Shown: positions 1 through 64,000 of the stretch, piece by piece | How the letters are laid out: each line of letters starts with the position of its first letter | How positions within the stretch are numbered: the stretch's first letter is position 1 | IMG/VR virus record: IMGVR_UViG_3300020576_006967 | Span: 64,001 to 128,000 of that record | Direction: 5' to 3' (one strand) | Length of the DNA stretch: 64,000 nt | Source of the DNA: a virus | Lineage: Duplodnaviria > Caudoviricetes | Made by a program: the position numbers and the translations under genes | Notes under the pieces: generated by a model | What the model saw: the letters and a program-made list of their open reading frames with translations, nothing else | Told to the model about the DNA's origin: nothing | The model's database searches: none

Positions 1-858
1 TGATATAGAATAATTTTCTTTGAATTCTGCGGATTTTTGTAACAATCTTTTATTTATTTCTTGATCCATCCAATCGTCAATTCTTAGCGTAATTACATTT
101 TCTTTTTTCTTTGAAGGTTTGTTTATTGGTTCGCAATCATACTCTTGTCGATATGTTTGTGGAAATTTATTTTTTATTTCTTCATACCAAGAAATGTTGT
201 TGTTTGGATTTTTGCTCCATAAAAATTCGTGAGCATTGTATCCATTTTCTTTTTTGATTGCCTTGTCATATATTTTGTAAAACGCATCATCTTTATATCT
301 TACAGAAGAATATAAAATGCATTTGCCACGATCTTGAGAAAGTGTCATTATTGCGCTTGTAAAAACTTGATCGGAATCTTCAAAAAAAGAAAACTCGTCA
401 AAAATTATTAAATCGCTTACCTGTGCACATCCTGGGTTTTTAGACACAGATGATGAAATAATCTCTGAGCCATTTTTAAGAACAATTTCTCTTAAATTAT
501 TTGTAGGTGTGTTTTCTTTAAAATCTTCTTTGTAGAAGTTTTGTAAAACCAGTCTTACTTTTTCTAAAAAGTTTTTTGCCATACCTGAATTTGGAGAAAT
601 TATTGATATGTATTTCTTGTGTGAAAAAATAGTGCACCAGCAAACATATGAAGCCACGATAGAGCTAAAATGCATCTGTCTTGATTTTTTAAATATTGTA
701 TAATCCTCTTTGTGAAGTTTGCTAATTATAGATTTTTCAAATTCAAATATTGGTAGTTTTTCTACTTTAAATTTGTTGTAGGCGTTTGTGCCAACTCTAA
801 AGTCAGTTATGAACTTTATTGGATCTTTTGAATATTCGATATATTGTTCTTTTGTCAT
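1..858 (-). CDS. Terminase large-subunit ATPase-like protein (degenerate) with probable C-terminal ribbon-helix-helix; runs off the window edge
   Basis: Manual translation from ATG 858: MTKEQYIEYSKDPIKF..KKSRQMHFSS (Walker A-like)..LIIFDEFSF (Walker B)..YRQEYDC..NVITLRIDD; open to position 1. Confidence 0.7.
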   Translation of the reverse strand, partial: MTKEQYIEYSKDPIKFITDFRVGTNAYNKFKVEKLPIFEFEKSIISKLHKEDYTIFKKSRQMHFSSIVASYVCWCTIFSHKKYISIISPNSGMAKNFLEKVRLVLQNFYKEDFKENTPTNNLREIVLKNGSEIISSSVSKNPGCAQVSDLIIFDEFSFFEDSDQVFTSAIMTLSQDRGKCILYSSVRYKDDAFYKIYDKAIKKENGYNAHEFLWSKNPNNNISWYEEIKNKFPQTYRQEYDCEPINKPSKKKENVITLRIDDWMDQEINKRLLQKSAEFKENYSIS

Positions 859-880
859 ACAAAAATTGGTTTGTCATACA
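851..880. repeat. 11-bp direct repeat tttgtcataca x2 over the start of the terminase-like gene
   Basis: tttgtcataca at 851-861 and 870-880. Confidence 0.75.
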
Positions 881-901
881 TAAATAGTGGCAAAAAAATG
901 A

Positions 902-928
902 AACCTTTCGATCTTGTTTAGCGTATAA
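902..928 (+). promoter_or_regulatory. ECF-type promoter motif AAC-N17-CGTATAA
   Basis: tgAAACctttcgatcttgtttagCGTATAA directly before ORF 930. Confidence 0.65.
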
Positions 929-929
929 G

Positions 930-1562
930 ATGATAATGACGACAATTCCATTTACAGCCGAAGAGGTAATAGCTGCCGCTGGTATTCATCCGCTTAAGGT
1001 AAAAAACATATTCCTTTATGGTTCCAGAGTATACGGAACCGCCACGGAAACATCTGATTGGGACATTATTCTAATTGGAAGCCATCTATTGGCTCATGAA
1101 GAGAAGAAAATGACCGTAAATGGCGCTCTTTTGAACATTCATATCTTTACACCAGACTATTTCAAGGACGAACTTAAATTACATCACCCAAGAACTCTAG
1201 AATGCCTTTTTGCGCCAGATTGGATAATACTTAACAACAAGGTTCCTCTTGTTCAAGAGATAAGTGTTAAACGTCTAGTTATGGACACACTTAACGAATC
1301 AAGAAATCGCTGGAAAAGAGCTAAAATGTGCATTTTGGATAGTAATTTCTATACTGGGCAAAAAAGCGCATTTCATTCATTAAGAGTTCTTATATTTGCA
1401 ATACAAATTGCTGAGCATGGAAAAATTGTAGATTATTCTGCGGCCAATTATTTATATCCAGAAATTATGGAGTGTGATGAAATTGACTGGGATTATTATA
1501 AAGAGAAATTCTTGCCGCTTAAAATTGAGTTAGAAGAAAAATTAAAAACATATCACATTTAA
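930..1562 (+). CDS. Pol-beta superfamily nucleotidyltransferase with helical C-terminal domain
   Basis: YGSRVYGTATETSDWD = GS..DxD NTase motif. Confidence 0.8.
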   Translation: MIMTTIPFTAEEVIAAAGIHPLKVKNIFLYGSRVYGTATETSDWDIILIGSHLLAHEEKKMTVNGALLNIHIFTPDYFKDELKLHHPRTLECLFAPDWIILNNKVPLVQEISVKRLVMDTLNESRNRWKRAKMCILDSNFYTGQKSAFHSLRVLIFAIQIAEHGKIVDYSAANYLYPEIMECDEIDWDYYKEKFLPLKIELEEKLKTYHI

Positions 1563-1642
1563 ATCATGGAAGAAATTAAAAGTTGGTGACAAAATATTGG
1601 TCGGAGATATAATATTTTTCTACATATTTATAAATAAAGAAT

Positions 1643-2431
1643 ATGGAAAAACGATATTATGTATATGTTTATTTAGATCAAAGAAAACCTGGAATTTGGA
1701 GTTATGAAGATAAAAATTTCGAATTTCAACCTTTTTACATTGGTAAAGGAACTGGAAAAAGAGAAACTATACACACCACACCAAGTATGTTAAAAATTAA
1801 AAGTTTTAAAACTAGTGTAATAAAAAGTATTATCTCAGAAACAAATGAATTACCAATGCATTATAGAGTATATGACGAAATTGATCAGACCACAGCAGTT
1901 GATTTAGAGATAAAGATGATAAAACATTTTGGAAGGCGAGATATACAAACTGGAATTTTATCAAATTGCACAGATGGTGGGGATGGGACTAATAATTTAA
2001 GTAAAGAAAAAAGAGATAGAAAAGCGCTAAGGAAACAAGTTTTTCAATATGATTTAAGTGGTAATTTTATAAAAATGTGGGATTCTCCAATAACGGTAGA
2101 AGAAACAATTGGTATTTGCAGAACTGGTATTTCAGAGTCTGCTATAAGAAGCGGAACTTGTGAACACTTTTTTTGGAGTTATAATTATTTGGGAGAAAAA
2201 ATAGAGCCAAAAAAAAGACACAATAAAGAAACAATATATAATAAGATTCAACAAATTAATATTGAAACAGATGAGGTTGTTGCTGAGTTTAATTCTGCTA
2301 AAGAGGCTGCTGAAAAACTAAACTTAAATAAAAATGCAAGAAATAAAATTTTAGATGTTGCACTTGGTAAATTAAACAGACATGGAAACCCAAACAAAAC
2401 ATATATGGGATTTAAATGGAAAACTTTTTGA
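1643..2431 (+). CDS. GIY-YIG homing endonuclease with NUMOD1-like repeats
   Basis: YYVYVY..FYIGKG..E..LSNCTDGGDG; FQYDLSGNFIKMW and F.SAKEAA modules. Confidence 0.8.
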   Translation: MEKRYYVYVYLDQRKPGIWSYEDKNFEFQPFYIGKGTGKRETIHTTPSMLKIKSFKTSVIKSIISETNELPMHYRVYDEIDQTTAVDLEIKMIKHFGRRDIQTGILSNCTDGGDGTNNLSKEKRDRKALRKQVFQYDLSGNFIKMWDSPITVEETIGICRTGISESAIRSGTCEHFFWSYNYLGEKIEPKKRHNKETIYNKIQQINIETDEVVAEFNSAKEAAEKLNLNKNARNKILDVALGKLNRHGNPNKTYMGFKWKTF

Positions 2432-2465
2432 AAATTGAAAATTTTTTTATATCTTTATAATCACA

Positions 2466-2603
2466 ATGATAGAGTCTATTTTACATCTTTTGGGTATTTG
2501 CCCTGACAGTATTGGTCATATTGACCTTATGGATATTGTCGTTTGTTATTACAACGAAATTCAAAATTTAATTACACTTATTCGATTAAGAAACGGATCA
2601 TGA
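2466..2603 (+). CDS. Small hypothetical protein (45 aa, not in ORF track)
   Basis: MIESILHLLGICPDSIGHIDLMD...; follows a TATCTTTA host-type promoter; stop overlaps next ATG. Confidence 0.5.
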   Translation: MIESILHLLGICPDSIGHIDLMDIVVCYYNEIQNLITLIRLRNGS

Positions 2604-2764
2604 AAAAAGGAATACATATATTGATGTTTTTGCTTATACTTGTAAATATTGTTTTGTATAAATTAGACCATATTTCAAGGCTAGACTTCGATCAAATGAT
2701 TTTTATGTTCCCATGCGTTTGGATTATTTTATCAACTGGTGATTTTGAACATGAAAAAAAATAG
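2600..2764 (+). CDS. Small membrane protein
   Basis: MKKGIHILMFLLILV.. hydrophobic; coupled to neighbours. Confidence 0.5.
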   Translation: MKKGIHILMFLLILVNIVLYKLDHISRLDFDQMIFMFPCVWIILSTGDFEHEKK

Positions 2765-3059
2765 TTTGCCAAAATATTATGCCAGGCCAGATGATGGCAC
2801 CATTTTTTCTTTAAACGAAGATCGCATAACATATTCAATTGAAGATTCTAAAAAAGAATTTCCATACAATTTGCATCATAAATATACTCAAGAGCATTTG
2901 CTTGCTGTTGATTTTTATAAAGTCACAAAAAAGGATTTTCCAAATCTTAAAAAAATTCAGGATGAATACTATGCTTATATGTCATGGGCCAATAGATCAG
3001 ATGGTCATGGTGGTATTCGTGGAGGTACATTAGAAGAATTCAGAAATTTAAAAAAATAA
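2751..3059 (+). CDS. Hypothetical protein
   Basis: ORF track, operon packing. Confidence 0.55.
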   Translation: MKKNSLPKYYARPDDGTIFSLNEDRITYSIEDSKKEFPYNLHHKYTQEHLLAVDFYKVTKKDFPNLKKIQDEYYAYMSWANRSDGHGGIRGGTLEEFRNLKK

Positions 3060-3061
3060 AC

Positions 3062-3337
3062 ATGCCATCAATAGTTAGAGGTTTTTTAATGGGTATAATA
3101 GTGTCTTTTTTTATTTTACTTGGTGTTTTATACACTGTAAATAAAAACAAAGAGGAAATTATCAAGTCTCAAGTTAAAATTTTGATTGATAAAAAAATTG
3201 ATTCCTTAATTTCAACAAAGGGCCCTTGGGTTGATTCAATCATAACAGCTAGGTATAAAATTATGATGACAGACACTTCTTTTCAAAGAAAGCTCTCAAA
3301 TGCAAAGGGTAGAATAACAAATATTTTTATCAAGTAA
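3062..3337 (+). CDS. Hypothetical membrane-anchored protein
   Basis: N-terminal TM segment. Confidence 0.55.
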   Translation: MPSIVRGFLMGIIVSFFILLGVLYTVNKNKEEIIKSQVKILIDKKIDSLISTKGPWVDSIITARYKIMMTDTSFQRKLSNAKGRITNIFIK

Positions 3338-3338
3338 C

Positions 3339-4736
3339 ATGAAAAAAATTTACATCATTTGTGGTGGAACCATGCAACATGTATCTCCACACTTTGCTTT
3401 AACCGCACCAGCATATGGAAATGTTGGACACGATATTTACTGTGCAATGAAATCACGTTTAGACAACGATTTGAATAGTGAATATTCTGTGAAGCTTATA
3501 CCAACAAAAATGGCGCTTGGTATTCTGAACAATGATGAATTTGAAGAAACATTTAATGTTATGAATCACTTCGGATTTGATTTTATTGAAACCAATGAAG
3601 AATTGAGTAAATTTATTGATGCTTTAATCAAAGATTCAGAAACAAGGTGCATTATAATGGCGGCTGCAGTATGTGATTTTGAACCAAGTGTTATTTCAAC
3701 TGTAATAGAGGAAGGTATGATTGAGAATCCAATTTTTAAATTTGGGAAAGATCAAAAAAGACTTGACTCAAACAATTATTATAGTCTTGATTTGGTACCA
3801 GCAGAAAAAATTGTGCATAAAATCAGAGAGAAGCGCAAAGATATTTTTGTTGTATCATTTAAGACAACCGCAGGTGTTGGAAGAGATGAAACTTACAAGA
3901 GAGGTTTGTTAGCATTAAAAAAGAATAGCTCAAATCTTGTTTTCGCAAACGACATTAGAGATAAAATAAATATGGTAATTACACCTGAAGAATTTCCACA
4001 TGAAGGTGAAACAAGAAGTGAAGCAATTGCTATATTGGCAGATATTACTTTAAAAAGATTGAATCTTACGTTTGGGGATAAAACAATTGTAAGAGATGAT
4101 CAAAGAGCTTTTCCTGAAGAGCTTATCCAAGAAGGTGTAATACCTCAAAATTGGTATGATGTAATGAAATACTTATTTGCTCACAAAGCTTTTAAGCCTC
4201 TTCCAGGAACTGGTAAAACAAGTGGGCATTTTGGTTGTAGAGTGGATGGTAAAGATTTTGAAAGAATCACATCTGAACGTAAAATAAATCACAACGAGAG
4301 CTTCCAAAGAGGTATGATTCCTGTGTATTCATACAAAAACGGCGAACTTATTGTTGGTGGTGCAAGACCTTCTGTGGGTGAAAAAACACAAGAATTAATT
4401 TATCATGAGCTTGGGGATAAAATTCATTCTATTGTACATTTCCACTGTCCTATGCGTGAAGGTTTTGAAGAGCGTGGTGTAATTCCTGTTAGAGAACAAT
4501 TTCATGTAGAATGCGGTAGTAGAGAGTGTGCAATTAACACTTTTGAAGGTATAAAAAATGGTGAAATAATCCCTGGCGTTTATGCAGTACATCTTAAAAA
4601 TCATGGTCCCAATATTGCTTTCCATAAAGATGTTCCACCAGGAGAGATAATAGATTTTATTCACACATACTGGGATTTATCAGAAAAAACTGGTGGAATT
4701 ATAAAGGGAGAAAATACTGTTAAATCACATATGTAA
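3339..4736 (+). CDS. CoaB (phosphopantothenate-cysteine ligase)-like domain fused to class II aldolase/adducin-like domain
   Basis: ICGGT, IIMAAAVCDF, VVSFKT, LVFAND (CoaB-like); RPS..IY..IVHFH..NHG (aldolase II-like). Confidence 0.7.
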   Translation: MKKIYIICGGTMQHVSPHFALTAPAYGNVGHDIYCAMKSRLDNDLNSEYSVKLIPTKMALGILNNDEFEETFNVMNHFGFDFIETNEELSKFIDALIKDSETRCIIMAAAVCDFEPSVISTVIEEGMIENPIFKFGKDQKRLDSNNYYSLDLVPAEKIVHKIREKRKDIFVVSFKTTAGVGRDETYKRGLLALKKNSSNLVFANDIRDKINMVITPEEFPHEGETRSEAIAILADITLKRLNLTFGDKTIVRDDQRAFPEELIQEGVIPQNWYDVMKYLFAHKAFKPLPGTGKTSGHFGCRVDGKDFERITSERKINHNESFQRGMIPVYSYKNGELIVGGARPSVGEKTQELIYHELGDKIHSIVHFHCPMREGFEERGVIPVREQFHVECGSRECAINTFEGIKNGEIIPGVYAVHLKNHGPNIAFHKDVPPGEIIDFIHTYWDLSEKTGGIIKGENTVKSHM

Positions 4737-5481
4737 AAATAAAACCTTTGTGATTTTTTCTTGAACCATTCGCCACAGCAGTTATAGCAGTCTTTTTTAA
4801 ATTTAGTTTCTCAGAAGCTTCTTTTAATGAATTATAAATTGTGTTGTTGGTAGTGCATTTTACTTTTTTGTAAACAAATTTTTTCATTCTAGCTTCTATG
4901 GAGTTTTTTTTATGCTCTTCTGTTTGTTTTTTACCTTTTCTTTGTTTGCTCATTAAGTTTTTAGTTGTCTGAGAACGTTTACTTCCTATGTTTTTTAAAC
5001 GAATTATTTCGTGCTGTTCTTTTGTTAAAAAATCTTTACCTTTTCTTTCTTGCCTAAGTATTTCCTTGCGTTCTTCTGAAACTATTCTTTTACAATTTGC
5101 CTCATATTGAGCAGGTGTTTGTTTTTTACCCTTTCTTTGTTTGCTCCATAATTTTTTAGTTTTTTCAGAGATAATTCTACCAGAGCTACCTTCACCACCA
5201 TCTGTGAAATTGCAAAGTGTGCCAGTTTTTAAATCTAATCTTCCAAATTTAGCGATGAGCTCTTTTTCTAAAGTAAGTGCTTCTTGTTCACTGATATTAT
5301 CTTTGAATTTTTCTATTTTTGGTTCTAAAAAAAGTTGTTTAATTTTATTAAGTTTTCTTTTTAAAAGAGGGTTTGTGCACTCTGACAAATGATCAAACAT
5401 ACGATTTCCAATACCTTTACCAACATATATTGGAATATTTGGTATGTACCTAGTATCGTAATATATATAAACATAAGCCAT
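4720..5481 (-). CDS. GIY-YIG homing endonuclease with NUMOD3 repeats
   Basis: YVYIY..YVGKG..R..E..LCNFTDGGEG; SKQRKGKKQT repeated. Confidence 0.8.
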   Translation of the reverse strand: MAYVYIYYDTRYIPNIPIYVGKGIGNRMFDHLSECTNPLLKRKLNKIKQLFLEPKIEKFKDNISEQEALTLEKELIAKFGRLDLKTGTLCNFTDGGEGSSGRIISEKTKKLWSKQRKGKKQTPAQYEANCKRIVSEERKEILRQERKGKDFLTKEQHEIIRLKNIGSKRSQTTKNLMSKQRKGKKQTEEHKKNSIEARMKKFVYKKVKCTTNNTIYNSLKEASEKLNLKKTAITAVANGSRKNHKGFIFTYVI

Positions 5482-5639
5482 CACTTTATTTTTTTATCAA
5501 GATCCATTTCTATTAATTGTCTAATTCTTTCAGACATCGGAATTTCGAGATTTAAACAGTATAACTTATATTGCTTTCTAAGGTCTTTGGCAATAAGTAT
5601 ATTTATTCTTACTTCTTTATTGTTTTCTTTTATACTCAT
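5481..5639 (-). CDS. Small ribbon-helix-helix protein (52 aa, not in ORF track)
   Basis: MSIKENNKEVRINILIAKDLRKQYKLYCLNLEIPMSERIRQLIEMDLDKKIK; TGATG overlap with the GIY-YIG start. Confidence 0.65.
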   Translation of the reverse strand: MSIKENNKEVRINILIAKDLRKQYKLYCLNLEIPMSERIRQLIEMDLDKKIK

Positions 5640-5686
5640 ATACATAAATATGTATAAAAAACCAAAATATGAAAATATTTATTGAT

Positions 5687-6634
5687 ATGGATTTAAATGA
5701 GTCATATAGAAAAAGGTTAATGGAATTGGCTGGCTTAATAAAGTTGGATGAAGATGCTAAAATTATTCAAATGTACCCCAGTTCAAAAGTTAAAAACCAA
5801 CCAGAGGATATGTTGAAATATGCTGCAGAAAGAGCTGTAAATGGTTTAAGAATCACATCCGAACAATTAAAGTCACTAGATGAAAATCAACAAAAAGAAT
5901 ATGTAAAATTTATTGTAAAATTATTGTTCAATACAAATAATCATCATGGACTTATTGATAATTTTAAAGATACTAATTTTAAATTTTTAAGCAAAAGTGT
6001 TAAGCTTGAATTTTTAATTTCTATTTTACACACATCAGAATGGAAAAGAAAAGATTATTTATATTGGATAATTAATAAAAGCGGTTGTTTTAAAATGTTG
6101 CCAGAAAACGATAAAATAAGCGCAGTTGTTCAATGGGTAATGGATTCAACAAGACTTCTTGCTCCTAGTTGGTTTTATAAAGAGTTAGATTTTTTTTATG
6201 AACTATCTGAATTGGAAAGAGGTAAAATAATATATGATTTGTATGAAAAGAAAAATTATTATCTTTTATATGATTATAATATTTTTAATAGTTTAACCGC
6301 AGAAAACAAAAAATTTTATACTAATAAACTTTCTAAAATTGGAGACAAAATTCCAGATTTTATTTTTGATTTATTAAACCCACAAGAATTGAGTGACTAT
6401 ATACACAACTTAAAGGGTAGAATTCCATATAGTATGGGAATAGGAGAACACCAATTTAATAATTTGCCAAACGAACTTAAAAGAACATATGTAGTAAATA
6501 AAATAAGAGCAAGTAAGGTTTATAAACTAACACAACAGGAATTAAGTTCTTTAACACCAGATGAACAGGAAAAATTTAAGTCAAGATTGGTCGGTACACC
6601 AAATCCTAAAGCTGGAACACATGTGACATTTTGA
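5687..6634 (+). CDS. Hypothetical protein with helical repeats, possibly late/virion-associated
   Basis: Start MDLNESYRKRLMELAGL after TATTTAT motif; repeated F..L...K..Y helices. Confidence 0.55.
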   Translation: MDLNESYRKRLMELAGLIKLDEDAKIIQMYPSSKVKNQPEDMLKYAAERAVNGLRITSEQLKSLDENQQKEYVKFIVKLLFNTNNHHGLIDNFKDTNFKFLSKSVKLEFLISILHTSEWKRKDYLYWIINKSGCFKMLPENDKISAVVQWVMDSTRLLAPSWFYKELDFFYELSELERGKIIYDLYEKKNYYLLYDYNIFNSLTAENKKFYTNKLSKIGDKIPDFIFDLLNPQELSDYIHNLKGRIPYSMGIGEHQFNNLPNELKRTYVVNKIRASKVYKLTQQELSSLTPDEQEKFKSRLVGTPNPKAGTHVTF

Positions 6635-6677
6635 TGTTTGTGTATTTTTTGTTATCTTTGAATAACAAAAATAAGAC

Positions 6678-6995
6678 ATGGAATTTAATAAGGAAAAACA
6701 AATCAGTAAAATGAAACCAGCTGTAGACAAGTTGGTTTCACGCCTTGAAAAGAAAGGTATATATTTTAAACATTCAGATGGTGAGTTTGAAAATGTGCTT
6801 TTTTCATCTGGTGATCTTGAATTGAAAATGTCTCACCACTCTTTTTATAGATATTCTGGTATTGCCGTGCTTTGTTATGGCAATGATGATACAAACACAT
6901 CTAAAACAGTTGATGTGACTGATGATATGTACATGAGCATATTCATGGAACCAATTGTTGAAAACCACTTTAAAAAATCAAAGGTTTTAAAATAA
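6678..6995 (+). CDS. Hypothetical protein
   Basis: ORF after TTTG..TATCTTTG promoter. Confidence 0.55.
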   Translation: MEFNKEKQISKMKPAVDKLVSRLEKKGIYFKHSDGEFENVLFSSGDLELKMSHHSFYRYSGIAVLCYGNDDTNTSKTVDVTDDMYMSIFMEPIVENHFKKSKVLK

Positions 6996-7007
6996 CCTTG
7001 CGGCTAT

Positions 7008-7499
7008 ATGAGTGAATTAAAAGAAATTGTTCAAGTTAATCAAAAACATTTTGATTATCTTATTGAGGTAGCTAAAAAAGCTACCTGCAGCAGATCTAAA
7101 TGTGGAAGCATTATTTTAAAATCCTGGGCTACACCTAATTTTATAGAAATTATTGGCGAAGGATATAATTCTATGCCAACAGACATTCAAACCGATTGTT
7201 TCAAAGACGGTCTTCCAGATAATTTTAAAAGTGATAAGACGTGTTGTATTCATGCCGAGCAAAGAGCTATCATAGAAGCATTCAAAAACCATCCTAAAAG
7301 CGTTCCTGGCAGCGATCTTTTGTTTATAAGATTAGATGACCAGGGTAATCCAAAACACTCAGGAGAACCTTATTGTACCATTTGTAGTAAGATGGCTTTA
7401 GATGCTGGTATATCCAGATTTTTTCTTTGGCACAAAGAGGGTTGGACCGCATACGACACAAAATATTATAACGAACTTTCATTTAAATACAATCCATGA
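7008..7499 (+). CDS. Cytidine/dCMP deaminase family protein
   Basis: HAEQRA and PYCTIC zinc motifs. Confidence 0.8.
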   Translation: MSELKEIVQVNQKHFDYLIEVAKKATCSRSKCGSIILKSWATPNFIEIIGEGYNSMPTDIQTDCFKDGLPDNFKSDKTCCIHAEQRAIIEAFKNHPKSVPGSDLLFIRLDDQGNPKHSGEPYCTICSKMALDAGISRFFLWHKEGWTAYDTKYYNELSFKYNP

Positions 7500-7741
7500 T
7501 TTTAAAAACAAAATATGTTAGAACAAAAGAAAACAGAATTATTGTTTTCTCAGAATTAAATCAACACTCAGAATTTAAAAATTTTGAACCGATATCAGCT
7601 GGTTTTATATCCATAGGTGTTGGTGAAGATGGAAACCCAGATTGTTCTTGTTATGGAGAGAGTGTTTCTCTTAATTTAAAAAGCGATGAAGCTGAAGATA
7701 CGCTTCTTGCTAAAAGACAAATTCTTGGATTGTGGTTATGA
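7496..7741 (+). CDS. Hypothetical phage protein
   Basis: ORF track; PISAGF..CYGESVSL. Confidence 0.55.
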   Translation: MILKTKYVRTKENRIIVFSELNQHSEFKNFEPISAGFISIGVGEDGNPDCSCYGESVSLNLKSDEAEDTLLAKRQILGLWL

Positions 7742-7929
7742 TTACAGATGAACATATAGAAAAAAACGGTAAGCAAATAAAGAAGGTGTCGCTTATTTAT
7801 GTTGATGGTGATCCAAAAACTTGTGATGGATGTGATGAGCAGAAAGTTTGCGCTTCAGTAAGAGATATTGTTGGTAACGTTATGATAATTTGCAAAGATT
7901 GTTTGCAAGAAATCATTGATCATTTTTAG
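7732..7929 (+). CDS. Small zinc-finger-like protein
   Basis: CDGC..CKDC. Confidence 0.5.
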   Translation: MVMITDEHIEKNGKQIKKVSLIYVDGDPKTCDGCDEQKVCASVRDIVGNVMIICKDCLQEIIDHF

Positions 7930-8134
7930 GCTTCTTTTTTGTTTCTGGCCATTCTAGCCAACCATAAACATAAGGAGCAATTTCTATGTTTCCTTGAAGT
8001 GCTTCAACATAGTTTTTCGTGGATTGAGCCATTTTACCTTCTCGTGCCAATATATCATCTATTGCTCTTTGAATTTGTTGTTGTACTGCTATAACTATAT
8101 TTTTTCTTGCTGCATTTTTTACTTTTTCTTTCAT
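7913..8134 (-). CDS. Hypothetical protein
   Basis: ORF track, follows 8143-8805. Confidence 0.5.
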   Translation of the reverse strand: MKEKVKNAARKNIVIAVQQQIQRAIDDILAREGKMAQSTKNYVEALQGNIEIAPYVYGWLEWPETKKKPKNDQ

Positions 8135-8142
8135 GAGTGTTT

Positions 8143-8805
8143 TTATTCTCTATCTAGTATAATTTCTATTATTAATTTTCCTTCTGGGTCTGAAACCCCA
8201 TCACACATAATATCTACAATTTTTAAAGCTATTATTTTTGAGCCATCTGATGAACTTGTGATCATCCTGGCACCAACGCCAAGTGAAAGTATTATTTCTT
8301 TGTTTGGAAGCTTTAATTCATGTTCTGTGTAGTTGATTATTAGTCTCACATCCACACTTTCATAAATTGTTGTTTTTGGCTTTAAATTTACGATTTGATC
8401 TGTAAGTGTTTTTAACTTTTCCTCATACGCCGCAGCTAGTTCTTTTTCTTTAGAAGTGAGCTCGTTTTGAATTTCTTCCAACTTTTTATTTACACTTTCT
8501 TCTATCTTTTTACTTTCAACAACAGCAATATTTTCGACTTCTTTTGCTGCTTCTAGTTTAATTCCATATAATATCCTATTACCATTTGAGTATTCGTTTA
8601 CTAAATTAATAGCGTAATCATCTTTGTCTTTTTCAGGATCGTGGAAGGAAGCATTTTTTCTATTGTACTTCATTATAGCTGTTCTAACAGCATCTACTTC
8701 CATTCTGCTATAACGCTCTACAAGCGCAGGAATATGTTCTAAAAACGATGGATTATACAGCTGGTACAAATCTTTTAATAATAGTGTAAAGTCTTCTTTT
8801 TTCAT
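8143..8805 (-). CDS. Hypothetical coiled-coil protein
   Basis: ORF track. Confidence 0.6.
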   Translation of the reverse strand: MKKEDFTLLLKDLYQLYNPSFLEHIPALVERYSRMEVDAVRTAIMKYNRKNASFHDPEKDKDDYAINLVNEYSNGNRILYGIKLEAAKEVENIAVVESKKIEESVNKKLEEIQNELTSKEKELAAAYEEKLKTLTDQIVNLKPKTTIYESVDVRLIINYTEHELKLPNKEIILSLGVGARMITSSSDGSKIIALKIVDIMCDGVSDPEGKLIIEIILDRE

Positions 8806-8843
8806 GGTTTCTTTTTACTAAGAAATAGGTTGATAAAAAGCAA

Positions 8844-8870
8844 AAAACCAGATTTTTTAGATCTGGTTTT
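8844..8870. terminator. Intrinsic terminator
   Basis: aaaaccagat / atctggtttt inverted repeat flanked by A and T runs. Confidence 0.65.
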
Positions 8871-8880
8871 ATTAAAATTA

Positions 8881-9483
8881 CTATCTCTCTTTACCTAATT
8901 TATCTGGCGGCGACATAAAATAATGTAAAAAGTCGTAAGCCCAGTTTTTCCACTTGCTAATTTTAGCAAGTGGAATGTTCAAAGGTGTTTTTTGAATCAT
9001 TTGATTTTTTACACCTTTGATTTTGTCTGAACTTTCCCTCTTTTTATTGAACATGTCAATAATTAAGTTGAGGTATTTATTTGGCTCTTTACCATTTTTT
9101 TGAATTGTCATATATGAGAAAGCGCACTTGTCAAAGTATTTAGCATACCTTGCCGTATCATCTGTGCACATTGGTATTTCATTTCTTTCACAATAGTCTG
9201 CTTTGGTTCTATCCCAGGCTTCATCAGAAATCCAAGGATCTCCTTTTTCATCGTAAAACATAGACTCCTTATTGTTTCTGTGATAATCAGCAATTGAAAA
9301 CAAGTGTGTGTAGGCAATGCCATACGACTTTAATTCTTCTTCAATGCCTTTTTCAGCAATATGACTTCCAGTTAAAACATGAATTTCCCAACCATCTTTA
9401 ACAAGACTATTTGTGACTAGCGCAAAAAATTCAGGTGCTGAATTTATAACGCCATGTAAATCTAAAACCCAAGCTTTTTTCAT
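8881..9483 (-). CDS. HAD-superfamily phosphatase-like protein
   Basis: LDLHGVI, LTGS, K, TDD motifs. Confidence 0.65.
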   Translation of the reverse strand: MKKAWVLDLHGVINSAPEFFALVTNSLVKDGWEIHVLTGSHIAEKGIEEELKSYGIAYTHLFSIADYHRNNKESMFYDEKGDPWISDEAWDRTKADYCERNEIPMCTDDTARYAKYFDKCAFSYMTIQKNGKEPNKYLNLIIDMFNKKRESSDKIKGVKNQMIQKTPLNIPLAKISKWKNWAYDFLHYFMSPPDKLGKER

Positions 9484-9486
9484 AGT

Positions 9487-10392
9487 TTAAAGATATTCTT
9501 TTACAATTTTAAATTTGGTGCTGTGTCTTAATTTTCTTAAAGATTTTTCTTTAATTTGTCTAACACGCTCCCTGGTTAAATCGACTTTCACCCCAATTTC
9601 TTCAAGACTTTGAGCTGGTACACCTTCCTCTAAACCGAAAAATGCAACTATTACCTCTTGTTCTTTTTGAGTTAATCTAGATGCTAACATTTGTTTAATT
9701 ACAAACTTCAAATCTTCATTTATTAAACCAGCATCAACGTTTAAAGATGGATCCATTTTTATAAGATCAAGAAGTGTTGTTTGATTGTCGTCGCTAAAAG
9801 GTGTATCTAAGGATTGTGTTTTATTTGAGGTTGTTAGAAGCAAAGCAACATCTTCAATTAAAAAATTCTTTGCTGGAAATTTTTCAGAAAGATAAAAAGC
9901 AATTTCTTCAATAGATGGAGGTCTCTCAAGCTCTTGTTCTAATGCCGATGTTGCATTTCTTATTTTGTTTAGATCGGCAACTTTATTTAATGGTAATCTT
10001 ATTGTTTTTGAATGTTCGTTTATTTGTTGCATAATAGATTGACGAATCCACCACACAGCATAAGAGATAAATTTAAAGCCTCTGGAATGATCAAAACGTT
10101 TTGCGGCCTTAATTAAACCTTCGTTTCCAGCTGATACGAGATCTGGTAGAGATAAACCTTGATTTTGGTATTGTTTTGCAACACTAATAACAAATCTTAA
10201 ATTTGATTTTGCCATTTTGTTCACTGCTAACTGAGATGCATGCGGGTCTTCGTTGTATGCTTGAATTATTTTAGCAAGCTCAACTTCTTCTTCTGCTGTA
10301 ATCCCAGGGATTGTTCCAATTTCATTTAAGTACTTTTCGAAAGAAATTGATTCTCTGTTTGTGATTTGTTTAACGATTTTAAGTTGTCTCAT
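9487..10392 (-). CDS. rpoD: Bacteroidota-type RpoD/SigA sigma-70 factor
   Basis: MRQLKIVKQITNRES..YLNEIG; NLRFVISVAKQY; GFKFISYAVWWIRQSI; LTRERVRQIKEK. Confidence 0.9.
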   Translation of the reverse strand: MRQLKIVKQITNRESISFEKYLNEIGTIPGITAEEEVELAKIIQAYNEDPHASQLAVNKMAKSNLRFVISVAKQYQNQGLSLPDLVSAGNEGLIKAAKRFDHSRGFKFISYAVWWIRQSIMQQINEHSKTIRLPLNKVADLNKIRNATSALEQELERPPSIEEIAFYLSEKFPAKNFLIEDVALLLTTSNKTQSLDTPFSDDNQTTLLDLIKMDPSLNVDAGLINEDLKFVIKQMLASRLTQKEQEVIVAFFGLEEGVPAQSLEEIGVKVDLTRERVRQIKEKSLRKLRHSTKFKIVKEYL

Positions 10393-10418
10393 AATTTATG
10401 TGTTGGTATATTTGTAAG

Positions 10419-10444
10419 TTATACGTTGCAAAAACAAAAAGGTT
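10419..10444 (-). promoter_or_regulatory. ECF-type promoter AAC-N16-CGTATAA upstream of the sigma gene
   Basis: Minus strand: AACctttttgtttttgcaaCGTATAA. Confidence 0.7.
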
Positions 10445-10481
10445 GTAAAAAAATGAAAATAAATTGAGAAATTTTAAAAAT

Positions 10482-10521
10482 AAAAAACCCTCAACTTACT
10501 ATTGTTCGGTTGAGGGTTTTT
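10482..10521 (-). terminator. Intrinsic terminator closing the tmRNA locus
   Basis: aaaaaccctcaac / gttgagggttttt 13-bp inverted repeat. Confidence 0.8.
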
Positions 10522-10530
10522 GTTCGATCC

Positions 10531-10623
10531 TTAAACCAATTCAGCCACAAGGACTGCACTAGTTTCAGGCGTATTAGCGTAAGCGATTGCGCTTTGAGCT
10601 AATACCTTTGTTAGGTTTTTGCC
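10531..10623 (-). other. tmRNA tag reading frame (A)GKNLTKVLAQSAIAYANTPETSAVLVAELV*
   Basis: Resume context ATCAAAC-GGC resembles Bacteroidota tags that start with Gly; 30 codons then TAA within a hairpin. Confidence 0.65.
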
Positions 10624-10700
10624 GTTTGATAGGCTGATTAATCTCTCCTTGTAGCTTTTGATTCGTGTTCGAAATCATTCGCCCCCATTTTTTCAGTTAA

Positions 10701-10883
10701 TTACTTAACCGAGGTTGTAGTAGCTGCTGTTGTCATTGTATCAGCGCAAACCGCTTTACAAGAATCAACCGCTACAGTGTCACACTTAGGCGCTTCCGTT
10801 TCCGTAGCTACTTCAGTGGCCGTATTTGTACAAGCTCCTAGAGCTAATGCCAAAACGATCAATAGTTTTTTTGTTGTTTTCAT
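10701..10883 (-). CDS. Small lipoprotein inside the tmRNA intervening segment
   Basis: MKTTKK-LLIVLALALGAC lipobox; Thr/Ala-rich body with three more Cys. Confidence 0.8.
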   Translation of the reverse strand: MKTTKKLLIVLALALGACTNTATEVATETEAPKCDTVAVDSCKAVCADTMTTAATTTSVK

Positions 10884-10884
10884 C

Positions 10885-10952
10885 TAGTGGAAGCGCAGGG
10901 TATAGAGCCCTGGTTACACAAATTTCGACTACATATCAACGAGCTTAATCTG
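10885..10952 (-). ncRNA. ssrA: tmRNA acceptor piece (circularly permuted two-piece tmRNA)
   Basis: GATTAAGCTC..TGTAGT..ATTTGTG (P2), T-arm CAGGG-CTCTATA-CCCTG, acceptor strand CGCTTCC, discriminator A, then CTA; 5' end approximate. Confidence 0.85.
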
Positions 10953-10956
10953 ATTG

Positions 10957-10986
10957 TAAATATACAGAAATTTTTCCAATTCCAAA
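10957..10986 (-). promoter_or_regulatory. Bacteroidota housekeeping-type promoter for the tmRNA precursor
   Basis: TTTG-N18-TATATTTA, close to the -33/-7 consensus TTTG..TAnnTTTG. Confidence 0.6.
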
Positions 10987-11003
10987 TAGAAATTGAAAAA
11001 TAA

Positions 11004-11360
11004 TTAAAATTTTTTTATAGGAATTTTAGAATTTTGATTCTGGGTATTATTGCCAAACTTTCTACCTAGAAGATTAACTCTTTGAAGCACGAATCTAAGC
11101 TCTAGTTCTCCGCCATTTTTTTCTGCCTCAAAACCGCACAAAGATATGGTTTGCTCTTTTTCGTCGGACTCTATAACCTTATCAAAACAAGCACTGGCAA
11201 TACTTTTCAAGTCCTGTTTGGTTGGTGTTTTTAATTTTTCTACATTGTTAGTTTTTACGCTAATTTTTAAACCAAGAAGTTTAAAAACAGTCTTGATTTG
11301 TTCGAAATCAAAATCTTGAATTATAATTTCTTTTTGTTCGTATAATTTTTCTTTGTTCAT
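11004..11360 (-). CDS. Hypothetical protein
   Basis: ORF track. Confidence 0.55.
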   Translation of the reverse strand: MNKEKLYEQKEIIIQDFDFEQIKTVFKLLGLKISVKTNNVEKLKTPTKQDLKSIASACFDKVIESDEKEQTISLCGFEAEKNGGELELRFVLQRVNLLGRKFGNNTQNQNSKIPIKKF

Positions 11361-11362
11361 GG

Positions 11363-11629
11363 CTATTGTTTTGGTGTTAAAGTAAATTTTTTAAATAAAT
11401 CTTGAAGAAATCCGTATTCGTTAAGTTCTTTACAATGAAATCTTCCATTGGCGTGTTGCATATTGTCTTCAATAAGAGTTTGTACTTTAGCTCTGATTTG
11501 AACTTGAGAAATTGGTTTTTTAAATGGATTGGTTGACTCTAAGTCTTCTTGATAGTCCTTTTCATCTTGTTCGTCAACAAGAGATTGAATTTCATCTTTT
11601 AATTCTGTGGTATTATTTACTGTTTTCAT
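11363..11629 (-). CDS. Hypothetical protein
   Basis: ORF track. Confidence 0.55.
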   Translation of the reverse strand: MKTVNNTTELKDEIQSLVDEQDEKDYQEDLESTNPFKKPISQVQIRAKVQTLIEDNMQHANGRFHCKELNEYGFLQDLFKKFTLTPKQ

Positions 11630-11942
11630 GTACGGATTTTTTTACTTTTATTTTAATAAGCTCTTTTAACAAAATTTCTTTAACCTCAACAGGTTCAAGG
11701 CCTTTAAATGAAAGGCTTACTGATTTACCGTTTTCTTTTCCCTTGCCTTCACGTACTTCGATGTTGGTAACTCTACCTTTTAAAAATGGGCTTAATTCTT
11801 CTTTTTCAATGGTTTCTTTTATAAAGTCATAAACTTCTTGTTGTGATGCATCACAAAAAGTCAAAAACTCTGTTTGGACTCCTTGTTTTTTAATGTTAAC
11901 CCTCATTAAGAGAGGTGGATCTGGAGTGGTGTATATTCTCAT
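11613..11942 (-). CDS. Hypothetical protein
   Basis: ORF track; start trimmed to the ATG coupled to the upstream stop. Confidence 0.55.
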   Translation of the reverse strand: MRIYTTPDPPLLMRVNIKKQGVQTEFLTFCDASQQEVYDFIKETIEKEELSPFLKGRVTNIEVREGKGKENGKSVSLSFKGLEPVEVKEILLKELIKIKVKKSVHENSK

Positions 11943-12349
11943 GTGGTTGGTTTTAATTTGTGCCAAAATCTTTCAGAAAAATAAACATTTGGAAGATCAA
12001 CGGCAGCCTGGAACATTGGTGCTATGTCTTTAACTCTATATTTAGCTAGACCGCAACCAATCTCTGTTGTGTAAAATGTTATCTCTGGATGCAACTTGCA
12101 AAAATCAATGTACCTTTCAATGTAAATTTTTATTTTAGTGAGAGGTAAAACTTGCATTTTTTTCGTTTTAGTTGGAATACCATATGTGTTACCAGCGTGC
12201 CCCTCACCTTGACCCATTTTTGCGCCCATACCCATAGCGTCTTTTGCAGCGCCCTTAGAATGTCTTCCGCCTTCGTTGCTACCAAATGTAAAGCAGAATC
12301 CCTCTGGTACCTTTTTTATTTTTCCCTTAGGAATTATTCTGTTTTCCAT
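11939..12349 (-). CDS. Macro-fold-like phage protein (FxFGSN family)
   Basis: FTFGSNEGGRH..GAA..TYGIPT..TEIGCGLA. Confidence 0.7.
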   Translation of the reverse strand: MENRIIPKGKIKKVPEGFCFTFGSNEGGRHSKGAAKDAMGMGAKMGQGEGHAGNTYGIPTKTKKMQVLPLTKIKIYIERYIDFCKLHPEITFYTTEIGCGLAKYRVKDIAPMFQAAVDLPNVYFSERFWHKLKPTT

Positions 12350-12387
12350 AATTACTTATACGCTAAAAGTTGAAAAAGGTTTCATTG

Positions 12388-12840
12388 TTAAGCTGTTTTT
12401 TTCCACTTAGCATCTACATTTAGTTTTGCGGGTTTGTCGTATTGTTTTGCTCCAACAACGTTTCCTTCACAATCAAAAAAGGTAACCTTGTAATTTGTGT
12501 TTAATTCTCTGGGAAAAGCTAACTCTTCTACGGTTTTATGAGGATTTAAGATTCTTACCCCACGAAAAAGGAACGCTTCCATGAGCTCATGCCTTACAAT
12601 TAGCTCAGCACAGAGCCAAGCGGTCATAACAACGCCAGTTTCACTGCAATTTTTATCAACAAACATCCAACGACCAAATCCAGTGCTAACTTTTCCATTG
12701 TTTATGTCTGGACGTTTAAAAGAAGTTCTAAGTAAAAAACCATCTGGGTTTTCTTTAACTTGAAACTTCCAGCCCATATCTAGGTTGCTTGGCGCAAAGG
12801 TGATGTTTTTTACTATTTTTTTTATTTCGGCTAAATCCAT
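12388..12840 (-). CDS. Hypothetical phage protein
   Basis: GFGRW..HELMEAF..NPH; start after the ECF motif at 12885-12910. Confidence 0.6.
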   Translation of the reverse strand: MDLAEIKKIVKNITFAPSNLDMGWKFQVKENPDGFLLRTSFKRPDINNGKVSTGFGRWMFVDKNCSETGVVMTAWLCAELIVRHELMEAFLFRGVRILNPHKTVEELAFPRELNTNYKVTFFDCEGNVVGAKQYDKPAKLNVDAKWKKTA

Positions 12841-12974
12841 TTTGAAATCTTGATTTAATTGTCTACTTTTATCTAGTTTATTGGTTATACGTAAAAACCC
12901 ATACAAGGTTGCAAAAAAACAAATAATTAATACATGTCATATATTTTATACTATTTATAATGAAAGTATAAAAT

Positions 12975-13598
12975 ATGAAAAAAATTTGTAATATATGTGA
13001 TATTGAAAAAGAATTAGTTGATTTTAACAAGTGTAAAAATAGCAAAGATGGATTTCTTAATTATTGTAAAATTTGTAACAATGTAAAAAGGAGAAAAAGA
13101 ACAGCTAAAAATAAAGATTTATTGAATGAATGGAAGAGAAACTATTTAAAAAACAATCCAGAACAACGAGAAAAACATCTTAAAAGGTTGAAAATTTATA
13201 ATGAAAAAAACATTGAAAAGCATAGGAAGTATGCTTTAGCTTTAGAGAAGAAAAGATTAAAAACAGACAAAGTGTTTTTAATCAGAAAAAACATAAAACA
13301 ATCAATAAAACATTCTTTTAAAAAAAAAGATGTAAAATGTAAAGAAAAAATGCAAAACATTTTAGGGTGCACATACAAAGAATTTAAACAATATATTGAA
13401 AGCAAATTTGAATCATGGATGACATGGGATAATTATGGTAAATTTAATGGAGAATTAAAATGTGGTTGGGACATTGACCATATTATACCAGTGTCATCTG
13501 CTAATTCAGAAGAAGAAATAATTAAGTTAAGCCATTACACAAACTTCCAACCTTTGTGTAGCAAGGTAAACAGACACATTAAAAGTAATAAATTTTAA
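12975..13598 (+). CDS. HNH-family homing endonuclease with N-terminal zinc finger
   Basis: CNIC..CKIC; MTWDNYG..WDIDHIIP..NFQPL..N. Confidence 0.75.
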   Translation: MKKICNICDIEKELVDFNKCKNSKDGFLNYCKICNNVKRRKRTAKNKDLLNEWKRNYLKNNPEQREKHLKRLKIYNEKNIEKHRKYALALEKKRLKTDKVFLIRKNIKQSIKHSFKKKDVKCKEKMQNILGCTYKEFKQYIESKFESWMTWDNYGKFNGELKCGWDIDHIIPVSSANSEEEIIKLSHYTNFQPLCSKVNRHIKSNKF

Positions 13599-13604
13599 AA
13601 AATT

Positions 13605-14177
13605 ATGACAGTAATAGTCGGTTTAATTGACAAAGAAGCTGTATATATAGGCGGCGATAGTGCGGCTATAGACACCTCAGAGTTATCTTATAGTTCAAGA
13701 GCGGACACAAAAGTGTTTCGTAAAGGTGATATGATATTTGGTTTTTCTGTTTCTTTTAGAATGGGTCAACTTCTAAGATATAAACTAAGAGTTCCGAACC
13801 ATCCTAGAGGAATGGATAACTTTCAATATATGGCAACTTTGTTTATTGATTCAGTTAGAAAGTGCTTTGATGATAACGGATATACATCTATGGACACAGA
13901 AGATGGTGGTGAGTTTCTAATTGGATATAAGGGGGGGTTATATTCAGTGCTGAGCGATTATCAAGTAGCTGAATCCAGACAAAATTACACAGCTCTTGGT
14001 TGTGGAGAGTCTTTTGCTATGGGGGCTCTTTATGCAACCAAAGAAAGGGACCCAATAAAAAAAATTGAGCTTGCTTTAAACGCTTCTGCCACATTCTCGA
14101 TGGGGGTTAGGCCACCTTTTGAAATTGTGAAGTTGGCTCACAAGAAAAAACCAGCAGCTAAAACAACTAGAAAATGA
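13605..14177 (+). CDS. HslV/proteasome beta-like Ntn threonine protease
   Basis: N-terminal Thr (MTVIVG), GGDS, K, ALGCG..AMGAL. Confidence 0.75.
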   Translation: MTVIVGLIDKEAVYIGGDSAAIDTSELSYSSRADTKVFRKGDMIFGFSVSFRMGQLLRYKLRVPNHPRGMDNFQYMATLFIDSVRKCFDDNGYTSMDTEDGGEFLIGYKGGLYSVLSDYQVAESRQNYTALGCGESFAMGALYATKERDPIKKIELALNASATFSMGVRPPFEIVKLAHKKKPAAKTTRK

Positions 14178-14683
14178 TTAATAACAATATAATCTCATTC
14201 GATTTTGATGGTTCTTTAAGCGATCACCATAATGGTGATATAAACATTTATAAAAAAACCACACAAGCAAATGCAAAACTTTTAATTTCTTTGGGCTATG
14301 AGGTTCATATTGTTACAAGGCGATACGATCATTATAATGCGCAGAGAGGTTTGGTAAACGAACATTTACCAGTGATTCAAATGGCAAAAGAGCTTGGCAT
14401 TGACAATGGTAATATACACTTTACAAACAGGTCTTGGAAATACGAAACCATTCAAAAACTAGGAGCGTCAGTACATATTGACGATGATAATATGGAGCTT
14501 TTTTGGCTTGAAAGACATTGTCCAGGTGTTAAGGTTTTTGTTGTAGGACCAGAAGATTGGCAGGGAAATTTGTTAAAACACATTGAGCAAAATTTGATAA
14601 TTAGAAAAAGTAAAGAAAGTTTTATTGGAAAAATAAAAAAAATATTAAAAAAATTACAACCTTTTACAAAAAAGAACGTATAA
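14174..14683 (+). CDS. HAD-superfamily phosphatase-like protein
   Basis: SFDFDGSL, IVTRR, K, HIDDD. Confidence 0.7.
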   Translation: MINNNIISFDFDGSLSDHHNGDINIYKKTTQANAKLLISLGYEVHIVTRRYDHYNAQRGLVNEHLPVIQMAKELGIDNGNIHFTNRSWKYETIQKLGASVHIDDDNMELFWLERHCPGVKVFVVGPEDWQGNLLKHIEQNLIIRKSKESFIGKIKKILKKLQPFTKKNV

Positions 14684-14702
14684 GCATATAAAAACTATAA
14701 AA

Positions 14703-15257
14703 ATGGAAAACGAAAAAAAGCCAAATATTGGCAAAATTTTAATTATCTCAGGTGTGATTGGTATAGCTTTAATAACTCTTATTACTTATGTTACACTAAG
14801 CAATAAAGAAGTTCGTCTTAACAATAGCGCAGTAGCTCAAGAACAAGTATGTAAGCTTGATTTTGACAATATGTTCAAGACCATCAAACAAACAGCAAAT
14901 GTTGCCGAAGAAGCCAAAGAATCTTTTAAAGAAATTTATTTTGGTATTACCGATAAAACATATGCAAATGATCAAAATTTAGTTATGAAATGGGTTACTG
15001 CTGCAAACCCTCAGTTTGATATGAGTTTGTTTAAACAGTTGATGACAATAATTGAATCAAAAAGAAATGATAATCAATATCAGCAATCAAAGTTGGCCGA
15101 CATTCAGCGTGAATGGAAAGATCTTGTTGGAACGTTTCCAGGAAGTTTATTTCTTGGCAGTCGCACCCTCAATATTACATTTGTTACTTCTGGAAAAACT
15201 AAAGAAGTGTATCGCACTGGCGAGGATAACGATCTAGAATTATTCAATAAAAAATAA
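14703..15257 (+). CDS. LemA-like membrane-anchored helical protein
   Basis: N-terminal TM, NP..D..F..LM..IE..R, FPGSLF. Confidence 0.6.
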   Translation: MENEKKPNIGKILIISGVIGIALITLITYVTLSNKEVRLNNSAVAQEQVCKLDFDNMFKTIKQTANVAEEAKESFKEIYFGITDKTYANDQNLVMKWVTAANPQFDMSLFKQLMTIIESKRNDNQYQQSKLADIQREWKDLVGTFPGSLFLGSRTLNITFVTSGKTKEVYRTGEDNDLELFNKK

Positions 15258-15260
15258 GAC

Positions 15261-16394
15261 ATGATAATTTGGTTTGCCTTACTGATACCAGTAATCACCG
15301 CCGTTATTTTATTAAAGTTTTTTAGCCATAAGACTGCCATATGGGAATTTGCAATCCCATTTTTGGCAACCTTGATTACGATACTTATTATAAAATTTGG
15401 CGGAGAAAGCGCTCAAACTTCAGATACTGAATTTTTGAGCGAACCAGCTTCTCACGCTATTTATTCTGAACCTTGGGATGAAGAAGTGCCATGTACCCAC
15501 TCTTATAATTGTAATTGCACAAAAGATGACAAGGGTAATGAAAGTTGTCAAACTTGTTATGAGCATTCGTATGATGTGGATTATCACCCAGCTTATTGGT
15601 CTATTGTTTCTGAAAGTGGCAACGAAATAAGAATTACAGAAGCTAAATATTATTCTTTAGTTGGTAGGTGGAAAAACAAAGTATTTGAAGATCAAAATAG
15701 AGACTTTCACGATATTGATGGCGATTGGTATGTTACTTATTGGCCAAAAAATGAAAGTGTATTAGAGTGCATGGTAAAAGAGCACTCCTATGAAAATAGA
15801 GTCCAGTCATCAAATAGCGTTTTCAATTATCAAGAGGTTAGCGAAGAAGACAAAAAACACTATGGAATTTATGAATATCCCAATATTTCATTTGGTTATA
15901 ATCAAACAAATATTTTAGGAATGGGAGATTCTACAAGAAGGACCGCTGAAAGAAAAATGGAAATTTTAAATGCCAAACTTGGAAAAGTAAAGCAGGTAAA
16001 AGTTTTTATTTTATTATTTAGAAACAAAACCGAAAATGCCGCTTTTATACAAGAGTGTTATTGGAAGGGCGGAAACAAAAACGAGCTTGTTGTGTGTATT
16101 GGTATTGACGATGCCTTAAATGTAAAGTGGTGCAAAGCATTCTCTTTTACTGAGGTATCTGAAATAAAGATTAATGTTAGGAATTATGTGACAGACTTAA
16201 AACAATTGAATTGCTCTAGTGTTGTTGATTTTCTTTCAACAGAAGTTGAGAGAAATTTTAAAAGGAAACACTTTAAAGACTTTAATTATCTTGAAATTGA
16301 ACCGAAGGGTTGGCAAATATGGTTGACGTTTATTTTAACCATTGTCATTAATATAGCTGTGTCTGCCTGGGTAATTAAAAACGAGTTTAAATAA
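15261..16394 (+). CDS. Membrane protein with Cys-rich and TPM-like soluble domain
   Basis: 2 N-terminal TM + C-terminal TM; WKGGNKNELVVCIG. Confidence 0.55.
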   Translation: MIIWFALLIPVITAVILLKFFSHKTAIWEFAIPFLATLITILIIKFGGESAQTSDTEFLSEPASHAIYSEPWDEEVPCTHSYNCNCTKDDKGNESCQTCYEHSYDVDYHPAYWSIVSESGNEIRITEAKYYSLVGRWKNKVFEDQNRDFHDIDGDWYVTYWPKNESVLECMVKEHSYENRVQSSNSVFNYQEVSEEDKKHYGIYEYPNISFGYNQTNILGMGDSTRRTAERKMEILNAKLGKVKQVKVFILLFRNKTENAAFIQECYWKGGNKNELVVCIGIDDALNVKWCKAFSFTEVSEIKINVRNYVTDLKQLNCSSVVDFLSTEVERNFKRKHFKDFNYLEIEPKGWQIWLTFILTIVINIAVSAWVIKNEFK

Positions 16395-16397
16395 TAT

Positions 16398-16727
16398 ATG
16401 AGTAAACCTAGAACAATACAAGAAGAAGATTATCAGTTTTTGTCAAGGTTAGCAGTAAAAATGAAAACCCAAGACAATCAAAAAACCGCATTCCCATTAT
16501 TCTGTGTATACGACAAACAGGAGGATGACAGCCACAAACATATTCAATCTTTTTTTACAGAAGAAGGAATGAACGAGTTTTTAAAGGACTGGGGCGACGA
16601 TTTAAAAAAACCATTTACCTATATAAAATCTGCTCAATACAATTCGGAAATTAGGGAATTAATGAAATTTGTTGTATCTTTGGATGAACTAGTTTTACCA
16701 GAACATGATAACAAAGCTTATTTATAA
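16398..16727 (+). CDS. Hypothetical phage protein
   Basis: TQDN..TA.PLFCV pattern. Confidence 0.55.
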   Translation: MSKPRTIQEEDYQFLSRLAVKMKTQDNQKTAFPLFCVYDKQEDDSHKHIQSFFTEEGMNEFLKDWGDDLKKPFTYIKSAQYNSEIRELMKFVVSLDELVLPEHDNKAYL

Positions 16728-16820
16728 ACTTGCAAACCTTCTGGGTTTATTTAAAAAAAAAGAGCAAATATTATTTTGCCAAGAAACAAAAATTAAAAAC
16801 AAACATAAAAAACAACAGCC

Positions 16821-17042
16821 ATGATAGTATCAATTCTTCCAATTATTTTTCCATTTGCATTTGCTTTGTTAATGGCATATTTATGGAAAATTTTAGTCAA
16901 CAAACCTTTTGACCACTGGGCGATATGTTTGCTTGTTGGCGTTTTAAGTTTTTTCTTTTTTGCGCCAGCAATTATTATTTTTGTTTTATATCTTGTTTTT
17001 AAATATGTTATATTCAACAAAGAAGATAAAGAAAAACAATAA
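16821..17042 (+). CDS. Small membrane protein
   Basis: Two hydrophobic segments. Confidence 0.55.
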   Translation: MIVSILPIIFPFAFALLMAYLWKILVNKPFDHWAICLLVGVLSFFFFAPAIIIFVLYLVFKYVIFNKEDKEKQ

Positions 17043-17044
17043 AA

Positions 17045-17524
17045 ATGTTTTATAATTGGCCACTACCTGGGGCGGACAGGTTTTCTTCTTACGCTGGTTC
17101 TTTTGGGGCGGTGCGTAAACATGACATACACACTGGCATAGATATATACTGCGAGCCTAATCAAGTTTGTTGTTCTGTGGAAGCTGGAGAAGTGGTTAAA
17201 ATTGAAGTTTTTACTGGCCCAAATGCTGAACCACCAAGTCCTTGGTGGCATGAAACACACGCAATTTATGTTGAAGGTAAAACTGGCGTTATTGTGTATG
17301 GTGAGTTAAAGCCTATATCTTCTATGGTTGTTGGTAAAAAAATATCTGGCGGTCAAGTATTGGGACACATACAAACTGTGCTAAAAAAAGACAAAGGAAC
17401 TCCAATGACAATGCTTCATCTTGAACTGTATAAACCAGGTACCAGAGAAGCTGTTATTTGGAAATTAGATCAAGAAAAACCAGAAAGCCTTCTTGATCCA
17501 AGTGATATTTTTTTAAGAAGATAG
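17045..17524 (+). CDS. M23 family peptidase
   Basis: HTGID..G.V..GQVLG..MLHLE..DP. Confidence 0.75.
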   Translation: MFYNWPLPGADRFSSYAGSFGAVRKHDIHTGIDIYCEPNQVCCSVEAGEVVKIEVFTGPNAEPPSPWWHETHAIYVEGKTGVIVYGELKPISSMVVGKKISGGQVLGHIQTVLKKDKGTPMTMLHLELYKPGTREAVIWKLDQEKPESLLDPSDIFLRR

Positions 17525-17556
17525 AACTTTTTTTAAAATTTTACGTATAATATAAT

Positions 17557-18468
17557 ATGAAAATACTTTTCCCAAGCAGTCCTCTTAGTTTTAAAGAGGT
17601 TGACGATAATTTTACTGGTGAACTACATGCTGCAAAACTTGTTGGCTTTGATTGGTTTTTATTTGATCACGATGAGTTTGTGAGAACTGGAAAATTGAAA
17701 ACAAATATTAAAGAAAAAAAAGAAAATAAAGAACAAATTATATTAAGAGGTTGGATGTTACAAGCTGAACAATATTATGAATTGTATTGCCAACTTGAGG
17801 AACAATATGGGTTGCTTTTGATTAATAACCCAGATCAATATTTAAATTGTCATTATTTTCCGAATGCTTATCAACATATAATGGAACACACTTCTAAAAG
17901 TTGGTGGTCTGGTGATTGGAATGGGCGTGAAGATTCAAACAAACCAGAAGATATTAGTTGGGGACCCGTAAGGAGCCTTTTAGATAATAGCGATCTTATT
18001 ATTAAGGATTATGTAAAATCAGCAAAGGGTGAACCTGAACTTTTTATTCTTGGTAAAGAATTAAACAATGAAGATTTTGGTAAAAGAGTTGGTAGGTTTA
18101 TTGAAGCTAGAGGAAAATTATTTAATAAAGGAATAGTTTTAAAAAAAGTTGAAAAACTGAAACTATATGAAAACCAGACAAATGAGTATAGGTTCTTTTT
18201 TATTAACAAAAAAATGTTTATGTTTGGATATAATTCAGAAGATGTTAGCATAAAAGCATCAATGCCAACATTTGACATGGTTTCAATTTTAATGAAGGTG
18301 GCAAAAAATATTGAAAGTGATTTCTTCACAATAGATATTGCAGAGAAAGAAGATGGAACTTGGATGATTTTAGAAACTGGCGATGGTCAAGTGTCTGGTT
18401 TGCCAAGCAAACAAGATGAAATAAAATTTTATAATACATTAAATAACACCTTAAGTGGTGTAGAATAA
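17557..18468 (+). CDS. ATP-grasp protein (R2K-like clade)
   Basis: RGWML, KDYVKS, EYRFF, FFTIDIA..ILETGDGQVSG. Confidence 0.75.
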   Translation: MKILFPSSPLSFKEVDDNFTGELHAAKLVGFDWFLFDHDEFVRTGKLKTNIKEKKENKEQIILRGWMLQAEQYYELYCQLEEQYGLLLINNPDQYLNCHYFPNAYQHIMEHTSKSWWSGDWNGREDSNKPEDISWGPVRSLLDNSDLIIKDYVKSAKGEPELFILGKELNNEDFGKRVGRFIEARGKLFNKGIVLKKVEKLKLYENQTNEYRFFFINKKMFMFGYNSEDVSIKASMPTFDMVSILMKVAKNIESDFFTIDIAEKEDGTWMILETGDGQVSGLPSKQDEIKFYNTLNNTLSGVE

Positions 18469-18960
18469 ATGGGAACAAGACAAACAGTTAAGATAGGTCC
18501 ATATTTGGAAGTTACTGGAAAAGTAAAAATAGAAGAAGAATTGCGAGTTTTGACATGCAGCAATAGTGAATGTGTTAAGCATAAAAAAAATGAAGCAATT
18601 AAGACTAATTGCTGTCCTGAATGTGGAACCAAAACAAGTATTAAGCAATATATCAATATTGAGGAGTGCGATGTAAATAAATATGTTTGTAACTATGATG
18701 AATCAAATATATTTGAGGATAATCTTATATCTTATAATTATTTAGATGGGTCGATTTTATTGCCAAATGAAGCATGGACAGAAAAAAATATGGGATTTGA
18801 TTCATATGAAAGTGGGGTCATAGATTTAAATGACGTAGATTCAAAGACTGGCATTGAATGGTTTGAAAAAAAATATGACAAACAAATAGAAATTTTGAAA
18901 AAAATTTTTGGAGAAGAGGTTGTCAAGGTAAAATTTGGATTAATAAGTTACTGCAATTAA
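18469..18960 (+). CDS. Hypothetical zinc-ribbon protein
   Basis: CSNSEC..CPECG. Confidence 0.55.
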   Translation: MGTRQTVKIGPYLEVTGKVKIEEELRVLTCSNSECVKHKKNEAIKTNCCPECGTKTSIKQYINIEECDVNKYVCNYDESNIFEDNLISYNYLDGSILLPNEAWTEKNMGFDSYESGVIDLNDVDSKTGIEWFEKKYDKQIEILKKIFGEEVVKVKFGLISYCN

Positions 18961-18987
18961 TTAAAAAATAGATATACAAATAACAAT

Positions 18988-20928
18988 ATGACAGTACAAT
19001 TAAAGCATTCATTTGGAATAATAGAATTTACGAGAGCGGGAAATGCGTATTTAATTTCAGAAAGTAAAAAAATAAATAAAGACGTTTTCATCCCAAGAGG
19101 AAGAACTGGAGAGGCCTTTAATGGAGATACGGTATTCGTTGCATTTAAACCTGGTAGAATTCCAGGTGAAACAATTGGCCATGTTATAGGTGTAAAATCT
19201 AGGTTTAGAAATGACTATCTAGGTACTTGTGAAATAAATGATGAAACGGGCGAGTTTGTAGTTAAAGCTACTTCTAAAAAATTTCCAATAGAATTTACAA
19301 TTCCAAAGCTTTACATAGGTCTAGCTAAGGTTGGAGACAAAGTTTCTGTTAAATTAAGTAAGTGGGATAAAAAATTAAACAAGCCTATCGGTCTTATCAA
19401 AGAAGTGTTGGGTAAAGCTGGTTTACACTCTACTGAAATGAAGGCGATTTTACTTGAAAACAATATTGAATCTAAATTTCCAGATTCAGTAATGAAAGAA
19501 GCGGAAGAAATTAACTTTGAAATTGATGCTGAAGAAATTGCTAAAAGAGAGGATTTTAGAGAGGTTGTTTGTTTAACAATTGATCCAAAGGATGCTAAAG
19601 ATTTTGATGATGCTTTATCTTTTAAAAAAATTGACAACAACATTTATGAAGTTGGAGTCCATATTGCAGACGTTTCTCATTATATGAAACCAGAAAGCGA
19701 GTTGGATGTAGAAGCTTACAGAAGATCAACATCCACATATTTAGTCGATAGATGCATTCCAATGCTTCCAGAGAGGCTTTCAAATGGAGTGTGCTCTCTT
19801 AGACCAAATGAAGAAAAATTGTGTTTCTCAGCTATTTTTATGTTGTCTTACACTGATCCAAGTGTAAACGGGCCAGCAAGAGCAAAAATTATAAATTCTA
19901 GATTTGCTAGAACTGTAATTAAGTCTGGAAAAAGATATTCATATGAAGATGCTCAGGAATTAATTGAAAACACAACACAAGCAGTCGATAATTATGATTG
20001 GGCAGTTCTTACATTAAATTTATTAGCAAAAGCATTAAGGACTGAAAGGTTTGAGCATGGCGCTGTGTCTTTTGAAAAACGTGAAGTGAAATTCAAGCTT
20101 GACGAAGATGGGTCGCCAATTGGTGTGTATTTTAAAGAATCAAAAGATTCAAATAAATTGATTGAAGAGTTTATGCTATTGGCTAATCAATCTGTAGCTA
20201 AATATATTGGGGAAAAAGATTTACCTTGTATATATAGAACCCATGCATTGCCATCTATGGAGCGTTTACAGGAGTTATCTATATTTGTTGAACAGTTTGG
20301 TTACACATTCAAAGTAAGCGAAGACGACGAGGCAAATAAAGAAGCTTTAAATAAATTACTTTTGGAAGTAAAAGGTTCAAATCATGCCAACATTATAGAA
20401 ACTGTAGCTGTTAGATCTATGTCAAAAGCTATTTACACAACAGCTGCACTTGGTCACTATGGTCTTGGATTTAAATATTATGGACATTTCACAAGTCCAA
20501 TTCGTAGATATCCAGATGTTATTTTACACAGATTGCTTGAAAGTTTGATGGCCACTGGAAACGTAGTTGCACCAAGGTTGCAAATTCAGTGTGATCATTG
20601 TTCTGAATTAGAAGGAAAAGCTGTAAAAGCAGAAAGAGATTCAATTAAGTTTAAACAAACAGAGTTTATGCAAAACAAAATTGGGCAAACATACGAAGGC
20701 GTTGTTTCTGGTGTTTCTAATTGGGGTTTACATGTAGAAATAAAAGAAAATGGGTGCGAAGGCATGATTGGAACTGGAGAAATGGGCGCTTTGGGTTATG
20801 TGCTTGATGAAAAAAATTATAAATTTATTAAAGAAAACAATGTAAAAATTTCTCTTGGAGACAAGGTGAATGTGAAAGTTTTCGGTGTAAATTTAACGAA
20901 GAGACAAATTGATCTTAATTTAATTTAA
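18988..20928 (+). CDS. rnr: Ribonuclease R (RNB family)
   Basis: TIDPKDAKDFDDALS, VHIADVS, HFTSPIRRYPD, C-terminal S1 domain. Confidence 0.92.
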   Translation: MTVQLKHSFGIIEFTRAGNAYLISESKKINKDVFIPRGRTGEAFNGDTVFVAFKPGRIPGETIGHVIGVKSRFRNDYLGTCEINDETGEFVVKATSKKFPIEFTIPKLYIGLAKVGDKVSVKLSKWDKKLNKPIGLIKEVLGKAGLHSTEMKAILLENNIESKFPDSVMKEAEEINFEIDAEEIAKREDFREVVCLTIDPKDAKDFDDALSFKKIDNNIYEVGVHIADVSHYMKPESELDVEAYRRSTSTYLVDRCIPMLPERLSNGVCSLRPNEEKLCFSAIFMLSYTDPSVNGPARAKIINSRFARTVIKSGKRYSYEDAQELIENTTQAVDNYDWAVLTLNLLAKALRTERFEHGAVSFEKREVKFKLDEDGSPIGVYFKESKDSNKLIEEFMLLANQSVAKYIGEKDLPCIYRTHALPSMERLQELSIFVEQFGYTFKVSEDDEANKEALNKLLLEVKGSNHANIIETVAVRSMSKAIYTTAALGHYGLGFKYYGHFTSPIRRYPDVILHRLLESLMATGNVVAPRLQIQCDHCSELEGKAVKAERDSIKFKQTEFMQNKIGQTYEGVVSGVSNWGLHVEIKENGCEGMIGTGEMGALGYVLDEKNYKFIKENNVKISLGDKVNVKVFGVNLTKRQIDLNLI

Positions 20929-20929
20929 A

Positions 20930-21442
20930 TTGTCGAACAGTTCTGAAATAAAAAACAATTCTCAAAAAAGAGGATTAAACTACTGGTTAAAAATGACTTT
21001 TAAAAGTCGTATGGCCAGGTTGCACATTCGTCTTAAAGCCAGGAGAAGACTAGCGTTTTATATAAAAATGCCAGAAATAAACAACATGCAAAAAAGAACA
21101 ATTGAGTTGTTTATGACTTTGTTGAAAAGTAAAGAGACAAGTTTAAATTTTTCTCCAGAATCTAAAATACGCTTTATAGAATCAAACACAATTTGGGTTA
21201 CTATGAGTAGTGTTTCTGATAGTCAGTGTGTAATTAATATTATTGATGAAGGCACTCAAGACGAGGCGCATTCTCATGAGGTTACAATACCAAGAGAATA
21301 TGCTTTTAATATGATGGATGAATTTGATCTTGAGCTTGAAAAAAGATTTAGAGGCATTGAGGCCGCTAAAAAAAGAATTGTCGTAGATGATCTTGATAAG
21401 CTTATAAAACAAGTAAAGTCAGAACAAAACAATGGAAGATAG
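20930..21442 (+). CDS. Hypothetical protein
   Basis: ORF track. Confidence 0.55.
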   Translation: MSNSSEIKNNSQKRGLNYWLKMTFKSRMARLHIRLKARRRLAFYIKMPEINNMQKRTIELFMTLLKSKETSLNFSPESKIRFIESNTIWVTMSSVSDSQCVINIIDEGTQDEAHSHEVTIPREYAFNMMDEFDLELEKRFRGIEAAKKRIVVDDLDKLIKQVKSEQNNGR

Positions 21443-21818
21443 GCCACCACTAGATAAATCAAATAAAATTTATACTTTAACCCCAAGGTTTATTACAAAT
21501 TTTATTGCTTATTATAGAAAAATAAGACTCAAAAGATATAAGCACAAAAAAATCAAAGAAGCAAAAACCACATTTGATAGAAATTATTTTATTAAATTTA
21601 AATTGAAGCTTAATGACTCGTTAAATCCGCAAATAAGTGATTTTGAATATGAAACTGTTATTCCAGCAAAAGCAATATATTTTGCGAAGCTTTTTCTAGA
21701 GCGTGACATTAAAAATAAAATTTCAATTGATGTTACAAGCTGGGAAGAAATGAGTGAGGAAGAACATGAAGAATTTCAAAACTCAATTAAAGAACACATT
21801 GAATCCAAAGGCAATTAA
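21432..21818 (+). CDS. Hypothetical protein
   Basis: ORF track. Confidence 0.55.
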   Translation: MEDRPPLDKSNKIYTLTPRFITNFIAYYRKIRLKRYKHKKIKEAKTTFDRNYFIKFKLKLNDSLNPQISDFEYETVIPAKAIYFAKLFLERDIKNKISIDVTSWEEMSEEEHEEFQNSIKEHIESKGN

Positions 21819-24067
21819 TTAAGTGGGTTTACAAAAGATTCATCAAGCAGCATTTCTTTTAATGATGTTTGTCTTTCTTCGTAATGAAAATTGTTTACAG
21901 CTGTCTCTAGGGCTTTTCTCTGGCCAACAAATACTGCAAATTTTTTAGCTCTAGTAAGGCCTGTGTAAATTAAATTTCTAAACAACATTCTGTAGTATTG
22001 ATTCATAACTGGCAATATAACACAATCAAATTCAGAACCCTGAGCTTTGTGTATTGATATTGAATACGCTAAATCTAAATCTAGAATATCGCTTCTTTTA
22101 TATTCTACTTCACGATCAGAAAACTTTACTGTAAGTTCATTTGTGCTTGCGTAAACATCAATTATTTTTCCGATGTCTCCATTGTATACCTCTAAATCGT
22201 AATTGTTTTTAGTGTGTATAACTTTATCTCCCTCTCTTAAAATTCTATCTTTAAGTTTTATTTCACCCTTATCACTTGATGGTGGATTTACAATTGATTG
22301 AATTTTTGCATTCATTTTTGCGTTTCCGAGATCTCCAACATTCATTGGGATAAGTATTTGTATTTCCTTTTCTTTGCCTAAATATTTTGGAAGACTCTCC
22401 ATGTAAAGTTTAACAGTCATGTCTATTACATCCAAACCGTATCTTAAAGAAGACCAGGCTGGGAATTTGGTTTTATCATAACCAGATTCGGCTAGACCAG
22501 AATCTACAAAAACACAATCAGTTCCATTTGTCCAAAGTTCAGGGTTTAACAAGGGGGTTTCTATGTTTGGTATTGATCCAGTGTTTATATCGTGTGCATA
22601 TTTTATAATTAAAGATTCCTTTCCTTGTCTAAAAATTTTATTAATTTTAAATATAGGAACAACACCGCTGTTAATTAAATCTTTGAAAAAATTACCTGGC
22701 CCAACTGGCTCTAATTGATCAGAGTCGCCGATAAAAATTATTTGAGCGTCATATGGTGTTGCTCTTAATAAAGCCGCAGCTAGATTAATGTCTTTCATAG
22801 AAGATTCATCAATAATTATGACATCTGCATTTATTGTATTGTTTTCATTTTTTAAAAAACCTCCATTTATGTGATCCCATGAAAGAAGTCTGTGTATCGT
22901 GGTGGCTTCCATTCCTATAACTTCAGTCATTCTTTTTGCAGCTCTACCAGTTGGCGCTGCCAAAACAATGTCTTTGCCAAGATCTAACAAAATGTCCACA
23001 ACTTTTTTAGTTATTGTGCTTTTTCCAGTTCCAGGACCGCCAGTTAAAATAGAAATACCGCACCCTAAAACGCCTTTTACTGCAGAAGTCTGTTCGTCAC
23101 TTAATTGTATTTTATCATTGTTACTGTTTAATAAATCTTCGTGGACATGCACTTTGCTATTGTTTTGCATTAAGGCGTGCACTTTTTCGCAACAATAAGT
23201 TTCATTGAAATAAACTTTTCTTTCGTAATACCTTTTTTCCCCTCTTTTTACGGTAAGCGTTTTTATCTCTTGCTTTTGTTCCATTGCATCTAGCAACAAT
23301 TCAAAATTAGGTTTTTCAGCAATGTTTAAAAGTTCTAAAGACTTTGATGAGATTTGTGATAGTAATAAATAACAGTGACCTTCATTCGTGGCTTGTTCTA
23401 GAACAAAGTTGATTGATGCCTTTATTCTTTGTGGACTATCTTCTTTAAAGCCTGCTTTAAGAGCTATTTTATCAGCTGTCATGAAACCTATTCCAGAAAT
23501 ATCACTTGTTAGTTTGTAGGGATTATTTAAAATTTGAGCTACGCAATTTTTACCATAAAATTCATATATTTTTGTTGCATACAGACTTGTTATGCCATGT
23601 TGTTGAAGAAAGATCATAATGCCATTCATTTCATTGTTTTTCTCCCAGGTTTCCTTTATAGCTTTTAGTTTTGCTTTTGAAATTCCTGGTACTTTTAACA
23701 TTTCATCTGGGTTTTCATTTAGTGTTTTTATAACATCTTCACCAAAGTGTTCTACAATTCTGTTGGCGATAACTGGGCCAATACCAGAAAAAAAGCTAGA
23801 CTGTAAATACGATCTTAATCCTTCTTTGCTAGAAGGCTGTTTTTCAATTGCAAAAGTCGCCTTAAATTGTTTGCCAAATTTTGGATGAGCAGTCCACTCA
23901 CCCTGGAATTCGTATGTGCAGCCTTCGTGTATGTTTGGTTGAGTAATTGTGATCTTTGTATCTTTCTTCATTTCAAGCGTTTCCACACTTAAAACATAAT
24001 AATTATTTTCTTCGTTTAAATAGAGTATTTTCTCAATTACGCCCGTAACTTTTTCTTCTTTTTGCAT
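21815..24067 (-). CDS. recD2: RecD2-like SF1B helicase
   Basis: HhH GIGP, GGPGTGKS, APTGRAA, IIDESSM, IHKAQGSE, YTGLTRA. Confidence 0.92.
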   Translation of the reverse strand: MQKEEKVTGVIEKILYLNEENNYYVLSVETLEMKKDTKITITQPNIHEGCTYEFQGEWTAHPKFGKQFKATFAIEKQPSSKEGLRSYLQSSFFSGIGPVIANRIVEHFGEDVIKTLNENPDEMLKVPGISKAKLKAIKETWEKNNEMNGIMIFLQQHGITSLYATKIYEFYGKNCVAQILNNPYKLTSDISGIGFMTADKIALKAGFKEDSPQRIKASINFVLEQATNEGHCYLLLSQISSKSLELLNIAEKPNFELLLDAMEQKQEIKTLTVKRGEKRYYERKVYFNETYCCEKVHALMQNNSKVHVHEDLLNSNNDKIQLSDEQTSAVKGVLGCGISILTGGPGTGKSTITKKVVDILLDLGKDIVLAAPTGRAAKRMTEVIGMEATTIHRLLSWDHINGGFLKNENNTINADVIIIDESSMKDINLAAALLRATPYDAQIIFIGDSDQLEPVGPGNFFKDLINSGVVPIFKINKIFRQGKESLIIKYAHDINTGSIPNIETPLLNPELWTNGTDCVFVDSGLAESGYDKTKFPAWSSLRYGLDVIDMTVKLYMESLPKYLGKEKEIQILIPMNVGDLGNAKMNAKIQSIVNPPSSDKGEIKLKDRILREGDKVIHTKNNYDLEVYNGDIGKIIDVYASTNELTVKFSDREVEYKRSDILDLDLAYSISIHKAQGSEFDCVILPVMNQYYRMLFRNLIYTGLTRAKKFAVFVGQRKALETAVNNFHYEERQTSLKEMLLDESFVNPLN

Positions 24068-24156
24068 AGTCCAAATGTAGTTAATTTGTCTGGGATTTAC
24101 AATAAAATTTGGTAATTATTAATTTAATGTTTAAATTCGTGATATAAAAAAATACA

Positions 24157-24375
24157 ATGACTTCAAAAAAAATAATCAAAATCCTTAAAGATAAATTTCC
24201 AAAAAAAGAAATTATAGGTATTCGTGGTTTAACAAAGGTGGGAGAGCACGACTTCAGCTTTAGATATGTATTTAGAAGCGGCGATCATTTATCAATTAGT
24301 GATTTGATGACATTGACAGAGCAAAAAGAAAAAACAAAAAAAGATAGTAAAAAACAAAAAAGCACGGTTAAATAA
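24157..24375 (+). CDS. Hypothetical protein
   Basis: ORF track. Confidence 0.5.
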   Translation: MTSKKIIKILKDKFPKKEIIGIRGLTKVGEHDFSFRYVFRSGDHLSISDLMTLTEQKEKTKKDSKKQKSTVK

Positions 24376-26142
24376 ATGAGCAAATTTCTGGAAGACTGGT
24401 GCTTGCCATTATATTTTTATGATGGAAAGGATGACCCTAAAATAAAAGAAGACCTAGACAGGTTTAAAGATAAGTGTGAAAATTATATTAAAAAATATGA
24501 AGGCAACATTGCTAAATTATCTGATGAGGAATTTTTAATTTTTTTAGAAGATTCTGATAATCTACAAATTGAAGAAACTAAAATAAGTTTTTATTTTGAA
24601 CTTTTGATCTCTTTAAACAATCACGACGAAAGCACTCAGAAAGAAATTACAAAATATGGAAAAATATTCTCAGAATACTTTTCAAAGCTTTTTTTTGTTG
24701 ATGAAGAATATAAAAAAATAGGTTACAGCAACCTTATTTTAAAATCTGAAACAAAACTATTTGAACCTTTTAAAAATTATCTAATTTCTCTTGCAAAAGA
24801 CTTAAAACACGTATTAAGCCCAGAAGAGGAGAAGATTTATATTAAATTAGACAATGCTTCAAGTACAAATATGTACGAAGAACTTACAACATCTTTTGAG
24901 TTTACGTTTAATGATAAAATAATTGGCGAATCTGAAATTTTTGATTTAAGACAACATAAAAATAGGACTATAAGAAAAAAAGCTTATGAAAGCATAGCAA
25001 GGGTTTATGGAAACAAAAATAATCAAATTGTTCTTGGAAATTTATATAGCATTGTTTGCAAGCAAGACATAGTAGATTTAGAAATTAGAAAATATAATTC
25101 AGTAATGACCTCAAGAAATATTTCTGAAGAGGTTGAAGATGTTACTGTAGATATATTAATTGATACAGTTGAAAAAAATTATCCTTTATATCATAAGTTT
25201 TTGAAAAAAAAGAAAGCTGTGATAGGGTTAGAAAAAATGTTTGTTTATGACGTACCTGCTTCAATTCCAAAAGAAAAAAACTCACAACATAAATTAGCCT
25301 TTAGAGATGGGTGGAAAATATACAAAGATACAATTCAAAAGGTCGATCCTGAGTTGGCTAAATTTTCAGAGGAAATGCTTCTTGGCGGTAGAATGTCAAT
25401 GTTCCCAAAGCCAGGAAAGTCAAGAGGGGCATTTGCTCAATATTCGAAGCACACACAACAGTTTGTATTATTAAATTGGACTGATTCTGTGAGTGATATA
25501 TTTACAATGGCGCATGAACTAGGTCATGCTTTTCATGGACATTTATCTAAGGGGCAGAAAAATCTTGTTTATGATACGCCTTTAATTTTGGCAGAAACAG
25601 CGTCAATTTTTAATGAGACTTTAATGTTTGAAACAATGTTAAAGGAAATTGTTGACAAAGATGAACGTAGGAGAATAATTTGTGATCGTTTAAATGATTT
25701 GTTTTTAACCATATTTAAGCAGGTTGCATATACAATATTTGAAAAAAGGTGCCATGAGTGCTTTTTAAAAAACCAACCATTGACTTACTCCGACTACAAC
25801 AAAATGTGGATGGAAGAAATGGTAAAGCTTTACGGCAAAGACGTGGATGTTAACCCAGAAATAACACAACATGGCTGGTCTTCTATATCTCACATTTATG
25901 ATACACCATTTTATTGCTATACATATGCGTTTGGCAACATAATAAGTTTGAATCTATATCAAAACTACAAAAATTCAAAAGATAAAAATGATTTTATAAA
26001 AAAATACCACAAACTACTTTCTTCAGGTGGTTCAGATACTCCAGAGAATCTTTTGTATAAAATTTTTAAAATAAAATTTGATGAAAAATTTTATCAAATA
26101 GCATTTGACAACATTAAGGACTTAATTAAAAAAATAAAATAA
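24376..26142 (+). CDS. pepF: Oligoendopeptidase F (M3B)
   Basis: GKSRGAF, HELGHAFH, AETAS, FYCYTYAFG. Confidence 0.85.
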   Translation: MSKFLEDWCLPLYFYDGKDDPKIKEDLDRFKDKCENYIKKYEGNIAKLSDEEFLIFLEDSDNLQIEETKISFYFELLISLNNHDESTQKEITKYGKIFSEYFSKLFFVDEEYKKIGYSNLILKSETKLFEPFKNYLISLAKDLKHVLSPEEEKIYIKLDNASSTNMYEELTTSFEFTFNDKIIGESEIFDLRQHKNRTIRKKAYESIARVYGNKNNQIVLGNLYSIVCKQDIVDLEIRKYNSVMTSRNISEEVEDVTVDILIDTVEKNYPLYHKFLKKKKAVIGLEKMFVYDVPASIPKEKNSQHKLAFRDGWKIYKDTIQKVDPELAKFSEEMLLGGRMSMFPKPGKSRGAFAQYSKHTQQFVLLNWTDSVSDIFTMAHELGHAFHGHLSKGQKNLVYDTPLILAETASIFNETLMFETMLKEIVDKDERRRIICDRLNDLFLTIFKQVAYTIFEKRCHECFLKNQPLTYSDYNKMWMEEMVKLYGKDVDVNPEITQHGWSSISHIYDTPFYCYTYAFGNIISLNLYQNYKNSKDKNDFIKKYHKLLSSGGSDTPENLLYKIFKIKFDEKFYQIAFDNIKDLIKKIK

Positions 26143-26143
26143 C

Positions 26144-26638
26144 ATGAAAAAAGAAACAATACAAAAATTTTTAGATGCTGGCAAATTAAAAGAATTAGAA
26201 TTCTGTAAATTATTTTCAGATGATGATGTGGTTTTAGCAACACCAGAACAAGACATGAAAGAACATTGGGATGTAATGATTCGTGGAACAAAGTACGATG
26301 TGAAAGGAATAAAGAAAGTAAATAGAAACGATAACGAAGGAAACGAAGATATTCATTGGCTGGAAATTAAAAATGTGAACAAACAAACTGGGTGGGCATA
26401 TGGCGGTGCAGATAGATTTGCTTTTGAAGTTAAAGATTATTGGATATTGGTTGAAAAATCAGATTTACAAGGTTTTATTTCTGAAAATGTAAATAAAAAA
26501 GTAATTGTTAGTAAGCCAGAACTTTATCATTTATACAGAAGAAACGGAAGACAAGACCTTATAGTCCTTGTAAAAACAATGGATTTGTGTTATTTGTCGA
26601 CGGAAATTATAAAAAAACCCAGACAACTTGCACAATAA
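26144..26638 (+). CDS. PD-(D/E)xK nuclease-like protein
   Basis: E..HWD..DVKG..WLEIKNV..GW. Confidence 0.55.
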   Translation: MKKETIQKFLDAGKLKELEFCKLFSDDDVVLATPEQDMKEHWDVMIRGTKYDVKGIKKVNRNDNEGNEDIHWLEIKNVNKQTGWAYGGADRFAFEVKDYWILVEKSDLQGFISENVNKKVIVSKPELYHLYRRNGRQDLIVLVKTMDLCYLSTEIIKKPRQLAQ

Positions 26639-26662
26639 AAAATAAATCATTAAATTTATAAC

Positions 26663-27379
26663 ATGAAAAAGAAATTGGTTGTTTTAAGTGGTGCGGGTCT
26701 TGATACAGAGGCTGGAATACCAACTTTTAGAGATAGTAATGGCCTTTGGGAAAATTACAACGTTGAAGATGTGGCAAGTCCCAAAGGATGGATCTCAAAC
26801 CCAGAATTGGTTTTAAGATTTTACAACGAAAGAAGAAGGCAGTTGGCTAGCGTAGAACCTACAGAAGCGCACAAGTTATTTGTAAAGCTAGAAGAGTATT
26901 TTGATGTATATCACATTACTCAAAATATTTCAGATTTATTAGAAAGAGCTGGAGCTAAAAATATTTTGCATCTTCACGGAGAACTTGTAAAAGCAAAAAG
27001 TTCAAGTGGCCTTGGAGAAAGCAAATTTATTGGTTACGAAGACATAAATGTTGGTGACTTGTGTGAAGACGGATTTCAAATGAGGCCAGATATTGTGTGG
27101 TTTGGAGAAATGGTACCAATGATTAAAAAAGCAGAAGACATCACCTTGTTTTCAGATATTTTTGTTATAGTGGGTACTTCTCTAAATGTATACCCTGCGG
27201 CTGGATTGGTTGGTTGGAACGACCCAGAAGTTCCAATATACATTATTGATCCAACTAGCTCTTCACTAATTGCTAAAAGAGAACAATATACAACAGTGAT
27301 TAAAAAACCAGCTACAGAAGGCGTAGCAGAACTAATGGAAATATTACTTAAAAATTTAGAACCTAATGATCAAATTTAA
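26663..27379 (+). CDS. cobB: Sir2/CobB NAD-dependent deacylase
   Basis: GAGL..GIPTFR, TQN, HLHG, RPDIVWFGE, GTSLNVYPAA. Confidence 0.88.
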   Translation: MKKKLVVLSGAGLDTEAGIPTFRDSNGLWENYNVEDVASPKGWISNPELVLRFYNERRRQLASVEPTEAHKLFVKLEEYFDVYHITQNISDLLERAGAKNILHLHGELVKAKSSSGLGESKFIGYEDINVGDLCEDGFQMRPDIVWFGEMVPMIKKAEDITLFSDIFVIVGTSLNVYPAAGLVGWNDPEVPIYIIDPTSSSLIAKREQYTTVIKKPATEGVAELMEILLKNLEPNDQI

Positions 27380-28487
27380 AAATAACGCTGGGGAGTTTTA
27401 TTCAGGATTACAAACTCATGGATATTTTCCAATAAAAAATTGGTATTTAACTGTTTATGGCGAAATTCCAAATGCTTTTAACACAAATCACTATGTTAAG
27501 ACTGATAGTTTTATTGAGCAGTTTAAAAGCCTTGTAATTGTCAAATCTACAACGTTTAGTACAAATAGCATGTCTGAAATTATTGCAGAAGCAGCTTTTG
27601 ATATTGGTGGAGGAGTAGTTGTAAACTTGAAAGATAATTTCTTTTCAAAAAAAGATCAAATACAAAAAGGTCAGTTATTTTTGTATTATACAAAAGAAAC
27701 AGAAGAAGTAAAAAAAATAAAAAAATATTTAATAGACAACAAAGTTGAAGACGAGAAGAAGGGTATTATAAACCTTGTGTGTCAATCTCAAAACGGGTTT
27801 TATTTAAAAGAATATACTATTAAAAATTCTCCAATTGATTTTGATGCAAACTACAACGAAGACTTTAAACAAGTTGACAAAATTATAATGAGTAGATTGA
27901 GCAAAGAGAACGATAAGGGGCTTGTCCTTCTTTATGGTGATCCAGGCACTGGTAAATCTTCCTACATTAGGAGAATCATCAACGAAGTGGACGATAAGAG
28001 AATTTTATATATGCCACCAGACATGACGGCGCAATTATCAAGCCCATCTTTGGTTCCATTCCTTTCAGATTATTCAAATTCCATTTTAATCATAGAGGAT
28101 GCGGAAAACGTTTTAATTAAAAGACAGGGTCAGCACAATCAAGCAATTTCAAACATATTAAATATGTCAGATGGTTTATTGGGAGATTGTTTAAACATTC
28201 AAATTGTTGCTACATTTAACACTGATTTAAAAAACATAGACGAAGCTCTTCTTAGAAAGGGAAGATTAATTGCTAAATACGAATTTGGTCATCTTACAAT
28301 TGATAGAATTAAAAAGCTATCTTCGACCCTTGGTATTAAATATAAAAAAGAGTTTAAAACAGTGGCAGACGTTTATAATAGTGATGAAATGAGTTTCGTA
28401 GAAGAAAAACAAACGGTTGGTTTTAAAATAAAAGAACTTAGGGTAGATACAACAATAGACGGAAAAAGCATATTTGATCAAAAATAG
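27366..28487 (+). CDS. AAA+ ATPase
   Basis: GDPGTGKS, IIEDAE, LLRKGRL. Confidence 0.85.
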   Translation: MIKFKNNAGEFYSGLQTHGYFPIKNWYLTVYGEIPNAFNTNHYVKTDSFIEQFKSLVIVKSTTFSTNSMSEIIAEAAFDIGGGVVVNLKDNFFSKKDQIQKGQLFLYYTKETEEVKKIKKYLIDNKVEDEKKGIINLVCQSQNGFYLKEYTIKNSPIDFDANYNEDFKQVDKIIMSRLSKENDKGLVLLYGDPGTGKSSYIRRIINEVDDKRILYMPPDMTAQLSSPSLVPFLSDYSNSILIIEDAENVLIKRQGQHNQAISNILNMSDGLLGDCLNIQIVATFNTDLKNIDEALLRKGRLIAKYEFGHLTIDRIKKLSSTLGIKYKKEFKTVADVYNSDEMSFVEEKQTVGFKIKELRVDTTIDGKSIFDQK

Positions 28488-28525
28488 TGAAACTTTTTTA
28501 TTTAAATAACGTATAAGTAGTAAAG

Positions 28526-28990
28526 GTGGGAAAAATTAAAAAGATAAAAGAACCTTTTAGAATTGAAAATAGGAAGGCAAAATACGAATATAAACTTTTA
28601 GAAAGTTTTGATTGCGGTATTGTGTTGAAGGGCACCGAGATAAAGTCTATACGAGAGAATTCGGCTAATATAGGCGCTGCTTATTGTTATTTGTCAAACG
28701 GACAAGTTATAATAAAAAACATGCATATTTCTGAGTGGAAACATGCTACTACCACACACGATCCAACAAGGGACAGGGTTCTGTTGTTGAAAAAGAAAGA
28801 AATAGAAAAAATTACCAGAGAAGTTAAGACTGCTGGTATAACTCTTGTGCCGACGGTTCTTTACGAAAAAAAGAACATAGCAAAAGTTATCATCAGTTTA
28901 GCCAAAGGTAAAAAAACTAGAGATAAAAGAGATAAAATTCGTGAAGACAATATTAAGCGTGACACAGACAGAGAAATGAATTCTTTTTAG
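28526..28990 (+). CDS. smpB: SsrA-binding protein SmpB
   Basis: ENRKAKYEY..GIVLKGTEIKSIR..HDPTRDRVLLL..GKK..DKR tail. Confidence 0.92.
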   Translation: MGKIKKIKEPFRIENRKAKYEYKLLESFDCGIVLKGTEIKSIRENSANIGAAYCYLSNGQVIIKNMHISEWKHATTTHDPTRDRVLLLKKKEIEKITREVKTAGITLVPTVLYEKKNIAKVIISLAKGKKTRDKRDKIREDNIKRDTDREMNSF

Positions 28991-29030
28991 GAATTATTTT
29001 TTTTATTCTATTTATTATAAATAATAGAAT

Positions 29031-30092
29031 ATGAAAAGAGAATGGTCTGAAAAACAAGTTGATACATTAAAGCAAAATTATGCTAATGGTAAAAAAGAAG
29101 ATCTTATTAAGCTTATAGGAAAAAGTTGGTGTGCTATTTTATGCAAGGCCAACAAGTTGAAATTGCAAAGAGAACTACTTCAGTTAAAAAATGTAGACAC
29201 CTCTAATTGGTCTCTAAAAGAGTTAGAAATATTAAAGAAAAATTATTTTGAATTAAGTAAAGAAGAATTAATAAAACTTATCCCAAACAGAAAATGGTCT
29301 TCAATACAACAAAAAGCATTTTGTTTTAATTTAAAACGAAAAACAGAAAGAGACTCAGAATTAAGTGTCTTATTGAAAGAAAACAATGAGGTGTATTATT
29401 GGCTTGGTTTTTTAATGGCAGATGGGCACTTTTCAGAAAGTTCAATTCAAGTTAATTTAGCTAAAAAAGACATTGAACATTTGAAAAAATTTTCAAAATT
29501 TGTAAAATGTAAAAAGGATCTTGTAAAACCTAATTTCAAAGCTGGTGATAAAAAAGTTTTAAATTTATTGCGACAGAAATTTAAAATTAAAAACAATAAA
29601 ACATATCATCCATGTGATATTGAAAACATAAAAAATGACGATTTTTTATTCTCTTTAATAATAGGGTTTATAGATGGCGATGGATCTATTTGCGCTTCTT
29701 ATGGGAGAACATCGTTATCTGTAAAGTGTCACTCTTCTTGGTTTAATAATTTAGAGATTATGTTAAATGTTTTATGCGGAGAAAATAAAAAAACATATAA
29801 AACAAGAATAAATAGTTACAATTTAGCTTATTTTTTTATTACTGATTTAAGTATTTTGAAAAAAATTAAACTAAAATTGCTAGGACTTAAATTACCAGTT
29901 TTAAAAAGAAAATGGGATAAAATTGATTTAAAAAAAGAGTCTGCAATTGAAGAACATGAAAGATTAAAAAAAATGTGTTATGATAATTTTAAACTTGGAA
30001 AGAAACCTAGTGAAATAACCGACAAAAATAGAGTTAGTGTTAGTTTTTGTTATAAAATGCTTGCAGAATATAGGAAAATTGAAACCTTTTAA
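29031..30092 (+). CDS. LAGLIDADG homing endonuclease with N-terminal Myb-like repeats
   Basis: WLGFLMADG and IIGFIDGDG; WS..E..LK..Y repeats. Confidence 0.8.
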   Translation: MKREWSEKQVDTLKQNYANGKKEDLIKLIGKSWCAILCKANKLKLQRELLQLKNVDTSNWSLKELEILKKNYFELSKEELIKLIPNRKWSSIQQKAFCFNLKRKTERDSELSVLLKENNEVYYWLGFLMADGHFSESSIQVNLAKKDIEHLKKFSKFVKCKKDLVKPNFKAGDKKVLNLLRQKFKIKNNKTYHPCDIENIKNDDFLFSLIIGFIDGDGSICASYGRTSLSVKCHSSWFNNLEIMLNVLCGENKKTYKTRINSYNLAYFFITDLSILKKIKLKLLGLKLPVLKRKWDKIDLKKESAIEEHERLKKMCYDNFKLGKKPSEITDKNRVSVSFCYKMLAEYRKIETF

Positions 30093-30117
30093 TTAAATTT
30101 ACGTATAAAAAACAAGG

Positions 30118-30690
30118 ATGAAAAAAATTATAATTTTAATATTTTTAACTACAATCTTTCACACGTCTTCAAGTCAGAATTCGTCAAAATTAGATGAAAA
30201 ATATGGTTTTAGAAATTTAAAGTTTGAAACTCTGATTGATTCAATAAAAAACTTGAAATTATCAGATTCGATTGATGAAAATTTAAAAGTTTATAATTTA
30301 ATTAATGAGGATCTTAATGTGTTTGATTTAAAAGTGCAAGAAATTTTGTATACATTTTATAAAAACAAACTATATCGAGTAACTATTATTTCAAAAGATG
30401 TGAATAATAACTGGGGTTTTTTAAACTTATTGCAAAAAAAATATGGTTTAGGCAAGTGTATTATATGTCCTGAAAAGTTCGTAAGTTTGGGAATAGAAAC
30501 AGATTATGGTATATATCAATGGAATGGTATAAACACTAAATTAGATTATGTTTATAAAGACACACAAATTTTAAACGAAGATGGTTCCACATTAGAACCA
30601 GGAGCAATGATAGAAATAATTTCTAAAAAAATAATGAAGCAACAAGAAAAAGATGTTGAAAACAAATTAAAAAAATCTAAAGAATTTTAA
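30118..30690 (+). CDS. Secreted hypothetical protein
   Basis: Signal peptide MKKIIILIFL; LDEKYGFRNLKF. Confidence 0.6.
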   Translation: MKKIIILIFLTTIFHTSSSQNSSKLDEKYGFRNLKFETLIDSIKNLKLSDSIDENLKVYNLINEDLNVFDLKVQEILYTFYKNKLYRVTIISKDVNNNWGFLNLLQKKYGLGKCIICPEKFVSLGIETDYGIYQWNGINTKLDYVYKDTQILNEDGSTLEPGAMIEIISKKIMKQQEKDVENKLKKSKEF

Positions 30691-30714
30691 TATTTTTTTA
30701 AACAGTTAAGATTA

Positions 30715-31086
30715 ATGGAAGATCAAGACAACACACAGAGTGGTACAAAGTTAATTTTTGGCCTTAGCCCATTCGCAACATTAATTAATTCCATATTGGT
30801 TATATTTTTTTCGGCACTGCTAAATGCTGCTTATTTTTGCGTAAACTATGCAGAAAGTGAACTTGCTAAAGATGCAACATTAGAAACGCCTTGGTATATT
30901 GCTTTCCCTCTATTCTTTTTGTCTTGGATCATGCTTTCAAGGTATGTCACATGGAGATACGGACTTGTTGTCGGTAAAGTTACTTTTAAAGATTTTTTAA
31001 TAAAAACAATTTATATAATTTTTTTAGTACTTTTGGAAAATATCTTAAAAGCAATTTTTGTATATAAACTAATAACTGTATTATGA
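30715..31086 (+). CDS. Membrane protein
   Basis: 3 TM segments. Confidence 0.6.
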   Translation: MEDQDNTQSGTKLIFGLSPFATLINSILVIFFSALLNAAYFCVNYAESELAKDATLETPWYIAFPLFFLSWIMLSRYVTWRYGLVVGKVTFKDFLIKTIYIIFLVLLENILKAIFVYKLITVL

Positions 31087-31373
31087 CGTTAATTTTAATT
31101 TTTTTATTGTTATGTATAATAGAAATCTCTATTATATGGTTTAAGTGGAAAGAAATATCTGACTTTGTTTCTGTCGGAAAGTTCGCTTCCAAAATGGTTG
31201 GAGTGGAAGAACAATATACGGGTTTTATAAATAAAATAGCTATCTTCTTTATAAAAAGAAAAGGCTATGCCTGGGTCCCTACACTTGTTTTATTATTTGC
31301 TAATTTAATAGCTGCCACATTTATAATTTTTATTATCTGGTTGTTGCAATTAATTTTAATACTTGTTCAATAA
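31083..31373 (+). CDS. Membrane protein
   Basis: 2 TM segments. Confidence 0.55.
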   Translation: MTLILIFLLLCIIEISIIWFKWKEISDFVSVGKFASKMVGVEEQYTGFINKIAIFFIKRKGYAWVPTLVLLFANLIAATFIIFIIWLLQLILILVQ

Positions 31374-31383
31374 ATTTTTAATC

Positions 31384-31569
31384 ATGGCAAAAGTTGTAAG
31401 AATAGATAAAACAAAAATGAAAAGAGTCACACATTCTTCTTGTGGAGCTGTTGTTGAATATTTTGAAAATGAAGTACAATCATTTATTCGCACTGATTAT
31501 GGCGGTGGCAGTGATATGGTTTATTATATTGTATGCCCTAATTGCGGAAAACAAATACAGTGGAGTTAA
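31384..31569 (+). CDS. Small zinc-ribbon protein
   Basis: HSSCG..CPNCG. Confidence 0.55.
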   Translation: MAKVVRIDKTKMKRVTHSSCGAVVEYFENEVQSFIRTDYGGGSDMVYYIVCPNCGKQIQWS

Positions 31570-31982
31570 TGAAAAACTTTAATGATTTACCAAGTGATTT
31601 AGAAACTAATAGGAAGATCCTAAAATTGTTTCATCCTTGTTTGATAGTATCAGATGAACAACTTGCAAAGATGTGCAAGAGGGGTAATTATGATTGGATG
31701 TGCATTGAGGGGTATGTGAAATATTATGGGCACGTTTTTGTTTGTATTGATAACGCCTATGATACCAATATGCTAATTGGAAACAAACACACAATTAAAA
31801 CTTTTGAAAAATATCAAAGCGGCTTAATTTTTAAAGCTTGGAGAATAGAAATAGATGCCATGTTTTTCAAATTTTTTTCAGACACAGAACAGCTTTCAAA
31901 AAAAGTACAAAATTTAATGATTGACGCTGGTTATAGAACAAAAACAGCAGAAGAGTGGTACAAAGAATATTATAAAGATTAA
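31569..31982 (+). CDS. Hypothetical protein
   Basis: ORF track, coupled start. Confidence 0.5.
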   Translation: MKNFNDLPSDLETNRKILKLFHPCLIVSDEQLAKMCKRGNYDWMCIEGYVKYYGHVFVCIDNAYDTNMLIGNKHTIKTFEKYQSGLIFKAWRIEIDAMFFKFFSDTEQLSKKVQNLMIDAGYRTKTAEEWYKEYYKD

Positions 31983-31992
31983 AATTATAAAA

Positions 31993-32619
31993 ATGGAGCA
32001 CGATAAAATTGTTGCAAAGATTGAAGAAATCTACACAAGAAAAAACAAAGAAGGTAAAGAAACTGGGAGGTCATTTATCAACCACCTTTTAAAAGCTTAT
32101 CTACCGATAAGCAAGGTTCAAAAAGTCTGGGATTCAAAAACAAAAATGAGATGTTGTTTTACCAACATGCCACTGTGTTCTATTGAAGATGTTTGGCAAA
32201 TAACAAACAAAGAAGATATGGGCAAAAAGTTGGTTGAACATATGGCCTCTGCTTTTAAAGGAGAAAATAAACCACACCCACTAAAAGCAGAACTTAAAGG
32301 AAGGGTTTTAGCTTATACTGGAGAAAAAACTGAAACATTTATGTGCTTAGAAGCCGTTCAGGCGTTCATAGACTGGTTTCAACACAAAGTGCTCACTGGC
32401 GATAAAAATGTGGCCTTTATAGTTAGAGGCATTAGAACTAAAGAAACAATAAGTACAATAAGAAAAAAACTCCCAGAAGAATCAGATCAAAAAACCATTG
32501 ATATGTTGGAGAAAAAAACAAAGCACCCAGAGAGAGCAACATATTCTCTCGGAGAAATGTCGGCGCTACAAGCACTACAAGCAAAACTTAAAGCAAGTGA
32601 GGAGTCAAATGGTATATAA
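31993..32619 (+). CDS. Hypothetical protein
   Basis: ORF track. Confidence 0.6.
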   Translation: MEHDKIVAKIEEIYTRKNKEGKETGRSFINHLLKAYLPISKVQKVWDSKTKMRCCFTNMPLCSIEDVWQITNKEDMGKKLVEHMASAFKGENKPHPLKAELKGRVLAYTGEKTETFMCLEAVQAFIDWFQHKVLTGDKNVAFIVRGIRTKETISTIRKKLPEESDQKTIDMLEKKTKHPERATYSLGEMSALQALQAKLKASEESNGI

Positions 32620-32962
32620 AGGTGTTGATATTTTTATGTGTAAATTTTTTGCCTTACGCAAACCTGGAACTGGTAAGGGATTAAGATTTATAGTGAAAAA
32701 ATACAGAGATCTAACCTCAGATGATTTTAATACTATAGAGGATATTTGTAAAATTATTGCTTACTGTTTTTGGATTATGAAAAAAGCAGACATACCAATA
32801 TACAGTAAGTTTGCCGCAATTAGTTTTATAAACGAGCTTAAACCTAAACTTTCAGATTTAGAGAAAAAAATAAACGAAAGAGCAATCGAAGAACAAGAAA
32901 GGCTTAAAAAAGAAACGAAAGAATCAATGAAGCAACTTGGAACAGTATATTCAAAAAGATAG
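32609..32962 (+). CDS. Hypothetical protein
   Basis: ORF track. Confidence 0.5.
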   Translation: MVYKGVDIFMCKFFALRKPGTGKGLRFIVKKYRDLTSDDFNTIEDICKIIAYCFWIMKKADIPIYSKFAAISFINELKPKLSDLEKKINERAIEEQERLKKETKESMKQLGTVYSKR

Positions 32963-32969
32963 TTTAAAA

Positions 32970-33329
32970 TTAGCTAAGAGTAAACAAGTACAAAGTCTTG
33001 TTTGTAAGAGCTAAAGCTTCTTCTAGGATATTATTTAAATCTCCTTCGCTTGGGCTAAGGCTTTTTTTTCTTTTATTGATGTATCTGGCAAGTTTTTTGA
33101 AATATTCTACCATTTTTTCCTTATTATAAGCGTGGAAAGTCATTCTAACGCCACCAAAGTCAATTCTCTTGCCTCTGCCCATGTAGGCTTCTAAAAGTTG
33201 ATCTGTGAGTTCTAAAATACCTTCATAAAAATCTTGTAGAGCTTTGTGCTCAGCAAACGATTTTGTGTCCAAGTGCCAAAAGTGTGCTTGTTGTCTGGAA
33301 TGAAATAATATTGTAGCTGTTTTTCTCAT
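32970..33329 (-). CDS. Dps/ferritin-like four-helix protein
   Basis: HFWHLDT.SFAEHKAL..FYE..D.L.EAYMG..LNNILEE. Confidence 0.75.
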   Translation of the reverse strand: MRKTATILFHSRQQAHFWHLDTKSFAEHKALQDFYEGILELTDQLLEAYMGRGKRIDFGGVRMTFHAYNKEKMVEYFKKLARYINKRKKSLSPSEGDLNNILEEALALTNKTLYLFTLS

Positions 33330-33390
33330 GGTTTGATAATAAATATCTCAAAAAAAAGAAACTTTTTGTATCTTTGAACGTATAAAACAC

Positions 33391-33600
33391 ATGACAACGC
33401 AAAAAACAACTATTTTTAAGACCAAAAGAGAGCGCATTAGAGCTTTTTTACAAAAGGCAAAGTTTTCAAAATTTGAAAAGACTTCTGAGCCAGAAGCTAT
33501 TGCTTACGAACAATTTTGCGAATCACCTTTTTATGAAAAGACGGATTATAGTTATTTTACACGAGTGTACAATTTAGAAAAAATTCAGTCGAAAAAATGA
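33391..33600 (+). CDS. Hypothetical protein
   Basis: ORF after overlapping host-type and ECF-type promoters. Confidence 0.5.
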   Translation: MTTQKTTIFKTKRERIRAFLQKAKFSKFEKTSEPEAIAYEQFCESPFYEKTDYSYFTRVYNLEKIQSKK

Positions 33601-34331
33601 GAAACGTATTTAGGACCATTTCCACATTTCCGCCAAAATCCTTGAATAAAAACAAGGTTAAACTAAAAACAGAGGAATATAAGCTAAAAATTAGAGAGCG
33701 CCAGCATATTTTATATGCTCAGTCTAAGTATAGTTTACTTTTAATTTTCCAGGGCCTAGATGCTTCTGGAAAAGATGGTGCCACAAATGCCGTTTTTAGT
33801 TCAGTGAATTCTCAAGGTGTATCAGTTACAAGTTTTAAAAAGCCAAACGATATTGAATTATCCCATGATTTTATGTGGCGCATACATCAAGAGGTTCCAC
33901 AAAAAGGTTTAATAAAAGTTTTCAACAGATCTCACTATGAAGATATATTAATTCCTTCAGTGTATGGAACGCTTGACACAAAAACAATTAAAAAGCGCTA
34001 CGATTACATAAACAGTTTCGAAAACATGCTGATTGACAGTGGTACGATTGTGCTTAAATTTTATCTTCACATTTCGCAAGAACAACAAGCAATAAGGTTT
34101 AAAGAAAGATTGAGCAATCCAATGAAAAATTGGAAGTATAATCCAAGTGATACCGAAACCGCAAAACATTGGCCAGAATTTAAAAAGGTGTATCAAAACA
34201 TTTTTGATAAATGCAACGATGTGCCATGGATTATTGTGCCATCTGATAAAAACTGGTATAAAGAACATTTGATTGTTAAAACAATTGCTAAAGAATTACA
34301 AAAATTAAATTTAGAATATCCAAAATTATGA
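33597..34331 (+). CDS. ppk2: Polyphosphate kinase 2 family
   Basis: QGLDASGKDG, FNRSHYEDIL, KFYLHIS. Confidence 0.88.
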   Translation: MRNVFRTISTFPPKSLNKNKVKLKTEEYKLKIRERQHILYAQSKYSLLLIFQGLDASGKDGATNAVFSSVNSQGVSVTSFKKPNDIELSHDFMWRIHQEVPQKGLIKVFNRSHYEDILIPSVYGTLDTKTIKKRYDYINSFENMLIDSGTIVLKFYLHISQEQQAIRFKERLSNPMKNWKYNPSDTETAKHWPEFKKVYQNIFDKCNDVPWIIVPSDKNWYKEHLIVKTIAKELQKLNLEYPKL

Positions 34332-35320
34332 AAAGATTTTTTACTTCCGATTTACATTTCAGCGATGAAAGATATGATATTTTAGTAAGACCATTCAAGT
34401 CTTTAGAAGAACAACACAATACAATTATAAACAATTGGAATAGCGTTGTTGGCGAAGAAGATGAGGTGTACGTTGTTGGCGATATTTCTATTGACGATAT
34501 TGGTTTAAATGAGTTGCGTCATCTTAATGGTAGAAAAATACTTATTAAGGGAAACTATGATGTTCCACGCAATGAAGAAATTTTAAAATTTTATTTTGAT
34601 GAAATTCACGACTCAGGAATTGATTTAGAAATTCAAGGTAAAGTTTTTCACCTAAATCACTATCCAGAAAAAGCAAAGGGCGACAAGTTTAATCTTGTTG
34701 GCCATGTACATGGCGCATGGAGAATTCAAAAAAACATGATAAATGTGAGCGTTGAATCTTGGAATTATACTCCAGTATCAGAAGAACAAATTATAAATTG
34801 TCTGAATGCAATAGAAATACATTATGATGCTAACGTGTTTGCTGGAACACTATCTTCAAATATACCGTTTAACGTTATTTACACTGGCGAGCCGATCAAT
34901 ATTGTTGGGCCGTCTATTTTTCTTGCTGGGCCAACACCTAGAGATGCAAATACAAAATCGTGGAGGCCAGAATTTATACAAAAATTAAAGGATGCTGGTT
35001 TTAAAGGTACTGTGCTTACTCCAGAAACAAAAGTGTTTCAAGACTATTACGATTATGATAAGCAGGTAGAATGGGAAGATGAAGGTTTAACAAAAGCTGA
35101 CAAGATTGTATTCTGGGTTCCAAGAGATCTTGAAAATATGCCAGGATTTACCACAAACATAGAATTTGGTGATTGGATGAAGAGTGGAAAATGCATTCTT
35201 GGCTATCCTTTACCAGGAGTGAAGATGAATTATCTTCACTACAAGGCTAAGAAATTTAATATGCCAGTGTTTCACACAATAGATCATGTGTGTGCTTACA
35301 TCATCGACACACAAGATTAA
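34328..35320 (+). CDS. Calcineurin-like metallophosphoesterase fused to nucleoside 2-deoxyribosyltransferase-like domain
   Basis: SDLH, VGD, GNYD, GHVH; then IFLAGPTPR..SWR..QVEWE..IVFW..TTNIEFG. Confidence 0.8.
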   Translation: MKRFFTSDLHFSDERYDILVRPFKSLEEQHNTIINNWNSVVGEEDEVYVVGDISIDDIGLNELRHLNGRKILIKGNYDVPRNEEILKFYFDEIHDSGIDLEIQGKVFHLNHYPEKAKGDKFNLVGHVHGAWRIQKNMINVSVESWNYTPVSEEQIINCLNAIEIHYDANVFAGTLSSNIPFNVIYTGEPINIVGPSIFLAGPTPRDANTKSWRPEFIQKLKDAGFKGTVLTPETKVFQDYYDYDKQVEWEDEGLTKADKIVFWVPRDLENMPGFTTNIEFGDWMKSGKCILGYPLPGVKMNYLHYKAKKFNMPVFHTIDHVCAYIIDTQD

Positions 35321-36084
35321 CCTTTTCTTTTAGCAGGTTTTTTTTTAAGGCTTTTTTGAGAATTAGCTCTAATTGGTTTTCTAGGCTTTCTTGGAGTTTT
35401 AGCAATTTCAGTTGTTTTAGGTTTTTCAATAGCATCAAAAATAAATGTTGTTGTATATCCTGAAGAAAAATTAGGCTCTTCTTTTTTATCGACAATTGTA
35501 GATGTAGGATCTTTTGGAATTTCATCACCCATTTTTATAATGGGTTTTTTTTCTGAATCTAAATATGGGTGTTGATTATAAATTTCGTTTTTTAACTTAT
35601 ATAGTTTCTCCAAAACCTTTAACTCACCTTCGGTATTTGATTTTTTTTGTAGTTTTTCTATTTCTAACGAAATCTCATTTAAGCTTTTAGAAATTGGCGA
35701 TTTTTCAGTAATTTGTCCAATAGGTTCTAATAATGAAATTGTACCAAAAGGCCCAGTTCTAGACTGAAGTTTATCAACTCCGCCCTTAAACCTATCCTCA
35801 ATTGGCGTAGGATCAAAATTAAAGCCGTTTAATTCTCTAAACATTTCTTCGCTTAAACTTGAAGGTATGATACCATCATTTGAATCAAATGTTTTTTTAG
35901 GTTTAACAATATCTACAGCGTCTGTTTCTTTCGCCATAGGCGCTTCTTGCTTAATACCTAGAAGTTCTTCAGCAAGCTCTTTTTTAAGGGCCTCAAAGTC
36001 GGTTTCCTGAGACAATTGGTTTGCAAGCATATCAATAACTTTAGCTTTCACTCCATCTTTTATTTCTTTTCTATCTTCGGTCAT
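35317..36084 (-). CDS. Hypothetical protein with basic C-terminal tail
   Basis: ORF track. Confidence 0.55.
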   Translation of the reverse strand: MTEDRKEIKDGVKAKVIDMLANQLSQETDFEALKKELAEELLGIKQEAPMAKETDAVDIVKPKKTFDSNDGIIPSSLSEEMFRELNGFNFDPTPIEDRFKGGVDKLQSRTGPFGTISLLEPIGQITEKSPISKSLNEISLEIEKLQKKSNTEGELKVLEKLYKLKNEIYNQHPYLDSEKKPIIKMGDEIPKDPTSTIVDKKEEPNFSSGYTTTFIFDAIEKPKTTEIAKTPRKPRKPIRANSQKSLKKKPAKRKG

Positions 36085-36149
36085 AATTTAGTTTTTTTTT
36101 GTATATTTGAATTAAATATATGCAAAAAACCTAGAAAACCAAATTGTAA

Positions 36150-36620
36150 ATGAAAGAATTCGAGACTATAGCTTTAATTATAGCAAAAACAACTGGGGTA
36201 ACTAGGGATGAACTTGTTTCTAAAAGTAGAAAAAGACCAATTGCAGAATTAAAAATGATGTGCTCGCAACTTTTAAAAAACTGCTCATATCAAGCTTCTG
36301 AAAAAATTACAGTTATAAAAATAGGAGATATTTTAAACTTGGATCATTCTGCAATAACTTATCATTTAAAAAAGCACGTAGAAATGATGGGCCAAAAAGA
36401 TGGAAAGTATAAAGCCTTATATGAAAAAATACTTAAAAGTTATAAGTCTGACAAATCTTTATCAATTATAAACGACTATGAGAGACAAAGTAAAATTTTA
36501 GCAGATAGAATAAAAGTTGAGCAAAAAAACCTGAATCAACTTATAGCTCAAAAAGAAGAAATAGACAAAAAAATAGATAATCTAAAATTTGTATCTGGTT
36601 ATTTAAAGCAAAGTATTTGA
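36150..36620 (+). CDS. DnaA domain IV-like HTH protein with coiled coil
   Basis: LVSKSRKRPIAE.KMM..IG..LNLDHSAITY resembles DnaA C-terminal S..R....AR..M..IG....DHTTV. Confidence 0.7.
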   Translation: MKEFETIALIIAKTTGVTRDELVSKSRKRPIAELKMMCSQLLKNCSYQASEKITVIKIGDILNLDHSAITYHLKKHVEMMGQKDGKYKALYEKILKSYKSDKSLSIINDYERQSKILADRIKVEQKNLNQLIAQKEEIDKKIDNLKFVSGYLKQSI

Positions 36621-36653
36621 TTTTTATTTGTGCATTGTTTAAATTTATGTATT

Positions 36654-37157
36654 ATGAAAGATAAAATACAATTTAAATATAAAGATGTAAATATTGAGTT
36701 TGATATATATAACGAAGAGTGGGTCGCTAGTTTTGAGGTGGACTTGTCTAACAAACATATTATTTACAAAAGGAACAAGTCTTTAAAAAGTTTAAAAGAA
36801 GCTGTGGATAGATTTGTTACAAATAACTTTACCCCAATTCCAATTTCTTATTTTGATAATAACTTAAATTTTGTGCAGGCTGAAATTACATCATTCACAG
36901 AAAAAGAAGGAGATTGTTGGATAAAATTCAACGATGGAAGAAGAACGCTGCTAACAGTTAATGACAACAGAATGTATTCAAAAAAAATATATGCGGCTGG
37001 TAACATAAATAACGAAGAAAAGTTATTAAAAATATTTGATTTAAGTGATCAAAAAACCAAAATAGAACACCAGTTGGAACAGATAAAAAAGGAAATTATT
37101 TTAACAATTGATAGCCTTGAAAAATACGATATAGCTGGATTACAAGTATTTAAATAA
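36654..37157 (+). CDS. Hypothetical protein
   Basis: ORF track. Confidence 0.55.
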   Translation: MKDKIQFKYKDVNIEFDIYNEEWVASFEVDLSNKHIIYKRNKSLKSLKEAVDRFVTNNFTPIPISYFDNNLNFVQAEITSFTEKEGDCWIKFNDGRRTLLTVNDNRMYSKKIYAAGNINNEEKLLKIFDLSDQKTKIEHQLEQIKKEIILTIDSLEKYDIAGLQVFK

Positions 37158-37242
37158 TTAAATAACTTTTAGTTTGTATTTGCTTTGATTCTTGATTTTT
37201 TTTATTTAAATTCGCATTGCTAAACCTACACTAAACACACAT

Positions 37243-38109
37243 ATGTTCAAAATAAAAATTCACAAAGATAAAATCACTTATAACATATTTAACGAAGATT
37301 CAAACAAATGGGAAGAGCAAATAGACCTTGATAACTCTTCAATGTTATCAAAATATTTTAACAATGAAGTTGAAATATCTGAGGACGTTACTTTTGAAGA
37401 TGTTATGAACATTTTAGAAAGATTTGAAAATGATGTTAACTATTGTTTTGCCGCTTATAGTCAGTGTATTCCTTTAAAAACATATTTAAAGGAAATGCGA
37501 ACCGATATTACTCATGATTTAGAAATAGTTCAGATAGAACTTTTTAGAAAAGGTGAAATATCTGCTTCAGAATTTTCATTAAACAATTCAATAAGGGGTT
37601 TCATGTCTGAAGAAAGCGCCGAGCGCCTGGGCGAAGAAATTGACAAACCTTTGTCTGTTGACACATATCATGTAAATGCATTAAAAAAATCAAAATTTTA
37701 CTTAAACGATAATATAGTCATTGTTGATTACGGCAACCCATCTTCGAGTGTTAATAATGAAGAAAACATGATTTTCGACGGGTTTGCTAGTTGGACGCTA
37801 CACGATTTAATTTCAACTATAATGTCAGTTTTAACACAAAACGGAACCCCATCCGAGAGAGACTCTGTAAATGTTGGAAATAATTATAATTTTAATAGTA
37901 TATCCAAAAACAAAGAAGAGATAAAAATGTGGATAGGGCTTTTTGAAGAAGAGCTTAAAGACAAAAGAGATAACAAAGAAGAAGCAATATCGTGCGAGCG
38001 ATATGAAGATGCTCATTTAATAAATGGGCAAATATTGGATTTAAAAGAAAAAATTAAGGATTTAAAAAAGCAATTAAGCGAAATAAGCACAGACGAACAA
38101 ATTGCATAA
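37243..38109 (+). CDS. Hypothetical protein with C-terminal UVR-like coiled coil
   Basis: KEEAISCERYEDAHLI. Confidence 0.55.
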   Translation: MFKIKIHKDKITYNIFNEDSNKWEEQIDLDNSSMLSKYFNNEVEISEDVTFEDVMNILERFENDVNYCFAAYSQCIPLKTYLKEMRTDITHDLEIVQIELFRKGEISASEFSLNNSIRGFMSEESAERLGEEIDKPLSVDTYHVNALKKSKFYLNDNIVIVDYGNPSSSVNNEENMIFDGFASWTLHDLISTIMSVLTQNGTPSERDSVNVGNNYNFNSISKNKEEIKMWIGLFEEELKDKRDNKEEAISCERYEDAHLINGQILDLKEKIKDLKKQLSEISTDEQIA

Positions 38110-38115
38110 CGAAGA

Positions 38116-38391
38116 TTAGCCTAAATCTCTTAAATCTCTTTCGAAACCATGACCTTTTAGATCATCTGGTAAATCATCATCAGATTCAAGTTCCTCCATT
38201 TCGTTTTTTACTATATTATATACCATAGAGGCTGATTGGCCACGAAATTCTGTGTTTATAAAGCCATTGACAGCGTTAACTTTTTCGTTTGATGTCATTG
38301 TGTTTCCTGCTCCCCAAAGAAGATCAGCAAGAGCTATTTTAATCATGGTTTCATGTACTGCTTCTTTTATTATATTTTTTATTGGTTCCAA
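38116..38391 (-). CDS. Hypothetical protein, probable late gene
   Basis: TTG start downstream of a TATTTAT motif. Confidence 0.45.
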   Translation of the reverse strand: MEPIKNIIKEAVHETMIKIALADLLWGAGNTMTSNEKVNAVNGFINTEFRGQSASMVYNIVKNEMEELESDDDLPDDLKGHGFERDLRDLG

Positions 38392-38466
38392 GGCGTTTGT
38401 TTTTTTAATAAATAGTTGTTTTTTTGGTTGTTTTTGGTTATATTTTATAATACAAAAACATAAAAT

Positions 38467-38733
38467 ATGACACCAAGACCAGTACTTGAAAAAACAAGAA
38501 TTCCGATGCCAACAAGTCATTATTCTCTACAGAGACAAATAATGAATTACATTTCAGATGGAGACTTTAATGAGTTCCTAGAATTAAATCCAGCTGCAAA
38601 AGTTTATTACGAAGACCTAGACGAAAATCAGAAAAAACAATATTTGGAAGATTTCTGGTATTTTTATAACTTAGCAGCACGATCAATTAACTTTTTAGAT
38701 TACACACAATATCCAATACACGAAAAATTATGA
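38467..38733 (+). CDS. Hypothetical protein
   Basis: ORF track. Confidence 0.5.
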   Translation: MTPRPVLEKTRIPMPTSHYSLQRQIMNYISDGDFNEFLELNPAAKVYYEDLDENQKKQYLEDFWYFYNLAARSINFLDYTQYPIHEKL

Positions 38734-39431
38734 AATATTACCTATACACTTTTAGAGACACATTAGACGGTCACAAGCTTGTTGGTTTTAAAGTTTTTAC
38801 CGAAATAGAGAAAGACATAGAACTAACTAGAATAAAAAAGAATTTTAAAAACGGCGGAACAATTTACTTTGGAGAGGATGGCGATTACGAATATGAGTAC
38901 GATTCTTTAAGAGATTTGATGTCTAGCATTAAAATAAAAGAAATACACAACATTCAATACAATTCGATAAAAAGTTCTTTTGAATCTGGTGAATTTGGTT
39001 ATTTAGGACCACTTAATTGTCAACCAGAAGATGAATACTGCGAAAATTGTGGTGGCTTACTTGAAGAATGCGATCAAGACATGTGTGATTCATGCAGAGA
39101 AGACGAAGAAGATGAAGAGTGGGAAAATTGTTATAATAAGCAAGTGGTCAATTTAGCTAAAATGATTAAGACAGAGTTTAATCTTGAGGAAACTGGACGT
39201 GTAAATTTTGCTTCATATTTTTCTTGGAAGCCTACTTCTAAAACAGAAATTGAAATTAGCATTAAAACTTTTGATGATGGTGGAGAAGATGATGAAGTAG
39301 AAATCAATTTAAAATACAACAATAAAGATGTTGGCTATGAGTGCTATGGAATAGAAGATGCTGAATCAGATTTTGAGGACACTGTTAAAAAAACGGTAAA
39401 CAACTTTTTAAACAAATCAAGAAGTTACTAA
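38730..39431 (+). CDS. Acidic hypothetical protein with central zinc finger
   Basis: CENCG..CDSC. Confidence 0.55.
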   Translation: MKYYLYTFRDTLDGHKLVGFKVFTEIEKDIELTRIKKNFKNGGTIYFGEDGDYEYEYDSLRDLMSSIKIKEIHNIQYNSIKSSFESGEFGYLGPLNCQPEDEYCENCGGLLEECDQDMCDSCREDEEDEEWENCYNKQVVNLAKMIKTEFNLEETGRVNFASYFSWKPTSKTEIEISIKTFDDGGEDDEVEINLKYNNKDVGYECYGIEDAESDFEDTVKKTVNNFLNKSRSY

Positions 39432-40369
39432 TGAGTTATTACTTGCCATTACCAGATTGTGTAAAAATAAAAGAATCACCAATACATGGTTTTGGTTTGT
39501 ACGCAACAAAGAAAATATTCGCTGGAACCAATCTTGGTATTACGCATGTCAAAACAGATCTTAAAGAATTTCCAGATGGATGGATAAGAACTCCGCTTGG
39601 CGGTTTCTTTAATCACTCATCAAATCCAAATTGCGAAGTGCTACACGAAGAAAATTTTATTTTTTTAAAAACATTGGTGGACATCGAGCCTCTTGAAGAA
39701 ATTACAGCTTACTACACTTTATACAATCCAGAGAACGACAATAGGTTTGATGTTGCTATGGATTTTCTAAAAATTATTAAAGAGAAGTGTAAGTCTTTAG
39801 GCGTAAAATATTTATTTCCAATTACAAGTAAAGTTTCATATCCAGGATCTGGAGATATAAAGGTTTCTGGTTATTTCGATAATATTCCAGAACCAATATT
39901 GGCATGCGCTATCGGAAAACCTTTTTATCAGTGGTTAGAAATTTTGGTTCACGAATCTTGTCACATGGATCAGTGGTTGGAAAATAGTAGTTTGTGGTCA
40001 GATATTAGGAAAGATGGTATAGATTGCGACAAAAGAATGGACGAGTGGTTGGGAGGAAAAGAGTATGGAGTTGAAGAATATACGTATTTTATTAGGACCA
40101 TGCAGGCTGTTGAACTTGATTGCGAGAAAAGGTCTGTTGAAAAAATAATAAAACTTAATTTACCAATAAATGTTGAGGCTTATGTTAAAAAGGCAAATTC
40201 TTATTTGTTTTTCTATACAATTTTGCTACACACTAAAAAGTGGTGTGAAAACGCCCCATATAACGTTAAAGAGATTATAGAACAAATGCCAGGGCACTTC
40301 CTATCGTTTGATGAGTATGGAGCTGTTAGCGATGAAATTTTAAAAATTTACAAAGAAAATTGTTATTAA
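39431..40369 (+). CDS. SET-domain protein fused to HExxH-containing domain
   Basis: SPIHGFGLYA..NHSSNPNC..EEITAYY; LVHESCH..E. Confidence 0.75.
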   Translation: MSYYLPLPDCVKIKESPIHGFGLYATKKIFAGTNLGITHVKTDLKEFPDGWIRTPLGGFFNHSSNPNCEVLHEENFIFLKTLVDIEPLEEITAYYTLYNPENDNRFDVAMDFLKIIKEKCKSLGVKYLFPITSKVSYPGSGDIKVSGYFDNIPEPILACAIGKPFYQWLEILVHESCHMDQWLENSSLWSDIRKDGIDCDKRMDEWLGGKEYGVEEYTYFIRTMQAVELDCEKRSVEKIIKLNLPINVEAYVKKANSYLFFYTILLHTKKWCENAPYNVKEIIEQMPGHFLSFDEYGAVSDEILKIYKENCY

Positions 40370-40421
40370 TTGCAACCTTTAATGTTTGTTTGCGTATAAA
40401 CTATAAATATCTTTAACAACA

Positions 40422-40631
40422 ATGAAAAATAAAATTATACTATTTTTGGCTTTATTTGCCATGTTTATTTTAACATCTTGTCAAAAACAAGAAGAAACGT
40501 TAAACTTATACGGAGTTCAAGAAACAAACGCCTCTAAAACAACCCCACAAGCTTATTTGGCCTTTTTTGTTATTGCAACTATAGTCATTATCGTGATTAT
40601 GTGGTTTTATAAGAAAATTACAAAAAAATAG
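40422..40631 (+). CDS. Small lipoprotein with C-terminal TM
   Basis: LTSC lipobox; hydrophobic C-terminus. Confidence 0.6.
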   Translation: MKNKIILFLALFAMFILTSCQKQEETLNLYGVQETNASKTTPQAYLAFFVIATIVIIVIMWFYKKITKK

Positions 40632-40640
40632 CAAAAGCTT

Positions 40641-40937
40641 TTGAAAAAAAACCATCAAATATTTTCTGATTTACCATTAGAGATTGGCAAGCGATATAAA
40701 ACAAAGTTTGCCACTGGTGAATATTTTGTTGTAAGCAAAATAGAATACGTAGACAAAAAAGGCGCAAAAGTAAAGCACCCAATTGCTTTTGGCGTTTATG
40801 AAAACCATAAAAACATTGGGGAATGCCCTTTGCCAGCGGATAGAATAATACACGAAAAAAAATTTGAAAGAACTATAGAAATATGTGGCAAGTGTAAAAC
40901 TCCACTAGACGAAGACATCGAAATTGATGCTGAATAA
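40641..40937 (+). CDS. Hypothetical protein
   Basis: ORF track. Confidence 0.5.
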   Translation: MKKNHQIFSDLPLEIGKRYKTKFATGEYFVVSKIEYVDKKGAKVKHPIAFGVYENHKNIGECPLPADRIIHEKKFERTIEICGKCKTPLDEDIEIDAE

Positions 40938-40998
40938 TATAGTCTGGATATTTGATTTTTTGTTAATAATTCTTATCTTTGTATAATAAGTTAATAAA

Positions 40999-41196
40999 AT
41001 GAAAACACTTTGGAAAAATACTAATTTTTTTGAAAAAATTTGGATGATTGCAGCAGTCATGTATTCAATACAAATTGCGGCTGTTATATATAAATTTTGC
41101 GATAATTTTTTAGTTACTTTCTTTTTGTCAATACTTCCAAGTATTGGCGTTTTTGTATTTGGACTTATTATTGGCAGAATTTTAAAATATAAATAA
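40999..41196 (+). CDS. Small membrane protein
   Basis: 2 TM; after a TTTG..TATCTTTG promoter. Confidence 0.55.
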   Translation: MKTLWKNTNFFEKIWMIAAVMYSIQIAAVIYKFCDNFLVTFFLSILPSIGVFVFGLIIGRILKYK

Positions 41197-41198
41197 TT

Positions 41199-41489
41199 AT
41201 GGCAACAACAAAAAAATATATAGTTGGATTTTTGGACATAGTAGATGATGTTCCAGAAAAAGCGGTTTTTTTACACTCGAAAAGTGTTGATTGGGATAAA
41301 ATAGAAACCCAACCAGAAGACTTACCGAGATTAAAAAGAGCTGTTGGGTGCGGCTATGCACAATACATGCATTTTTTTGAAGTTGATAATAATGATTTTG
41401 AAGATCTTAAAACAGAGGGGTTTTTTAAATTAAACCTACTTGAGAGAATAAAAAAATTTAGCACCAAGCACAAATTGCAAACAGCATGA
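41199..41489 (+). CDS. Hypothetical protein
   Basis: ORF track. Confidence 0.5.
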   Translation: MATTKKYIVGFLDIVDDVPEKAVFLHSKSVDWDKIETQPEDLPRLKRAVGCGYAQYMHFFEVDNNDFEDLKTEGFFKLNLLERIKKFSTKHKLQTA

Positions 41490-41935
41490 ATTTGTACGTT
41501 TTAAAAATAAGGCCAAGCAGTAGGCTTGTAACTGAAACCAAATTAACACGTGAAGGTATTTGGATGGAAGGATTTGATCCGTCTGATTCAGCTTACGAAA
41601 TGTGCGTTGACGTTTTTTATACGTCAGAGGGTGATGGCTTTATTTTAAACGGCGGCAAAGAAAGAAGTATACTTGTTGGTGAGGAATTTCACAGAGAAAT
41701 GCTTCGCAAATATTCTTCTGAAGAGCTTTTAAAAGGTGTTGAAATTGATTCGCTTTTGTCTATTATAAACCCGCTGTCTTTGGATAAAGATGTTTTATTT
41801 GAAGAAGAGGTTAGGGATATTGCGAGTAAAATTGTAGACGAAACAGACTATATTAATTCTAAAGAAGATTTGTTTAATTTAATATGCAAAGAAATATCCG
41901 CACTAAAAGATAAATTCAAAATACAGCCAAAATGA
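41486..41935 (+). CDS. Hypothetical protein
   Basis: ORF track. Confidence 0.5.
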   Translation: MNLYVLKIRPSSRLVTETKLTREGIWMEGFDPSDSAYEMCVDVFYTSEGDGFILNGGKERSILVGEEFHREMLRKYSSEELLKGVEIDSLLSIINPLSLDKDVLFEEEVRDIASKIVDETDYINSKEDLFNLICKEISALKDKFKIQPK

Positions 41936-42351
41936 GTGAAATCACCTTGTGGGCAATAGATCCAAGCTATTTGGATAATTTTGCTTTAAAAAAATGTTGG
42001 AATGACGCAAATGAAGTAAAAAACTTGATTATAAGCAAACGCCATCAAAATGTTTGCACAATGTTTTCAAAAGGTCATGAGCTTGGCCAAATTAAATCTT
42101 ATTTGTTTTTTATATATCTGGAAGGCGTTAAAAGAGGTCTTAGTTTCGAAAGCTATGTAATAGACCCAAAAATTCTTAGGTTTGCGCAAAAAATTGGAGA
42201 GATAAGACCAATAAGCATTCCTGAATCTAGATTAAAAAAAGAGAGACAAACTTTTTTAAGTGCGCTTAAACAAAGAGATTCCCATAAATTTTCTCAATTA
42301 ATACAAATCACAAAATTCGACAAACACTCAAGTTTCAAAATAGAAGAATGA
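41932..42351 (+). CDS. Pyrimidine-dimer DNA glycosylase (DenV-like), divergent
   Basis: LWAIDPSYLD..L..CW..YL..I..EG.KRG..F..L..RD pattern. Confidence 0.5.
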   Translation: MSEITLWAIDPSYLDNFALKKCWNDANEVKNLIISKRHQNVCTMFSKGHELGQIKSYLFFIYLEGVKRGLSFESYVIDPKILRFAQKIGEIRPISIPESRLKKERQTFLSALKQRDSHKFSQLIQITKFDKHSSFKIEE

Positions 42352-42605
42352 AAGATAAAAAATTTATTTTAGGATTAAACACTGAAAACATTAATTTAAA
42401 AGGTGTTCAAGATATCCTGGTTAAAAACGGATGGTTTTTTAAATATGTTCAAGTTGGTAATAAGGTGAGAATTAAAGTTTATCTTCTTGAAGAAGATTTT
42501 GATTTTTTTAAAGAGGATCCTTTTTATACCGTAAGAGCCAACACAAAAGAAGAAGCGTTTAAATTGTTTTTAATAGATACCAAAGAAAAATATGGACTTA
42601 TCTGA
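42348..42605 (+). CDS. Hypothetical protein
   Basis: ORF track. Confidence 0.5.
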   Translation: MKDKKFILGLNTENINLKGVQDILVKNGWFFKYVQVGNKVRIKVYLLEEDFDFFKEDPFYTVRANTKEEAFKLFLIDTKEKYGLI

Positions 42606-42954
42606 AGAAAATAGAGTTATGTGCGATAAACGCATTGCGTATTTTCTCGGATGGAGAATTGACAATTCTTTTCCAGACAAAAATCGTGTTTGGCGGTTGG
42701 GAAACAACGTGGAGTTGGACTCAACATTCAAGTTTTCAAATGATTATGAGGCATTGATGAATGTTGTTGAAAAAATTGAAGATCTTGGTTTTATTTTTAT
42801 GATAAATAAAGCATGTGTAAGAGTTTACAGAACACAGGAAGAAAAAGTTTTTGGAAATCTTATAGAAATAGATTCGCCATCAATAAAAGATAAAAGAACG
42901 GCCATATATTTGGCTGTAGCCGAATTTTGTAGGATTAATTTAGAATTAAAATAA
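42592..42954 (+). CDS. Hypothetical phage protein
   Basis: LMNVVEKIE..AIYLAVAEF. Confidence 0.55.
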   Translation: MDLSEENRVMCDKRIAYFLGWRIDNSFPDKNRVWRLGNNVELDSTFKFSNDYEALMNVVEKIEDLGFIFMINKACVRVYRTQEEKVFGNLIEIDSPSIKDKRTAIYLAVAEFCRINLELK

Positions 42955-42965
42955 AACAATCTGTT

Positions 42966-43376
42966 ATGAGCGAAGTAAAAAAAATAAATGAGTTTATCGC
43001 ACAAAGCGGAGTCCAATTTGATATTATCTTAAGAAGAGAATCAGGTGAAAGTTTTAATTTTCATGTTAAAGGCCCTGAAGAATTTCCAGAAATATTAGAT
43101 TACAAAGAGACAATATTTTCAACACACGAGCATGAAGGGATTATAAGAATCATAAAAAGAGTGTGCGACGATTCTGTTTTTCATCAATCAGATATTGTGG
43201 AAATAGAAGGAGTTGGCACTTGTTTTATTGTTGAGTTTTGTGAAGATCTTATACACTGTTTTGTAGTTGATTTAGATAATACAAAGCGTAAGGTTGAAGT
43301 AAATAATTTAATTGAAGTTGTGTCAGAAGAAAGAGGTGAAGCTCCCGAATTTGGGCTTGATAGTTTATCTTTATGA
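42966..43376 (+). CDS. Hypothetical protein
   Basis: ORF track. Confidence 0.5.
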   Translation: MSEVKKINEFIAQSGVQFDIILRRESGESFNFHVKGPEEFPEILDYKETIFSTHEHEGIIRIIKRVCDDSVFHQSDIVEIEGVGTCFIVEFCEDLIHCFVVDLDNTKRKVEVNNLIEVVSEERGEAPEFGLDSLSL

Positions 43377-43780
43377 ATGAAATACAAAAACAAATAACAT
43401 CTGGCAAAATTTGCACCTACTGCAAAAAACCAACTGTGTTTGTAGACACGTATGAAGTTTATGGTAAAAGTTTTGGAAAACTATATTTGTGCAGAGATTG
43501 TAAAGCGTGGGTTGGAACCCACAAAGACACAGAACAAGCATTGGGCTCAGTTGCTAATAGTGAGCTAAGAGATTGGAGAAAAGAGGCTCATGCTCATTTT
43601 GATAAACTTTGGCTTAGAAAAATAAAAAAAGACAACTGTTCAAAAACAAAAGCTAGAGTTGCCGCTTATAAATGGCTGTCTGAAAAACTTGGGTTACCAG
43701 TAGCTGAAACACATATAAGTTGGTTTAACATAGATATGTGCATGCGTGTAGTGGAAATTTGCAAACCTTATTCTTCATGA
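43373..43780 (+). CDS. DUF3268-like zinc-finger protein
   Basis: CTYC..CRDCKAWVGTH..LG.VAN.ELR..AH..FD.LW..HI. Confidence 0.7.
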   Translation: MNEIQKQITSGKICTYCKKPTVFVDTYEVYGKSFGKLYLCRDCKAWVGTHKDTEQALGSVANSELRDWRKEAHAHFDKLWLRKIKKDNCSKTKARVAAYKWLSEKLGLPVAETHISWFNIDMCMRVVEICKPYSS

Positions 43781-44040
43781 TAGTGCTTTTACTTAAAATG
43801 AACGGCGAACATACTGAATTGATTAACATTGCAGCAAGAGTGCTTGGTGATTTTTCACACTATGATGAATTGAGTATATATGAACAAAAAGATCAATTTG
43901 AAATTATTACAACCTCATTTAAAAAAAGATATGTTACAAGAACATATATTGGCAAATATAGATGGAGAGTTTTAAGGGCATATTACAAAAAATTTGAAGA
44001 AGATGAAGTGGAGCTATATTTAAGAAAAACAAAAACATGA
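43777..44040 (+). CDS. Hypothetical protein
   Basis: ORF track, coupled start. Confidence 0.45.
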   Translation: MIVLLLKMNGEHTELINIAARVLGDFSHYDELSIYEQKDQFEIITTSFKKRYVTRTYIGKYRWRVLRAYYKKFEEDEVELYLRKTKT

Positions 44041-44194
44041 AACGCATAAAAAACATTGCCCAATACGCAGTTAAGTACAATAACAAGCTAATGAGGCTTA
44101 ATCCAATTCCGCCATTTGTTATGCTCTTGTTATTAATAGCAATTGGCATTTTGTCTTATTTCAAAAACAAACATTTTTTTTAACTGCAATAATT

Positions 44195-44839
44195 ATGGAA
44201 AACGAAACTTATAACATTCTGAAAGACCCAGAACAACCAACAATAGGCATGGAAATGCAAGGTAGAAAATCAATGTTTGACTTCTTTGGGCCAACCATGA
44301 TAGTACAAAAAATACAAGCTCTCGAATTTAAAGATGGAAAAATGTGGCGTAGGCCACAAAATATAGAATTTGTAAACGGAGAACTTCCAGACAAAGAGGG
44401 GTGTGATGAATTGATAATGCACTCACATAAAACAAGAGTTGGTGTGCATTGGCTTTGTTGGGTAAATTTCAAAAAATTCAATGTTGATAAATTTTTGGAA
44501 GAACTTTACGCAATGGATCAAAGTGAAAGCGGAGCTATAAAACTTTGTGGAAAAGCTCATGAAACAATGAGCATATCTTCTCAATACGAAATTTGGGAAG
44601 AGTTGTTTGACAAAATAGATGTTGATAAAATTAACACATCTGGTTTAGCTTCATTTTTTGTATCTGCTAAATCTCACAGGGAATTTATAAAAAATTACAA
44701 TCCATTTGTTGATAGAGTAATCGAAACTTGTGCAAAAGAAGACCCAGAAAAAGGAAAGGATTATTACGATATTGCATTTGGAAAATTTAAATTTACTGGC
44801 GAAGAAAAAAAAGACATATTCGACGACTTATTGAGCTAA
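44195..44839 (+). CDS. Hypothetical protein
   Basis: ORF track. Confidence 0.55.
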   Translation: MENETYNILKDPEQPTIGMEMQGRKSMFDFFGPTMIVQKIQALEFKDGKMWRRPQNIEFVNGELPDKEGCDELIMHSHKTRVGVHWLCWVNFKKFNVDKFLEELYAMDQSESGAIKLCGKAHETMSISSQYEIWEELFDKIDVDKINTSGLASFFVSAKSHREFIKNYNPFVDRVIETCAKEDPEKGKDYYDIAFGKFKFTGEEKKDIFDDLLS

Positions 44840-45121
44840 ATATGGAAAAGTTAGATAAAGAAAATATGATAAAATCAATACAGTCAAGAATTGAGGCTGA
44901 ATATATGAAGCACAAAAAATTGGATTGGGCACAAATAGCTGCAATAAAAATAGTGTCAAATATTGAATATTATTATGATGTAAACAAGAAAAAAGATGTT
45001 GACTAAAACAGAAAAATTTTTGTTTGCAGTCATGATTATATTGTCAATAGCTGAAGCTGTATTATATGGCATTGAGGCTTATATTAATTACCAACAATGT
45101 CCAACGTGTTATTAAACCAGA

Positions 45122-47920
45122 ATGAGTTATATTTACAGCGTATTTCAGAAAGCAATTTTTAATTTTTTATTACATGGAATGGGTAATGCCGTTATTTCTG
45201 CTGTGGCTGGAAGTGGTAAAACAACAACCATTCAAGAGTGTTTGACCTTAATTCCATCAGATAAAAGTGTGTTATACATGGCGTTTAACGTTGAGACGGT
45301 TAATAAAGTTAAAATCAAATACGTTTCAAATACGAATATTAAATTTAAAACTTCTCATGGTATTGGATATGCGGCATTATTAAAACATGACAGCTCCATT
45401 GAACTAGATGAATATAAATATTCTAAAATGATACGTAATATTCATCACTATATTTTAGAAGGCAAATCAAACAAAATAAAAGAATACGGTTTCACTCCCG
45501 AAATTTTAAGAGATCTCCAAGAGTTTAGAGCTGATAGTGAGCTGCCAGATTACGATAGCTTAGAAAATTTTCAAGATAGAATAAAATCTCTTTGTTCTCT
45601 GGCAAGAGGCATGCTTGTGTATAATTGTGAAGAACTAGAAATGATAGCTAGGACTTACGATATTGATTATAGCAATGGCGAATGTCGCATTGCTCTTTTA
45701 TTGGTTAGTCTTGGTGAATACTATTCATCAAAGGTTGATTATACTGACATGATTTATTTTCCAAATAGATTTAATTTAAAAACAGATCAATACGATTTTG
45801 TATTTGTTGATGAGTGCCAGGATTTAAATAAGGCCCAGAGATTACTAATGCTTAAATCTTTAAAACCAAATGGCAGATTTATTGCTGTTGGCGACCCTTG
45901 TCAACCCGAAGGCACAACTGTACAGGTTGTTATTAAAAAAGCTGACAGATGGAATAAAGCAATTATAATTGATAAAAAAATAGAAGATTTAACTTTAGAA
46001 GATAAAGTTGTGTCAGCTGATTTTAGAAGTTCTTCTTTTGTGTATGGTAGAAAAATTTTAGGTATAACCAAAAAAGAATATCAAGGAGATTTAATAAAGG
46101 TTGATTTGCCATCTGGCAAGTCAAGTAAATATACAATAAACCATCATTGTGTAGCTGATTTTAAATCAGTATCGCACAAATATGCTGTGTATATGATGAA
46201 AAGAGGTGATAATTTTAGGGTAGGTAGAAGTAAATTAGATTATGGAAATACTGGATCTGGTGTTTCAGTAAGGGCTAGAACTGAAAAAGCTGAAAGTTTT
46301 TGGATTCTAGATGTTTATGATACAAAAGAAGAGTGCGCCTTAATGGAAAAAGCAATCTCTGGAAAATTTGGTATTCCAGAGATAACTTTTGAACCTTCTT
46401 ATAGTAGTTCTGATAGAATTATATTTAATAAAGAATTTTTAGATAAAGCATGGAAATATTTATCTGATACACATCTAATGGAAAGAGCAGAAAGGTGTTT
46501 GACAGAATTTGGAAGAGATATTCGTTATCCATTTTTTTCATTAGACAATAAAAAACAAAAAACATTTAAAAGACCAATTGTCGTTCATGCTTGTAATTTA
46601 TTAGATGGTTGTTTAATGCTCCCTTTTAACAAACAAAATGGTAGCCATTACAAAAAAACACAGTGGGAACAAATAAAAATTAAAAGAGAAAAATACTCTG
46701 GTTTTGTTTATAGTTTATCTGTTGAAAAAGAGAGCTTATATGTTGCTGACAATATTTTAACGCATAATTGTCAAGCAATTTATGGCTTCGCTGGCGCAGA
46801 TTTTATAAGTTTTAAACAGTTTGTTAAAATACCTAACACCATAGAGCTTCCGCTTTCTGTGTGCTACAGGTGCGACAGCGAAATAATAGATTTAGCTAAG
46901 ACTTTGGTTCCACACATAGAGTTTTTCGATAAGAATGCTAAAGGAGTTGTAGATAATGAGGCTAAAAAAGAAAACATAAAAAGTGGAGATATGGTACTTT
47001 GCAGAACAAATTATCCTCTTATAAAAATGTGTCTTGATTATTTAAAGGTTGGAGTAAAGGCTCATGTGAGAGGTAGAGATATTGGAAAAAATATTGTTGA
47101 CATTTTAAAGAAAAGTAAAACCGAAGATCTATCTGCGCTGTTTAGTTACGTGTATACAGATTTAGAAAAGATTAAAAAAAGAGTACAAGACAAGCACGGT
47201 CTTAGCTTTTCAGAAGCACAAGAGCACCCAACTTATGTTGCCTATAAAGAAAAAATAGAAATCATAGAACTTTTATCTGCTGAAGCAAAAACGGTTAACG
47301 ATATAGTTTTAAAAATAGAACAAATATTTTCAGACGACAATGACGACGGGATTCAATTAAGTACAATACACAAAGCTAAAGGTTTAGAAAGCGACAATGT
47401 TTTTATCATACACAGAGAGCTTCTTGGTTCTATGTATTCTGGCCCAAACTCACAAGAAGACAATATAATGTATGTAGCCTATACAAGAGCAAAACACTAT
47501 CTTGGTTTTGTTATTGATTTTAGTGCATATAAAGACAAAAAACAACATGATAAATCTGGTGAGGCAAAAATTATCCCTAAATCAAATTTTGTAGGAACTC
47601 TAAATGAAAAAATGTTTATTGATTTAACATTAAGAAACACGGTGGTTTCACAAGATGGTAAATATACAATTTATAAATTTGTGGATGAGTTTGGCAATAT
47701 TTTTTCTAAATTTGCTCCAGTTCCAGAAGAGTTTCTTTCTGGGAAAACTTTTAGATGTTGTATAAAAATAACAAAGCATAACGAATTTAAAGGCGTAAAA
47801 GATAATACCGTTTCGTATATGGAGACAGAAGCGGATGCAAAAGCCAGAGATGAAGAAGTTGAAAGAAAAAGAATTAGTAAGCTTACTTTAAAAAAAAAAG
47901 AAAAAAAACCAAAATTTTAA
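45122..47920 (+). CDS. UvrD/Rep-like SF1A helicase containing an intein
   Basis: AVAGSGKT, VDECQD, VGDP[intein]CQAIYGF, STIHKAKGLE, YVAYTRA. Confidence 0.88.
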   Translation: MSYIYSVFQKAIFNFLLHGMGNAVISAVAGSGKTTTIQECLTLIPSDKSVLYMAFNVETVNKVKIKYVSNTNIKFKTSHGIGYAALLKHDSSIELDEYKYSKMIRNIHHYILEGKSNKIKEYGFTPEILRDLQEFRADSELPDYDSLENFQDRIKSLCSLARGMLVYNCEELEMIARTYDIDYSNGECRIALLLVSLGEYYSSKVDYTDMIYFPNRFNLKTDQYDFVFVDECQDLNKAQRLLMLKSLKPNGRFIAVGDPCQPEGTTVQVVIKKADRWNKAIIIDKKIEDLTLEDKVVSADFRSSSFVYGRKILGITKKEYQGDLIKVDLPSGKSSKYTINHHCVADFKSVSHKYAVYMMKRGDNFRVGRSKLDYGNTGSGVSVRARTEKAESFWILDVYDTKEECALMEKAISGKFGIPEITFEPSYSSSDRIIFNKEFLDKAWKYLSDTHLMERAERCLTEFGRDIRYPFFSLDNKKQKTFKRPIVVHACNLLDGCLMLPFNKQNGSHYKKTQWEQIKIKREKYSGFVYSLSVEKESLYVADNILTHNCQAIYGFAGADFISFKQFVKIPNTIELPLSVCYRCDSEIIDLAKTLVPHIEFFDKNAKGVVDNEAKKENIKSGDMVLCRTNYPLIKMCLDYLKVGVKAHVRGRDIGKNIVDILKKSKTEDLSALFSYVYTDLEKIKKRVQDKHGLSFSEAQEHPTYVAYKEKIEIIELLSAEAKTVNDIVLKIEQIFSDDNDDGIQLSTIHKAKGLESDNVFIIHRELLGSMYSGPNSQEDNIMYVAYTRAKHYLGFVIDFSAYKDKKQHDKSGEAKIIPKSNFVGTLNEKMFIDLTLRNTVVSQDGKYTIYKFVDEFGNIFSKFAPVPEEFLSGKTFRCCIKITKHNEFKGVKDNTVSYMETEADAKARDEEVERKRISKLTLKKKEKKPKF
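45899..46768 (+). mobile_element. Intein (290 aa) in helicase motif III
   Basis: Starts CQPEGT; block B TINH; block F VYSLSV; ends ILTHN followed by Cys. Confidence 0.9.
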
Positions 47921-48745
47921 ATGGAAGCCACAAAAACAAAAATAATTAAGCTGGGTTACCAGGCACCAAAAGGTTATAGAATTAATCGTGGTTTTATGAC
48001 CATTGGAATCAAAGACATGCACTATTGTTATTCGCATGATTTTTGGTTTGATAAAGAGGAACAAAGTCGTTTGTTGCATTTTGGACAACCGTGTTTTTAT
48101 ACAGATGGATATGTAGAAGGTAGACATAATTATTATGGCGAGGGAAGTATGTTGTGGGCAAGACGTAAGGGTTTTACTTTAAAGAAAGCGCTTAGACTTA
48201 TTAAAAAAACCAAAAACATTCCTGTTGGAACCATTGTAAATATTGAGCACAACCAATACGCCACAAGCAAGAAAGGTAAAACTGTAAGTTTGGGTTATAA
48301 ATATAGAGTTAGGAAAGAAAACACATTTGACCCTAAGTACGAGGTTTCAAGACCAAGTTATTTTAAAAATTTCAACACCGATCAAAAAGCTAAAGAACTT
48401 ACAGATTTGTTAAGAGCCAACGGGTTTTTAGTAAGTGTTTCAAATAAAAACCCAAATTTCATTTCTTCGCTGATTTCAACCGCAGCCTCTTATAAAGGTT
48501 CTCACATAGATGTACAAGAAGAAGAGGGTGAAACAGCTGTTGCATACGGTCACGGTCTTAGAGTTGGTTATTCTTCAAACAAAGATAGTTATTATGGGTA
48601 TTCAAACGGTTGTGAATTAGTTTTGTACGATAAATGGGACGAGTTTGACAAATGGAGTAGATGTAATGGAATTAAAAAAGACGTTCCAAACGAAGAAATT
48701 GTAAGACTACTTATTGAATATTCTAAAACCACACATGAACAATAA
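47921..48745 (+). CDS. Hypothetical protein
   Basis: ORF track. Confidence 0.6.
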   Translation: MEATKTKIIKLGYQAPKGYRINRGFMTIGIKDMHYCYSHDFWFDKEEQSRLLHFGQPCFYTDGYVEGRHNYYGEGSMLWARRKGFTLKKALRLIKKTKNIPVGTIVNIEHNQYATSKKGKTVSLGYKYRVRKENTFDPKYEVSRPSYFKNFNTDQKAKELTDLLRANGFLVSVSNKNPNFISSLISTAASYKGSHIDVQEEEGETAVAYGHGLRVGYSSNKDSYYGYSNGCELVLYDKWDEFDKWSRCNGIKKDVPNEEIVRLLIEYSKTTHEQ

Positions 48746-50000
48746 ATTATCAAAAATTGCCAAAGGCATAATCGGATCAGAGATTGTAAAAATCTCAAAT
48801 GAAATAAACGAAAAGAAAAGAAATGGTGAACAAGTTTTCAATTTAACTATTGGAGATTTTGACCCACAACATTTTCCAATTCCAGAAACATTAAGATATC
48901 AAATACTAAAGGCCTATTCTGATGGAAATACAAATTATCCACCAGCTGATGGCGTTTTAGAACTTAGAGAAGCAGTAAGCAAGTTTCATGAAATGCAGGG
49001 TTTAAAATTTGATCCAACTGAAATTTTAATTGCTGGCGGAGCAAGGCCAATCATATATAGCATTTATAAGGCCATTGTAGACCCAGGTGATAAAGTTGTT
49101 TTTGCTACACCTTCGTGGAATAACAATCACTACACTTATCTTTCTTGCGGAATTCCAGTTATAATTGAAACAACGCCAGAAAACAACTTTATGCCATCTG
49201 CTAAAGATATTGAGCCATTTATTGGCGATGCTGCGCTTATAGCCCTTTGTTCCCCTCAAAATCCTACTGGAACAATGTTTACAAAAATAGGCTTAAGAGA
49301 TATTTGCGTGTTGATTCTTGAAGAAAATGCAAAAAGAAAAGCAGAAGATAAAAAACCAGTTTATTTAATGTATGATCAAATTTATTGGTTGTTAACAAGT
49401 AATGGTTTAGAGCATTATGACCCAGTTAGTCTATTTCCTGAGATGAAAGAATATACCATTTATGTTGATGGTATTTCTAAGTCGTTATCTGCAACTGGTA
49501 TTCGTGTTGGTTGGGGTATGGGTCCAAAGTTTATCATAGACAAGATGAAGGCCATATTAACTCACGTTGGTGCCTGGGCACCAAAAGCAGAACAAGTCGC
49601 TGTTGCAAAATATTTGCAGCTGCAGGAAACTGTAACAAAAGATATTGAAAAACAAAACAATAGAATAAGTTTAAGAGTTGAGAAGTTTGCTAACGGATTT
49701 GTTGATCTTGCTATGAAAGGTTATAACGTTGATGTAATCACGCCTCAAGGCGCTATTTATTTATCTGTTAAGTTTGCTCTTAAAGGTTTAATAAAAGAAA
49801 ATGGTGAAGTTCTACAAACCACATCAGATGTTACCATGTATTTACTTGATGAAGCGAAGATGGCCATTGTACCATTTTATGCTTTTGGATCTTCTACAGA
49901 ATCCGATTGGTACAGAGTATCTATTGGCACATGTTCATTAGAAGATATAGATACTGTTTTCATTAAACTTGAGGAATCTCTTTTAAAGTTAAAAAAATAA
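48735..50000 (+). CDS. PLP-dependent aminotransferase class I/II (aspartate aminotransferase-like)
   Basis: Y....G..ELR, SPQNPTG, DQIY, GISKSLSATGIRVGW. Confidence 0.88.
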   Translation: MNNKLSKIAKGIIGSEIVKISNEINEKKRNGEQVFNLTIGDFDPQHFPIPETLRYQILKAYSDGNTNYPPADGVLELREAVSKFHEMQGLKFDPTEILIAGGARPIIYSIYKAIVDPGDKVVFATPSWNNNHYTYLSCGIPVIIETTPENNFMPSAKDIEPFIGDAALIALCSPQNPTGTMFTKIGLRDICVLILEENAKRKAEDKKPVYLMYDQIYWLLTSNGLEHYDPVSLFPEMKEYTIYVDGISKSLSATGIRVGWGMGPKFIIDKMKAILTHVGAWAPKAEQVAVAKYLQLQETVTKDIEKQNNRISLRVEKFANGFVDLAMKGYNVDVITPQGAIYLSVKFALKGLIKENGEVLQTTSDVTMYLLDEAKMAIVPFYAFGSSTESDWYRVSIGTCSLEDIDTVFIKLEESLLKLKK

Positions 50001-50055
50001 AATCATGCAAGAACAGAAAAAAAGAATTAGTTTCACCTGATTTAATTTATTAGTT

Positions 50056-50367
50056 ATGATAAGAAGAGCTATTTTATTTACTGGTTATAGATTTACAATT
50101 CTTGGCAACGACCACATGGAAAGCCACGATTGGAATTTACAAAGAGAACTAGGTAAAGGTGTTGCATATCCATACAACAAAAGAGGTGGATTGATGTATA
50201 TTATTTTTCCAGGCGATCCTAGTGAAGATGAAATAACGGAGTTAATAAAAAAAATTGAAGTTATTTGCAATTTTAAATACTATGATTCAAAAGAAGAACA
50301 GTATCAGGCTCAATATGAATTGAATTTAAAATCTATGTTTGGTGACAAACTTGTTATTAAAGAATGA
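50056..50367 (+). CDS. Hypothetical protein
   Basis: ORF track. Confidence 0.5.
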   Translation: MIRRAILFTGYRFTILGNDHMESHDWNLQRELGKGVAYPYNKRGGLMYIIFPGDPSEDEITELIKKIEVICNFKYYDSKEEQYQAQYELNLKSMFGDKLVIKE

Positions 50368-50642
50368 CAATAAAAACTCATTCTAGCTGGTTTGTATACA
50401 TTGTTAGGTGTGGAGATGGAAGTTTATACACTGGAATAACAAACGATCTTAAAAAACGAATTAAAGCACACCAGGAAGGAAAAGGCGCAAAGTATACAAG
50501 AGGAAGAAATCCAATTGTACTATTGACAAGTTTTGAATTTGAAAACAAATCGCTAGCAGCCAAAGAAGAATATAGAATAAAAAAATTAACAAGACCACAA
50601 AAAGAAAATTTAATCAATGAGTCACAGAGTTTACATCCTTAA
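50364..50642 (+). CDS. Small GIY-YIG nuclease (UPF0213/YhbQ-like)
   Basis: FVYIVRCGDGSLYTGITNDL.KRI..H..GKGAKYTR. Confidence 0.85.
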   Translation: MTIKTHSSWFVYIVRCGDGSLYTGITNDLKKRIKAHQEGKGAKYTRGRNPIVLLTSFEFENKSLAAKEEYRIKKLTRPQKENLINESQSLHP

Positions 50643-51369
50643 AGGAAAAAATAATTATTTCAATTCAAATGAATTTGTGTCAGAGAATGCCTTTTGTGCG
50701 TTTTTTGGTTTTTCCATATTAGGCTGGGAGGTTGTACCTTTTACAGCAAATGAACACATTGATAGACTTACACGCAATGATGTTGTTGTAGCTGGATTAA
50801 GCACATTTAAAAAAAGTGTTGAGCAACTTGGCTTTAAATGCCCTGAAGAAATTGATTATCCCGAAGAACTGTCTGAGTTTTATGGTAGAAAAATGTGGAG
50901 TAGCAATTTGAAAGATATCTACTTTGATGAGACTAGTTGGCCAATCTTCATAAAGCCAAAAAGACAAAAACTTTTTACTGGCGTACACATAAAAGGACCA
51001 ATGGATGTGTCAAAATTGGGGGCAGATAAAACCGTGGATGTTTGGTGCAGCGAGCCAGTTAATTTTGTATCAGAGTGGCGTTGTTTTGTGCGTTATGGTA
51101 AAATCCTTGATGTGAGAAACTATAATGGAGATTGGAGTATAACCCCAAATAAAGCAACCGTTCTTAGAGCTATAAATGAATATGAGTCTCAGACGGCTGG
51201 ATATGGTATTGACTTTGGTGTCACGGATGATGGTAGAACATTGGTTGTAGAGGTAAATGATGGTTTTTCTTTGGGTAGTTATGGTCTGGCACCAGTAAAA
51301 TACGCCCAGATGCTTACCGCAAGATGGTTTGAACTTATGGATATTCCAGACCCTCTTCAAATAATTTAA
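50617..51369 (+). CDS. ATP-grasp protein (R2K-like clade)
   Basis: IDYPEEL, FIKP..K.FTG, SEWRCFV, DFG..VEVNDG. Confidence 0.75.
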   Translation: MSHRVYILKGKNNYFNSNEFVSENAFCAFFGFSILGWEVVPFTANEHIDRLTRNDVVVAGLSTFKKSVEQLGFKCPEEIDYPEELSEFYGRKMWSSNLKDIYFDETSWPIFIKPKRQKLFTGVHIKGPMDVSKLGADKTVDVWCSEPVNFVSEWRCFVRYGKILDVRNYNGDWSITPNKATVLRAINEYESQTAGYGIDFGVTDDGRTLVVEVNDGFSLGSYGLAPVKYAQMLTARWFELMDIPDPLQII

Positions 51370-51385
51370 ATGTTAAATTTTGCAC

Positions 51386-51411
51386 AACCTAGACAAAACG
51401 TCTAGGTTTTT
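51386..51411 (+). terminator. Intrinsic terminator
   Basis: aacctagac-aaaac-gtctaggtt followed by T run. Confidence 0.7.
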
Positions 51412-51463
51412 CTTTTATTGGTAATATATTTTATATACATTTGCCATACCAAGGTAAAAGAGT

Positions 51464-53047
51464 ATGCCAACTAAAAATTATCCATTAATAAAAAAAAGAA
51501 TATCTGAAATTCAAAAAGAACTTAAAGTTCTTAGTAAAAAAGGTATAAAAAAAGAAGTTCCAGAATATATTTCTAGAGAAATGCAAGATAATATTAGTTA
51601 TTTGGGCACTCAAATTTATAATTTTAAAAATAGCAAGGCGTTTAATTTCCATTCAATTAAAGAGAAGTTTTTTACAACCATTGGAATTGAATATACTTTT
51701 TTAAAAAGATTTAATTCAAAAGAAAAAGAAGTAGATATTTGCAACAAACTAATTAAATTATCTGACAAGCGTCAAACTTGGAACAAGCAAGTTCACGGTG
51801 ATGGCATAGATGTTATTGAGTTCGCCAGCCCAGTTCACAAAAATTGGAAAGACATGCTTGAAAATTATAGAAACACAGTAAAACTCGCCAAAGATTCTGG
51901 GCTTGTTTTAAAAAGAAAAGATTGTGGTAGTGGCGGCGGTCATATTCATATGGGTCTACCTAAGGCGTGGACTTTAGATTTTAAGTTAAGGTTTTTAAAA
52001 GTATTTTATGCAGATATAAATTTAAGGCCATATTTAAATTGGGTATTCAACGAATCTATTGATGATGGGAATGCAAGTTCTATGTTTACTGACTACAACG
52101 GTGCAAAGTTTATGATGACTCTTTTTGAACCAAGATATTTTTCAAGCGAACAAATTTATAGAGATTCTCAATATATTGATTTTAATACAATGCATAATTT
52201 ATCTACAAAAAATTTTGCACTAAGATACGACAACGAGTTTGATACAGTTGAATTAAGAATATTTGACATGATGGAAAACGAAAAAATGTTAGAAGATTAT
52301 GTTGAATTTGCCAATGCTTATTTTAGATTTATTTATTACCTAACGTTAAGAGGATATAGTTGGAACACAGAAACTTGTGAAATAGATTTGTTCAAAGAAT
52401 ACACTCCAGAAGATTATAAAAAACCGTTTTCAATACCAAATACATTATTTGACAGATTTAAAAATAAGAAAAAAACAATAGAAAGGTTTGAAAAATTTTT
52501 AGACATTTTAGGTCTAGATAAAAAAAAATATAGAAAGTACATTAAAAAAAATTATGAAGAAAGACTAAAGTTAAGCAAAGTCGGAGATGTAAAAATGGAT
52601 TACGACACAATTAAAAGTTTTGTTTGGCCTGAAAGAGTTTTTGTAAATTCAGAAGAAAACGTTGACGGTAAATATGATAATTTAAATTCTGCATCAGACC
52701 ACTCTGAAGATATAGTTGTAAATATTAGAGCAAATAACCAAGAGGACATTTCAATAGAAGCCTTTGAGGCGTTTAACGAAGTGACAACTTCTGATTCTTT
52801 AGAATCAAGCGAGGTGGCTGATAACAATTCTTCTGGTGAGGTTTTTTCAGAAAGATTAGAAGTTAGACCAGCATTAAACTCAAATCAAACACTCACAACT
52901 TCAAATGAACTCACAACTCTTAGTGGTGTCCAAGATCCATTAAGAAGGATAAGGGTTTTAAGTCGAATTATTGCAGAGGATTTATTAAAAAAAATGGAAG
53001 AAACTCCTAGGAATGGTCAAAAAATAACAATATCAACAACATGGTAG
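51464..53047 (+). CDS. Putative amidoligase (COOH-NH2 ligase, glutamine-synthetase/GCS fold)
   Basis: GIEYT, EFASP, GGHIHMG, TVELRIF. Confidence 0.65.
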   Translation: MPTKNYPLIKKRISEIQKELKVLSKKGIKKEVPEYISREMQDNISYLGTQIYNFKNSKAFNFHSIKEKFFTTIGIEYTFLKRFNSKEKEVDICNKLIKLSDKRQTWNKQVHGDGIDVIEFASPVHKNWKDMLENYRNTVKLAKDSGLVLKRKDCGSGGGHIHMGLPKAWTLDFKLRFLKVFYADINLRPYLNWVFNESIDDGNASSMFTDYNGAKFMMTLFEPRYFSSEQIYRDSQYIDFNTMHNLSTKNFALRYDNEFDTVELRIFDMMENEKMLEDYVEFANAYFRFIYYLTLRGYSWNTETCEIDLFKEYTPEDYKKPFSIPNTLFDRFKNKKKTIERFEKFLDILGLDKKKYRKYIKKNYEERLKLSKVGDVKMDYDTIKSFVWPERVFVNSEENVDGKYDNLNSASDHSEDIVVNIRANNQEDISIEAFEAFNEVTTSDSLESSEVADNNSSGEVFSERLEVRPALNSNQTLTTSNELTTLSGVQDPLRRIRVLSRIIAEDLLKKMEETPRNGQKITISTTW

Positions 53048-53295
53048 CAACAACGATAATTGGTCTAGTGTCTGGCGCTTTTACAACAGTATCGCTTATA
53101 CCTCAAATAGTAAAAATACTTAAAACAAAGGATACAAAAAGTATTTCACTTCCGATGTATGTGATTTATGTTATAGGTATTATTGGCTGGTTAATATATG
53201 GTTTTATGCTTGGAGAATTTGCACTTATATTCTCTAACTTTTTTTCTTTCTCGTTTGGATTATTGATATTGATTTTGAAACTAATTTACAAATAA
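53041..53295 (+). CDS. SemiSWEET/PQ-loop transporter
   Basis: GLVSGAFTTVSLIPQIVK..T.SIS..WLIYG..N; 3 TM. Confidence 0.85.
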   Translation: MVATTIIGLVSGAFTTVSLIPQIVKILKTKDTKSISLPMYVIYVIGIIGWLIYGFMLGEFALIFSNFFSFSFGLLILILKLIYK

Positions 53296-53323
53296 CACGT
53301 ATAAATTATACAAAACTTATAAA

Positions 53324-53680
53324 ATGTTTAAAACTGTTTTAATAAAAGGAATGCTATGGAATGGAGATTTCTTTCTAGGTAGATTTCCAAAAGAGCTTTC
53401 ATATGTGCAGCATGGCGCTCACAAAGTGGTAGCAATTCCAGCAATGCTAATGGATGATCCAAGCGTATTTAAAGAAGTGGATGATGGGGAAATTAATAAC
53501 CTACTTCCAAACGCAATGATTACTTCACCTTACACAATAAAATTCGAAGGGGCTAAATATGGAGAAGATGAAAGAGAACCTCCTTTTTTAAATTCAAAAA
53601 AACCATTTACAAAAGAAGATCAGAAAAAAATTGCCGAAGCAATGAAAACTTTACAAGCATATGGTTTATTTGGTTTTTAA
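53324..53680 (+). CDS. Hypothetical protein
   Basis: ORF after ECF motif. Confidence 0.5.
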   Translation: MFKTVLIKGMLWNGDFFLGRFPKELSYVQHGAHKVVAIPAMLMDDPSVFKEVDDGEINNLLPNAMITSPYTIKFEGAKYGEDEREPPFLNSKKPFTKEDQKKIAEAMKTLQAYGLFGF

Positions 53681-53682
53681 TT

Positions 53683-53955
53683 ATGGATGGAAGTCACAAA
53701 TTTAGAAGTGGTAAATATGAAGGCATGACAGTTGAAGATGTCATGAGAATTGACCTTGATTATTATGAGTGGGTCAAGGAAAATAAACCGATGATGCTTA
53801 GACCAAACATGAATCAAAAGTTTCAACCACAAGCTAAGCCAGAAGTAAAAATACCAAGGAAAGAACCGCCGCCAGATGATGAAGTTGTGCCAAAAAGTTC
53901 ATTAGTTGACAATACAGATTTCCTTAACCAAGGACCACACGGAAAGTTAAATTAA
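53683..53955 (+). CDS. Small protein with F..GKY.G motif
   Basis: FRSGKYEG..D..YYEW. Confidence 0.5.
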   Translation: MDGSHKFRSGKYEGMTVEDVMRIDLDYYEWVKENKPMMLRPNMNQKFQPQAKPEVKIPRKEPPPDDEVVPKSSLVDNTDFLNQGPHGKLN

Positions 53956-53965
53956 ACTATAAATA

Positions 53966-54136
53966 ATGAATAAGCAAGGAGAACACTCAGGAAAAATAGT
54001 TAGAACCAAATTGGGTGATGGCTATACTATCAATGCTGATAAACCAGTACAAGGAAAAATAGTTGTATATTTGGATGATGGTAGAAAAGTATTGTGTACT
54101 CCTGAAAAATTGAAATTTCTTGGTTTCTATGACTAG
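53966..54136 (+). CDS. Small hypothetical protein (56 aa, not in ORF track)
   Basis: MNKQGEHSGKIVRTKLGDG..GFYD. Confidence 0.5.
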   Translation: MNKQGEHSGKIVRTKLGDGYTINADKPVQGKIVVYLDDGRKVLCTPEKLKFLGFYD

Positions 54137-54224
54137 GTGACAAAAAGTCATTTAATGTCATGTTTTTTACAATGGTACATAATTTGATTATTTGATTTTG
54201 CTATAAACCAATAAACACAAAAAT

Positions 54225-54605
54225 ATGAAAAACAAAAACAATGATTCGTTTGATGATTTTTTCGAAAATCTGTTCAGTAAAGCTTTTTTAATTGGTTCTT
54301 TTAAACTAGGCAGTTTCGGGTTCAATGACGATGAGGATTCTTCTTTTCCAAAAGATGGTGATGAAAATTACCACAAAACAGAAGAGGTTACAGAAACAAG
54401 TTCTCACTCTATTAAAAAAGAGATTTGGACAAGTTTAGATGGCACACAATCATTTCAAAGAACAACCAGTCAAAGTAAAAAGACGGAAAGAGCTTTAAGT
54501 GAAGAAAAAATTAAAGAATTAAGGGATGAAGCTGTAGCTGAGCACAGATATGAAGATGCTGCAAAATACAGAGATCAGCTATTAAAACTAAAAACGGACA
54601 AATAA
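54225..54605 (+). CDS. UVR (UvrB/UvrC) motif protein
   Basis: EAVAEHRYEDAAKYRDQL. Confidence 0.7.
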   Translation: MKNKNNDSFDDFFENLFSKAFLIGSFKLGSFGFNDDEDSSFPKDGDENYHKTEEVTETSSHSIKKEIWTSLDGTQSFQRTTSQSKKTERALSEEKIKELRDEAVAEHRYEDAAKYRDQLLKLKTDK

Positions 54606-54624
54606 AACGATTGGGAGATCGTAT

Positions 54625-54653
54625 AAGCTCTAGGGTATCCTAGGGCTTTTTTT
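54625..54653 (+). terminator. Intrinsic terminator
   Basis: agctctagg-gtat-cctagggct followed by T run. Confidence 0.7.
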
Positions 54654-54699
54654 GTAAATTTTTTTTAGTTTTAACGTAAAAATTAATGTATTTATAAAC

Positions 54700-55338
54700 A
54701 TGAAATTAAAACTAATAATCATCCTGGTTTTTATAGCCAATTTATTGCTGTCTCAAAGCAAATCTAATTCAAAATACGACACAATAATTCACACACAAGC
54801 TTATACCAGCTATTTTTCCAAAAAATATTTGGCCCCAGTAGCCGTTACTTACACTTTAATAAACGCTGGCGGAAATTGTGATAGAGGTAGCTTTTATTTT
54901 AAAAACGATATTAAAGCTCTTAAAACTGCTACTGATAAAGATTATGCTATGAGTGGATATGATAAGGGACACATGGCACCAGCAGAGGCTTATGCTTATA
55001 GTTGTTTTCTTGAAGAGTTGACATTTAGGTATTATAATTGTGTGCCACAAGATCCTGCATTAAATAGAGGTCAATGGAAAGCAAAAGAAAATCAAGAAAG
55101 AAAACTATCATTAAACGATACAATAGTTGTGGTGTGTTTCAATGAATTTGGTAAAAACAAAATCGGAAACGTTGGAATCCCAGACAAATGCTATAAATTT
55201 GTTATAAGCAAATCAACTAAAAAAGTTCTTCTAGCTTTTTGTTACACAAATGTTGGAAACCCAGTCTATACAAATTTGGAAAATCAATTAGTTTTCTATA
55301 AATTTGTATTAAAATTGGGTGGATATGGAAAAAAATAG
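54700..55338 (+). CDS. Secreted DNA/RNA non-specific endonuclease
   Basis: Signal peptide; GYDKGHMAP..N.VPQ..LNRG.W..E. Confidence 0.85.
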   Translation: MKLKLIIILVFIANLLLSQSKSNSKYDTIIHTQAYTSYFSKKYLAPVAVTYTLINAGGNCDRGSFYFKNDIKALKTATDKDYAMSGYDKGHMAPAEAYAYSCFLEELTFRYYNCVPQDPALNRGQWKAKENQERKLSLNDTIVVVCFNEFGKNKIGNVGIPDKCYKFVISKSTKKVLLAFCYTNVGNPVYTNLENQLVFYKFVLKLGGYGKK

Positions 55339-55784
55339 TAATACCGACTTATATCTTTTACGAGATAATTTATTTGATTTTCCAAATTCACATGGTTTTA
55401 TGAATCGTGAAAAACCTGGACGCATCTTATGGTCTCAAGAAGAACTAGATGAAATAACAAAACAACTGGAACAAATTGAAAATGCTCCTGTTGCAATTTT
55501 GCGTAGCATTTTATTTTTCCACGCCGAACAAAAAGGTATTACTCTTAAAAAGCTAAAAGAGTTTTTTTCAGATAAGGCTATTAAACTTTTTGAAGTTGAT
55601 GGTTATGTTAAAATTGAAAAATGATGGAAGTTTTACAAGTAAATAATTGGTTAAAACAAATAGCTGTATATGATGGCTATGATCCAATTAACAATAAATT
55701 TATAAACCCACATTATAACAATCTTAAAGGTGGGTATGGCGGAAATTATACAAAAGAGTTTTTAATGTTTTTACATAAAATAAA

Positions 55785-56048
55785 ATGACAGAAGCAGATT
55801 TAGATAGTTTAGGATTTAGAGTTCTTGAAGATGAAGAGGACGATGATTGTGGTATAAGATGGGATTGGGGATCATATACATACGAAAGACCTGATGGTAG
55901 CAGACAATATTTTCCAATATTAAGGTATAATACACAAACCAAAATGGTGTTTTGCAACGCTATGGAATTTTCAAGAAAAGTGGAAAACTACAAAACAATG
56001 TTGGAAATTATTGATGCAACCAGTTTTTTAATGACGCAATATGTTTAG
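55785..56048 (+). CDS. Hypothetical protein
   Basis: ORF track. Confidence 0.5.
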   Translation: MTEADLDSLGFRVLEDEEDDDCGIRWDWGSYTYERPDGSRQYFPILRYNTQTKMVFCNAMEFSRKVENYKTMLEIIDATSFLMTQYV

Positions 56049-56436
56049 AATCATACACAATAGTTTAAAACACTTATACTACGGTTCTATATTAAATTTA
56101 TGGGCAGCAAAAATAGAGCGTTTTTTTACAACTAGATCAATAGAAAAAAACATTAAAGAAAGAGGTGACACAATTCTTTCTAACAGATCTTATATAGGGC
56201 AACATTCGACTTATACAACCAAATTACCTAAACGTAAAGATGGTTTGAACTCTTGTGAAATACATGGTGGAAAATATAAATTCCACCCATTATACACCAC
56301 ACAGCAACAAATTGACGATATATCTAAAATGTCTTCTTTTGGTAATAATAGAATCAGCGAACTTGATGCGTTATTAAAAGTGCTTATTGATGCTGAAAAT
56401 AAAGTTAGGTTAAAAAATAAAAACAATGACCTATAA
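56041..56436 (+). CDS. Hypothetical protein
   Basis: ORF track. Confidence 0.5.
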   Translation: MFRIIHNSLKHLYYGSILNLWAAKIERFFTTRSIEKNIKERGDTILSNRSYIGQHSTYTTKLPKRKDGLNSCEIHGGKYKFHPLYTTQQQIDDISKMSSFGNNRISELDALLKVLIDAENKVRLKNKNNDL

Positions 56437-56622
56437 TGTTTTATTTGTAGAAGATTGGCTTAATTTTAGTGAACCAGATGAAGAAGGTTTTATAAACCAC
56501 ATAAAAATTTTAAAAAAAGAAGGAATACCAATAAGCAGAAGAAGAATTGTGGTCTTAGCAAGAGCATACAATGTCAAGCTTCCACTAAACGAAGAAATTT
56601 CAAAAATATTACAATCAATTTT

Positions 56623-56925
56623 ATGAAAGAAAAAAAGGTATATGTTATACAATGTGAATCTGGACATTGGGACTCACACCACACATGGATTGGTGGCATT
56701 TATGATGATTTAGATTTGGCAAATTTGGATTGTAAAAAATTAAATGATAGAGCCAAAGCGGTTCAAGATAGCTGTCCAATAAAAAAGAAAATCGAGGAGA
56801 TGACAGATGAGGAAGAAGAGATTTATGATATTTGGTGGGCTAAAAACCAAGAAGCAGTAGAATGGGAAGATGCAAAAGTTAAAGATTTTGAATTAAATGA
56901 ATTATATGAAAACAGATTGGGATAA
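56623..56925 (+). CDS. Hypothetical protein
   Basis: ORF track. Confidence 0.5.
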   Translation: MKEKKVYVIQCESGHWDSHHTWIGGIYDDLDLANLDCKKLNDRAKAVQDSCPIKKKIEEMTDEEEEIYDIWWAKNQEAVEWEDAKVKDFELNELYENRLG

Positions 56926-57346
56926 AAGATTTATGGATCTTGCTGAGCATGTATCCAAATGGAGCAAAGACAGAAGAAAAAAAGTTGGCTCCGTAATAGT
57001 GGATGATGATAGAAGAGTTATTAGTATGGGGTTTAACGGCTTTGCTTCAAAGATTAACGATGATGTAGAGGAAAGGCATGTTAAGCCATTAAAAAACTTC
57101 TATGTAGAGCATGCGGAGAGAAATTCAATATATAGCGCCGCCAAATCTGGCATAGCCTTAAAGGGCACAACAATATACATTAATTGGTTTGCTTGTTCAG
57201 AATGCTGTAGGGCCATAATTCAAAGCGGTATTAAACGTGTGGTATGTATTAAACCAGATTTTGAAGATGATTCCTGGGGTGAAGCCTTCAAAGTTTCAAA
57301 ATCTATGTTCGAAGAAGCTGGGGTAGAAGTTGCTTATTTAGATTAA
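56897..57346 (+). CDS. dCMP deaminase (ComEB-like)
   Basis: WSKD..VG..GFNG..HAERN..CSECCRAIIQSGI. Confidence 0.85.
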   Translation: MNYMKTDWDKRFMDLAEHVSKWSKDRRKKVGSVIVDDDRRVISMGFNGFASKINDDVEERHVKPLKNFYVEHAERNSIYSAAKSGIALKGTTIYINWFACSECCRAIIQSGIKRVVCIKPDFEDDSWGEAFKVSKSMFEEAGVEVAYLD

Positions 57347-57353
57347 AAAAATT

Positions 57354-57998
57354 ATGAGAAAGAAAATAGAAAAGACAAATAAAGAAAAGATGTTGGATCT
57401 TTTTACGGCTTGTGTTAACAATAGGTCGTTTTATGACAATTTTTATAAAACAGAAAAAAATACCAATAAAGAAAAAATAGTATCTGGGTATCAAACAGAT
57501 GTTGCGACAAAAATAACACGTTATTGTTATGAAGATAATAGACAATCTGTAAATTTAAAAAAACTTGAAGAATGGGGGTACAAACCAGTAATACAAAAAG
57601 AAGCAAGTGTTTTATATAGCCAATCTTCTTATTTTTCAGATATTTCTATTTATTTTGAAGATTCGCCTACTTTAAAACTTACACTCATAGAAAAAGAAGT
57701 GAACAGAACTGATGATGAAAAAATAGAATTATACAAAACTTTTGAATATAGAGGTTTTTGGAAATGGATAAAATTTTTTATTCCATCTTTCGGAGATGAA
57801 GCAAGAACTGTAACTCTGATAAAAAACGAAATAGAATTTACTCACTTTTATGTTTTATCACACGGAACAATAAAAGAAGAACTAAGCCTTGAAGAAGGCA
57901 AATTATTAGCCGATATATATGAGTTAAAAATAAAAGAAGTCAATGGTCAAATTGATTTGGATAAATTAAATAAAAGAATCACACAATTTGTAAAATAA
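57354..57998 (+). CDS. Hypothetical protein
   Basis: ORF track. Confidence 0.55.
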   Translation: MRKKIEKTNKEKMLDLFTACVNNRSFYDNFYKTEKNTNKEKIVSGYQTDVATKITRYCYEDNRQSVNLKKLEEWGYKPVIQKEASVLYSQSSYFSDISIYFEDSPTLKLTLIEKEVNRTDDEKIELYKTFEYRGFWKWIKFFIPSFGDEARTVTLIKNEIEFTHFYVLSHGTIKEELSLEEGKLLADIYELKIKEVNGQIDLDKLNKRITQFVK

Positions 57999-58418
57999 AT
58001 TAAAATGTCATTTATTCAGATTTTTTTGTGCATAATTATAGGTGTATGCTTGCTAGAATTTAGAGAGTTAAATGCAAATAAAATTAAAAATGACGAAAAA
58101 ATAGTTTTCGTTATTTTAGTCATTTTGGTTATTATTTTATTGCACACTTTTTATGCTGATAGTGTGGATATGGTTCAAAATTAATAAAATGGAAAACATA
58201 GATTTAGAAGAAGGTACAGAAAATTACACACACGAAGAATTGAAAGCTTTAGTTGATAAACAGTGGAGTAGAATGTCTGATGAAGAAAAAGCATGGAGAT
58301 GCGGTTATAGAAACGGCGTTCTTGATCCTACGTTTCACGAATATGTTTTGTACCATACAAAAGCAGGGGATAAAATTGAATTAAACGAGTATACAAAAGA
58401 ATTTAAAATAATAAGATA

Positions 58419-58718
58419 ATGTCATATTGCAAACATTGTGGAGACAAACTCACGAGCCTTGAATTGGCTACGACACATCACTGTAGTAAAATGGGTATTT
58501 TACATGCTTTAACCGATGGAACATTTATTGTTTCTACTGCAATAGAGGTCGCAACTGGATCCTCTTCTCTGGGTTCTTTGGGCGGAAATATACTTGGCGG
58601 TGCCGCAGATAGTGTTATTGGCGGAATTAGTTCTTTTTTCACAAGCGATGACGATGAAGAAGATGATGATGATGATGATGATTATGGGACATCAGATGAT
58701 GATGACTGGGATGATTAA
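58419..58718 (+). CDS. Small protein with Cys/His N-terminus, Gly-rich segment and poly-Asp tail
   Basis: CKHCG..HHC; GSLGGNILGG; DDDEEDDDDDDD. Confidence 0.6.
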   Translation: MSYCKHCGDKLTSLELATTHHCSKMGILHALTDGTFIVSTAIEVATGSSSLGSLGGNILGGAADSVIGGISSFFTSDDDEEDDDDDDDYGTSDDDDWDD

Positions 58719-58729
58719 TTTTTTATATT

Positions 58730-59080
58730 ATGAAATTTATATCGCTTAATCAGAAACAAGATGCGTGTTCAATAAAAAGAACTCAAGCCCAAGAAGGAAA
58801 GTGGAATTTACAAAATAAAGAAAGCGGTAAATACATTTCCGACATTTGGTTTGATAATTTGGGAACATGGAGTAGCTTTTCATCTATTGTAGGTAATGAG
58901 CATGATATTTTTGGTTGGGATGGATTAATATTTTTAGAAGAACCAAGACCAGCAAAGGGGGCTTATCCATATATGGTGAAATCTAAAATTTATCATTACA
59001 ATAGTGAGGGCGAATTGTTAAGTATTGGCGAAAATGTCTGTGGAATATGGGGGTTTGGTTATAATGAAAATGCTAGATAA
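58730..59080 (+). CDS. Hypothetical protein
   Basis: ORF track. Confidence 0.5.
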   Translation: MKFISLNQKQDACSIKRTQAQEGKWNLQNKESGKYISDIWFDNLGTWSSFSSIVGNEHDIFGWDGLIFLEEPRPAKGAYPYMVKSKIYHYNSEGELLSIGENVCGIWGFGYNENAR

Positions 59081-59194
59081 TAAAAAATGAACGAGGAGAT
59101 GGATAATTTTAAGACATTTGTTAAAATTTGGGTTTTATCTTTAATTTCTGTATTTTTAATAATTGTTATAGCTTTAATTATAAAAATGTAAAGA

Positions 59195-59641
59195 ATGAAA
59201 TTTTTTTTAAATATCTTTTTTTGTTTAATAGTTTTGTTTTGTAGTGCTCAAAAACACGAAGAAAATATCTATAAAACATGCGTAGCTACAAATACCTTAA
59301 CAGTTAAATCTCATACCTCTACAACAATATATTATAGAACGACAATAAAAGTAAAAGAAGATACAATAGCGTCTATATATCTTTTTATTGTGGCAAAAAT
59401 TGGAAATGAATTTGTTGGTGTTTGGTTGGCAAACGAAAAAACAAAGGGCATGCTTTTCTCTTATGTTTATGGAAAAGGAAACGAGACTGGTGTTTTTGAA
59501 TACAACAAGGAATATATGGCCGTATCTACGTCTGGAAGATCAATGTCATTTGTTGAAAAATCAGATTCAGTATATCTACCCTCTAAGCTTAACAAACAAG
59601 TGCTTGAAAAAAATATAGTAGAACACTACGTATTCAAATAA
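59195..59641 (+). CDS. Secreted hypothetical protein
   Basis: Signal peptide ending CSAQ. Confidence 0.55.
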   Translation: MKFFLNIFFCLIVLFCSAQKHEENIYKTCVATNTLTVKSHTSTTIYYRTTIKVKEDTIASIYLFIVAKIGNEFVGVWLANEKTKGMLFSYVYGKGNETGVFEYNKEYMAVSTSGRSMSFVEKSDSVYLPSKLNKQVLEKNIVEHYVFK

Positions 59642-59651
59642 AACGAAAAAA

Positions 59652-60296
59652 TTGAAAAAATTACTTTATTTACTCAGCTCAATATTGGTTTATTTGTGGA
59701 TTTGTAATACGCCGACATTTCAATTCATAGCGTGGCCAATAAATATGCTTTGTACTTTTTTACACGAATTTGGTCATGCGTTTTTTTCTATAATTTCTGG
59801 CGGTACAGTACACTCTTTAGCAGTTAACAATGATGGCAGTGGCGTTACAACAACGAGCGGAGGCAGTCAAGGATTGTGCACAATAGGCGGTTATGTTGGA
59901 AGCGCTATTTTTGGAAATGTTATGCTGTGGTTATCTGGAAGTAAGTGGTCTTCTATCACTTTAAAAATTATTGCTTTTGCAATGTTCTTTTCTTCTATAA
60001 TTTGGTTTGACAATATTTTCACAACTGCTATTCTGGCTTTTTTTGCAATTGGTTTATACTTTGTTTCAATGGTACCTTTTAACTCGTTTGTTTTAAGTTT
60101 CCTTGGTGTTGCTTGTGCTATTTACATTATACAAGATTTCAATGTTGGACCAACATCAGATCTTCAAGCTTACGAGCAAGAAGTTGGTATATTTCCTGCA
60201 GGTGTTTGGATGTACATTTGGTTAGGTTTAGTTTTGGCAAGTACATCTTTTACGATGTGGAAAATTTTAAAAATAAATAATGGAAGAAGCAATTAA
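59652..60296 (+). CDS. M50B-like intramembrane metallopeptidase
   Basis: HEFGH, GGYVG, SD; multiple TM. Confidence 0.8.
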   Translation: MKKLLYLLSSILVYLWICNTPTFQFIAWPINMLCTFLHEFGHAFFSIISGGTVHSLAVNNDGSGVTTTSGGSQGLCTIGGYVGSAIFGNVMLWLSGSKWSSITLKIIAFAMFFSSIIWFDNIFTTAILAFFAIGLYFVSMVPFNSFVLSFLGVACAIYIIQDFNVGPTSDLQAYEQEVGIFPAGVWMYIWLGLVLASTSFTMWKILKINNGRSN

Positions 60297-60519
60297 AATC
60301 GAAAATGGACAACGTATTTCTATCCCAGTGTGCGGATTAGAGTTTAACGTTGGAAGCAATACAATATGGGTTCACTCACCAGAAGGCGGAACTGTTTTAC
60401 GAATAAAATGTAAAGGTAAAATCAACGTTGAAAAATGTACAAATAGTCCAATATCACATTCAGACATTATTGTAGAAGGAGATATAGATTTTTGTTTGTC
60501 TGAAGATGCTGAAAGTTAG
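60280..60519 (+). CDS. Hypothetical protein
   Basis: ORF track. Confidence 0.5.
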   Translation: MEEAIKIENGQRISIPVCGLEFNVGSNTIWVHSPEGGTVLRIKCKGKINVEKCTNSPISHSDIIVEGDIDFCLSEDAES

Positions 60520-61004
60520 GCGGACAAATACAAGCCGAAAGCAATCATTGCAACTCCAAAGAAAGCTAGATAAACTCGCCTTTTTCCATACCAAAACCTG
60601 GGAATCCAAATTGTTTTATTTGTAAACGGATTTGCTAACTCCATTTGTTTCTTTTCGTTTGGATCTATAAACGGCTTTCCACCTCCTATATTAACAAATC
60701 CTTGATAGATGGGGCCAGCCATTGCAGAAGTACCAGCAGAGATCAAATATGCAGATAATAGACTCATCCAAATAACATCTGGATGTATGATTCTCATCAT
60801 CGCAAAAAGCATAACGCCAAAAGCTCCAAATAGCGAATACCAAAAAGGAGTCTGGACATAATGAAGGTTTTTAATATATTTTTCAAGCAACGCAGGTAGT
60901 GGGATGTTTCCTTTGGCGTAAAAGCAACCAGATTTAACCGCACTCCAGATGTGTGCACTTGCTACCAGAAGGACCGCAATGATGATGTAAATAATTGTCT
61001 CCAT
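60516..61004 (-). CDS. Membrane protein
   Basis: Start METIIYIII after a TATTTAT motif; several TM. Confidence 0.6.
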   Translation of the reverse strand: METIIYIIIAVLLVASAHIWSAVKSGCFYAKGNIPLPALLEKYIKNLHYVQTPFWYSLFGAFGVMLFAMMRIIHPDVIWMSLLSAYLISAGTSAMAGPIYQGFVNIGGGKPFIDPNEKKQMELANPFTNKTIWIPRFWYGKRRVYLAFFGVAMIAFGLYLSA

Positions 61005-61111
61005 AGTTGAACTTTTGTTAATAAATATGTTTAAAAAAGGTCTGGGAAAATTTGGAAAATTGTGAAACCTTTTATATCTTTGTTCGTATAATATTAAAAT
61101 CAAGACGAAAG

Positions 61112-61762
61112 ATGCAAAAGACAGCCACGCAAACAGCCACAAACAGCGCAAGCAAAGGGTTAACAAAGAACGTAATTCAATTCCGTAATGGTTTTGTAAA
61201 TTTACCAAGTTCTAAATCGGCTAATTATCAGATGGCAATGTCTGTTACTGCTGAACTTATGCAATTTGGTTATATTCTTGAACAATCTGCTATAACAAAT
61301 TTGAGCTCAGCTTCCAAAGAAGATATTATAAATTTCCACAATGAAATAATTGTGTATTTAAAACATATGACTGGTTCTAATAGAAACTACCAAGCTTTCT
61401 ATTCTGGTTTTCCAACTCAAGTAATGGAAATGTCTGATTGCGAACTTTGGGTAAACCAAATTGTTCATTATATTTCTAATGGTCGTTTTGTTCCAAACGA
61501 ATGGACAAAAGAAAAACCGACAGCTTTCGAGAATTCAAAATATACAAAAATTGGTTCTGGAAATGATGAAAAATTTATAAACATTTTTACTGATTTGGTA
61601 AGTGTAAACAACTCTTTAACACCAGACGATCAAAGCATTATTGAGTTTTTTATAAGCAATGGAATTGAATTAAGATTTCCTGACCAGATACCATTTAAAG
61701 AAAATCTTTGCAAGGTTATAGGTGAATTAGCTAAAAGTGGTAAAAAAATAGAAATTGAATAA
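61112..61762 (+). CDS. N-terminal part of a split TerD-domain-containing protein
   Basis: ELMQFGY..FYSGFPTQVM..QIVHY..IPFKENL; family pattern continues in 62751+. Confidence 0.65.
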   Translation: MQKTATQTATNSASKGLTKNVIQFRNGFVNLPSSKSANYQMAMSVTAELMQFGYILEQSAITNLSSASKEDIINFHNEIIVYLKHMTGSNRNYQAFYSGFPTQVMEMSDCELWVNQIVHYISNGRFVPNEWTKEKPTAFENSKYTKIGSGNDEKFINIFTDLVSVNNSLTPDDQSIIEFFISNGIELRFPDQIPFKENLCKVIGELAKSGKKIEIE

Positions 61763-61765
61763 AAA

Positions 61766-61826
61766 CCATAACAGACTTTGTTTTTTTTAAAAAAACTTAA
61801 TATTTATATTAAAAAGTCTGTTATGG
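61766..61826 (+). promoter_or_regulatory. 14-bp hairpin sequestering the endonuclease ATG, with TATTTAT in the loop
   Basis: ccataacagacttt / aaagtctgttATGg perfect inverted repeat. Confidence 0.8.
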
Positions 61827-62737
61827 AAGAAAAAACTAAGTATTTTATTGGCAAAGCAAAAAAAACACATGGAAACAAATATGATTACTCTTTAGTTGAA
61901 TATAAAAGTAGTCGAGAAAAAGTTAAAATAATTTGCAAAAATCACGGAGAATTTGAGCAACAAGCTAATTCTCATTTGCAAGGAAAAAAATGTATGCAAT
62001 GTTCAATAGAAGAAAGATCTTTGAAAAGAAAAAACACAAAAAAAGAATTTATAAACAAAGCGATTGAAATACATGGGAAAATTTTCGATTATTCAAAGGT
62101 TGACTATGTAAACAATAAAACTAAAATTAAAATAATTTGTAAAAATCACGGAGAGTTTGAACAAAGACCAGATTGCCACTTATTTTTAAAACACGGATGT
62201 CCAAAGTGCGGCGGCACTTCAAAAGTTAGCTTAGAAGAGTTTAAGAAAAGAGCAAATGATAGACACGATGGTTTTTTTAATTATTCAGCAGTAACATTTA
62301 ATAATATTACTGATAAAGTTGAAATAAATTGTCCAAAACATGGCCCATTTATACAAGGTGTTAAAGCTCATTTAGATGGAAATGCTTGCCCTAATTGTAA
62401 GACTTCAAAATTAGAAAACAAAATTTTAAAAGAAATAAAAGGAATAACAAATGAAATTAGAATTAAACAATTTTACAAGAGCGCATGGTTAGAAAGACAA
62501 CATATTGATATTTTTTTGTTAGATTTTAATATAGCAATAGAGTGTCACGGAATACAACACTATGAGGTAATTGAAAAATTTGGAGGTGAACCCGCATTCA
62601 AAAAAAGAATTGAGTTGGATTCTAAAAAAAGAAAACTGTGTGCAGAAAACAATATTGAACTTTATGAAATTCCGTATTTTTATAACAAAAGTGAATTGAA
62701 TGAAGTTTTACAAAAAATAAAAAACAAAATAGCATAA
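61823..62737 (+). CDS. Homing endonuclease with three C..HG.F.Q..H..CxxC repeats and a C-terminal Vsr/PD-(D/E)xK-like domain
   Basis: Repeated KIICKNHGEFEQ; HIDIF..AIECHGIQHY..D..K..C. Confidence 0.75.
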   Translation: MEEKTKYFIGKAKKTHGNKYDYSLVEYKSSREKVKIICKNHGEFEQQANSHLQGKKCMQCSIEERSLKRKNTKKEFINKAIEIHGKIFDYSKVDYVNNKTKIKIICKNHGEFEQRPDCHLFLKHGCPKCGGTSKVSLEEFKKRANDRHDGFFNYSAVTFNNITDKVEINCPKHGPFIQGVKAHLDGNACPNCKTSKLENKILKEIKGITNEIRIKQFYKSAWLERQHIDIFLLDFNIAIECHGIQHYEVIEKFGGEPAFKKRIELDSKKRKLCAENNIELYEIPYFYNKSELNEVLQKIKNKIA

Positions 62738-62750
62738 AAAAACAAAGCAT

Positions 62751-64000
62751 ATGAACACAACATTAAATAAAGAACAAAACACTATTGTGTTAAAAAATTT
62801 AAAACTGACCGTGACAGATATTTTGCGTGTGGCAGTTCATATGTCTGGTGGAGATATTTCATTGCCAAAGGTGCCAAGAAAACTTATTAGAGCTAACAGA
62901 TGGAGCTCACATCAGTCTGCCAATCCAGAGCGTGAAAAATTTAAGTTTAAAAGCTTTTCTCGTCCTGAACGTAGAATTATCCTTTCTCTTCTTGAGAAAA
63001 CAAATTGTGATGCTTCCGAAGCAAAACTTAAAGCGCAGCGTTGGGCAAAACTTGGTCATTCACTTCACGTTGGTGAATATGCAAAGAAATTTCCAAAAGC
63101 TTTAGCTATGTTCAATTCTGTGCGTAATGAAAAGGTGCAGTCTTGGTATGGTAAAGTAAATAGCGCATTTGCTTCTTCTTTTAACGAAGGAATTAAACTT
63201 CTTTCACAAAGACCAGGTGAATTTATGCGTAAACTTGACTGGTTGCTTAGAACAGAGGTTTCAAGCACAAAACCTTTTAAAGGAAATATCCTTGCAAAGT
63301 ATTTTACTAAGGATCCACATGTTTCAGATTCTTTAAAGAAGTTGACCCTTGAAGAAAGAGTTGCTCTTGTATTGGATGTGTTTAAAGTTATTGCTCCTAA
63401 AGTAAGTAACAAAGTGTTATATGAAGCATATAGCCATTTTGAAGGGCGTTACGAGGAAAAAACTAATAGAACTATTATGGTAAAGGGTTCAAGAAAAAGA
63501 ACTACATTACCTAGTTTGCCAGCTATTCCAGCAAGTGTAATTGAATCAGTTCAGCGAGGTGTTATTGAAGCTCTTATGAGTAAATTTGCTGCATTACCAA
63601 AGCTTGAAAAAGTTTATGTGGATGAGCAATTAAAAAACATTCCTATGCCAACTAACATGCGTTCTTTAAATTCTTCGTTGAAGCCTACTATCAGAGGTTT
63701 GAGAATGCCTATTGGAAACACAGACTCTAAGGTAATTCGTGTTTATGTTCACTGGTTCGATGAACGTGGAAATAAAGATATTGACTTGAGCACAACTTTT
63801 GTTGGAAATAACAAGCAGCCAATTGTAATTGCTTACACAAATTTGAGAAATGAGTTTACTACTCACTCAGGTGACGTAAGGCACCGTCAAGGTGCTTGTG
63901 CTGAGTACATCGACATTGAAATTGCTAAAGCACGTAAGGCTGGATACAAATATGCAACTGTTGATATCAGAAACTTCAATGGTGGATCTCTTGCGTCAAT
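62751..64000 (+). CDS. C-terminal part of a split TerD-domain-containing protein; runs off the window edge (not in ORF track)
   Basis: MNTTL..TVTDILRVAVHMSGGDISL..RPGEFMRKLDWLLR..HW..DIDLS..HSGD..EYIDI. Confidence 0.75.
   Translation, partial: MNTTLNKEQNTIVLKNLKLTVTDILRVAVHMSGGDISLPKVPRKLIRANRWSSHQSANPEREKFKFKSFSRPERRIILSLLEKTNCDASEAKLKAQRWAKLGHSLHVGEYAKKFPKALAMFNSVRNEKVQSWYGKVNSAFASSFNEGIKLLSQRPGEFMRKLDWLLRTEVSSTKPFKGNILAKYFTKDPHVSDSLKKLTLEERVALVLDVFKVIAPKVSNKVLYEAYSHFEGRYEEKTNRTIMVKGSRKRTTLPSLPAIPASVIESVQRGVIEALMSKFAALPKLEKVYVDEQLKNIPMPTNMRSLNSSLKPTIRGLRMPIGNTDSKVIRVYVHWFDERGNKDIDLSTTFVGNNKQPIVIAYTNLRNEFTTHSGDVRHRQGACAEYIDIEIAKARKAGYKYATVDIRNFNGGSLAS

Follow-up and report, generated by a model that had tools for sequence, protein, structure and literature searches.

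Two-piece tmRNAs, the products of circularly permuted ssrA genes, have been described in the Alphaproteobacteria, in a betaproteobacterial lineage and in marine cyanobacteria (Keiler et al. 2000; Sharkady & Williams 2004; as cited in PMC3985003 and PMC11915505), and their coding pieces typically retain PK1 and PK2 (PMC3985003). For the Bacteroidota, 24,380 standard instances of the gene have been tabulated versus 48 permuted ones (Supp. Table 2, PMC11915505). Permuted genes with odd intervening sequences, such as a tRNA-Ala gene or a repetitive element, have also been reported (PMC11915505). Among phages, two-piece tmRNAs are known from marine myophages (Methylophilales phage Melnitz, pelagimyophages and cyanophages), 53 of 133 unique phage tmRNAs being of the two-piece type according to ARAGORN (PMC9004378), and huge phages carry both tmRNA and SmpB (Al-Shayeb et al. 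2020, PMC7162821). Two-piece phage tmRNAs and the joint presence of tmRNA and SmpB in huge phages are thus already published; what is new in the locus analyzed here is the compactness of the lineage, its unusual tag and a spacer that codes for a protein.

The comparative sequence evidence indicates that a large phage, most likely infecting a member of the Bacteroidota, very probably has at this locus a tmRNA (ssrA) gene that is circularly permuted and functional. A circularly permuted two-piece tmRNA was the core of the original prediction, and it is supported by covariation between the pieces, by the coding signature of the tag, by the presence of SmpB and RNase R genes and by the lack of any other tmRNA in the phage record. 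All coordinates given here (Table 1) refer to the window, that is, the whole stretch of 64,000 nt that was analyzed; the full phage record spans 189 kb. Homologues were found via the nested ORF and the neighboring sigma gene at six loci (L109, L110, L136, L138, L140 and L141), which, including the window, provide seven sequence variants.

Table 1. Features of the putative permuted tmRNA locus and of its presumed partner genes, in window positions.
Feature	Position	Strand	Evidence or remark
Promoter-like element TTTG-N18-TATATTTA	10957..10986	-	Sequence; TTTG 10986-10983, TATATTTA 10964-10957
Acceptor piece	10888..10950	-	RF04321 alignment, ARAGORN -ps80 structure, covariation, cofold of 7 variants
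P2c, 3' strand	10950-10941	-	
P2b, 3' strand	10933-10928	-	
P2a, 3' strand	10923-10916	-	
T-arm CAGGG/CTCTATA/CCCTG	10912-10896	-	Loop CUCUAUA
Acceptor 3' strand CGCTTCC	10895-10889	-	
Discriminator A73	10888	-	
CTA at CCA position	10887-10885	-	First bases of intervening segment
Intervening segment, 201 nt	10687..10887	-	
60-aa lipoprotein ORF inside intervening segment	10701..10883	-	ORF list; homologues; substitution counts
Coding piece, tRNA-like and P2 part	10624..10686	-	RF04321 alignment, ARAGORN -ps80, covariation, cofold
Acceptor 5' strand GGGGGCG	10686-10680	-	
D-loop analogue AAUGAUUUCGA	10679-10669	-	
P2a, 5' strand	10668-10661	-	Coding piece
P2b, 5' strand	10655-10650	-	Coding piece
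P2c, 5' strand	10645-10636	-	Coding piece
Single strand AGCCUAUCAAAC, 12 nt	10635-10624	-	Separates P2c from GGC
Tag reading frame, GGC (proposed resume codon) to TAA: GKNLTKVLAQSAIAYANTPETSAVLVAELV	10531..10623	-	Open in all variants; TAA 10533-10531
Intrinsic terminator, stem CCCUCAAC/GUUGAGGG, 13-nt loop, U-run	10476..10521	-	Sequence; hairpin 10516-10488; ends coding piece
RNase R, 646 aa	18988..20928	+	TIGR02063 RNase_R equivalog 625 bits (cut-off 597.85); RNB, CSD2, S1 domains
smpB, 154 aa, presumed protein partner	28526..28990	+	PF01668 165.6 bits; NCBIfam SmpB equivalogs above cut-off

Read along the minus strand, the acceptor piece is followed by the spacer and then by the coding piece, and this order on a single strand is common to all homologues. 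The acceptor piece, the T-arm, the GGGGGCG start of the coding piece, the tag frame and the terminator all lie where they had been predicted; the spacer, which had been put at about 200 nt, measures 201 nt and contains a conserved lipoprotein ORF of 60 codons, of which the original prediction makes no mention. With approximately 67 nt and 210 nt for its two pieces, the RNA is compact. The TTTG-N18-TATATTTA sequence that had been proposed as a promoter is present, and its TATATTTA block is unchanged in the seven variants, but the Bacteroidota promoter motif TTTG..TAnnTTTG shows no enrichment across the window, where 7 matches compare with 5.2 expected, and neither does the local TGTATATTTA motif, so that a promoter function is only presumed. 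The stem of the terminator, which the scan tool did not flag because its loop exceeds 8 nt, occurs in five versions, each of them fully complementary, and the four that replace the window's in homologues do so through compensatory changes.

The two pieces can be joined by the acceptor stem GGGGGCG/CGCTTCC (7 bp, including G3.U and G4.U) and by a long P2 made up of P2a (ACACGAAT/ATTTGTGT, 8 bp), P2b (GCTACA/TGTAGT, 6 bp) and the distal helix P2c (GAGATTAATC/GATTAAGCTC, 10 bp with one A.G mismatch). Regarding the P2 helices originally drawn, the CACGAAT/ATTTGTG and GCTACA/TGTAGT regions do pair, but the GAG.TTAATC/GATTAA.CTC register was slightly off, covariation favoring that of P2c instead. 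Across the 36 proposed inter-piece pairs in the seven variants, 93.7% of the pair cells are standard, versus 39-53% when the partners are slid, and in 500 shuffles neither the pairing nor the covariation score ever came up to that of the real alignment. Changes on both sides are seen in six pairs (12 cells) across the acceptor stem, P2b and P2c; five pairs with such changes lie in P2b and P2c, and acceptor-stem pairs 4:69 and 5:68 covary, which bears out the compensatory change anticipated for the acceptor stem and P2. P2a is partly mismatched in several variants (85.7% of its cells are paired). The predicted G3.U pair of the 7-bp acceptor stem is present, and G3.U70 and A73, which are associated with alanine identity, are invariant in all seven variants. 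Cofolding yields the same architecture for every variant. Cofold energies compared with those of shuffles gave only z = -2.2 to -3.8, a weak test.

The T-arm has the expected position and an invariant 5-bp stem, with G53-C61, U55, C56 and A58 present. Its loop, CUCUAUA, is atypical when set beside the 7-nt TPsiCRA type and varies in the homologues (GUCGUA, UUCGUUA in L138, and UUCGUAG), and the D-loop analogue fits the model (UGGnUUCGAC type) except that GA replaces the GG of the consensus. When the window is compared with L109 and L110, the tRNA-like and P2 part of the coding piece is 86-92% identical among the three and the tag part 59-70%. Inspection of the seven variants revealed no conserved pairing for PK1 or any other pseudoknot; P2c is only 12 nt away from GGC, and the stop codon about 10 nt away from the terminator. 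Three candidate pseudoknots (GCC/GGC, UAUC/GGUA and a loop AUAG with CUAU) were dropped, not being conserved among the variants. Reduced tmRNAs without pseudoknots exist, and hence their absence does not exclude function. As had been predicted, CCA is not encoded in the window, CTA standing in its place, and this is ordinary here, since none of the 16 tRNA genes of the phage encodes CCA; in L110, by contrast, the predicted 3' end does carry an encoded ACCA.

The Rfam model RF04321 (tmRNA_permuted), a merger of RF01849-RF01851 with a gathering cut-off of 47 bits, matches the window gene end to end with 36.1 bits (E = 1.2e-5 when the region is searched and 7.9e-7 over the 189-kb record, in which the next-best match reaches 14.5 bits), and its scores on the homologues are 39.5 (L138 and L141), 39.3 (L140), 33.0 (L136) and 32.3 bits (L109), all of them below the cut-off. 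The Infernal check suggested for the native sequence was thus positive in part: RF04321 recognizes the gene, but at gathering thresholds Rfam reports nothing in the window, the alpha_tmRNA model reaches 13.3 bits on it (cut-off 50) and the cyano_tmRNA model 26.7 bits on the short-spacer homologues (cut-off 70), neither amounting to a lineage match, and the beta model does not appear among the matches listed (best match per clan, that of tmRNA being CL00001). The check with ARAGORN was negative, with no call at default or -ps settings on either the native or the re-joined sequence. At -ps80 the program does find the gene, but it also makes about 50 false calls in 680 kb, and for this reason the call is not counted here as evidence. 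The RF04321 score by itself likewise proves little, because the sole match of this model in 49 sigma-relative records, at 32 bits in L018, joins the 3' end of a one-piece tmRNA to a spurious downstream half. It is the E-values of RF04321 together with the compensatory changes in homologues that argue for complementarity beyond chance.

Searches by other routes returned little. A blastn search against 50,697 phage records produced no match, DNA pattern scans of IMG/VR and metagenome contigs gave chance matches or none, and neither the upstream 118-aa ORF nor SmpB, used as single-protein queries, retrieved relatives in IMG/VR, where the sigma relatives (best 52%) do not have the gene adjacent to sigma. 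The same sequence is present in at least five independent assemblies, and the layout is kept across phages with sigma factors only 63-66% identical. By RF00023, no other tmRNA was found in the 189-kb phage record, and the 21 kb around smpB on a 150-kb NCBI contig contain no tmRNA; for the sigma protein concerned (P0128), a homologue lying upstream of it was recovered only on a separate 20-kb JGI contig (L136).

The tag frame comprises 28-30 codons among the variants (a 3-nt indel), the 30 residues of the window ending in AELV and not in the usual Ala-Ala. Synonymous and non-synonymous substitutions number 9/10, 6/10 and 6/10 in this frame, versus 0-3/14-20 off frame, with swaps within the Ser (AGC/TCA) and Leu (TTA/CTT/CTC/CTA) codon families. 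The offset from G1 to GGC is 63, 64 or 65 nt, so that all three phases occur among the variants; conservation acts at the RNA level ahead of AGCC and at the protein level in the tag. There is no consistent start codon in the seven variants: the window and L140 have no in-frame ATG, GTG or TTG ahead of GGC as far back as the preceding stop of that frame, and in L109, L110 and L136 the tag frame includes an ATG located two bases before G1, which makes a conventional ORF of 50-51 aa possible in these three. The tag ORF that had been proposed for the coding piece is therefore corroborated by a coding substitution pattern without a conserved start codon, and GGC 10623 appears as the putative resume codon.

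Two lengths of intervening segment occur: 200-201 nt, shared by the window with L109, L110 and L136, and 16-17 nt, seen in L138, L140 and L141. The lipoprotein ORF of the long form begins with an ATG located 1 nt past the CCA position, and the signal peptide that it encodes has LGAC as its lipobox. Homologues of the lipoprotein are 88% and 82% identical and, judging from synonymous/non-synonymous counts of 10/7, 11/11 and 6/7 in frame versus 1-6/9-20 in the other frames, the ORF is under purifying selection; no Pfam-type family matches it. The sister phages with a short spacer lack the lipoprotein gene and keep the whole RNA, which argues that processing of the lipoprotein mRNA is not the sole reason for its presence.

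The SmpB encoded by the phage matches solved SmpB structures over its full length, including the C-terminal tail, and the RNase R gene, syntenic with smpB in relatives, is likely to represent the third member of the rescue set. Neither a CCA-adding enzyme nor an AlaRS is encoded in the 189 kb. The sigma factor and SmpB of the phage are closest to Bacteroidota proteins, in agreement with the link of a large phage to this phylum made in the original prediction, and a member of the Bacteroidota is the most likely host.

Like the alphaproteobacterial, betaproteobacterial and cyanobacterial two-piece tmRNAs (RF01849-RF01851), the window gene presents acceptor piece, intervening segment and coding piece on one strand, an acceptor stem and a P2 that join the pieces, G3.U70 and A73, a tag frame without start codon and a break downstream of the tag. 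Unlike these systems, it scores far under the cut-offs of the alpha and cyano lineage models, displays no visible pseudoknot, an atypical T-loop, a P2 that ends 12 nt before the resume codon, a tag of 28-30 aa ending in AELV and a protein-coding spacer, and its carrier is a phage linked to the Bacteroidota, a phylum in which almost all genes are one-piece. With the marine myophages it shares a permuted ssrA gene carried by a phage, but ARAGORN does find the myophage genes, which cluster with the lineages of their alphaproteobacterial or cyanobacterial hosts (PMC9004378), whereas the window gene is missed at ARAGORN defaults, fits no lineage model and is accompanied by a phage SmpB and RNase R. 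Moreover, the 3' domain of the Melnitz ssrA harbors a glutamine riboswitch (PMC9004378), whereas the window phage has a protein gene in the spacer. Possession of a rescue RNA together with SmpB is a feature common to huge phages and to the related jumbo phages L098-L102, but the tmRNAs of the latter are one-piece (380-505 nt, 45.6-97 bits on RF00023), mostly without encoded CCA and with similarly long tags (21-23 aa) mostly beginning with Gly, whereas the window gene is permuted and compact; its SmpB is nearer to bacterial SmpB of Bacteroidota (50%) than to that of these jumbo phages (39-41%). As in previously reported cases (PMC11915505), the intervening segment holds extra genetic material, here a protein gene under purifying selection, and no published case of a protein-coding spacer in a permuted tmRNA gene was found in the literature searched.

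From these features we infer the following scheme for processing, charging, tagging and nested-gene expression. A single transcript would run from the acceptor piece through the 201-nt segment and the coding piece to the intrinsic terminator. RNase P would cleave before G10686 and a tRNase Z-type 3' endonuclease after A10888, and the pieces, held together by the 7-bp acceptor stem (with G3.U70 and A73) and the long P2 (8 + 6 + 10 bp), would rebuild a tRNA-like domain with the T-arm. CCA would be added by the CCA-adding enzyme of the host and alanine by its AlaRS, and the phage's own SmpB would deliver the RNA to stalled ribosomes, where translation may resume at or near GGC 10623 and append the 30-residue tag ending in AELV; the broken mRNAs would probably be removed by the phage RNase R. 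The 60-aa lipoprotein gene of this sublineage would be expressed from the same transcript, with translation either on the precursor or on the spacer once it has been excised.

A different possibility is that the RNA derives from a tmRNA but no longer rescues ribosomes, serving mainly as an RNase P and tRNase Z signal that releases or regulates the lipoprotein mRNA, or as a decoy that titrates SmpB, in which case the tag would be a conventionally translated small protein. The degenerate T-loop and D-loop analogue, the lack of visible pseudoknots and the ATG before G1 in three homologues would all be congruent with it, and phage DS6A provides a precedent in its tRNA-like-domain-only tmRNA, which inhibits host tmRNA (PMC4131195, PMC11915505). 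We nonetheless deem this improbable, given that sister phages keep the whole RNA with a 16-17-nt spacer and no lipoprotein gene, that the window and L140 lack an in-frame start codon before GGC, that purifying selection acts on the tag from GGC on while the part upstream shifts phase, that G3.U70 and A73 are invariant and that the SmpB retained by the phage is full length, C-terminal tail included.

The sub-threshold scores and the atypical T-loop, together with the intact one-piece genes of related phages, might also be taken to reflect the decay of a rearranged one-piece tmRNA gene into a functionless pseudogene. The terminator and three helices with compensatory changes, a tag under purifying selection, the recurrence of the same sequence in independent assemblies and the conservation of the layout among divergent phages make such decay very unlikely, as does the fact that this is the sole tmRNA candidate in a genome retaining smpB. 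Finally, ORF 10883-10701 is real and conserved, as it would be if the locus were an ordinary lipoprotein gene with untranslated regions complementary by chance. Yet the flanks persist and pair in the ORF-less homologues L138, L140 and L141, which already refutes that notion, and with an E-value of 7.9e-7 against the tmRNA model and covarying flanks its probability is negligible.

Returning to the preferred reading of a functional permuted tmRNA, an independent permutation in the phage lineage, as put forward in the original prediction, is a plausible hypothesis. The alpha and cyano scores fall far below their cut-offs, the beta model is not among the matches listed, and both the phage relatives and the nearest bacteria have one-piece genes. 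A more specific proposal, which we advance tentatively and regard as rather doubtful in its entirety, is that two-piece tmRNAs arose a further time in Bacteroidota phages from a one-piece ancestor and were reduced to a pseudoknot-free core, the intervening segment becoming a cargo slot from which the lipoprotein mRNA is excised by tRNase Z (after A73) and RNase P (before G1). If true, the message would be almost leaderless and one gene would give rise to both a rescue RNA and a membrane protein, an arrangement resembling mitochondrial 'tRNA punctuation'.

On the comparative evidence this tmRNA lineage is real, and it is missed by ARAGORN defaults and Rfam gathering scores, so that phage and metagenome surveys relying on these will arrive at too few tmRNAs and at cases of "SmpB without tmRNA"; the huge-phage survey depended on ARAGORN (PMC7162821). 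If active, the RNA bounds what trans-translation needs, with no visible pseudoknots, a gap of just 12 nt from P2 to the resume codon, a T-loop that drifts and a 30-residue tag ending in AELV that has nonetheless stayed under purifying selection. Bacteria with the nearest SmpB have tags of the GENNYALAA type, unlike that of the phage, and the fate of tagged proteins may therefore be different during infection. For a structural RNA gene to house a protein gene in its discarded spacer is, as far as we found, an unpublished arrangement, for which the short-spacer sister phages provide a natural comparison with and without the nested gene.

All the elements of a two-piece tmRNA gene listed in the original prediction were located on the minus strand where it had placed them (see Table), within a linear IMG/VR virus record of 188,933 bp (74% complete according to CheckV, approximately 31% G+C) of which the window comprises bases 64001-128000. 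The distal P2 helix is likewise present, but in a register slightly different from that first proposed, the best pairing being GAGATTAATC/GATTAAGCTC. Inter-piece covariation, a shared cofold and a tag under selection bear out the gene, and the locus is thus a real gene and a compact variant of the known two-piece tmRNA type.

Features of the permuted tmRNA locus and of the rescue-gene neighbourhood (window coordinates)
Feature	Position	Strand	Remarks
Promoter-like element	TTTG 10986-10983; TATATTTA 10964-10957	-	18-nt gap; read from sequence
Acceptor piece, P2 3' strands	10950-10941, 10933-10928, 10923-10916	-	
T-arm	10912-10896	-	
Acceptor 3' strand CGCTTCC	10895-10889	-	A73 (discriminator) 10888; CTA 10887-10885
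Intervening segment (spacer)		-	201 nt, between acceptor and coding pieces
Nested ORF	10883-10701	-	60 codons; lipoprotein signal peptide; inside spacer
Coding piece	from 10686 (G1)	-	begins GGGGGCG
Tag frame	GGC 10623 to TAA 10533-10531	-	open in all variants
R2K ATP-grasp protein	17557-18468		rescue-gene neighbourhood
RecD2-type helicase	21815-24067	-	
M3 oligopeptidase	24376-26142		
SIR2	26663-27379		
AAA ATPase	27366-28487		

A search with the protein encoded by the nested ORF identified two relatives (88% and 82% identity), the contigs of which (L109 and L110) hold the entire locus; four more assemblies, each obtained in a different sequencing run, match the window exactly. Closer relatives of the neighbouring sigma factor (9487-10392) were found at 63-66% identity, and their contigs (L136 and L138-L141) all present the same RNA immediately upstream of the sigma gene. 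The L136 spacer is lipoprotein-bearing; in L138, L139, L140 and L141 it spans just 16-17 nt, and the T-loop is more canonical (UUCGUUA or UUCGUAG). The window and its homologous loci provide the seven sequence variants of alignment A3, on which 36 pairs were tested (7 in the acceptor stem, 5 in the T-arm, and 8, 6 and 10 in P2a, P2b and P2c, respectively). Standard pairs occupy 93.7% of the cells, versus 39-53% with the 3' partners displaced by 1-3 columns, and both sides change in six pairs (12 cells); in none of 500 shuffles did the pairing, the number of double-change cells or the covariation score attain its observed value. The covariation anticipated for the acceptor stem and P2 was encountered in the acceptor stem, P2b and P2c: the acceptor-stem pair adjoining G3.U70 is C-G, U-G or A-U and the pair after that U-G, C-G or U-A, A-U and G-C are exchanged at two P2b pairs, and P2c contains three covarying pairs. 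G3.U70 and A73 are invariant in the seven variants, P2a is the weakest helix (85.7% paired), and RNAcofold yields a common architecture in every variant. The terminator stem exists in five distinct versions, each fully complementary. Its hairpin loop of 11-13 nt (window 10496-10508 and homologues) keeps a GAAG.A.AGUA-like motif while the stem sequence is wholly replaced, and this contrast suggests that the loop may have a function of its own.

The tag sequence reads GKNLTKVLAQSAIAYANTPETSAVLVAELV in the window, GKNQKALAVSAMEWAAIRETNATLVAELV in L109 and GKATKSLALSAMEYASIKETSAQVAELV in L138, and a 3-nt indel among variants leaves its frame intact. Synonymous/non-synonymous codon differences number 9/10, 6/10 and 6/10 in frame, compared with 0-3/14-20 for the two alternative frames, and include codon-family swaps for Ser (AGC/TCA) and Leu (TTA/CTT/CTC/CTA). 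The region upstream of AGCC, on the other hand, shows RNA-level conservation (the window, L109 and L110 are 86-92% identical here, versus 59-70% in the tag), and the G1-to-GGC distance of 63, 64 or 65 nt places it in all three phases among variants. An ATG located 2 bases before G1 is in the tag frame in three variants and off frame, with a stop after 16 codons, in four; in the window and L140, GGC is not preceded by any ATG, GTG or TTG in frame. A peptide under selection, devoid of a conserved start codon and lying 12 nt past P2, has the appearance of a tmRNA tag, and GGC 10623 would be the resume codon, because the tags of related phages and Bacteroidota mostly begin with Gly.

The nested ORF lies between the CCA position and G1, beginning 1 nt past the former and stopping 14 nt short of the latter. 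Its synonymous/non-synonymous differences are 10/7, 11/11 and 6/7 in frame versus 1-6/9-20 off frame, and its product has no family match. Since sister phages possess spacers of 16-17 nt, this ORF has been either gained or lost inside an already permuted gene. Phage lipoproteins often act in superinfection exclusion, and one might guess at such a role here by analogy.

Standard tools capture the gene poorly. ARAGORN makes no call in the window and Rfam gives no match there at gathering thresholds. Under E-value thresholds, RF04321 (tmRNA_permuted) matches end to end at 10933-10540 with 36.1 bits against a cut-off of 47 (regional E 1.2e-5; E 7.9e-7 over the record, where the second-best match scores 14.5 bits). 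ARAGORN recovers the gene at 80% thresholds only, a setting that also produces some 50 false calls over 680 kb of DNA from related phages. A 32-bit "permuted" RF04321 match in the related phage L018 (7659-7843) was rejected, since it combines the 3' end of a true one-piece tmRNA with a fortuitous GGGAGCGAA downstream. Sub-threshold use of RF04321 hence calls for caution and, given these false calls and the spurious match, scores alone do not decide tmRNA identity.

The record also encodes partners for ribosome rescue. A full-length SmpB (28526-28990, plus strand) scores 165.6 bits on PF01668 and above cut-off on NCBIfam equivalog models, and aligns with solved SmpB structures, C-terminal tail included; an RNase R equivalog lies at 18988-20928. 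The 189-kb record contains no standard tmRNA according to RF00023 (top match 9.5 bits). The conserved neighbourhood spans 17557-28990 on both strands, and its relatives (L133 and the P0016-bearing contig) share the syntenic succession of RNase R, RecD2, M3 peptidase, AAA ATPase and SmpB. Directly after smpB, an ORF (29031-30092, plus strand) with a weak LAGLIDADG-like match (22.8 bits) may encode a homing endonuclease. Elsewhere, in a UvrD-type helicase ORF (45122-47920, plus strand; 932 aa), residues 285-549 match an intein-splicing domain with 31.3 bits, short of the 35.8 bits that Pfam requires.

As predicted, CCA is not encoded in the window, where the 3' end reads A-CTA, as in L109; L110 has A-CCA. 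None of the 16 phage tRNA genes (record 932-8049 and 186524-186596, outside the window) encodes CCA, all of them presenting the discriminator (A), C and then a non-C base, and the Bacteroidota-type host tmRNA genes retrieved also lack it. Because the record contains no gene for a CCA-adding enzyme or AlaRS, CCA addition and alanine charging are presumably carried out by host enzymes. Regarding the host, every named top match of the sigma factor is a Bacteroidota RpoD/SigA (54-56% identity, full length), and named SmpB matches are mostly from Bacteroidota too. The bacterial genomes whose SmpBs come closest (50% identity at most) have one-piece tmRNAs with tags of the GE(N/S/T)NYA(L/M)AA type, which is typical of Bacteroidota. 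The Bacteroidota promoter motif is not enriched in the window.

Two-piece tmRNAs are known from Alphaproteobacteria, one betaproteobacterial lineage, cyanobacteria and certain mitochondria, and PK1 and PK2 are usually retained in the coding piece (PMC3985003). Among phages, two-piece tmRNAs have been published for marine myophages (PMC9004378), and tmRNA plus SmpB for huge phages (PMC7162821). The largest catalogue lists 24,380 standard versus 48 permuted instances in Bacteroidota genomes, with a caution from its authors on misbinning, and mentions a tRNA-Ala gene and a repeat element as unusual permuted-gene spacers (PMC11915505). Both lineage-model scores, 13.3 bits for the RNA described here (alpha) and 26.7 bits for its short-spacer homologues (cyano), fall far under cut-off. 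Unlike it, the tmRNAs of related jumbo phages are one-piece (380-505 nt, three accompanied by SmpB); those of L098-L102 score 45.6-97 bits in Rfam, were all five missed by default ARAGORN, carry long tags of 21-23 aa (e.g. GETFAKLQAVGLLRTEEVYAA) and lack an encoded CCA in four cases. The phage SmpB, moreover, resembles SmpB of Bacteroidota bacteria (50%) more than that of related jumbo phages (39-41%). In view of these comparisons, an independent origin of the permutation seems plausible. The locus is of moderate interest as a tmRNA gene that escapes standard tools, specifies an unusual tag and harbors a protein-coding spacer.

What the first reader, a model, noticed from the sequence alone, without database searches (positions are those of the whole stretch)
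10531..10623. Long, non-canonical tmRNA tag ending -AELV
Seen: from the GGC after ATCAAAC the frame reads GKNLTKVLAQSAIAYANTPETSAVLVAELV* (30 aa). It contains a strong hairpin (GTATTAGC..AAGCG-CAAT-CGCTT..GCTAATAC) and a second one around the stop (TCCTT..AAGGA). Established: typical tags are about 10 aa and end in -AA for ClpXP, while longer tags occur where other proteases such as Lon dominate. Inference: the phage tag may reroute rescued proteins to a different or phage-encoded protease, or spare them from ClpXP. The resume codon was assigned by analogy only; the +1 GCA frame would give AKT*.
Basis: partly seen in the sequence, partly recalled or inferred. Interest (0 to 1): 0.75.

Follow-up and report, generated by a model that had tools for sequence, protein, structure and literature searches.

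The report
Phage tmRNA's long private tag
A large phage of Bacteroidota carries its own split ribosome-rescue RNA, and the 30-codon frame flagged here is very probably its real tag: a selected peptide three times longer than the likely host's and ending in VAELV instead of Ala-Ala, so the fate of tagged proteins is unknown.

Summary
It lies in the coding piece of a circularly permuted (two-piece) tmRNA gene of a 189-kb phage that also encodes SmpB.

I found six further lineages of this gene. All keep the frame open (28-30 codons), and both indels are 3 nt. pN/pS is 0.52 in this frame, against 1.17-1.25 with stops in the other two. VAELV is invariant, although its Leu is written with four different codons. 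The +1 frame (AKT*) is not conserved. Three lineages have no in-frame start codon. A lies at -4 before GGC in all seven, as the tmRNA frame rule requires.

The first hairpin is real and covaries. The TCCTT/AAGGA hairpin is window-specific; a different hairpin, closing at the stop codon, is conserved.

Likely hosts (Bacteroidota) encode 9-residue G..NYALAA tags. Related huge phages with one-piece tmRNAs encode 21-23-residue tags, mostly ending -VA. The long tag is therefore a phage trait, and this clade is the extreme case.

Rerouting to another protease is untested. No HslV-like gene was found; the phage does encode ClpP. This scan has noted long private phage tags on other DNA, but not this clade.

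The parts
10888..10933 (-). Acceptor piece of the two-piece tmRNA: outer and inner P2 5' strands, T-arm (CAGGG-CUCUAUA-CCCUG), acceptor 3' strand CGCUUCC and discriminator A. It is followed by CUA, so CCA is not encoded.
   Evidence: Rfam RF04321 alignment. Co-folding gives the same architecture in 7 lineages. The acceptor stem is 100% paired with 2 compensatory pairs.
10687..10887 (-). Intervening segment (201 nt) that must be removed. It holds a 60-codon lipoprotein-like ORF (10883-10701). It is not part of the tag.
   Evidence: The segment is only 16-21 nt in lineages L212, L214 and L216.
10624..10686 (-). 5' part of the coding piece: acceptor 5' strand GGGGGCG (G3.U pair), D-loop analogue AAUGAUUUCGA, P2 3' strands, a short hairpin in place of pseudoknot 1, and the single-stranded resume context AUCAAAC with A at -4.
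   Evidence: The A-at--4 rule is from PMC2481249.
10534..10623 (-). Tag reading frame: 30 sense codons from resume codon GGC, encoding GKNLTKVLAQSAIAYANTPETSAVLVAELV.
10531..10533 (-). Stop codon UAA of the tag frame.
   Evidence: Its U closes hairpin B.
10571..10605 (-). Hairpin A inside the tag frame (codons 7-18), around the invariant loop GCAAU.
   Evidence: Nine of its 11 pairs show compensatory changes.
10533..10565 (-). Hairpin B (codons 20-30 plus the first base of the stop), the counterpart of tmRNA helix 5.
   Evidence: The pair c20.3-c30.3 covaries A-U/G-C through synonymous changes.
10482..10519 (-). Intrinsic terminator that ends the coding piece about 12 nt after the stop codon. 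There is no room for pseudoknots 2-4.
   Evidence: The stem covaries in relatives (helix 8).
28526..28990 (+). Phage smpB, the protein partner of tmRNA.
   Evidence: PF01668, E 6e-49, 166 bits.
18988..20928 (+). RNase R-like exoribonuclease (RNB, CSD2, S1 domains), a usual companion of trans-translation.

Best explanation
The stretch is the mRNA-like part of a phage-encoded two-piece tmRNA. Inferred maturation: the precursor is cut after the discriminator A of the acceptor piece and before G1 of the coding piece, and the two pieces pair into an alanine-accepting tRNA-like domain. With the phage's SmpB this enters stalled ribosomes and donates Ala. Translation then resumes at GGC (10623) and adds 30 residues ending ...LVAELV, stopping at UAA (10533-10531). 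Shown by comparison: the frame is a selected peptide-coding frame with no start codon, overlaid on two conserved RNA hairpins. Its first module, G-K-x-x-K-x-L-A, is homologous to the start of the 21-23-residue tags of one-piece tmRNAs in related huge phages. Its last five residues are invariant. Inferred function: the tag is a phage-private handling signal, most probably a degron with two parts. The conserved N-terminal module would be an adaptor or recognition site, and the C-terminus lacks the Ala-Ala contact that ClpX uses on host ...ALAA tags. Which protease, if any, reads it is unknown.
For: The tmRNA is real. The Rfam permuted-tmRNA model matches over its full length (36.1 bits, E 3.6e-5; 39-40 bits in compact relatives). 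All 7 lineages co-fold into outer P2, inner P2, T-arm and an intermolecular acceptor stem, built from different sequences; the stem is fully paired (7 bp) in six lineages and L216 has one A.C mismatch. The acceptor stem covaries (GGGGGCG/CGCTTCC, GGGTACG/CGTATCC, GGGGGCG/CGTCTCC) and keeps G3.U. L086 encodes CCA. smpB and an RNase R gene lie in the window. The frame is real. Seven distinct tag sequences are all open, 28-30 codons long, and both indels are 3 nt. pN/pS is 0.52, against 1.17 and 1.25 with stops in the other frames. There are 14 invariant residues, 9 of them written with more than one codon. Leu29 is written TTG/TTA/CTA/CTT, and Ser at one site is written AGC or TCN. Initiation is not conventional. 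The window, L214 and L216 have no in-frame ATG/GTG/TTG, and the G1-to-GGC distance is 63, 64 or 65 nt, so the upstream sequence is in no fixed frame. The resume codon is GGC. A lies at -4 in all 7 lineages, and UA lies at -5/-4 in L210 and L216; PMC2481249 reports this A as the main frame determinant. The phage one-piece tmRNA L182 has the same CAAAC|GGC context, and Rfam aligns its resume codon there. All five Bacteroidota tmRNAs examined start their tags with Gly. The long tag is a phage trait. Seven one-piece tmRNAs from related huge phages encode 21-23-residue tags that start G-N/E and share G-x-x-[LFI]-x-K-[MLV]. C-terminal logic. In E. coli a terminal Ala-Ala is critical for ClpXP degrons and FKLVA is as good as YALAA (PMC10862746). 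Replacing LAA by DAS minimises ClpX binding and makes degradation adaptor-dependent (PMC9382460).
Against: ARAGORN finds nothing, and every Rfam hit of the clade is below the gathering score of 47. There are no pseudoknots, the T-loop is atypical in the window (CUCUAUA), and CCA is not encoded in six of seven lineages. The two covarying hairpins cover about two thirds of the frame, so part of the sequence conservation is RNA-level. The codon alignment was guided by the translated frame, though the 3-nt indels also appear in plain nucleotide alignments. There are only seven lineages, all from metagenomes. There are no expression, processing or tagging data. Everything about the fate of tagged proteins is inference from E. 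coli rules, which may not hold in Bacteroidota. No candidate adaptor or unfoldase was found in the 74%-complete record.
Confidence: 0.78

Rival explanations
1. The real tag is short. Hairpin A stands in for pseudoknot 1, and translation resumes at the GCA after it (10557), giving AVLVAELV (8 residues), a normal tag length.
For: GCA (Ala) is the commonest resume codon. The invariant part of the peptide is mostly in this last stretch. Hairpin A is a strong covarying structure just upstream. The most frequent tag length is 10 aa (PMC11915505).
Against: The base at -4 before this GCA is U in the window and L085 and A only in L086, although A at -4 is the key determinant. Codons 1-21 also carry coding signal on their own: they are open in all lineages, the 3-nt indel lies there, variable columns fall 8/12/16 by codon position, and Leu8 and Ser are written in different codon families. 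The N-terminal module matches the start of tags in one-piece phage tmRNAs, where Rfam places the resume codon at the Gly codon.
Confidence: 0.08
2. It is an ordinary small protein gene. The ATG that overlaps G1 starts a ~51-residue ORF that runs through the 'tag', as gene callers annotated in L085 and L210.
For: In L085, L086 and L210 an ATG 22 codons upstream is in frame. Such an ORF was called on L085 and on L210.
Against: The window, L214 and L216 have an in-frame stop and no start codon upstream. The distance to G1 varies by 1-2 nt, so the upstream part is in no fixed frame. The upstream part changes by RNA-style compensatory substitutions with a strand 200 nt away. A search of 5.8 billion proteins found only the L085 protein itself.
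Confidence: 0.03
3. The RNA is not translated at all. It is a tRNA-like decoy or SmpB-titrating RNA, as proposed for the TLD-only RNA of mycobacteriophage DS6A, and the 'frame' is only structural RNA.
For: Phage TLD-only tmRNA relics are known (PMC4131195). Two hairpins with many compensatory pairs cover the region. Pseudoknots are absent.
Against: Pure structure does not explain the 3-nt indels, the absence of stops in one frame only, pN/pS of 0.52 against about 1.2, or invariant residues written with different codons in unpaired positions. The phage also carries its own SmpB.
Confidence: 0.06
4. Translation resumes one base later at GCA, giving the three-residue tag AKT.
For: GCA is a typical resume codon, and A also lies at -4 from it in the window.
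Against: In L085 and L086 the same frame does not stop after three codons, and it shows no peptide conservation: pN/pS is 1.17 with stops scattered at different places.
Confidence: 0.02

Closest known systems
One-piece tmRNAs of related huge Bacteroidota phages (loci L180-L186 and L003 here; phage tmRNA plus SmpB reported by Al-Shayeb et al. 2020, PMC7162821)
   Same: They are phage-borne, often sit with smpB, and resume at a Gly codon with A at -4. L182 has the same CAAAC|GGC context. Their tags are long (21-23 residues) and share the opening G-x-x-[LFI]-x-K-[MLV]-x-A. ARAGORN misses them too.
   Different: They are standard one-piece genes with pseudoknots and score 46-97 bits on RF00023. 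Their tags end -VA or -AA. The window clade is permuted, lacks pseudoknots, has a 28-30-residue tag with an extra internal segment, and ends -VAELV.
Two-piece (circularly permuted) tmRNAs of Alpha- and Betaproteobacteria and Cyanobacteria (Rfam RF04321, RF01849-51; PMC11915505)
   Same: The gene order is the same: acceptor piece, intervening segment, coding piece. The tRNA-like domain is formed between two RNAs. RF04321 aligns over its full length.
   Different: All scores are below the family cut-off. The clade is in a phage of Bacteroidota, a phylum where the tmRNA database lists 48 permuted instances among about 24,450. There are no pseudoknots after the tag. Four lineages carry a 200-nt intervening segment that holds a gene. 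The tag is two to three times longer and does not end in Ala-Ala.
Bacteroidota host-type tmRNA tags (GENNYALAA and variants)
   Same: Gly is the first tag residue, and the frame follows an A-rich single-stranded leader.
   Different: Host tags are 9 residues and end YALAA. The phage tag is 30 residues, shows no YALAA-like module, and ends ELV.
Long ssrA tags of Mollicutes read by Lon (Mycoplasma pneumoniae, Mesoplasma florum; PMC8403727, PMC9382460)
   Same: They are unusually long tags and examples of a tag that evolved to a different protease.
   Different: Those organisms lack ClpXP, and their tags end in ...AFA-type motifs. Here the likely host has a normal tag system and the long tag belongs to the phage. 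I saw no sequence likeness. No Lon gene was found in the phage record.
Engineered DAS/DAS+4 ssrA variants (adaptor-dependent degradation; reviewed in PMC9382460)
   Same: There is an acidic residue at the third-last position, no terminal Ala-Ala, and an upstream module that could bind an adaptor. This offers a working model for a two-part tag.
   Different: They are artificial E. coli tags. No adaptor is known or was found here. This is an analogy only.

Membership tests
tmRNA (SsrA) | tRNA-like domain: 7-bp acceptor stem with G3.U70 and discriminator A (alanine identity) | tested here: met
   GGGGGCG/CGCUUCC-A in the window. G3.U is kept in all 7 lineages, 2 pairs are compensatory, and the helix is 100% paired among the window, L085 and L086 lineages. 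L216 has one A.C mismatch.
tmRNA (SsrA) | T-arm with a T-loop of the UUCGAAU type, and a D-loop analogue | tested here: inconclusive
   The 5-bp T-stem is present in all lineages. The loop is CUCUAUA in the window, GUCGUA in L086 and L210, UUCGUUA in L212, and canonical UUCGAAU in L216. The D-loop analogue AAUGAUUUCGA aligns to the Rfam consensus.
tmRNA (SsrA) | Encoded or added 3' CCA | tested here: inconclusive
   CCA is encoded only in L086. The others have CUA, CAA or CUC after the discriminator, so CCA would have to be added. The tmRNA database paper notes that this position does not always encode CCA.
tmRNA (SsrA) | Dedicated partner SmpB in the same genome | tested here: met
   PF01668, 166 bits, at 28526-28990.
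tmRNA (SsrA) | Internal open frame without a start codon, beginning at a resume codon four nucleotides after a conserved A | tested here: met
   Three lineages have no in-frame start. All 7 have A at -4. The rule is from PMC2481249.
tmRNA (SsrA) | [quoted passage not shown] 2014 for Carsonella) | tested here: met
   pN/pS is 0.52 with no stops, against 1.17 and 1.25 with stops. The criterion is quoted.
tmRNA (SsrA) | The stop codon lies in or at helix 5 | tested here: met
   Hairpin B closes on the U of UAA in all 7 lineages.
tmRNA (SsrA) | Pseudoknots PK1-PK4 | tested here: not met
   Only about 27 nt lie between P2 and the resume codon, and about 12 nt between the stop and the terminator. 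No pseudoknot search was run. Pseudoknots are reported to be replaceable (PMC2481249), so this lowers typicality, not function.
Rfam RF04321 tmRNA_permuted | Score at or above the curated gathering score (47 bits) | tested here: not met
   36.1 bits in the window, and 39.3-39.7 bits in L212, L214 and L216. The model was built from Alpha- and Betaproteobacteria and Cyanobacteria only.
Canonical ClpXP-type ssrA degron | About 10 residues ending in a hydrophobic residue followed by Ala-Ala | tested here: not met
   The tag is 30 residues and ends Glu-Leu-Val. Host-phylum tags end ALAA. Ala-Ala is critical in E. coli.
Mollicutes-type Lon tag | Long tag in an organism without ClpXP, read by Lon | not testable with these tools
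   The length criterion is met. The protease that reads the tag cannot be determined in silico. No Lon gene is in the phage record, and the host is unknown beyond phylum.

The most novel reading that the evidence does not exclude
The ELV extension is an evolved mask. Related phage tags end in -VA, a ClpXP-competent end in E. coli. In this clade the same ...LVA is buried under three more residues, perhaps after loss of the old stop codon. Proteins rescued on phage-programmed ribosomes would then no longer be direct ClpX substrates. They would be either spared or passed, through the conserved N-terminal module, to a phage-chosen route, for example the phage ClpP with a host unfoldase and an unknown adaptor. 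That would make this a virus-private degron system running beside the host's own tmRNA.
Probability: 0.2. Interest if true: 0.8.

Novelty: new variant of a known kind. Interest (0 to 1): 0.55.

Why it matters
tmRNA tags are the textbook bacterial degron, and almost all that is known rests on short ...LAA tags. This is a phage-borne tag that is clearly under selection as a peptide, three times the length of the likely host's, and without the Ala-Ala contact. It comes with a graded series of relatives (-AA, -VA, -VAELV). That series gives a direct experimental handle on two questions: whether viruses run their own protein-disposal code during infection, and which proteases or adaptors read it in Bacteroidota, where none of this has been tested. 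It also shows that standard detectors (ARAGORN, Rfam thresholds) miss a whole clade of phage tmRNAs. Finally, it is a clear case of one RNA stretch meeting peptide and helix constraints at once, including synonymous sites that covary to keep a base pair.

Tried and rejected
- ARAGORN on the window and on 60 sigma-factor loci found no tmRNA. It also missed seven phage tmRNAs that Rfam finds, so its silence means little.
- Exact or degenerate DNA patterns from the tRNA-like domain found nothing useful. IMG/VR gave 0 hits and then 4 chance hits. The metagenome collection gave 0 hits twice.
- SmpB, the 118-aa neighbour and the 60-aa ORF, used as single-protein queries in IMG/VR, found no relatives.
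- The 51-aa ORF called on L085, used as a protein query, found only itself.
- RF04321 over 49 related phage records gave only weak or spurious hits. The hit next to L003's one-piece tmRNA reuses that gene's T-arm.
- The AAA ATPase beside smpB was considered as a tag reader and rejected. Its only good homologue is in a record without a tmRNA.
- HslV/proteasome, Lon, S41/Tsp, ClpX/ClpA-type AAA_2 and SspB families were not found in the record. The record is only 74% complete.
- The ClpP neighbours are uninformative.
- I scanned the C-termini of all ORFs in the record for a native -ELV signal. Only one doubtful 81-aa ORF ends -INELV.
- The column-shuffle coding test is inflated, because shuffling also breaks up clustered variable columns. 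I rely instead on the frame-to-frame controls.
- No complex prediction was run, because no specific partner was well enough motivated.

Full report
What is there. GGC is at 10623-10621, 30 sense codons follow, and TAA is at 10533-10531. It is followed about 12 nt later by an intrinsic terminator (10519-10482). Upstream on the same strand are GGGGGCGAAUGAUUUCGA (from 10686), a 201-nt stretch containing a 60-codon lipoprotein-like ORF, and a T-arm plus CGCUUCC-A (10933-10888). ARAGORN and Rfam at curated thresholds report nothing. With permissive settings, Rfam's permuted-tmRNA model RF04321 aligns over its full length at 36.1 bits (cut-off 47, E 3.6e-5), with the 200-nt stretch as an insertion between the acceptor and coding pieces. 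The window is part of a 188,933-bp IMG/VR virus record. That record also encodes SmpB (28526-28990, 166 bits) and an RNase R-like enzyme. The adjacent sigma-70 gene is most similar to Bacteroidota RpoD (53-56% identity).

Relatives. DNA patterns and single-protein queries in IMG/VR and the JGI metagenome collection found nothing. Two indirect routes worked. Homologues of the nested 60-aa ORF led to L085, L086 and four near-identical contigs. Sigma-factor homologues at 57-66% identity led to L210, L212/L213/L215, L214 and L216/L217. All carry the same element just upstream of the sigma gene. This gives seven distinct lineages.

Is it a tmRNA? In every lineage the acceptor piece and the 5' part of the coding piece co-fold into the same tRNA-like domain: outer P2, inner P2, T-arm and an intermolecular acceptor stem (fully paired in six lineages; L216 has one A.C mismatch). 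The helix sequences differ between lineages; inner P2, for example, is AUUUGUGU/ACACGAAU in the window and GCUUAAAA/UUUAAGU in L216. The acceptor stem shows textbook compensation (GGGGGCG/CGCUUCC, GGGUACG/CGUAUCC, GGGGGCG/CGUCUCC). The G3.U pair and the discriminator A, which are the alanine identity elements, are kept throughout. L086 encodes CCA and the others do not. The T-loop is odd in the window (CUCUAUA) but canonical (UUCGAAU) in L216. The intervening segment is about 200 nt with the ORF in four lineages and 16-21 nt in three, so the compact form is an ordinary permuted tmRNA gene. There is no room for pseudoknots. Even the compact relatives reach only 39-40 bits on RF04321. That model was built from Alpha- and Betaproteobacteria and Cyanobacteria (PMC11915505). 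I conclude that this is a divergent but real two-piece tmRNA. Formal Rfam membership is not met; the individual defining features mostly are.

Is the frame a tag? The seven tag sequences are 28-30 codons long, and both indels are exactly 3 nt. The frame has no stop in any lineage, whereas the other two frames have stops in six of the seven lineages (0-4 per sequence). Summed over all pairs, pS is 0.49 and pN is 0.26 in the tag frame, a ratio of 0.52. The ratios in the other two frames are 1.17 and 1.25. Variable columns fall 14/14/23 on codon positions 1/2/3. Fourteen residues are invariant, and nine of them are written with more than one codon. The penultimate Leu is written TTG, TTA, CTA or CTT, and one Ser position uses both AGC and TCN codons.

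Conventional initiation does not explain the frame. The window, L214 and L216 have an in-frame stop and no ATG, GTG or TTG upstream. The distance from G1 to GGC is 63, 64 or 65 nt, so the upstream RNA sits in all three registers relative to the tag. In L085, L086 and L210 an ATG overlapping G1 happens to be in frame, which is why gene callers annotated a 50-51-aa ORF there. That ORF has no relatives in 5.8 billion proteins, and its 5' half evolves by RNA-type compensation with the distant acceptor strand.

Where does translation resume? GGC AAA is invariant and is preceded by [CU]AAAC, which places an A at -4 in all seven lineages and U-A at -5/-4 in L210 and L216. Miller et al. (PMC2481249) show that this A (A86 in E. 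coli, four nucleotides before the resume codon) is the dominant frame determinant. The first six codons are A-rich and unpaired, as in other tmRNAs. An internal GCA (10557) would give a normal-length tag, AVLVAELV, but it has U at -4 in two lineages, and codons 1-21 carry coding signal of their own.

Independent support comes from one-piece tmRNAs that I found in seven related huge-phage records (Rfam 46-97 bits). Rfam aligns their resume codons to Gly (or Asp) codons with A at -4, and L182 has the identical CAAAC|GGC context. Their tags are:
- GETFAKLQAVGLLRTEEVYAA
- DNVINKLSAVGLIRTEENISVA
- GNVFNKMAACGLIREEAAVVA
- GNVLNKMALVGLVRQDELVNVA
- GNILNKMALVGLVRQDELVNVA, found twice
- GETKVVNLFDNVQNVVQEVRLAA
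They share the opening G-x-x-[LFI]-x-K-[MLV]-x-A with the window's tag. By contrast, five Bacteroidota genomes chosen from the sigma-factor hits all encode 9-residue tags: GENNYALAA twice, GDNNYALAA, GESNYALAA and GEENYALAA. So Gly as the first residue is a Bacteroidota habit, long tags are a trait of these phages, and the window clade (28-30 residues, ending -VAELV, two-piece, no pseudoknots) is the most derived form. This scan had already noted long private tags on jumbo-phage tmRNAs in other genomes. I reached the one-piece set independently, and sequence look-ups show that the VAELV clade itself had not been reported on other DNA.

RNA structure inside the frame. RNAalifold on the codon-guided alignment gives two hairpins, and 10 of their 20 pairs show compensatory changes. 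Its loop GCAAU is invariant. Hairpin B (10565-10533) runs from codon 20 to the U of the stop codon, like helix 5 of standard tmRNA. One of its pairs switches between A-U and G-C through two synonymous changes (Glu GAA/GAG and Val GUU/GUC), so both the peptide and the helix are maintained.

What the tag does. This part is inference. The invariant C-terminus, maintained through synonymous changes, shows that the end of the peptide matters. It is hydrophobic at the last two positions, as tags usually are (PMC4131195), but it lacks Ala-Ala. In E. coli, Ala-Ala is critical for ClpXP degrons. The best 5-mer in a large screen was FKLVA, which is degraded about as well as YALAA (PMC10862746). Replacing LAA by DAS minimises ClpX binding and makes degradation depend on an adaptor bound further upstream (PMC9382460). 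Most of the related phage tags end -VA, and the window clade has ...[LQ]VA followed by ELV. One reading is that a ClpX-competent end has been covered, leaving a weak C-terminal signal plus a long conserved N-terminal module that could bind an adaptor. A stop-codon loss could have produced this (L182 reads GCU UAA UUG; the window reads GCU GAA UUG GUU UAA), but that rests on a single comparison.

On candidate readers, the record has no HslV/proteasome, Lon, S41, ClpX/ClpA-type or SspB genes. It does have a bona fide ClpP (231 bits). ClpP is also present in four of the seven related records that carry a tmRNA, but genome size and clade confound that association. The AAA ATPase next to smpB does not travel with tmRNAs. 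No ordinary phage ORF ends in a convincing -AELV. The Mollicutes precedent, where long tags are read by Lon (PMC8403727, PMC9382460), shows that tags can switch protease, but it is not the same situation.

Verdict. The frame and the resume codon are well supported. The fate of tagged proteins is open. It is a new variant of a known kind: tmRNA, two-piece tmRNA, phage tmRNA plus SmpB (PMC7162821) and long tags are each known. What I did not find described in the papers I searched is a selected 28-30-residue -VAELV tag on a minimal two-piece phage tmRNA, nested in a family of long phage tags.

Noticed in passing
L184:2976-3382 (-), L186:2859-3264 (-), L003:2496-2901 (+): GOLLD RNA (RF02032) lies about 1 kb from the one-piece tmRNA in two huge-phage loci, at 288 and 308 bits. 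L003 has a weaker GOLLD hit (63 bits).
   Followed up: no
L003:1197-1399 (+): Hatchet ribozyme (RF02678, 55 bits, above its cut-off of 51) in a phage contig that also carries a tmRNA and a sigma factor.
   Followed up: no
L180-L186, L003: ARAGORN reports none of the seven one-piece phage tmRNAs that Rfam RF00023 scores at 46-97 bits. Surveys that used ARAGORN alone, such as PMC7162821, probably undercount phage tmRNAs.
   Followed up: partly
window 10687-10887 (-); L212:1737-1752, L216:1674-1694: The spacer between the tmRNA pieces is about 200 nt and holds a 60-codon lipoprotein-like ORF in four lineages. It is only 16-21 nt in three others, so the gene was inserted into, or lost from, the spacer within this clade.
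   Followed up: partly
L086 (about 125-131): One lineage encodes a true CCA after the discriminator base. The others have CTA, CAA or CTC, which implies post-transcriptional CCA addition.
   Followed up: no
window 24376-30092 (+): The genes around smpB are an M3 oligopeptidase (24376-26142), SIR2 (26663-27379), a classical AAA ATPase (27366-28487) and a LAGLIDADG-like ORF (29031-30092). The AAA ATPase does not co-occur with tmRNA in related phages.
   Followed up: partly
G000:C1:56127-56849 (= L209:1318-2040), just upstream of the window: A bona fide ClpP (231 bits) with no ClpX/ClpA-type partner in the 74%-complete record. Similar ClpP genes occur in four of the seven related phage records that carry a tmRNA.
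   Followed up: partly
whole record G000: None of 545 ORFs of at least 60 aa ends in Ala-Ala. One 81-aa ORF (G000 170307-170552, minus strand) ends -INELV.
   Followed up: no
window 9487-10392 (-): A phage-encoded RpoD-like sigma-70 factor lies directly downstream of the tmRNA terminator. This pairing is syntenic in all seven lineages.
   Followed up: partly

Follow-up and report, generated by a model that had tools for sequence, protein, structure and literature searches.

A putative small lipoprotein gene in the spacer of a predicted two-piece tmRNA of a Bacteroidota phage

Can the spacer that must be cut out to mature a permuted tmRNA itself be a protein-coding gene? The question was raised by a first-pass annotation of a 64,000-nt stretch (hereafter the window), bases 64001-128000 of the 188,933-bp IMG/VR virus record IMGVR_UViG_3300020576_006967, which is estimated to be 74% complete. 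The annotation had noted that the segment between two tmRNA pieces is almost entirely a same-strand 60-aa ORF with a lipoprotein signal, starting 4 nt after the discriminator base and stopping 14 nt before the 5' G of the coding piece, without a visible promoter of its own for the ORF or the coding piece. Re-examination of the minus strand showed that this description is correct in every detail. The following features were assigned.

10957-10986, minus strand: promoter-like site of the Bacteroidota -33/-7 type (TTTG, 18 nt, TATATTTA), about 24 nt upstream of the acceptor piece.
10888-10933, minus strand: tmRNA acceptor piece of 46 nt, comprising the P2 3' strand (10916-10933), the T arm (10896-12), the acceptor 3' strand (10889-10895) and discriminator A (10888); CCA is not encoded (CTA follows).
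10687-10887, minus strand: intervening segment of 201 nt, comprising a 4-nt leader (CTAG), the ORF and a 14-nt tail (10700-10687) ending in U at position -1 before G1.
10701-10883, minus strand: 60-codon ORF, from the ATG at 10883-10881 to the TAA at 10703-10701, encoding a lipoprotein signal with Cys18 and a Thr/Ala-rich mature part of 42-43 residues with three conserved Cys.
10531-10686, minus strand: tmRNA coding piece, comprising the acceptor 5' strand (10680-10686), a D-loop analogue, the P2 5' strand (10650-10668), a 26-nt linker and a 30-codon tag frame without start codon (10531-10623) ending LVAELV.
10476-10522 (approximate), minus strand: intrinsic-terminator-like 13-bp hairpin followed by a T run.
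28526-28990, plus strand: phage SmpB, the protein partner of tmRNA.

To establish whether the flanking pieces represent a tmRNA, the region was searched with ARAGORN and with Rfam covariance models. ARAGORN reported nothing and no Rfam family reached its gathering score. With relaxed thresholds, however, the permuted tmRNA model RF04321 matched from its first to its last position (1-213) at 10540-10933 with one long insertion, scoring 36.1 bits against a gathering score of 47 (E 2.7e-5 for the 1.5 kb searched and 7.9e-7 for the genome), whilst the alpha-type model gave only 13 bits. The 201-nt insertion and an odd T loop cost score. Independent support came from two diverged homologues of the ORF product, found among 5.8 billion proteins at 88% and 82% identity, both of which lie in the same place between a 116-118-aa gene and a sigma-factor gene, on a 25-kb JGI contig (L095) and a 955-bp Logan contig (L096). 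In an alignment of the three forms the two acceptor strands, about 200 nt apart, change together, with 5' and 3' strands of GGGGGCG and CGCTTCC in the window, GGGTACG and CGTATCC in L095, and GGGGGCG and CGTCTCC in L096. All seven pairs are standard in every sequence, the G:U at pair 3 (G3:U70, the alanine identity element) is invariant, and two pairs each take three standard pair types. Sliding the partners by 1-3 columns dropped pairing from 96% to 33-54% of cells. The inner part of P2 has three mispaired cells in L095 and L096 and is therefore less well supported. The 5-bp stem of the T arm is invariant but its 7-nt loop departs from the usual UUCGAAU type and is 6 nt in L096, observations that leave undecided whether this is a T arm with a canonical loop. 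An alternative pairing in the MFE fold, between the acceptor 3' strand and a complementary heptamer inside the ORF, is not kept in L095 and L096 and was taken as chance.

The tag frame provided a further line of evidence. It is kept through a 3-nt indel at only 60-68% nucleotide identity, with dN/dS of 0.37-0.45, whilst a 1-nt indel lies in the linker just upstream, as expected if the RNA part is non-coding and the tag is coding. The tag is 29-30 codons, starts with Gly, as Bacteroidota tags do, ends LVAELV in all three forms, and evolves fast (55-63% amino acid identity) but keeps an alternating hydrophobic pattern. In the two relatives an ATG overlapping the first G of the coding piece is in frame with the tag, giving a 51-aa ORF (L095 3196-3351 and the same place in L096) that is called as a gene in the JGI annotation of L095. 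In the window (10686-10690) this ORF is broken by a 1-nt indel, indicating that it is not a conserved gene and is probably an annotation artefact. The phage encodes a full-length SmpB (PF01668, 166 bits) and, in the same window, an RNase R-like protein with RNB, CSD2 and S1 domains (18988-20928, plus strand), and no standard tmRNA (RF00023) was found anywhere in the 189-kb record. Searches with this SmpB gave no close viral relative and, among cultured or deposited phages, only distant SmpBs at 40-46% identity, such as those of the Lak megaphages, which were not pursued. An alternative interpretation is that the flanking elements are a decayed tmRNA, or a tRNA-like processing or stability element bracketing an ordinary lipoprotein mRNA. 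This is suggested by the sub-threshold Rfam score, the silence of ARAGORN, the odd T loop, the lack of room for pseudoknots, and a tag without the usual C-terminal Ala-Ala. The compensatory changes in the acceptor stem with retention of G3:U, the maintained tag frame, and SmpB without another tmRNA make it unlikely. It was concluded that this is a working-looking but minimal two-piece tmRNA with real departures from the usual form; cleavage of the precursor into two pieces and charging of the acceptor piece with alanine were not measured.

Conservation of the spacer ORF across related phages, including its dN/dS, had been named in advance as one of the checks on the proposal. In addition to the three full-length forms, three partial variants were rebuilt from contigs of other sequencing runs. 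All six keep the frame open, with no indel in 183 nt, whilst the flanking non-coding stretches carry 1-nt indels. Nei-Gojobori dN/dS in the frame of the ORF is 0.23 (window/L095) and 0.29 (window/L096), and 0.17-0.83 over all 15 pairs, 14 of them at or below 0.57, whereas in the other two frames most pairs lie near 1-2 (range 0.2-2.5). The excess of synonymous change is significant for the two full-length pairs with the window (Fisher P 0.0008 and 0.0014, respectively). Variable columns fall 13/12/22 on codon positions 1/2/3, and the stretch around three cysteines (CDTVAVDSC, two residues, then VCADT) is invariant at the protein level despite several synonymous changes. The lipoprotein signal was assessed with a rule of the PROSITE PS51257 type (Cys at residues 15-35) rather than with SignalP. 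The N-terminus, with three Lys, an uncharged nine-residue hydrophobic core and LGAC ending at Cys18, passes this rule, as do only 7 of 627 ORFs of at least 40 aa in the genome, and these features are invariant in the relatives; lipidation by Lgt and cleavage by LspA were not assayed. The other six ORFs passing the rule (69-336 aa; window 40422, plus strand; record 21627, 131874 and 153546, plus strand; record 158962 and 172130, minus strand) indicate that the phage may encode several lipoproteins. The 14-nt tail is 13/14 and 14/14 identical in the relatives, and the stop codon sits in the GUAA loop of a small 5-bp hairpin (GUUAA/UUAAC; 10697-10710, minus strand) that is invariant in all three forms and lies 12 nt before the predicted RNase P site.

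A rival interpretation is that the ORF is conserved but not translated, the spacer being kept for RNA reasons such as folding or processing of the precursor, or having been exchanged recently between phages with the open frame as a passenger. The S23p ORF in the 23S rRNA intervening sequence of Coxiella burnetii, whose protein appears not to be made, is a precedent (PMC4990558). The block from the promoter to the end of P2 (10640-10997) is an island of 80-92% identity between the window and L095, and dS of the ORF is 0.35, far below that of five of the six flanking genes compared (1.2-2.3; sigma factor 1.74, upstream 118-aa gene 2.27). This could reflect recent exchange or RNA-level constraint on synonymous sites, and in both cases the number of informative substitutions is modest, the three full and three partial variants all being close kin. 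The sixth flanking gene (11613-11912) also has a low dS of 0.52, so such islands are not peculiar to the RNA. Although the start region is structured, GC-rich and atypical (see below) and the protein is an orphan, the frame-specific constraint, the excess of third-position changes, the absence of indels, and the retention in all variants of the Lys-rich n-region, hydrophobic core, lipobox Cys and three further Cys make this interpretation improbable.

Further relatives and a function for the product were then sought. No DNA match was found among phage GenBank records, and scans of IMG/VR and JGI metagenomes with the ORF profile returned nothing. DNA patterns from the tmRNA 5' end gave 21 metagenome hits and at least 118 viral hits, none of which has the matching upstream acceptor strand plus T arm except the known relatives, and ARAGORN found no tmRNA in the 21 metagenome hits. 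A search of 43 viral records found through the sigma factor with RF04321 gave one good hit, on IMGVR_UViG_3300025133_000073 (1058-1562), whose sigma factor is 50% identical, but this is an ordinary one-piece tmRNA at 70.5 bits with the permuted model riding on its 3' end. Both gene forms therefore occur among viral contigs that carry Bacteroidota-like sigma factors. A profile search of 1.8 billion representative proteins returned only the ORF's own cluster, Pfam and PHROGs gave nothing significant, and the ESM Atlas offered only generic 'putative lipoprotein' clusters of Bacteroidota at a score that counts as a lead only; the Atlas model has a pLDDT of 0.41 and the protein was accordingly not folded. 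Small phage lipoproteins such as T5 Llp and Cor, which exclude by receptor blocking, and o-spanins such as lambda Rz1 are similar in size (about 60-aa precursor), lipobox and presence of Cys in the mature part. No sequence or profile similarity to Llp or Cor families was found in Pfam or PHROGs, the best PHROG hit was an Rz-like spanin at E 0.15, and no i-spanin or lysis genes are adjacent, the neighbours being the tmRNA pieces, a sigma factor and small proteins of unknown function. The superinfection exclusion or receptor blocking proposed in the first-pass annotation is thus without support from homology; the role of the lipoprotein is unknown, and an early envelope function such as exclusion of other phages is a guess.

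Whether the parts share one transcript was examined by motif and fold analysis. On the minus strand between 10400 and 11100 the only match to the Bacteroidota -33/-7 pattern is the site upstream of the acceptor piece, and its -7 element is invariant in the three diverged relatives, although this is a motif match only and no transcription start has been mapped. The motif AAC-N16-CGTATAA, a candidate phage-specific promoter occurring 35 times in the record (29 plus strand, 6 minus strand), is found here only after the terminator, at 10425-10444 (minus strand) just upstream of the sigma-factor gene. The 4-nt and 14-nt gaps leave no room for a promoter outside the tmRNA pieces or the ORF, and the only terminator, identified in the MFE fold, lies after the coding piece; in the relatives the sequence here is different but also self-complementary by eye and also followed by a T run, and was not folded. 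Separate transcription of the ORF or coding piece from an unrecognised phage promoter, inside or just before the acceptor piece or inside the ORF, is not excluded by motif scans in a phage that encodes its own sigma factor and uses at least one non-host promoter motif. This possibility is considered unlikely, and transcripts from the upstream promoter would in any case read through. Co-transcription is therefore the simplest reading. In two metatranscriptome-labelled runs, contigs of 192 and 227 nt with about 90% identity run from inside the ORF across the predicted RNase P site into the tmRNA 5' half. Contigs rather than raw RNA reads were examined, these cannot show transcription, ends or strand, and DNA carry-over is possible; both stop near 10644, exactly where conservation drops, so that assembly branching explains the stop, and they were not counted as evidence either way.

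The host setting bears on how such a transcript would be processed and translated. The adjacent sigma factor is 52-56% identical to primary sigma factors of many Bacteroidota and to nothing closer, upstream regions of the phage genes are A-rich without a Shine-Dalgarno signal, and runs containing the stretch are riverine and freshwater metagenomes. The sixteen tRNA genes of the record (Phe, Val, Leu, Arg, Gln; 932-8049, mostly in one cluster at the start, and 186524-186596) all lack an encoded CCA, and no CCA-adding enzyme (PF01743) was found in the 189-kb record, so the expected route is the host's, with an endonucleolytic cut after the discriminator, CCA addition, and RNase P at the 5' side. 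L096 does encode CCA, with one nucleotide before the ATG. The 20 nt before the ATG of the ORF are 55% GC and 20% A, being the T arm and acceptor strand, whereas the genes of this phage average 21% GC and 49% A there and only 1 of 175 is as GC-rich. This argues against ordinary initiation on the folded precursor, but fits initiation either before the acceptor stem can form, its partner strand being transcribed 200 nt later, or on a released, nearly leaderless fragment. None of this has been tested.

Circularly permuted tmRNA genes are established in Alphaproteobacteria, some Betaproteobacteria, cyanobacteria and aquatic phages (Keiler et al. 2000 and Sharkady & Williams 2004, as cited in PMC9004378; PMC11915505), with 53 two-piece forms among 133 unique phage tmRNAs. 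The present locus shares their gene order, the acceptor stem and P2 formed between two pieces, and a spacer that must be removed by tRNA-processing enzymes. It differs in that the spacer is a complete protein gene, the tmRNA is minimal, and, going by sigma factor and promoter type, the phage is one of Bacteroidota, a phylum whose own tmRNAs are almost all one-piece (24,380 standard against 48 permuted entries). The statement in the first-pass annotation that known intervening segments are short is only generally true, since a permuted tmRNA gene of 1152 bp whose spacer holds a repetitive element, and one spacer holding a tRNA-Ala gene, have been reported (PMC11915505). These, and the group I introns with homing endonuclease genes that interrupt other tmRNA genes, likewise nest another gene inside a tmRNA gene that is removed during maturation, but the inserts are self-splicing selfish elements, an RNA gene or a repeat, whereas here the cargo is a non-selfish envelope-protein gene in a spacer removed by host RNases. 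The same paper, the 2025 tmRNA database paper (PMC11915505), reports these introns but no protein gene in a spacer. The Coxiella element is likewise an excised spacer of a stable RNA containing an ORF, but is described as selfish, whereas the present ORF shows purifying selection and a functional-looking signal peptide. In tRNA-mRNA co-transcripts such as the E. coli thrU-tyrU-glyT-thrT-tufB operon, and in tRNA punctuation of mitochondrial transcripts, RNase P and 3' tRNA processing would similarly free an mRNA, but here the bracketing elements are halves of one RNA that reassemble after the mRNA is cut out. No description of a protein gene in a tmRNA spacer was found in the literature searched, in agreement with the first-pass annotation.

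Taken together, the preferred interpretation, to which a probability of roughly 0.7 is assigned, is of a single transcription unit of a Bacteroidota jumbo phage consisting of promoter, tmRNA acceptor piece, lipoprotein gene, tmRNA coding piece and terminator. In this view the two pieces pair across the gene through the acceptor stem and P2, forming a minimal tmRNA that works with the phage's own SmpB, and the RNase Z-type and RNase P cuts would release a 201-nt RNA that is a complete small mRNA, its product being a 60-aa prolipoprotein that would be lipidated at Cys18 and anchored in the envelope. The anatomy, the covariation of the stem, the purifying selection on the ORF and the absence of recognisable internal promoters or terminators rest directly on the sequence analysis, whilst co-transcription, the cleavage sites and translation are deduced from it. 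The earlier interpretation, that maturation releases a near-leaderless mRNA or that the precursor is itself an mRNA, tying lipoprotein production to one of the most abundant phage RNAs, is therefore supported in part, as neither translation, its dependence on processing, nor the abundance of the tmRNA was shown. A more far-reaching and doubtful possibility is that tmRNA maturation licenses translation, the two cuts also creating a near-leaderless mRNA that ends 12 nt after a small conserved GNRA-loop hairpin over its stop codon, such that the lipoprotein would be made only from, and in proportion to, processed tmRNA precursor; as this tmRNA does not score as the alpha type seen in marine phages, use of the spacer as a gene slot would then have arisen more than once in phage tmRNAs.

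Gene callers and tmRNA finders both mis-handle such loci, as the silent ARAGORN search, the sub-threshold Rfam match and the 51-aa 'protein' annotated across the tmRNA 5' end and tag of L095 illustrate. The locus gives a compact natural system for asking how a ribosome starts 4 nt after a tRNA-like stem in a phylum without Shine-Dalgarno pairing, and whether RNA processing gates protein output. Spacers of permuted tmRNAs are treated as throw-away RNA, and a selected protein gene in that spacer means that a stable-RNA precursor appears to double as a messenger, and that tRNA-processing enzymes may define the ends of an mRNA in bacteria.

Follow-up and report, generated by a model that had tools for sequence, protein, structure and literature searches.

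A permuted two-piece tmRNA, SmpB and a short RNase R in a conserved gene block of a likely huge freshwater phage

Parts of the trans-translation machinery have been reported from phages before. A tmRNA and SmpB were found among the many translation genes of huge phages with genomes above 200 kb, in a study that called tmRNAs with ARAGORN and is silent on RNase R (Al-Shayeb et al., 2020, PMC7162821), and two-piece tmRNAs are described for marine phages (Melnitz, pelagiphages and cyanophages) with no phage SmpB or RNase R alongside them (Buchholz et al., 2022, PMC9004378). According to a review of the bacterial system, the tmRNA of Caulobacter is likewise two-piece, E. coli RNase R needs its K/R-rich extension to be recruited to tmRNA-bound ribosomes, the HTH and K/R-rich extensions of this enzyme are both tied to SmpB-dependent proteolytic control, and in some bacteria tmRNA is itself trimmed or degraded by RNase R.

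Here we analyze a 64,000-nucleotide stretch of an IMG/VR record (the window), in which a first-pass annotation had proposed a complete phage-encoded set of tmRNA, SmpB and RNase R (Table 1). The best explanation, which we consider likely, is that the window is a piece of a 189-kb genome fragment from a huge freshwater phage with relatives on contigs of 140-538 kb, and that a huge-phage lineage carries its own ribosome-rescue parts in the form of a conserved, syntenic, permuted two-piece tmRNA, SmpB and an HTH-less RNase R. As phage tmRNA with SmpB (2020) and two-piece phage tmRNAs (2022) are already known, what is new lies in the details, namely the form of the RNA and its unusual tag.

Table 1. 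Coordinates, in the window, of the tmRNA pieces, the two protein components and their neighbors
Feature	Position	Strand	Basis or remark
Sigma-70 family factor	9487-10392	-	phrog_351, 1.7e-59; directly downstream of the tmRNA gene
tmRNA coding piece	10482-10686	-	acceptor 5' strand GGGGGCG (10686-10680), D-loop analogue, P2 5' strands
Intervening segment between tmRNA pieces	10687-10884	-	gap from discriminator to coding piece, 201 nt
tmRNA acceptor piece	10885-10945	-	RF04321 alignment, seven-variant comparison; 5' end approximate
Promoter-like block	10957-10986	-	TTTG (10986-10983), then TATATTTA (10964-10957); upstream of the tmRNA gene
R2K-type ATP-grasp protein	17557-18468	+	Pfam R2K_3, 1.2e-17; start of conserved block
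RNase R, short form	18988-20928	+	646 aa; CSD1-CSD2-RNB-S1
Two conserved ORFs (170 aa, 128 aa)	20930-21818	+	translationally coupled to RNase R
RecD2-type helicase	21815-24067	-	Pfam; phrog_4412, 1.5e-175; convergent with the RNase R unit
72-aa ORF, M3-family oligoendopeptidase, 164-aa ORF	24157-26638	+	peptidase PepF-like, 24376-26142
Sir2-family deacylase	26663-27379	+	Pfam; variable pair just upstream of smpB
AAA ATPase	27366-28487	+	Pfam; variable pair just upstream of smpB
SmpB	28526-28990	+	154 aa, GTG start; full length with C-terminal tail

IMG/VR classifies the record as a virus (CheckV completeness 74%), and the fragment encodes a TerL-like ATPase (PHROGs phrog_2, 9e-23) and 16 tRNAs in arrays, in keeping with a viral record. 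It also encodes homing endonucleases and an RNA-repair set recognized by Pfam (RtcB, RlaP and a PNK-like protein) and by PHROGs (RNA ligase, RNA 2'-phosphotransferase and tRNA-His guanylyltransferase), and has jumbo-phage protein families in common with Tenacibaculum, Lak and uncultured huge phages. The phage probably infects a bacterium of the phylum Bacteroidota. A match to a 'head maturation protease' was rejected, the protein being a cell-type ClpP (NF001368, 257.7 bits against a cut-off of 249) encoded elsewhere on the contig. No capsid, portal or tail genes were identified on the 189-kb fragment, which was not searched family by family, and this would fit an artefact, with a contig that is cellular or chimeric, or passenger genes taken up from a host not long ago that play no part in infection, as would the occurrence of one relative in an NCBI genome assembly, possibly a bin of a cellular organism, and the many 'phage' database matches for SmpB and RNase R that are prophage-flanking host DNA. 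We regard such an origin as very improbable in view of the viral class of the record, of a gene order that recurs in assemblies made independently from several sources and sets of samples, of phage SmpB and RNase R proteins that are 46-55% identical to their nearest cellular counterparts and form clades of their own, and of an RNA, a tag and a short RNase R form that are lineage-specific and under selection.

Homologues of the tmRNA were found on six syntenic contigs of 25-538 kb (L094, L138, L155, L157, L160 and L161), the largest relatives measuring 396-538 kb. Co-occurrence across related phages, proposed with the first-pass annotation as one check, bears out the set: a single conserved block of unchanged gene order unites tmRNA, RNase R and SmpB on five contigs, namely that of the window, L094 (25 kb), L155 (538 kb), L157 (396 kb) and L160 (159 kb). 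In a phylogeny, the phage SmpBs form one clade among Bacteroidota-type SmpBs (SH-aLRT 93 in a quick tree). The sigma-70 factor gene, used as a synteny anchor, adjoins the tmRNA gene in L094, L155, L157 and L161. The R2K-type ATP-grasp gene is syntenic in relatives, and the 170-aa and 128-aa ORFs are kept there as well (AlphaFold model with pLDDT 80.8 and no PDB fold match). The oligoendopeptidase matches Pfam Peptidase_M3 (2.7e-42) and scores 396.9 bits with TIGR02290, below its cut-off of 561.7; the structure model of the 164-aa ORF is of low confidence, and relatives have one or both members of the Sir2/AAA pair.

The tmRNA gene (minus strand, roughly 10482-10945) also falls within the window but lies outside the interval of 18988-28990 covered by the first-pass entry, whose mention of a permuted tmRNA in the same 64 kb is upheld by comparison with the six homologues. 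ARAGORN called no tmRNA in the window or in the tested relatives, and an Rfam scan gave no family at gathering score for this RNA. The permuted tmRNA model (RF04321, tmRNA_permuted) scored 36.1 bits in the window against a gathering score of 47 (E 0.0012 for the window as a whole), and was the best Rfam match in all four variants scanned (32.3 bits in L094, 38.3 in L161 and 33.5 in L155). By contrast with the huge phages of Al-Shayeb et al. (2020), the RNA escapes ARAGORN, and here the three genes share one conserved block, and the RNA is in two pieces and has a non-canonical tag. Among the published genomes, LR745206 and LR756502 encode both SmpB (~43% identity) and RNase R (~44%) and gave no tmRNA above cut-off with RF00023 or RF04321. 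With the marine-phage tmRNAs (PMC9004378) the present one shares a phage-borne, circularly permuted ssrA, but the marine RNAs, which are transcribed as one precursor, are detected by ARAGORN and resemble alphaproteobacterial or cyanobacterial host lineages, whereas the nearest cellular relatives of the present phages' proteins are Bacteroidota. RF04321 found no match in Bacteroides thetaiotaomicron, the single Bacteroidota control genome.

Across the seven variants the split acceptor stem has standard pairs in 49 of 49 cells, and positions 4-7 covary: the strands are GGGGGCG/CGCTTCC in the window and GGGTACG/CGTATCC, GGGGGCG/CGTCTCC, GGGGTAG/CTACTCC, GGGGATA/TATCTCC, GGGGACG/CGTCTCC and GGGGATG/CATCTCC in the others, separated by 18 to 201 nt. 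The G3:U70 pair, which is the alanine identity pair, is invariant. In the window the acceptor 3' strand (10895-10889) is followed by discriminator A (10888) and then CTA for CCA (10887-10885); ACCA is encoded in two of the seven variants (L138 and L155) and ACTA in the rest, including the window. The T-arm (CAGGG/CTCTATA/CCCTG, 10912-10896) has a 5-bp stem in every variant and loops of 6-8 nt (TTTGAAT in L155). Helix P2, whose 3' strands lie in the acceptor piece, switches outer pairs from UA to CG and from GC to UA between variants; L094 and L138 retain inner P2 only in part. The coding piece contains a conserved block centered on AAACGG, a candidate for pseudoknot 1 although the consensus fold shows no clear pseudoknot, and it closes with a terminal hairpin (10516-10488), with covarying stems and a conserved 13-nt loop, followed by a T run.

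Between the two pieces, the window has a 60-aa ORF (10883-10701) that carries a lipoprotein-type signal. This ORF is also conserved in L138 and in L094, from whose version it differs by 10 synonymous and 7 non-synonymous codons; the gap is 18-22 nt in L155, L157 and L160 and 83 nt in L161. Upstream of the gene, the promoter-like block resembles the -33/-7 type of Bacteroidota promoter. The six variants examined upstream of the gene all share its GTATATTTAC; in L161 the last base is A. All of this evidence comes from assembled contigs, the one RNA-library contig being unable to show RNA ends.

The smpB reading frame is exactly as first annotated, with its DKR tail intact, and the protein scores above curated cut-offs (Pfam PF01668, 6.3e-49, 166 bits, cut-off 27; NCBIfam equivalogs NF003843, 166 bits, cut-off 130, and TIGR00086, 155.7 bits, cut-off 119.1). 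Solved SmpB chains align with it end to end, the tail GKKTRDKRDKIRED included, and the GKK...DKR tail columns are invariant in 120 of 120 aligned SmpBs. At about ten positions conserved among its cellular relatives, the phage clade has other residues (for example Y71 to L/W and K85 to V); these substitutions may faintly hint at the suggested co-evolution of SmpB with its divergent tmRNA, yet nearly all invariant residues are kept.

The RNase R reading frame likewise agrees with the first annotation, and its product passes the equivalog cut-off of NCBIfam TIGR02063 (625 bits; cut-off 597.85), has Pfam domains OB_RNB, CSD2, RNB (2.6e-103) and S1, and keeps both catalytic motifs, DPKDAKDFDDA and SPIRRYPD. 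Although its CSD1-CSD2-RNB-S1 layout and length of ~645 aa are those of RNase II, it scores 178 bits with TIGR02062 (RNase_B), against 641.9. It lacks the N-terminal HTH domain by which RNase R is told apart from RNase II: positions 1-66 of the TIGR02063 profile are unmatched, and alignments pair its residues 15 and 10 with residue 79 of the B. subtilis and residue 81 of the Pedobacter RNase R, respectively; the K/R-rich C-terminal extension is also absent, and the S1 domain forms the end of the protein. Some 45 of the closest RNase R clusters are all of 641-677 aa, compared with 703-763 aa in cellular Bacteroidota. The known mechanism gives no backing to a role of this enzyme in non-stop mRNA decay, and that claim was overstated.

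The absence of both RNase R-specific extensions raises the alternative that tmRNA and SmpB are a working pair, with RNase R acting outside trans-translation as a deregulated general 3'-5' exoribonuclease, which could serve bulk turnover of host RNA with nucleotide salvage, clear cleaved RNA beside the RNA-repair enzymes, or trim the 3' ends of tmRNA and tRNA precursors. The gene lies 7.6 kb from smpB, with unrelated genes between, in another transcription unit that ends at the convergent RecD2 gene, and the genome is rich in RNA-repair and tRNA genes; the action of RNase R on tmRNA in some bacteria, noted above, would also fit. Against this stand the score above the equivalog cut-off, the co-occurrence of RNase R with SmpB in every relative in which both positions can be read, and the fact that RNase Rs of some cellular Bacteroidota, among them the 710-aa form of Pedobacter, likewise have no K/R-rich tail, so that the tail may be dispensable in the phylum. 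We rate this alternative as a serious contender, if somewhat on the improbable side.

The tag frame runs from GCT to TAA (10599-10531, minus strand; 22 codons) and encodes AQSAIAYANTPETSAVLVAELV. In all variants the resume codon is GCN (Ala), and the frame upstream of it is not conserved. All six close variants end their tag in LVAELV, with synonymous codon changes, and none has an ALAA-type end. The last 11 codons are under purifying selection, with pN/pS of 0.16 compared with 0.87 in the first 11, as computed on five of the six close variants (L160, found later, was left out); partial contigs from other runs, at low depth, show a further four synonymous differences and a single non-synonymous one. 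In the more distant relative L161 the tag ends in EFAAA, and behind its stop comes what looks like a remnant, similar to GCAGAA...TAA; this suggests that the canonical end was lost in the LVAELV subclade, with one outgroup setting the direction from FAAA to LVAELV. As the tag has no canonical ALAA-type end, proteolytic tagging for host ClpXP cannot be assumed.

The system might accordingly have been re-aimed, LVAELV being no host ClpXP degron and rescued products being stable or sent to a fate chosen by the phage, for instance the phage-encoded ClpP together with one of the phage's AAA ATPases. The strict retention of LVAELV and the L161 tag would suit such a change, and the contig does encode the cell-type ClpP and three AAA ATPases; no observation links these proteins to the tag, however, the ATPases are by family neither ClpX- nor ClpA-like, and the direction of change depends on that one outgroup. 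Apolar C-termini can moreover be recognized by other host proteases, and we think a re-aimed system unlikely.

Compared with trans-translation in E. coli and Caulobacter, the phage set has in common a tRNA-like domain with G3:U70, a tailed SmpB, an RNB-family exoribonuclease and a tag that begins with Ala. It differs in an RNase R with neither HTH domain nor K/R-rich tail, in a 22-residue tag ending in LVAELV, in a tmRNA that lacks pseudoknots 2-4 and whose coding piece is ended by a terminator hairpin directly after the tag and, in the sublineage of the window, in the 201-nt spacer with its lipoprotein ORF. The proposal that the phage carries its own ribosome-rescue pathway holds insofar as each of the three components exists, the record comes from a virus and the set is conserved in synteny in related huge-phage contigs; 'complete' was too strong a word for an RNase R without the recruitment extension and a tag without an ALAA-type end.

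For the preferred reading, in which the lineage carries its own rescue parts, we infer the following course. A single transcript from the conserved promoter-like block would be cut into acceptor and coding pieces, which the 7-bp acceptor stem and helix P2 would join into a tRNA-like domain, to be charged by host AlaRS via G3:U70. Because CTA is encoded, the 3' CCA of the window's variant must be added before charging; no CCA-adding enzyme was found on the phage fragment, which is incomplete. Phage SmpB would then bring the tmRNA to ribosomes stalled on broken mRNA, where translation would restart at the GCT codon and add the 22-residue tag, and phage RNase R would degrade RNA, released non-stop mRNA being a possible target. 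The likely benefit to the phage would be that ribosomes stay free while mRNA is being cut during infection, whether by the phage or by RNA-cleaving defenses of the host.

The first-pass annotation had proposed a phage-borne ribosome-rescue set, and its SmpB and RNase R genes lie exactly where it had placed them, as confirmed by family models together with motifs and tail. The third member, the tmRNA gene, is inside the window yet outside the range 18988-28990 that had been assigned to the set. ARAGORN found no tmRNA in the window, in the whole contig or in any fetched locus, and Rfam at the gathering score matched nothing in the window or in any of four relatives. At a relaxed threshold, the best match in the window is the permuted family RF04321 (tmRNA_permuted; 36.1 bits, gathering score 47), which is also the top family for the related loci L094, L155 and L161 (32-38 bits). 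An assembled contig of 192 nt from an RNA-library run (X16) spans the border of spacer and coding piece, and such a contig reveals neither transcription nor ends; the sequencing-run data are assembled contigs, in which uncovered stretches carry no meaning, and RNA-library runs contained small shares of the sequence.

Features of the ribosome-rescue set and its surroundings (window coordinates unless marked otherwise)
Feature	Position	Strand	Description
TerL-like ORF	1-858 (reaching contig 63959)	-	300 aa; phrog_2 at 9.2e-23
tmRNA	~10482-10945	-	
Promoter-like block	upstream of acceptor piece	-	TTTG then TATATTTA, read from sequence
Acceptor piece	after promoter-like block	-	T-arm, then CGCTTCC-A-CTA
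Spacer	between acceptor and coding pieces	-	201 nt
Spacer ORF	10701-10883	-	60 aa; lipoprotein-type signal (..LALALGAC..), four Cys
Coding piece	after spacer	-	begins GGGGGCG; D-loop analogue and P2 strands
Tag frame	in coding piece	-	GCT...TAA, 22 codons
Terminal hairpin	10488-10516, after tag frame	-	followed by T run
RNase R	18988-20928	+	646 aa; OB_RNB, CSD2, RNB, S1 domains
RecD2 helicase	21815-24067	-	750 aa
Sir2 and AAA ATPase pair	26663-28487	+	5' of smpB
SmpB	28526-28990	+	154 aa; over cut-off of both SmpB equivalog models
ORF directly 3' of smpB	29031-30092	+	353 aa; weak LAGLIDADG_3 match, 22.8 bits (cut-off 22.5)
Helicase	45122-47920	+	932 aa
AAA ATPases (two)	contig 47049-50302		
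ClpP	contig 56127-56846 (L003:18127-18846)	+	Pfam CLP_protease, 1.4e-68
RecD2 of related contig L156	L156:15720-19016		1093-1098 aa, as in the ENA contig
tmRNA of distant relative L161	L161:1135-1414	-	83-nt spacer; tag end EFAAA

Homologues were sought by walking outward from relatives of its SmpB and RNase R, by using the small spacer ORF as a handle, and by directly reading the intergenic region beside a conserved sigma factor, and six further tmRNA variants were obtained (L094, L138, L155, L157, L160 and L161). Other searches were unproductive: an exact 18-mer from the 5' end of the coding piece had zero matches in IMG/VR, no tmRNA lay upstream of the related sigma factors (37-52% identity) at 80 IMG/VR loci, and a 17-nt T-arm pattern found at 4 IMG/VR and 39 metagenome loci, L127 among them, returned chance matches throughout. 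The acceptor and coding pieces were aligned separately; MAFFT misaligns the acceptor pieces of the short-spacer variants. Across the seven variants, the acceptor stem is paired in 49 of 49 cells despite differences on both strands at positions 4-7, with G1, G2 and the G3:U pair unchanged in all. As its strands are separated by 18 to 201 nt, this is a pairing of separate pieces and not a local hairpin. The encoded 3' end is ACCA in L138 and L155 and ACTA in the remaining variants. Outer P2 pairs vary on both sides (UA to CG, GC to UA), inner P2 is incompletely preserved in L094 and L138, and the consensus fold of the variants gives no clear pseudoknot 1. Stems of the terminal hairpin covary and its 13-nt loop is conserved. 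At the level of sequence, this comparison settles that the tmRNA of the window is real.

The terminal hairpin was also seen in L094, L138, L155 and L157, with fully covarying stems and a loop reading TGAAC/GxAxAGTAR; this loop is more conserved than a plain terminator needs and might bind a protein or base-pair with another region. Conservation of the 60-aa spacer ORF extends to L094 and L138; between the window and L094, 10 of its codons differ synonymously and 7 non-synonymously. Spacers are only 18-22 nt long in L155, L157 and L160 and 83 nt in L161, and the ORF therefore appears to have been inserted between the two tmRNA pieces in a single sublineage.

The frame 5' of the GCN codon differs between variants, being shifted by a 1-nt indel, and the tag peptides can be aligned from that codon onward. 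For the window, L094, L138, L155 and L157, pN/pS is 0.87 over the first 11 codons but 0.16 over the last 11, the pattern expected if the tag is translated and its C-terminus is the part that counts. A further four synonymous changes and one non-synonymous change come from low-depth contigs of other runs. The tag ends in LVAELV in the subclade of the window, and is not of the ALAA type. L161 ends in EFAAA, and beyond its stop lies a stretch similar to GCAGAA...TAA, the AELV-coding sequence of the other variants; this points to loss of the canonical end in the subclade of the window, with the direction of change based on this single outgroup.

Members of the set and tag peptides in the window record and its relatives
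Locus	Length	tmRNA	RNase R	SmpB	Tag peptide
Window record	189 kb	yes	yes	yes	AQSAIAYANTPETSAVLVAELV
L094	25 kb	yes	yes	yes	AVSAMEWAAIRETNATLVAELV
L138		yes			ALQAIAWSEIKETNAVLVAELV
L155	538 kb	yes	yes	yes	AESAMAYANMKETSALVAELV
L157	396 kb	yes	yes	yes	AESAMAYAAQKETNEVLVAELV
L160	159 kb	yes	yes	yes	AESAMAYASIKETSAVLVAELV
L161 (most distant variant)	141 kb	yes	yes	position beyond reach of sequence read	AAAAMANASMKETSADIIEFAAA
L089/L090	55 and 150 kb	position not found	yes	yes	
ENA contig	100 kb	no DNA for tmRNA	yes	yes	

The three genes thus occur together in the window record, L094, L155, L157 and L160. They belong to a conserved block, which runs from a sigma factor (-) and the tmRNA (-) through about 7 kb of small genes, an M23 peptidase and an R2K ATP-grasp protein to RNase R, two small ORFs, RecD2 (-), a small ORF, an M3 oligoendopeptidase, another small ORF, Sir2 and/or an AAA ATPase, and SmpB. 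In L093, a further related contig with RNase R and SmpB, neither the sigma factor nor a tmRNA was found within 10 kb upstream, which is not proof of absence. The claim that the phage carries its own rescue pathway accordingly holds insofar as the set is real, phage-borne and conserved; that the pathway is complete, that RNase R acts in it, that SmpB co-evolved with the tmRNA and that the set counters host defence are inferences going beyond this.

The phage RNase R scores 625 bits on the NCBI RNase R equivalog model (cut-off 597.85) and far under the cut-offs of RNase II models, and its RNB motifs DPKDAKDFDDA and SPIRRYPD are intact. Its roughly 45 closest clusters (60-81% identity) are uniformly 641-677 aa long; next come cellular Bacteroidota enzymes of 703-763 aa, at 46-49% identity. 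The N-terminal HTH is missing, with residue 15 of the phage protein aligning to residue 79 of the B. subtilis enzyme and residue 10 to residue 81 of that of Pedobacter, and the protein ends at the S1 domain, without a K/R-rich tail. The K/R-rich region of RNase R is needed in E. coli to associate with tmRNA-bound ribosomes, and the enzyme's SmpB-tmRNA-dependent proteolysis is mediated by both this region and the HTH (reviewed in PMC12320835). As judged by alignment, the known recruiting element is missing from the phage enzyme, which, lacking the regions that mediate this proteolysis, should escape that control. Some cellular Bacteroidota RNase Rs, in 710-aa forms, are also without the tail, so the E. 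coli recruitment rule may not apply in this phylum. For the 170-aa ORF after RNase R, no PDB entry matched the predicted fold at an E-value of 0.001 or below, and the structure model of a 164-aa ORF is poor (pLDDT 59.9). The longer RecD2 proteins of L156 and the ENA contig match Hom_end_hint/Hom_end; a predicted RecD2 intein is thus present in some members of the lineage and absent from the window.

The phage SmpB can be aligned end to end with solved SmpB chains, its tail GKKTRDKRDKIRED included. A quick tree places the phage SmpBs in a single clade (SH-aLRT 93) among the Bacteroidota-type proteins; they retain nearly all invariant residues and differ at about 10 otherwise conserved positions; the suggested co-evolution with the tmRNA finds weak support in this at best. 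Scanning IMG/VR with a back-translated SmpB yielded no relatives. The slot 5' of smpB is variable, and relatives carry Sir2 only, an AAA ATPase only, or both, sometimes with an added homing endonuclease. Relatives have small unrelated ORFs in the slot after smpB, and the 353-aa ORF found there in the window is therefore probably a homing-endonuclease insertion.

That the contig might be cellular is countered by its being an IMG/VR virus record (one linear contig of 188,933 bp, about 31% GC, CheckV completeness 74%), by a TerL-like ATPase ORF and by synteny across independent assemblies, which also excludes a chimera. Homing endonucleases, endonuclease VII and 16 tRNA genes, the latter at the contig ends, are encoded as well, and one protein family is common to the contig and to Tenacibaculum, Lak and uncultured huge phages. 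No capsid, portal or tail genes were identified on the fragment. The TerL-like ORF matches the ATPase part only of terminase large subunits; instead of the packaging enzyme, it may be a truncated paralogue of TerL. A 'head maturation protease' match proved to be a cell-type ClpP (257.7 bits on NF001368, cut-off 249), under the cut-off of the ClpP-related head-maturation model and encoded about 8 kb before the window. RNA-repair functions in contig 1-66000 and 127001-188933 include RtcB, a PNK-like protein and RlaP by Pfam, along with GluRS, and an RNA ligase, an RNA 2'-phosphotransferase and a tRNA-His guanylyltransferase by PHROGs, along with ADP-ribosylglycohydrolases; a CCA-adding enzyme (PF01743), an RF-1/ArfB domain (PF00472) and Pth (PF01195) had no matches on the fragment. 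In the 932-aa helicase, phage-helicase matches fall in two pieces covering 54% of the length, which suggests a large insertion, intein or extra domain. SmpB and RNase R have their closest cellular relatives in Bacteroidota, which points to a host of that phylum, as would the promoter-like motif if rightly read. Runs containing the sequence are riverine or freshwater metagenomes, some possibly the source sample itself.

Since tmRNAs and SmpB of huge phages (Al-Shayeb et al., 2020; PMC7162821) and two-piece phage tmRNAs (Buchholz et al., 2022; PMC9004378) have been reported, systems of this kind are already known. In the latter survey, 2.3% of phage genomes had tmRNA genes; 53 of these genes were two-piece, mostly marine and linked to alphaproteobacterial or cyanobacterial lineages. 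Two of the Al-Shayeb et al. (2020) genomes, those of the huge phages LR745206 and LR756502, also encode RNase R; these two had no tmRNA over the cut-off, their short RF00023 matches looking like tRNAs. PHROGs holds families for SmpB (phrog_6791, 'unknown function') and RNase R (phrog_13933, 'nuclease'). In the literature searched, no paper treats ribonuclease R, SmpB, tmRNA and phage genomes together, and nothing was found on two-piece tmRNAs of Bacteroidota phages. Several points are new here: the two-piece tmRNAs of these huge Bacteroidota phages form a divergent family (the one control genome of that phylum, B. thetaiotaomicron, gave no permuted-tmRNA match), they are invisible to standard tools, their tag is non-canonical yet conserved, RNase R is HTH-less throughout, and the co-location of the set is conserved. 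We know of no phage-encoded pair of tmRNA and SmpB tested so far.

As to why phages carry such a pair, one reading, which we offer as a speculation more apt to be wrong than right, is that a private, host-orthogonal trans-translation system of two-piece tmRNA, matched SmpB and stripped RNase R operates in a clade of huge Bacteroidota phages, and that in it the phage decides what becomes of the products. Ribosomes would be rescued after RNA cleavage by the phage itself or by host RNA-targeting defences; the self-encoded tmRNA would have exchanged an ancestral ...FAAA degron for the new conserved ...LVAELV end; RNase R would act without the domains by which it is normally recruited and kept under control by SmpB-tmRNA; and rescued products would meet a fate set by the phage, possibly through its own ClpP, whose link to the tag is hypothetical. 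As ARAGORN and the Rfam cut-offs miss this tmRNA, phage surveys reporting SmpB without tmRNA may undercount complete sets. The phages provide a natural cognate pair of tmRNA and SmpB with a distinct tag, so that phage-driven and host tagging would be separable by mass spectrometry. An RNase R without HTH or K/R tail offers a test, beyond E. coli, of whether non-stop decay needs those extensions, and the apparent switch from ...FAAA to ...LVAELV in a single phage clade amounts to a natural experiment that bears on the purpose of the tag during infection.
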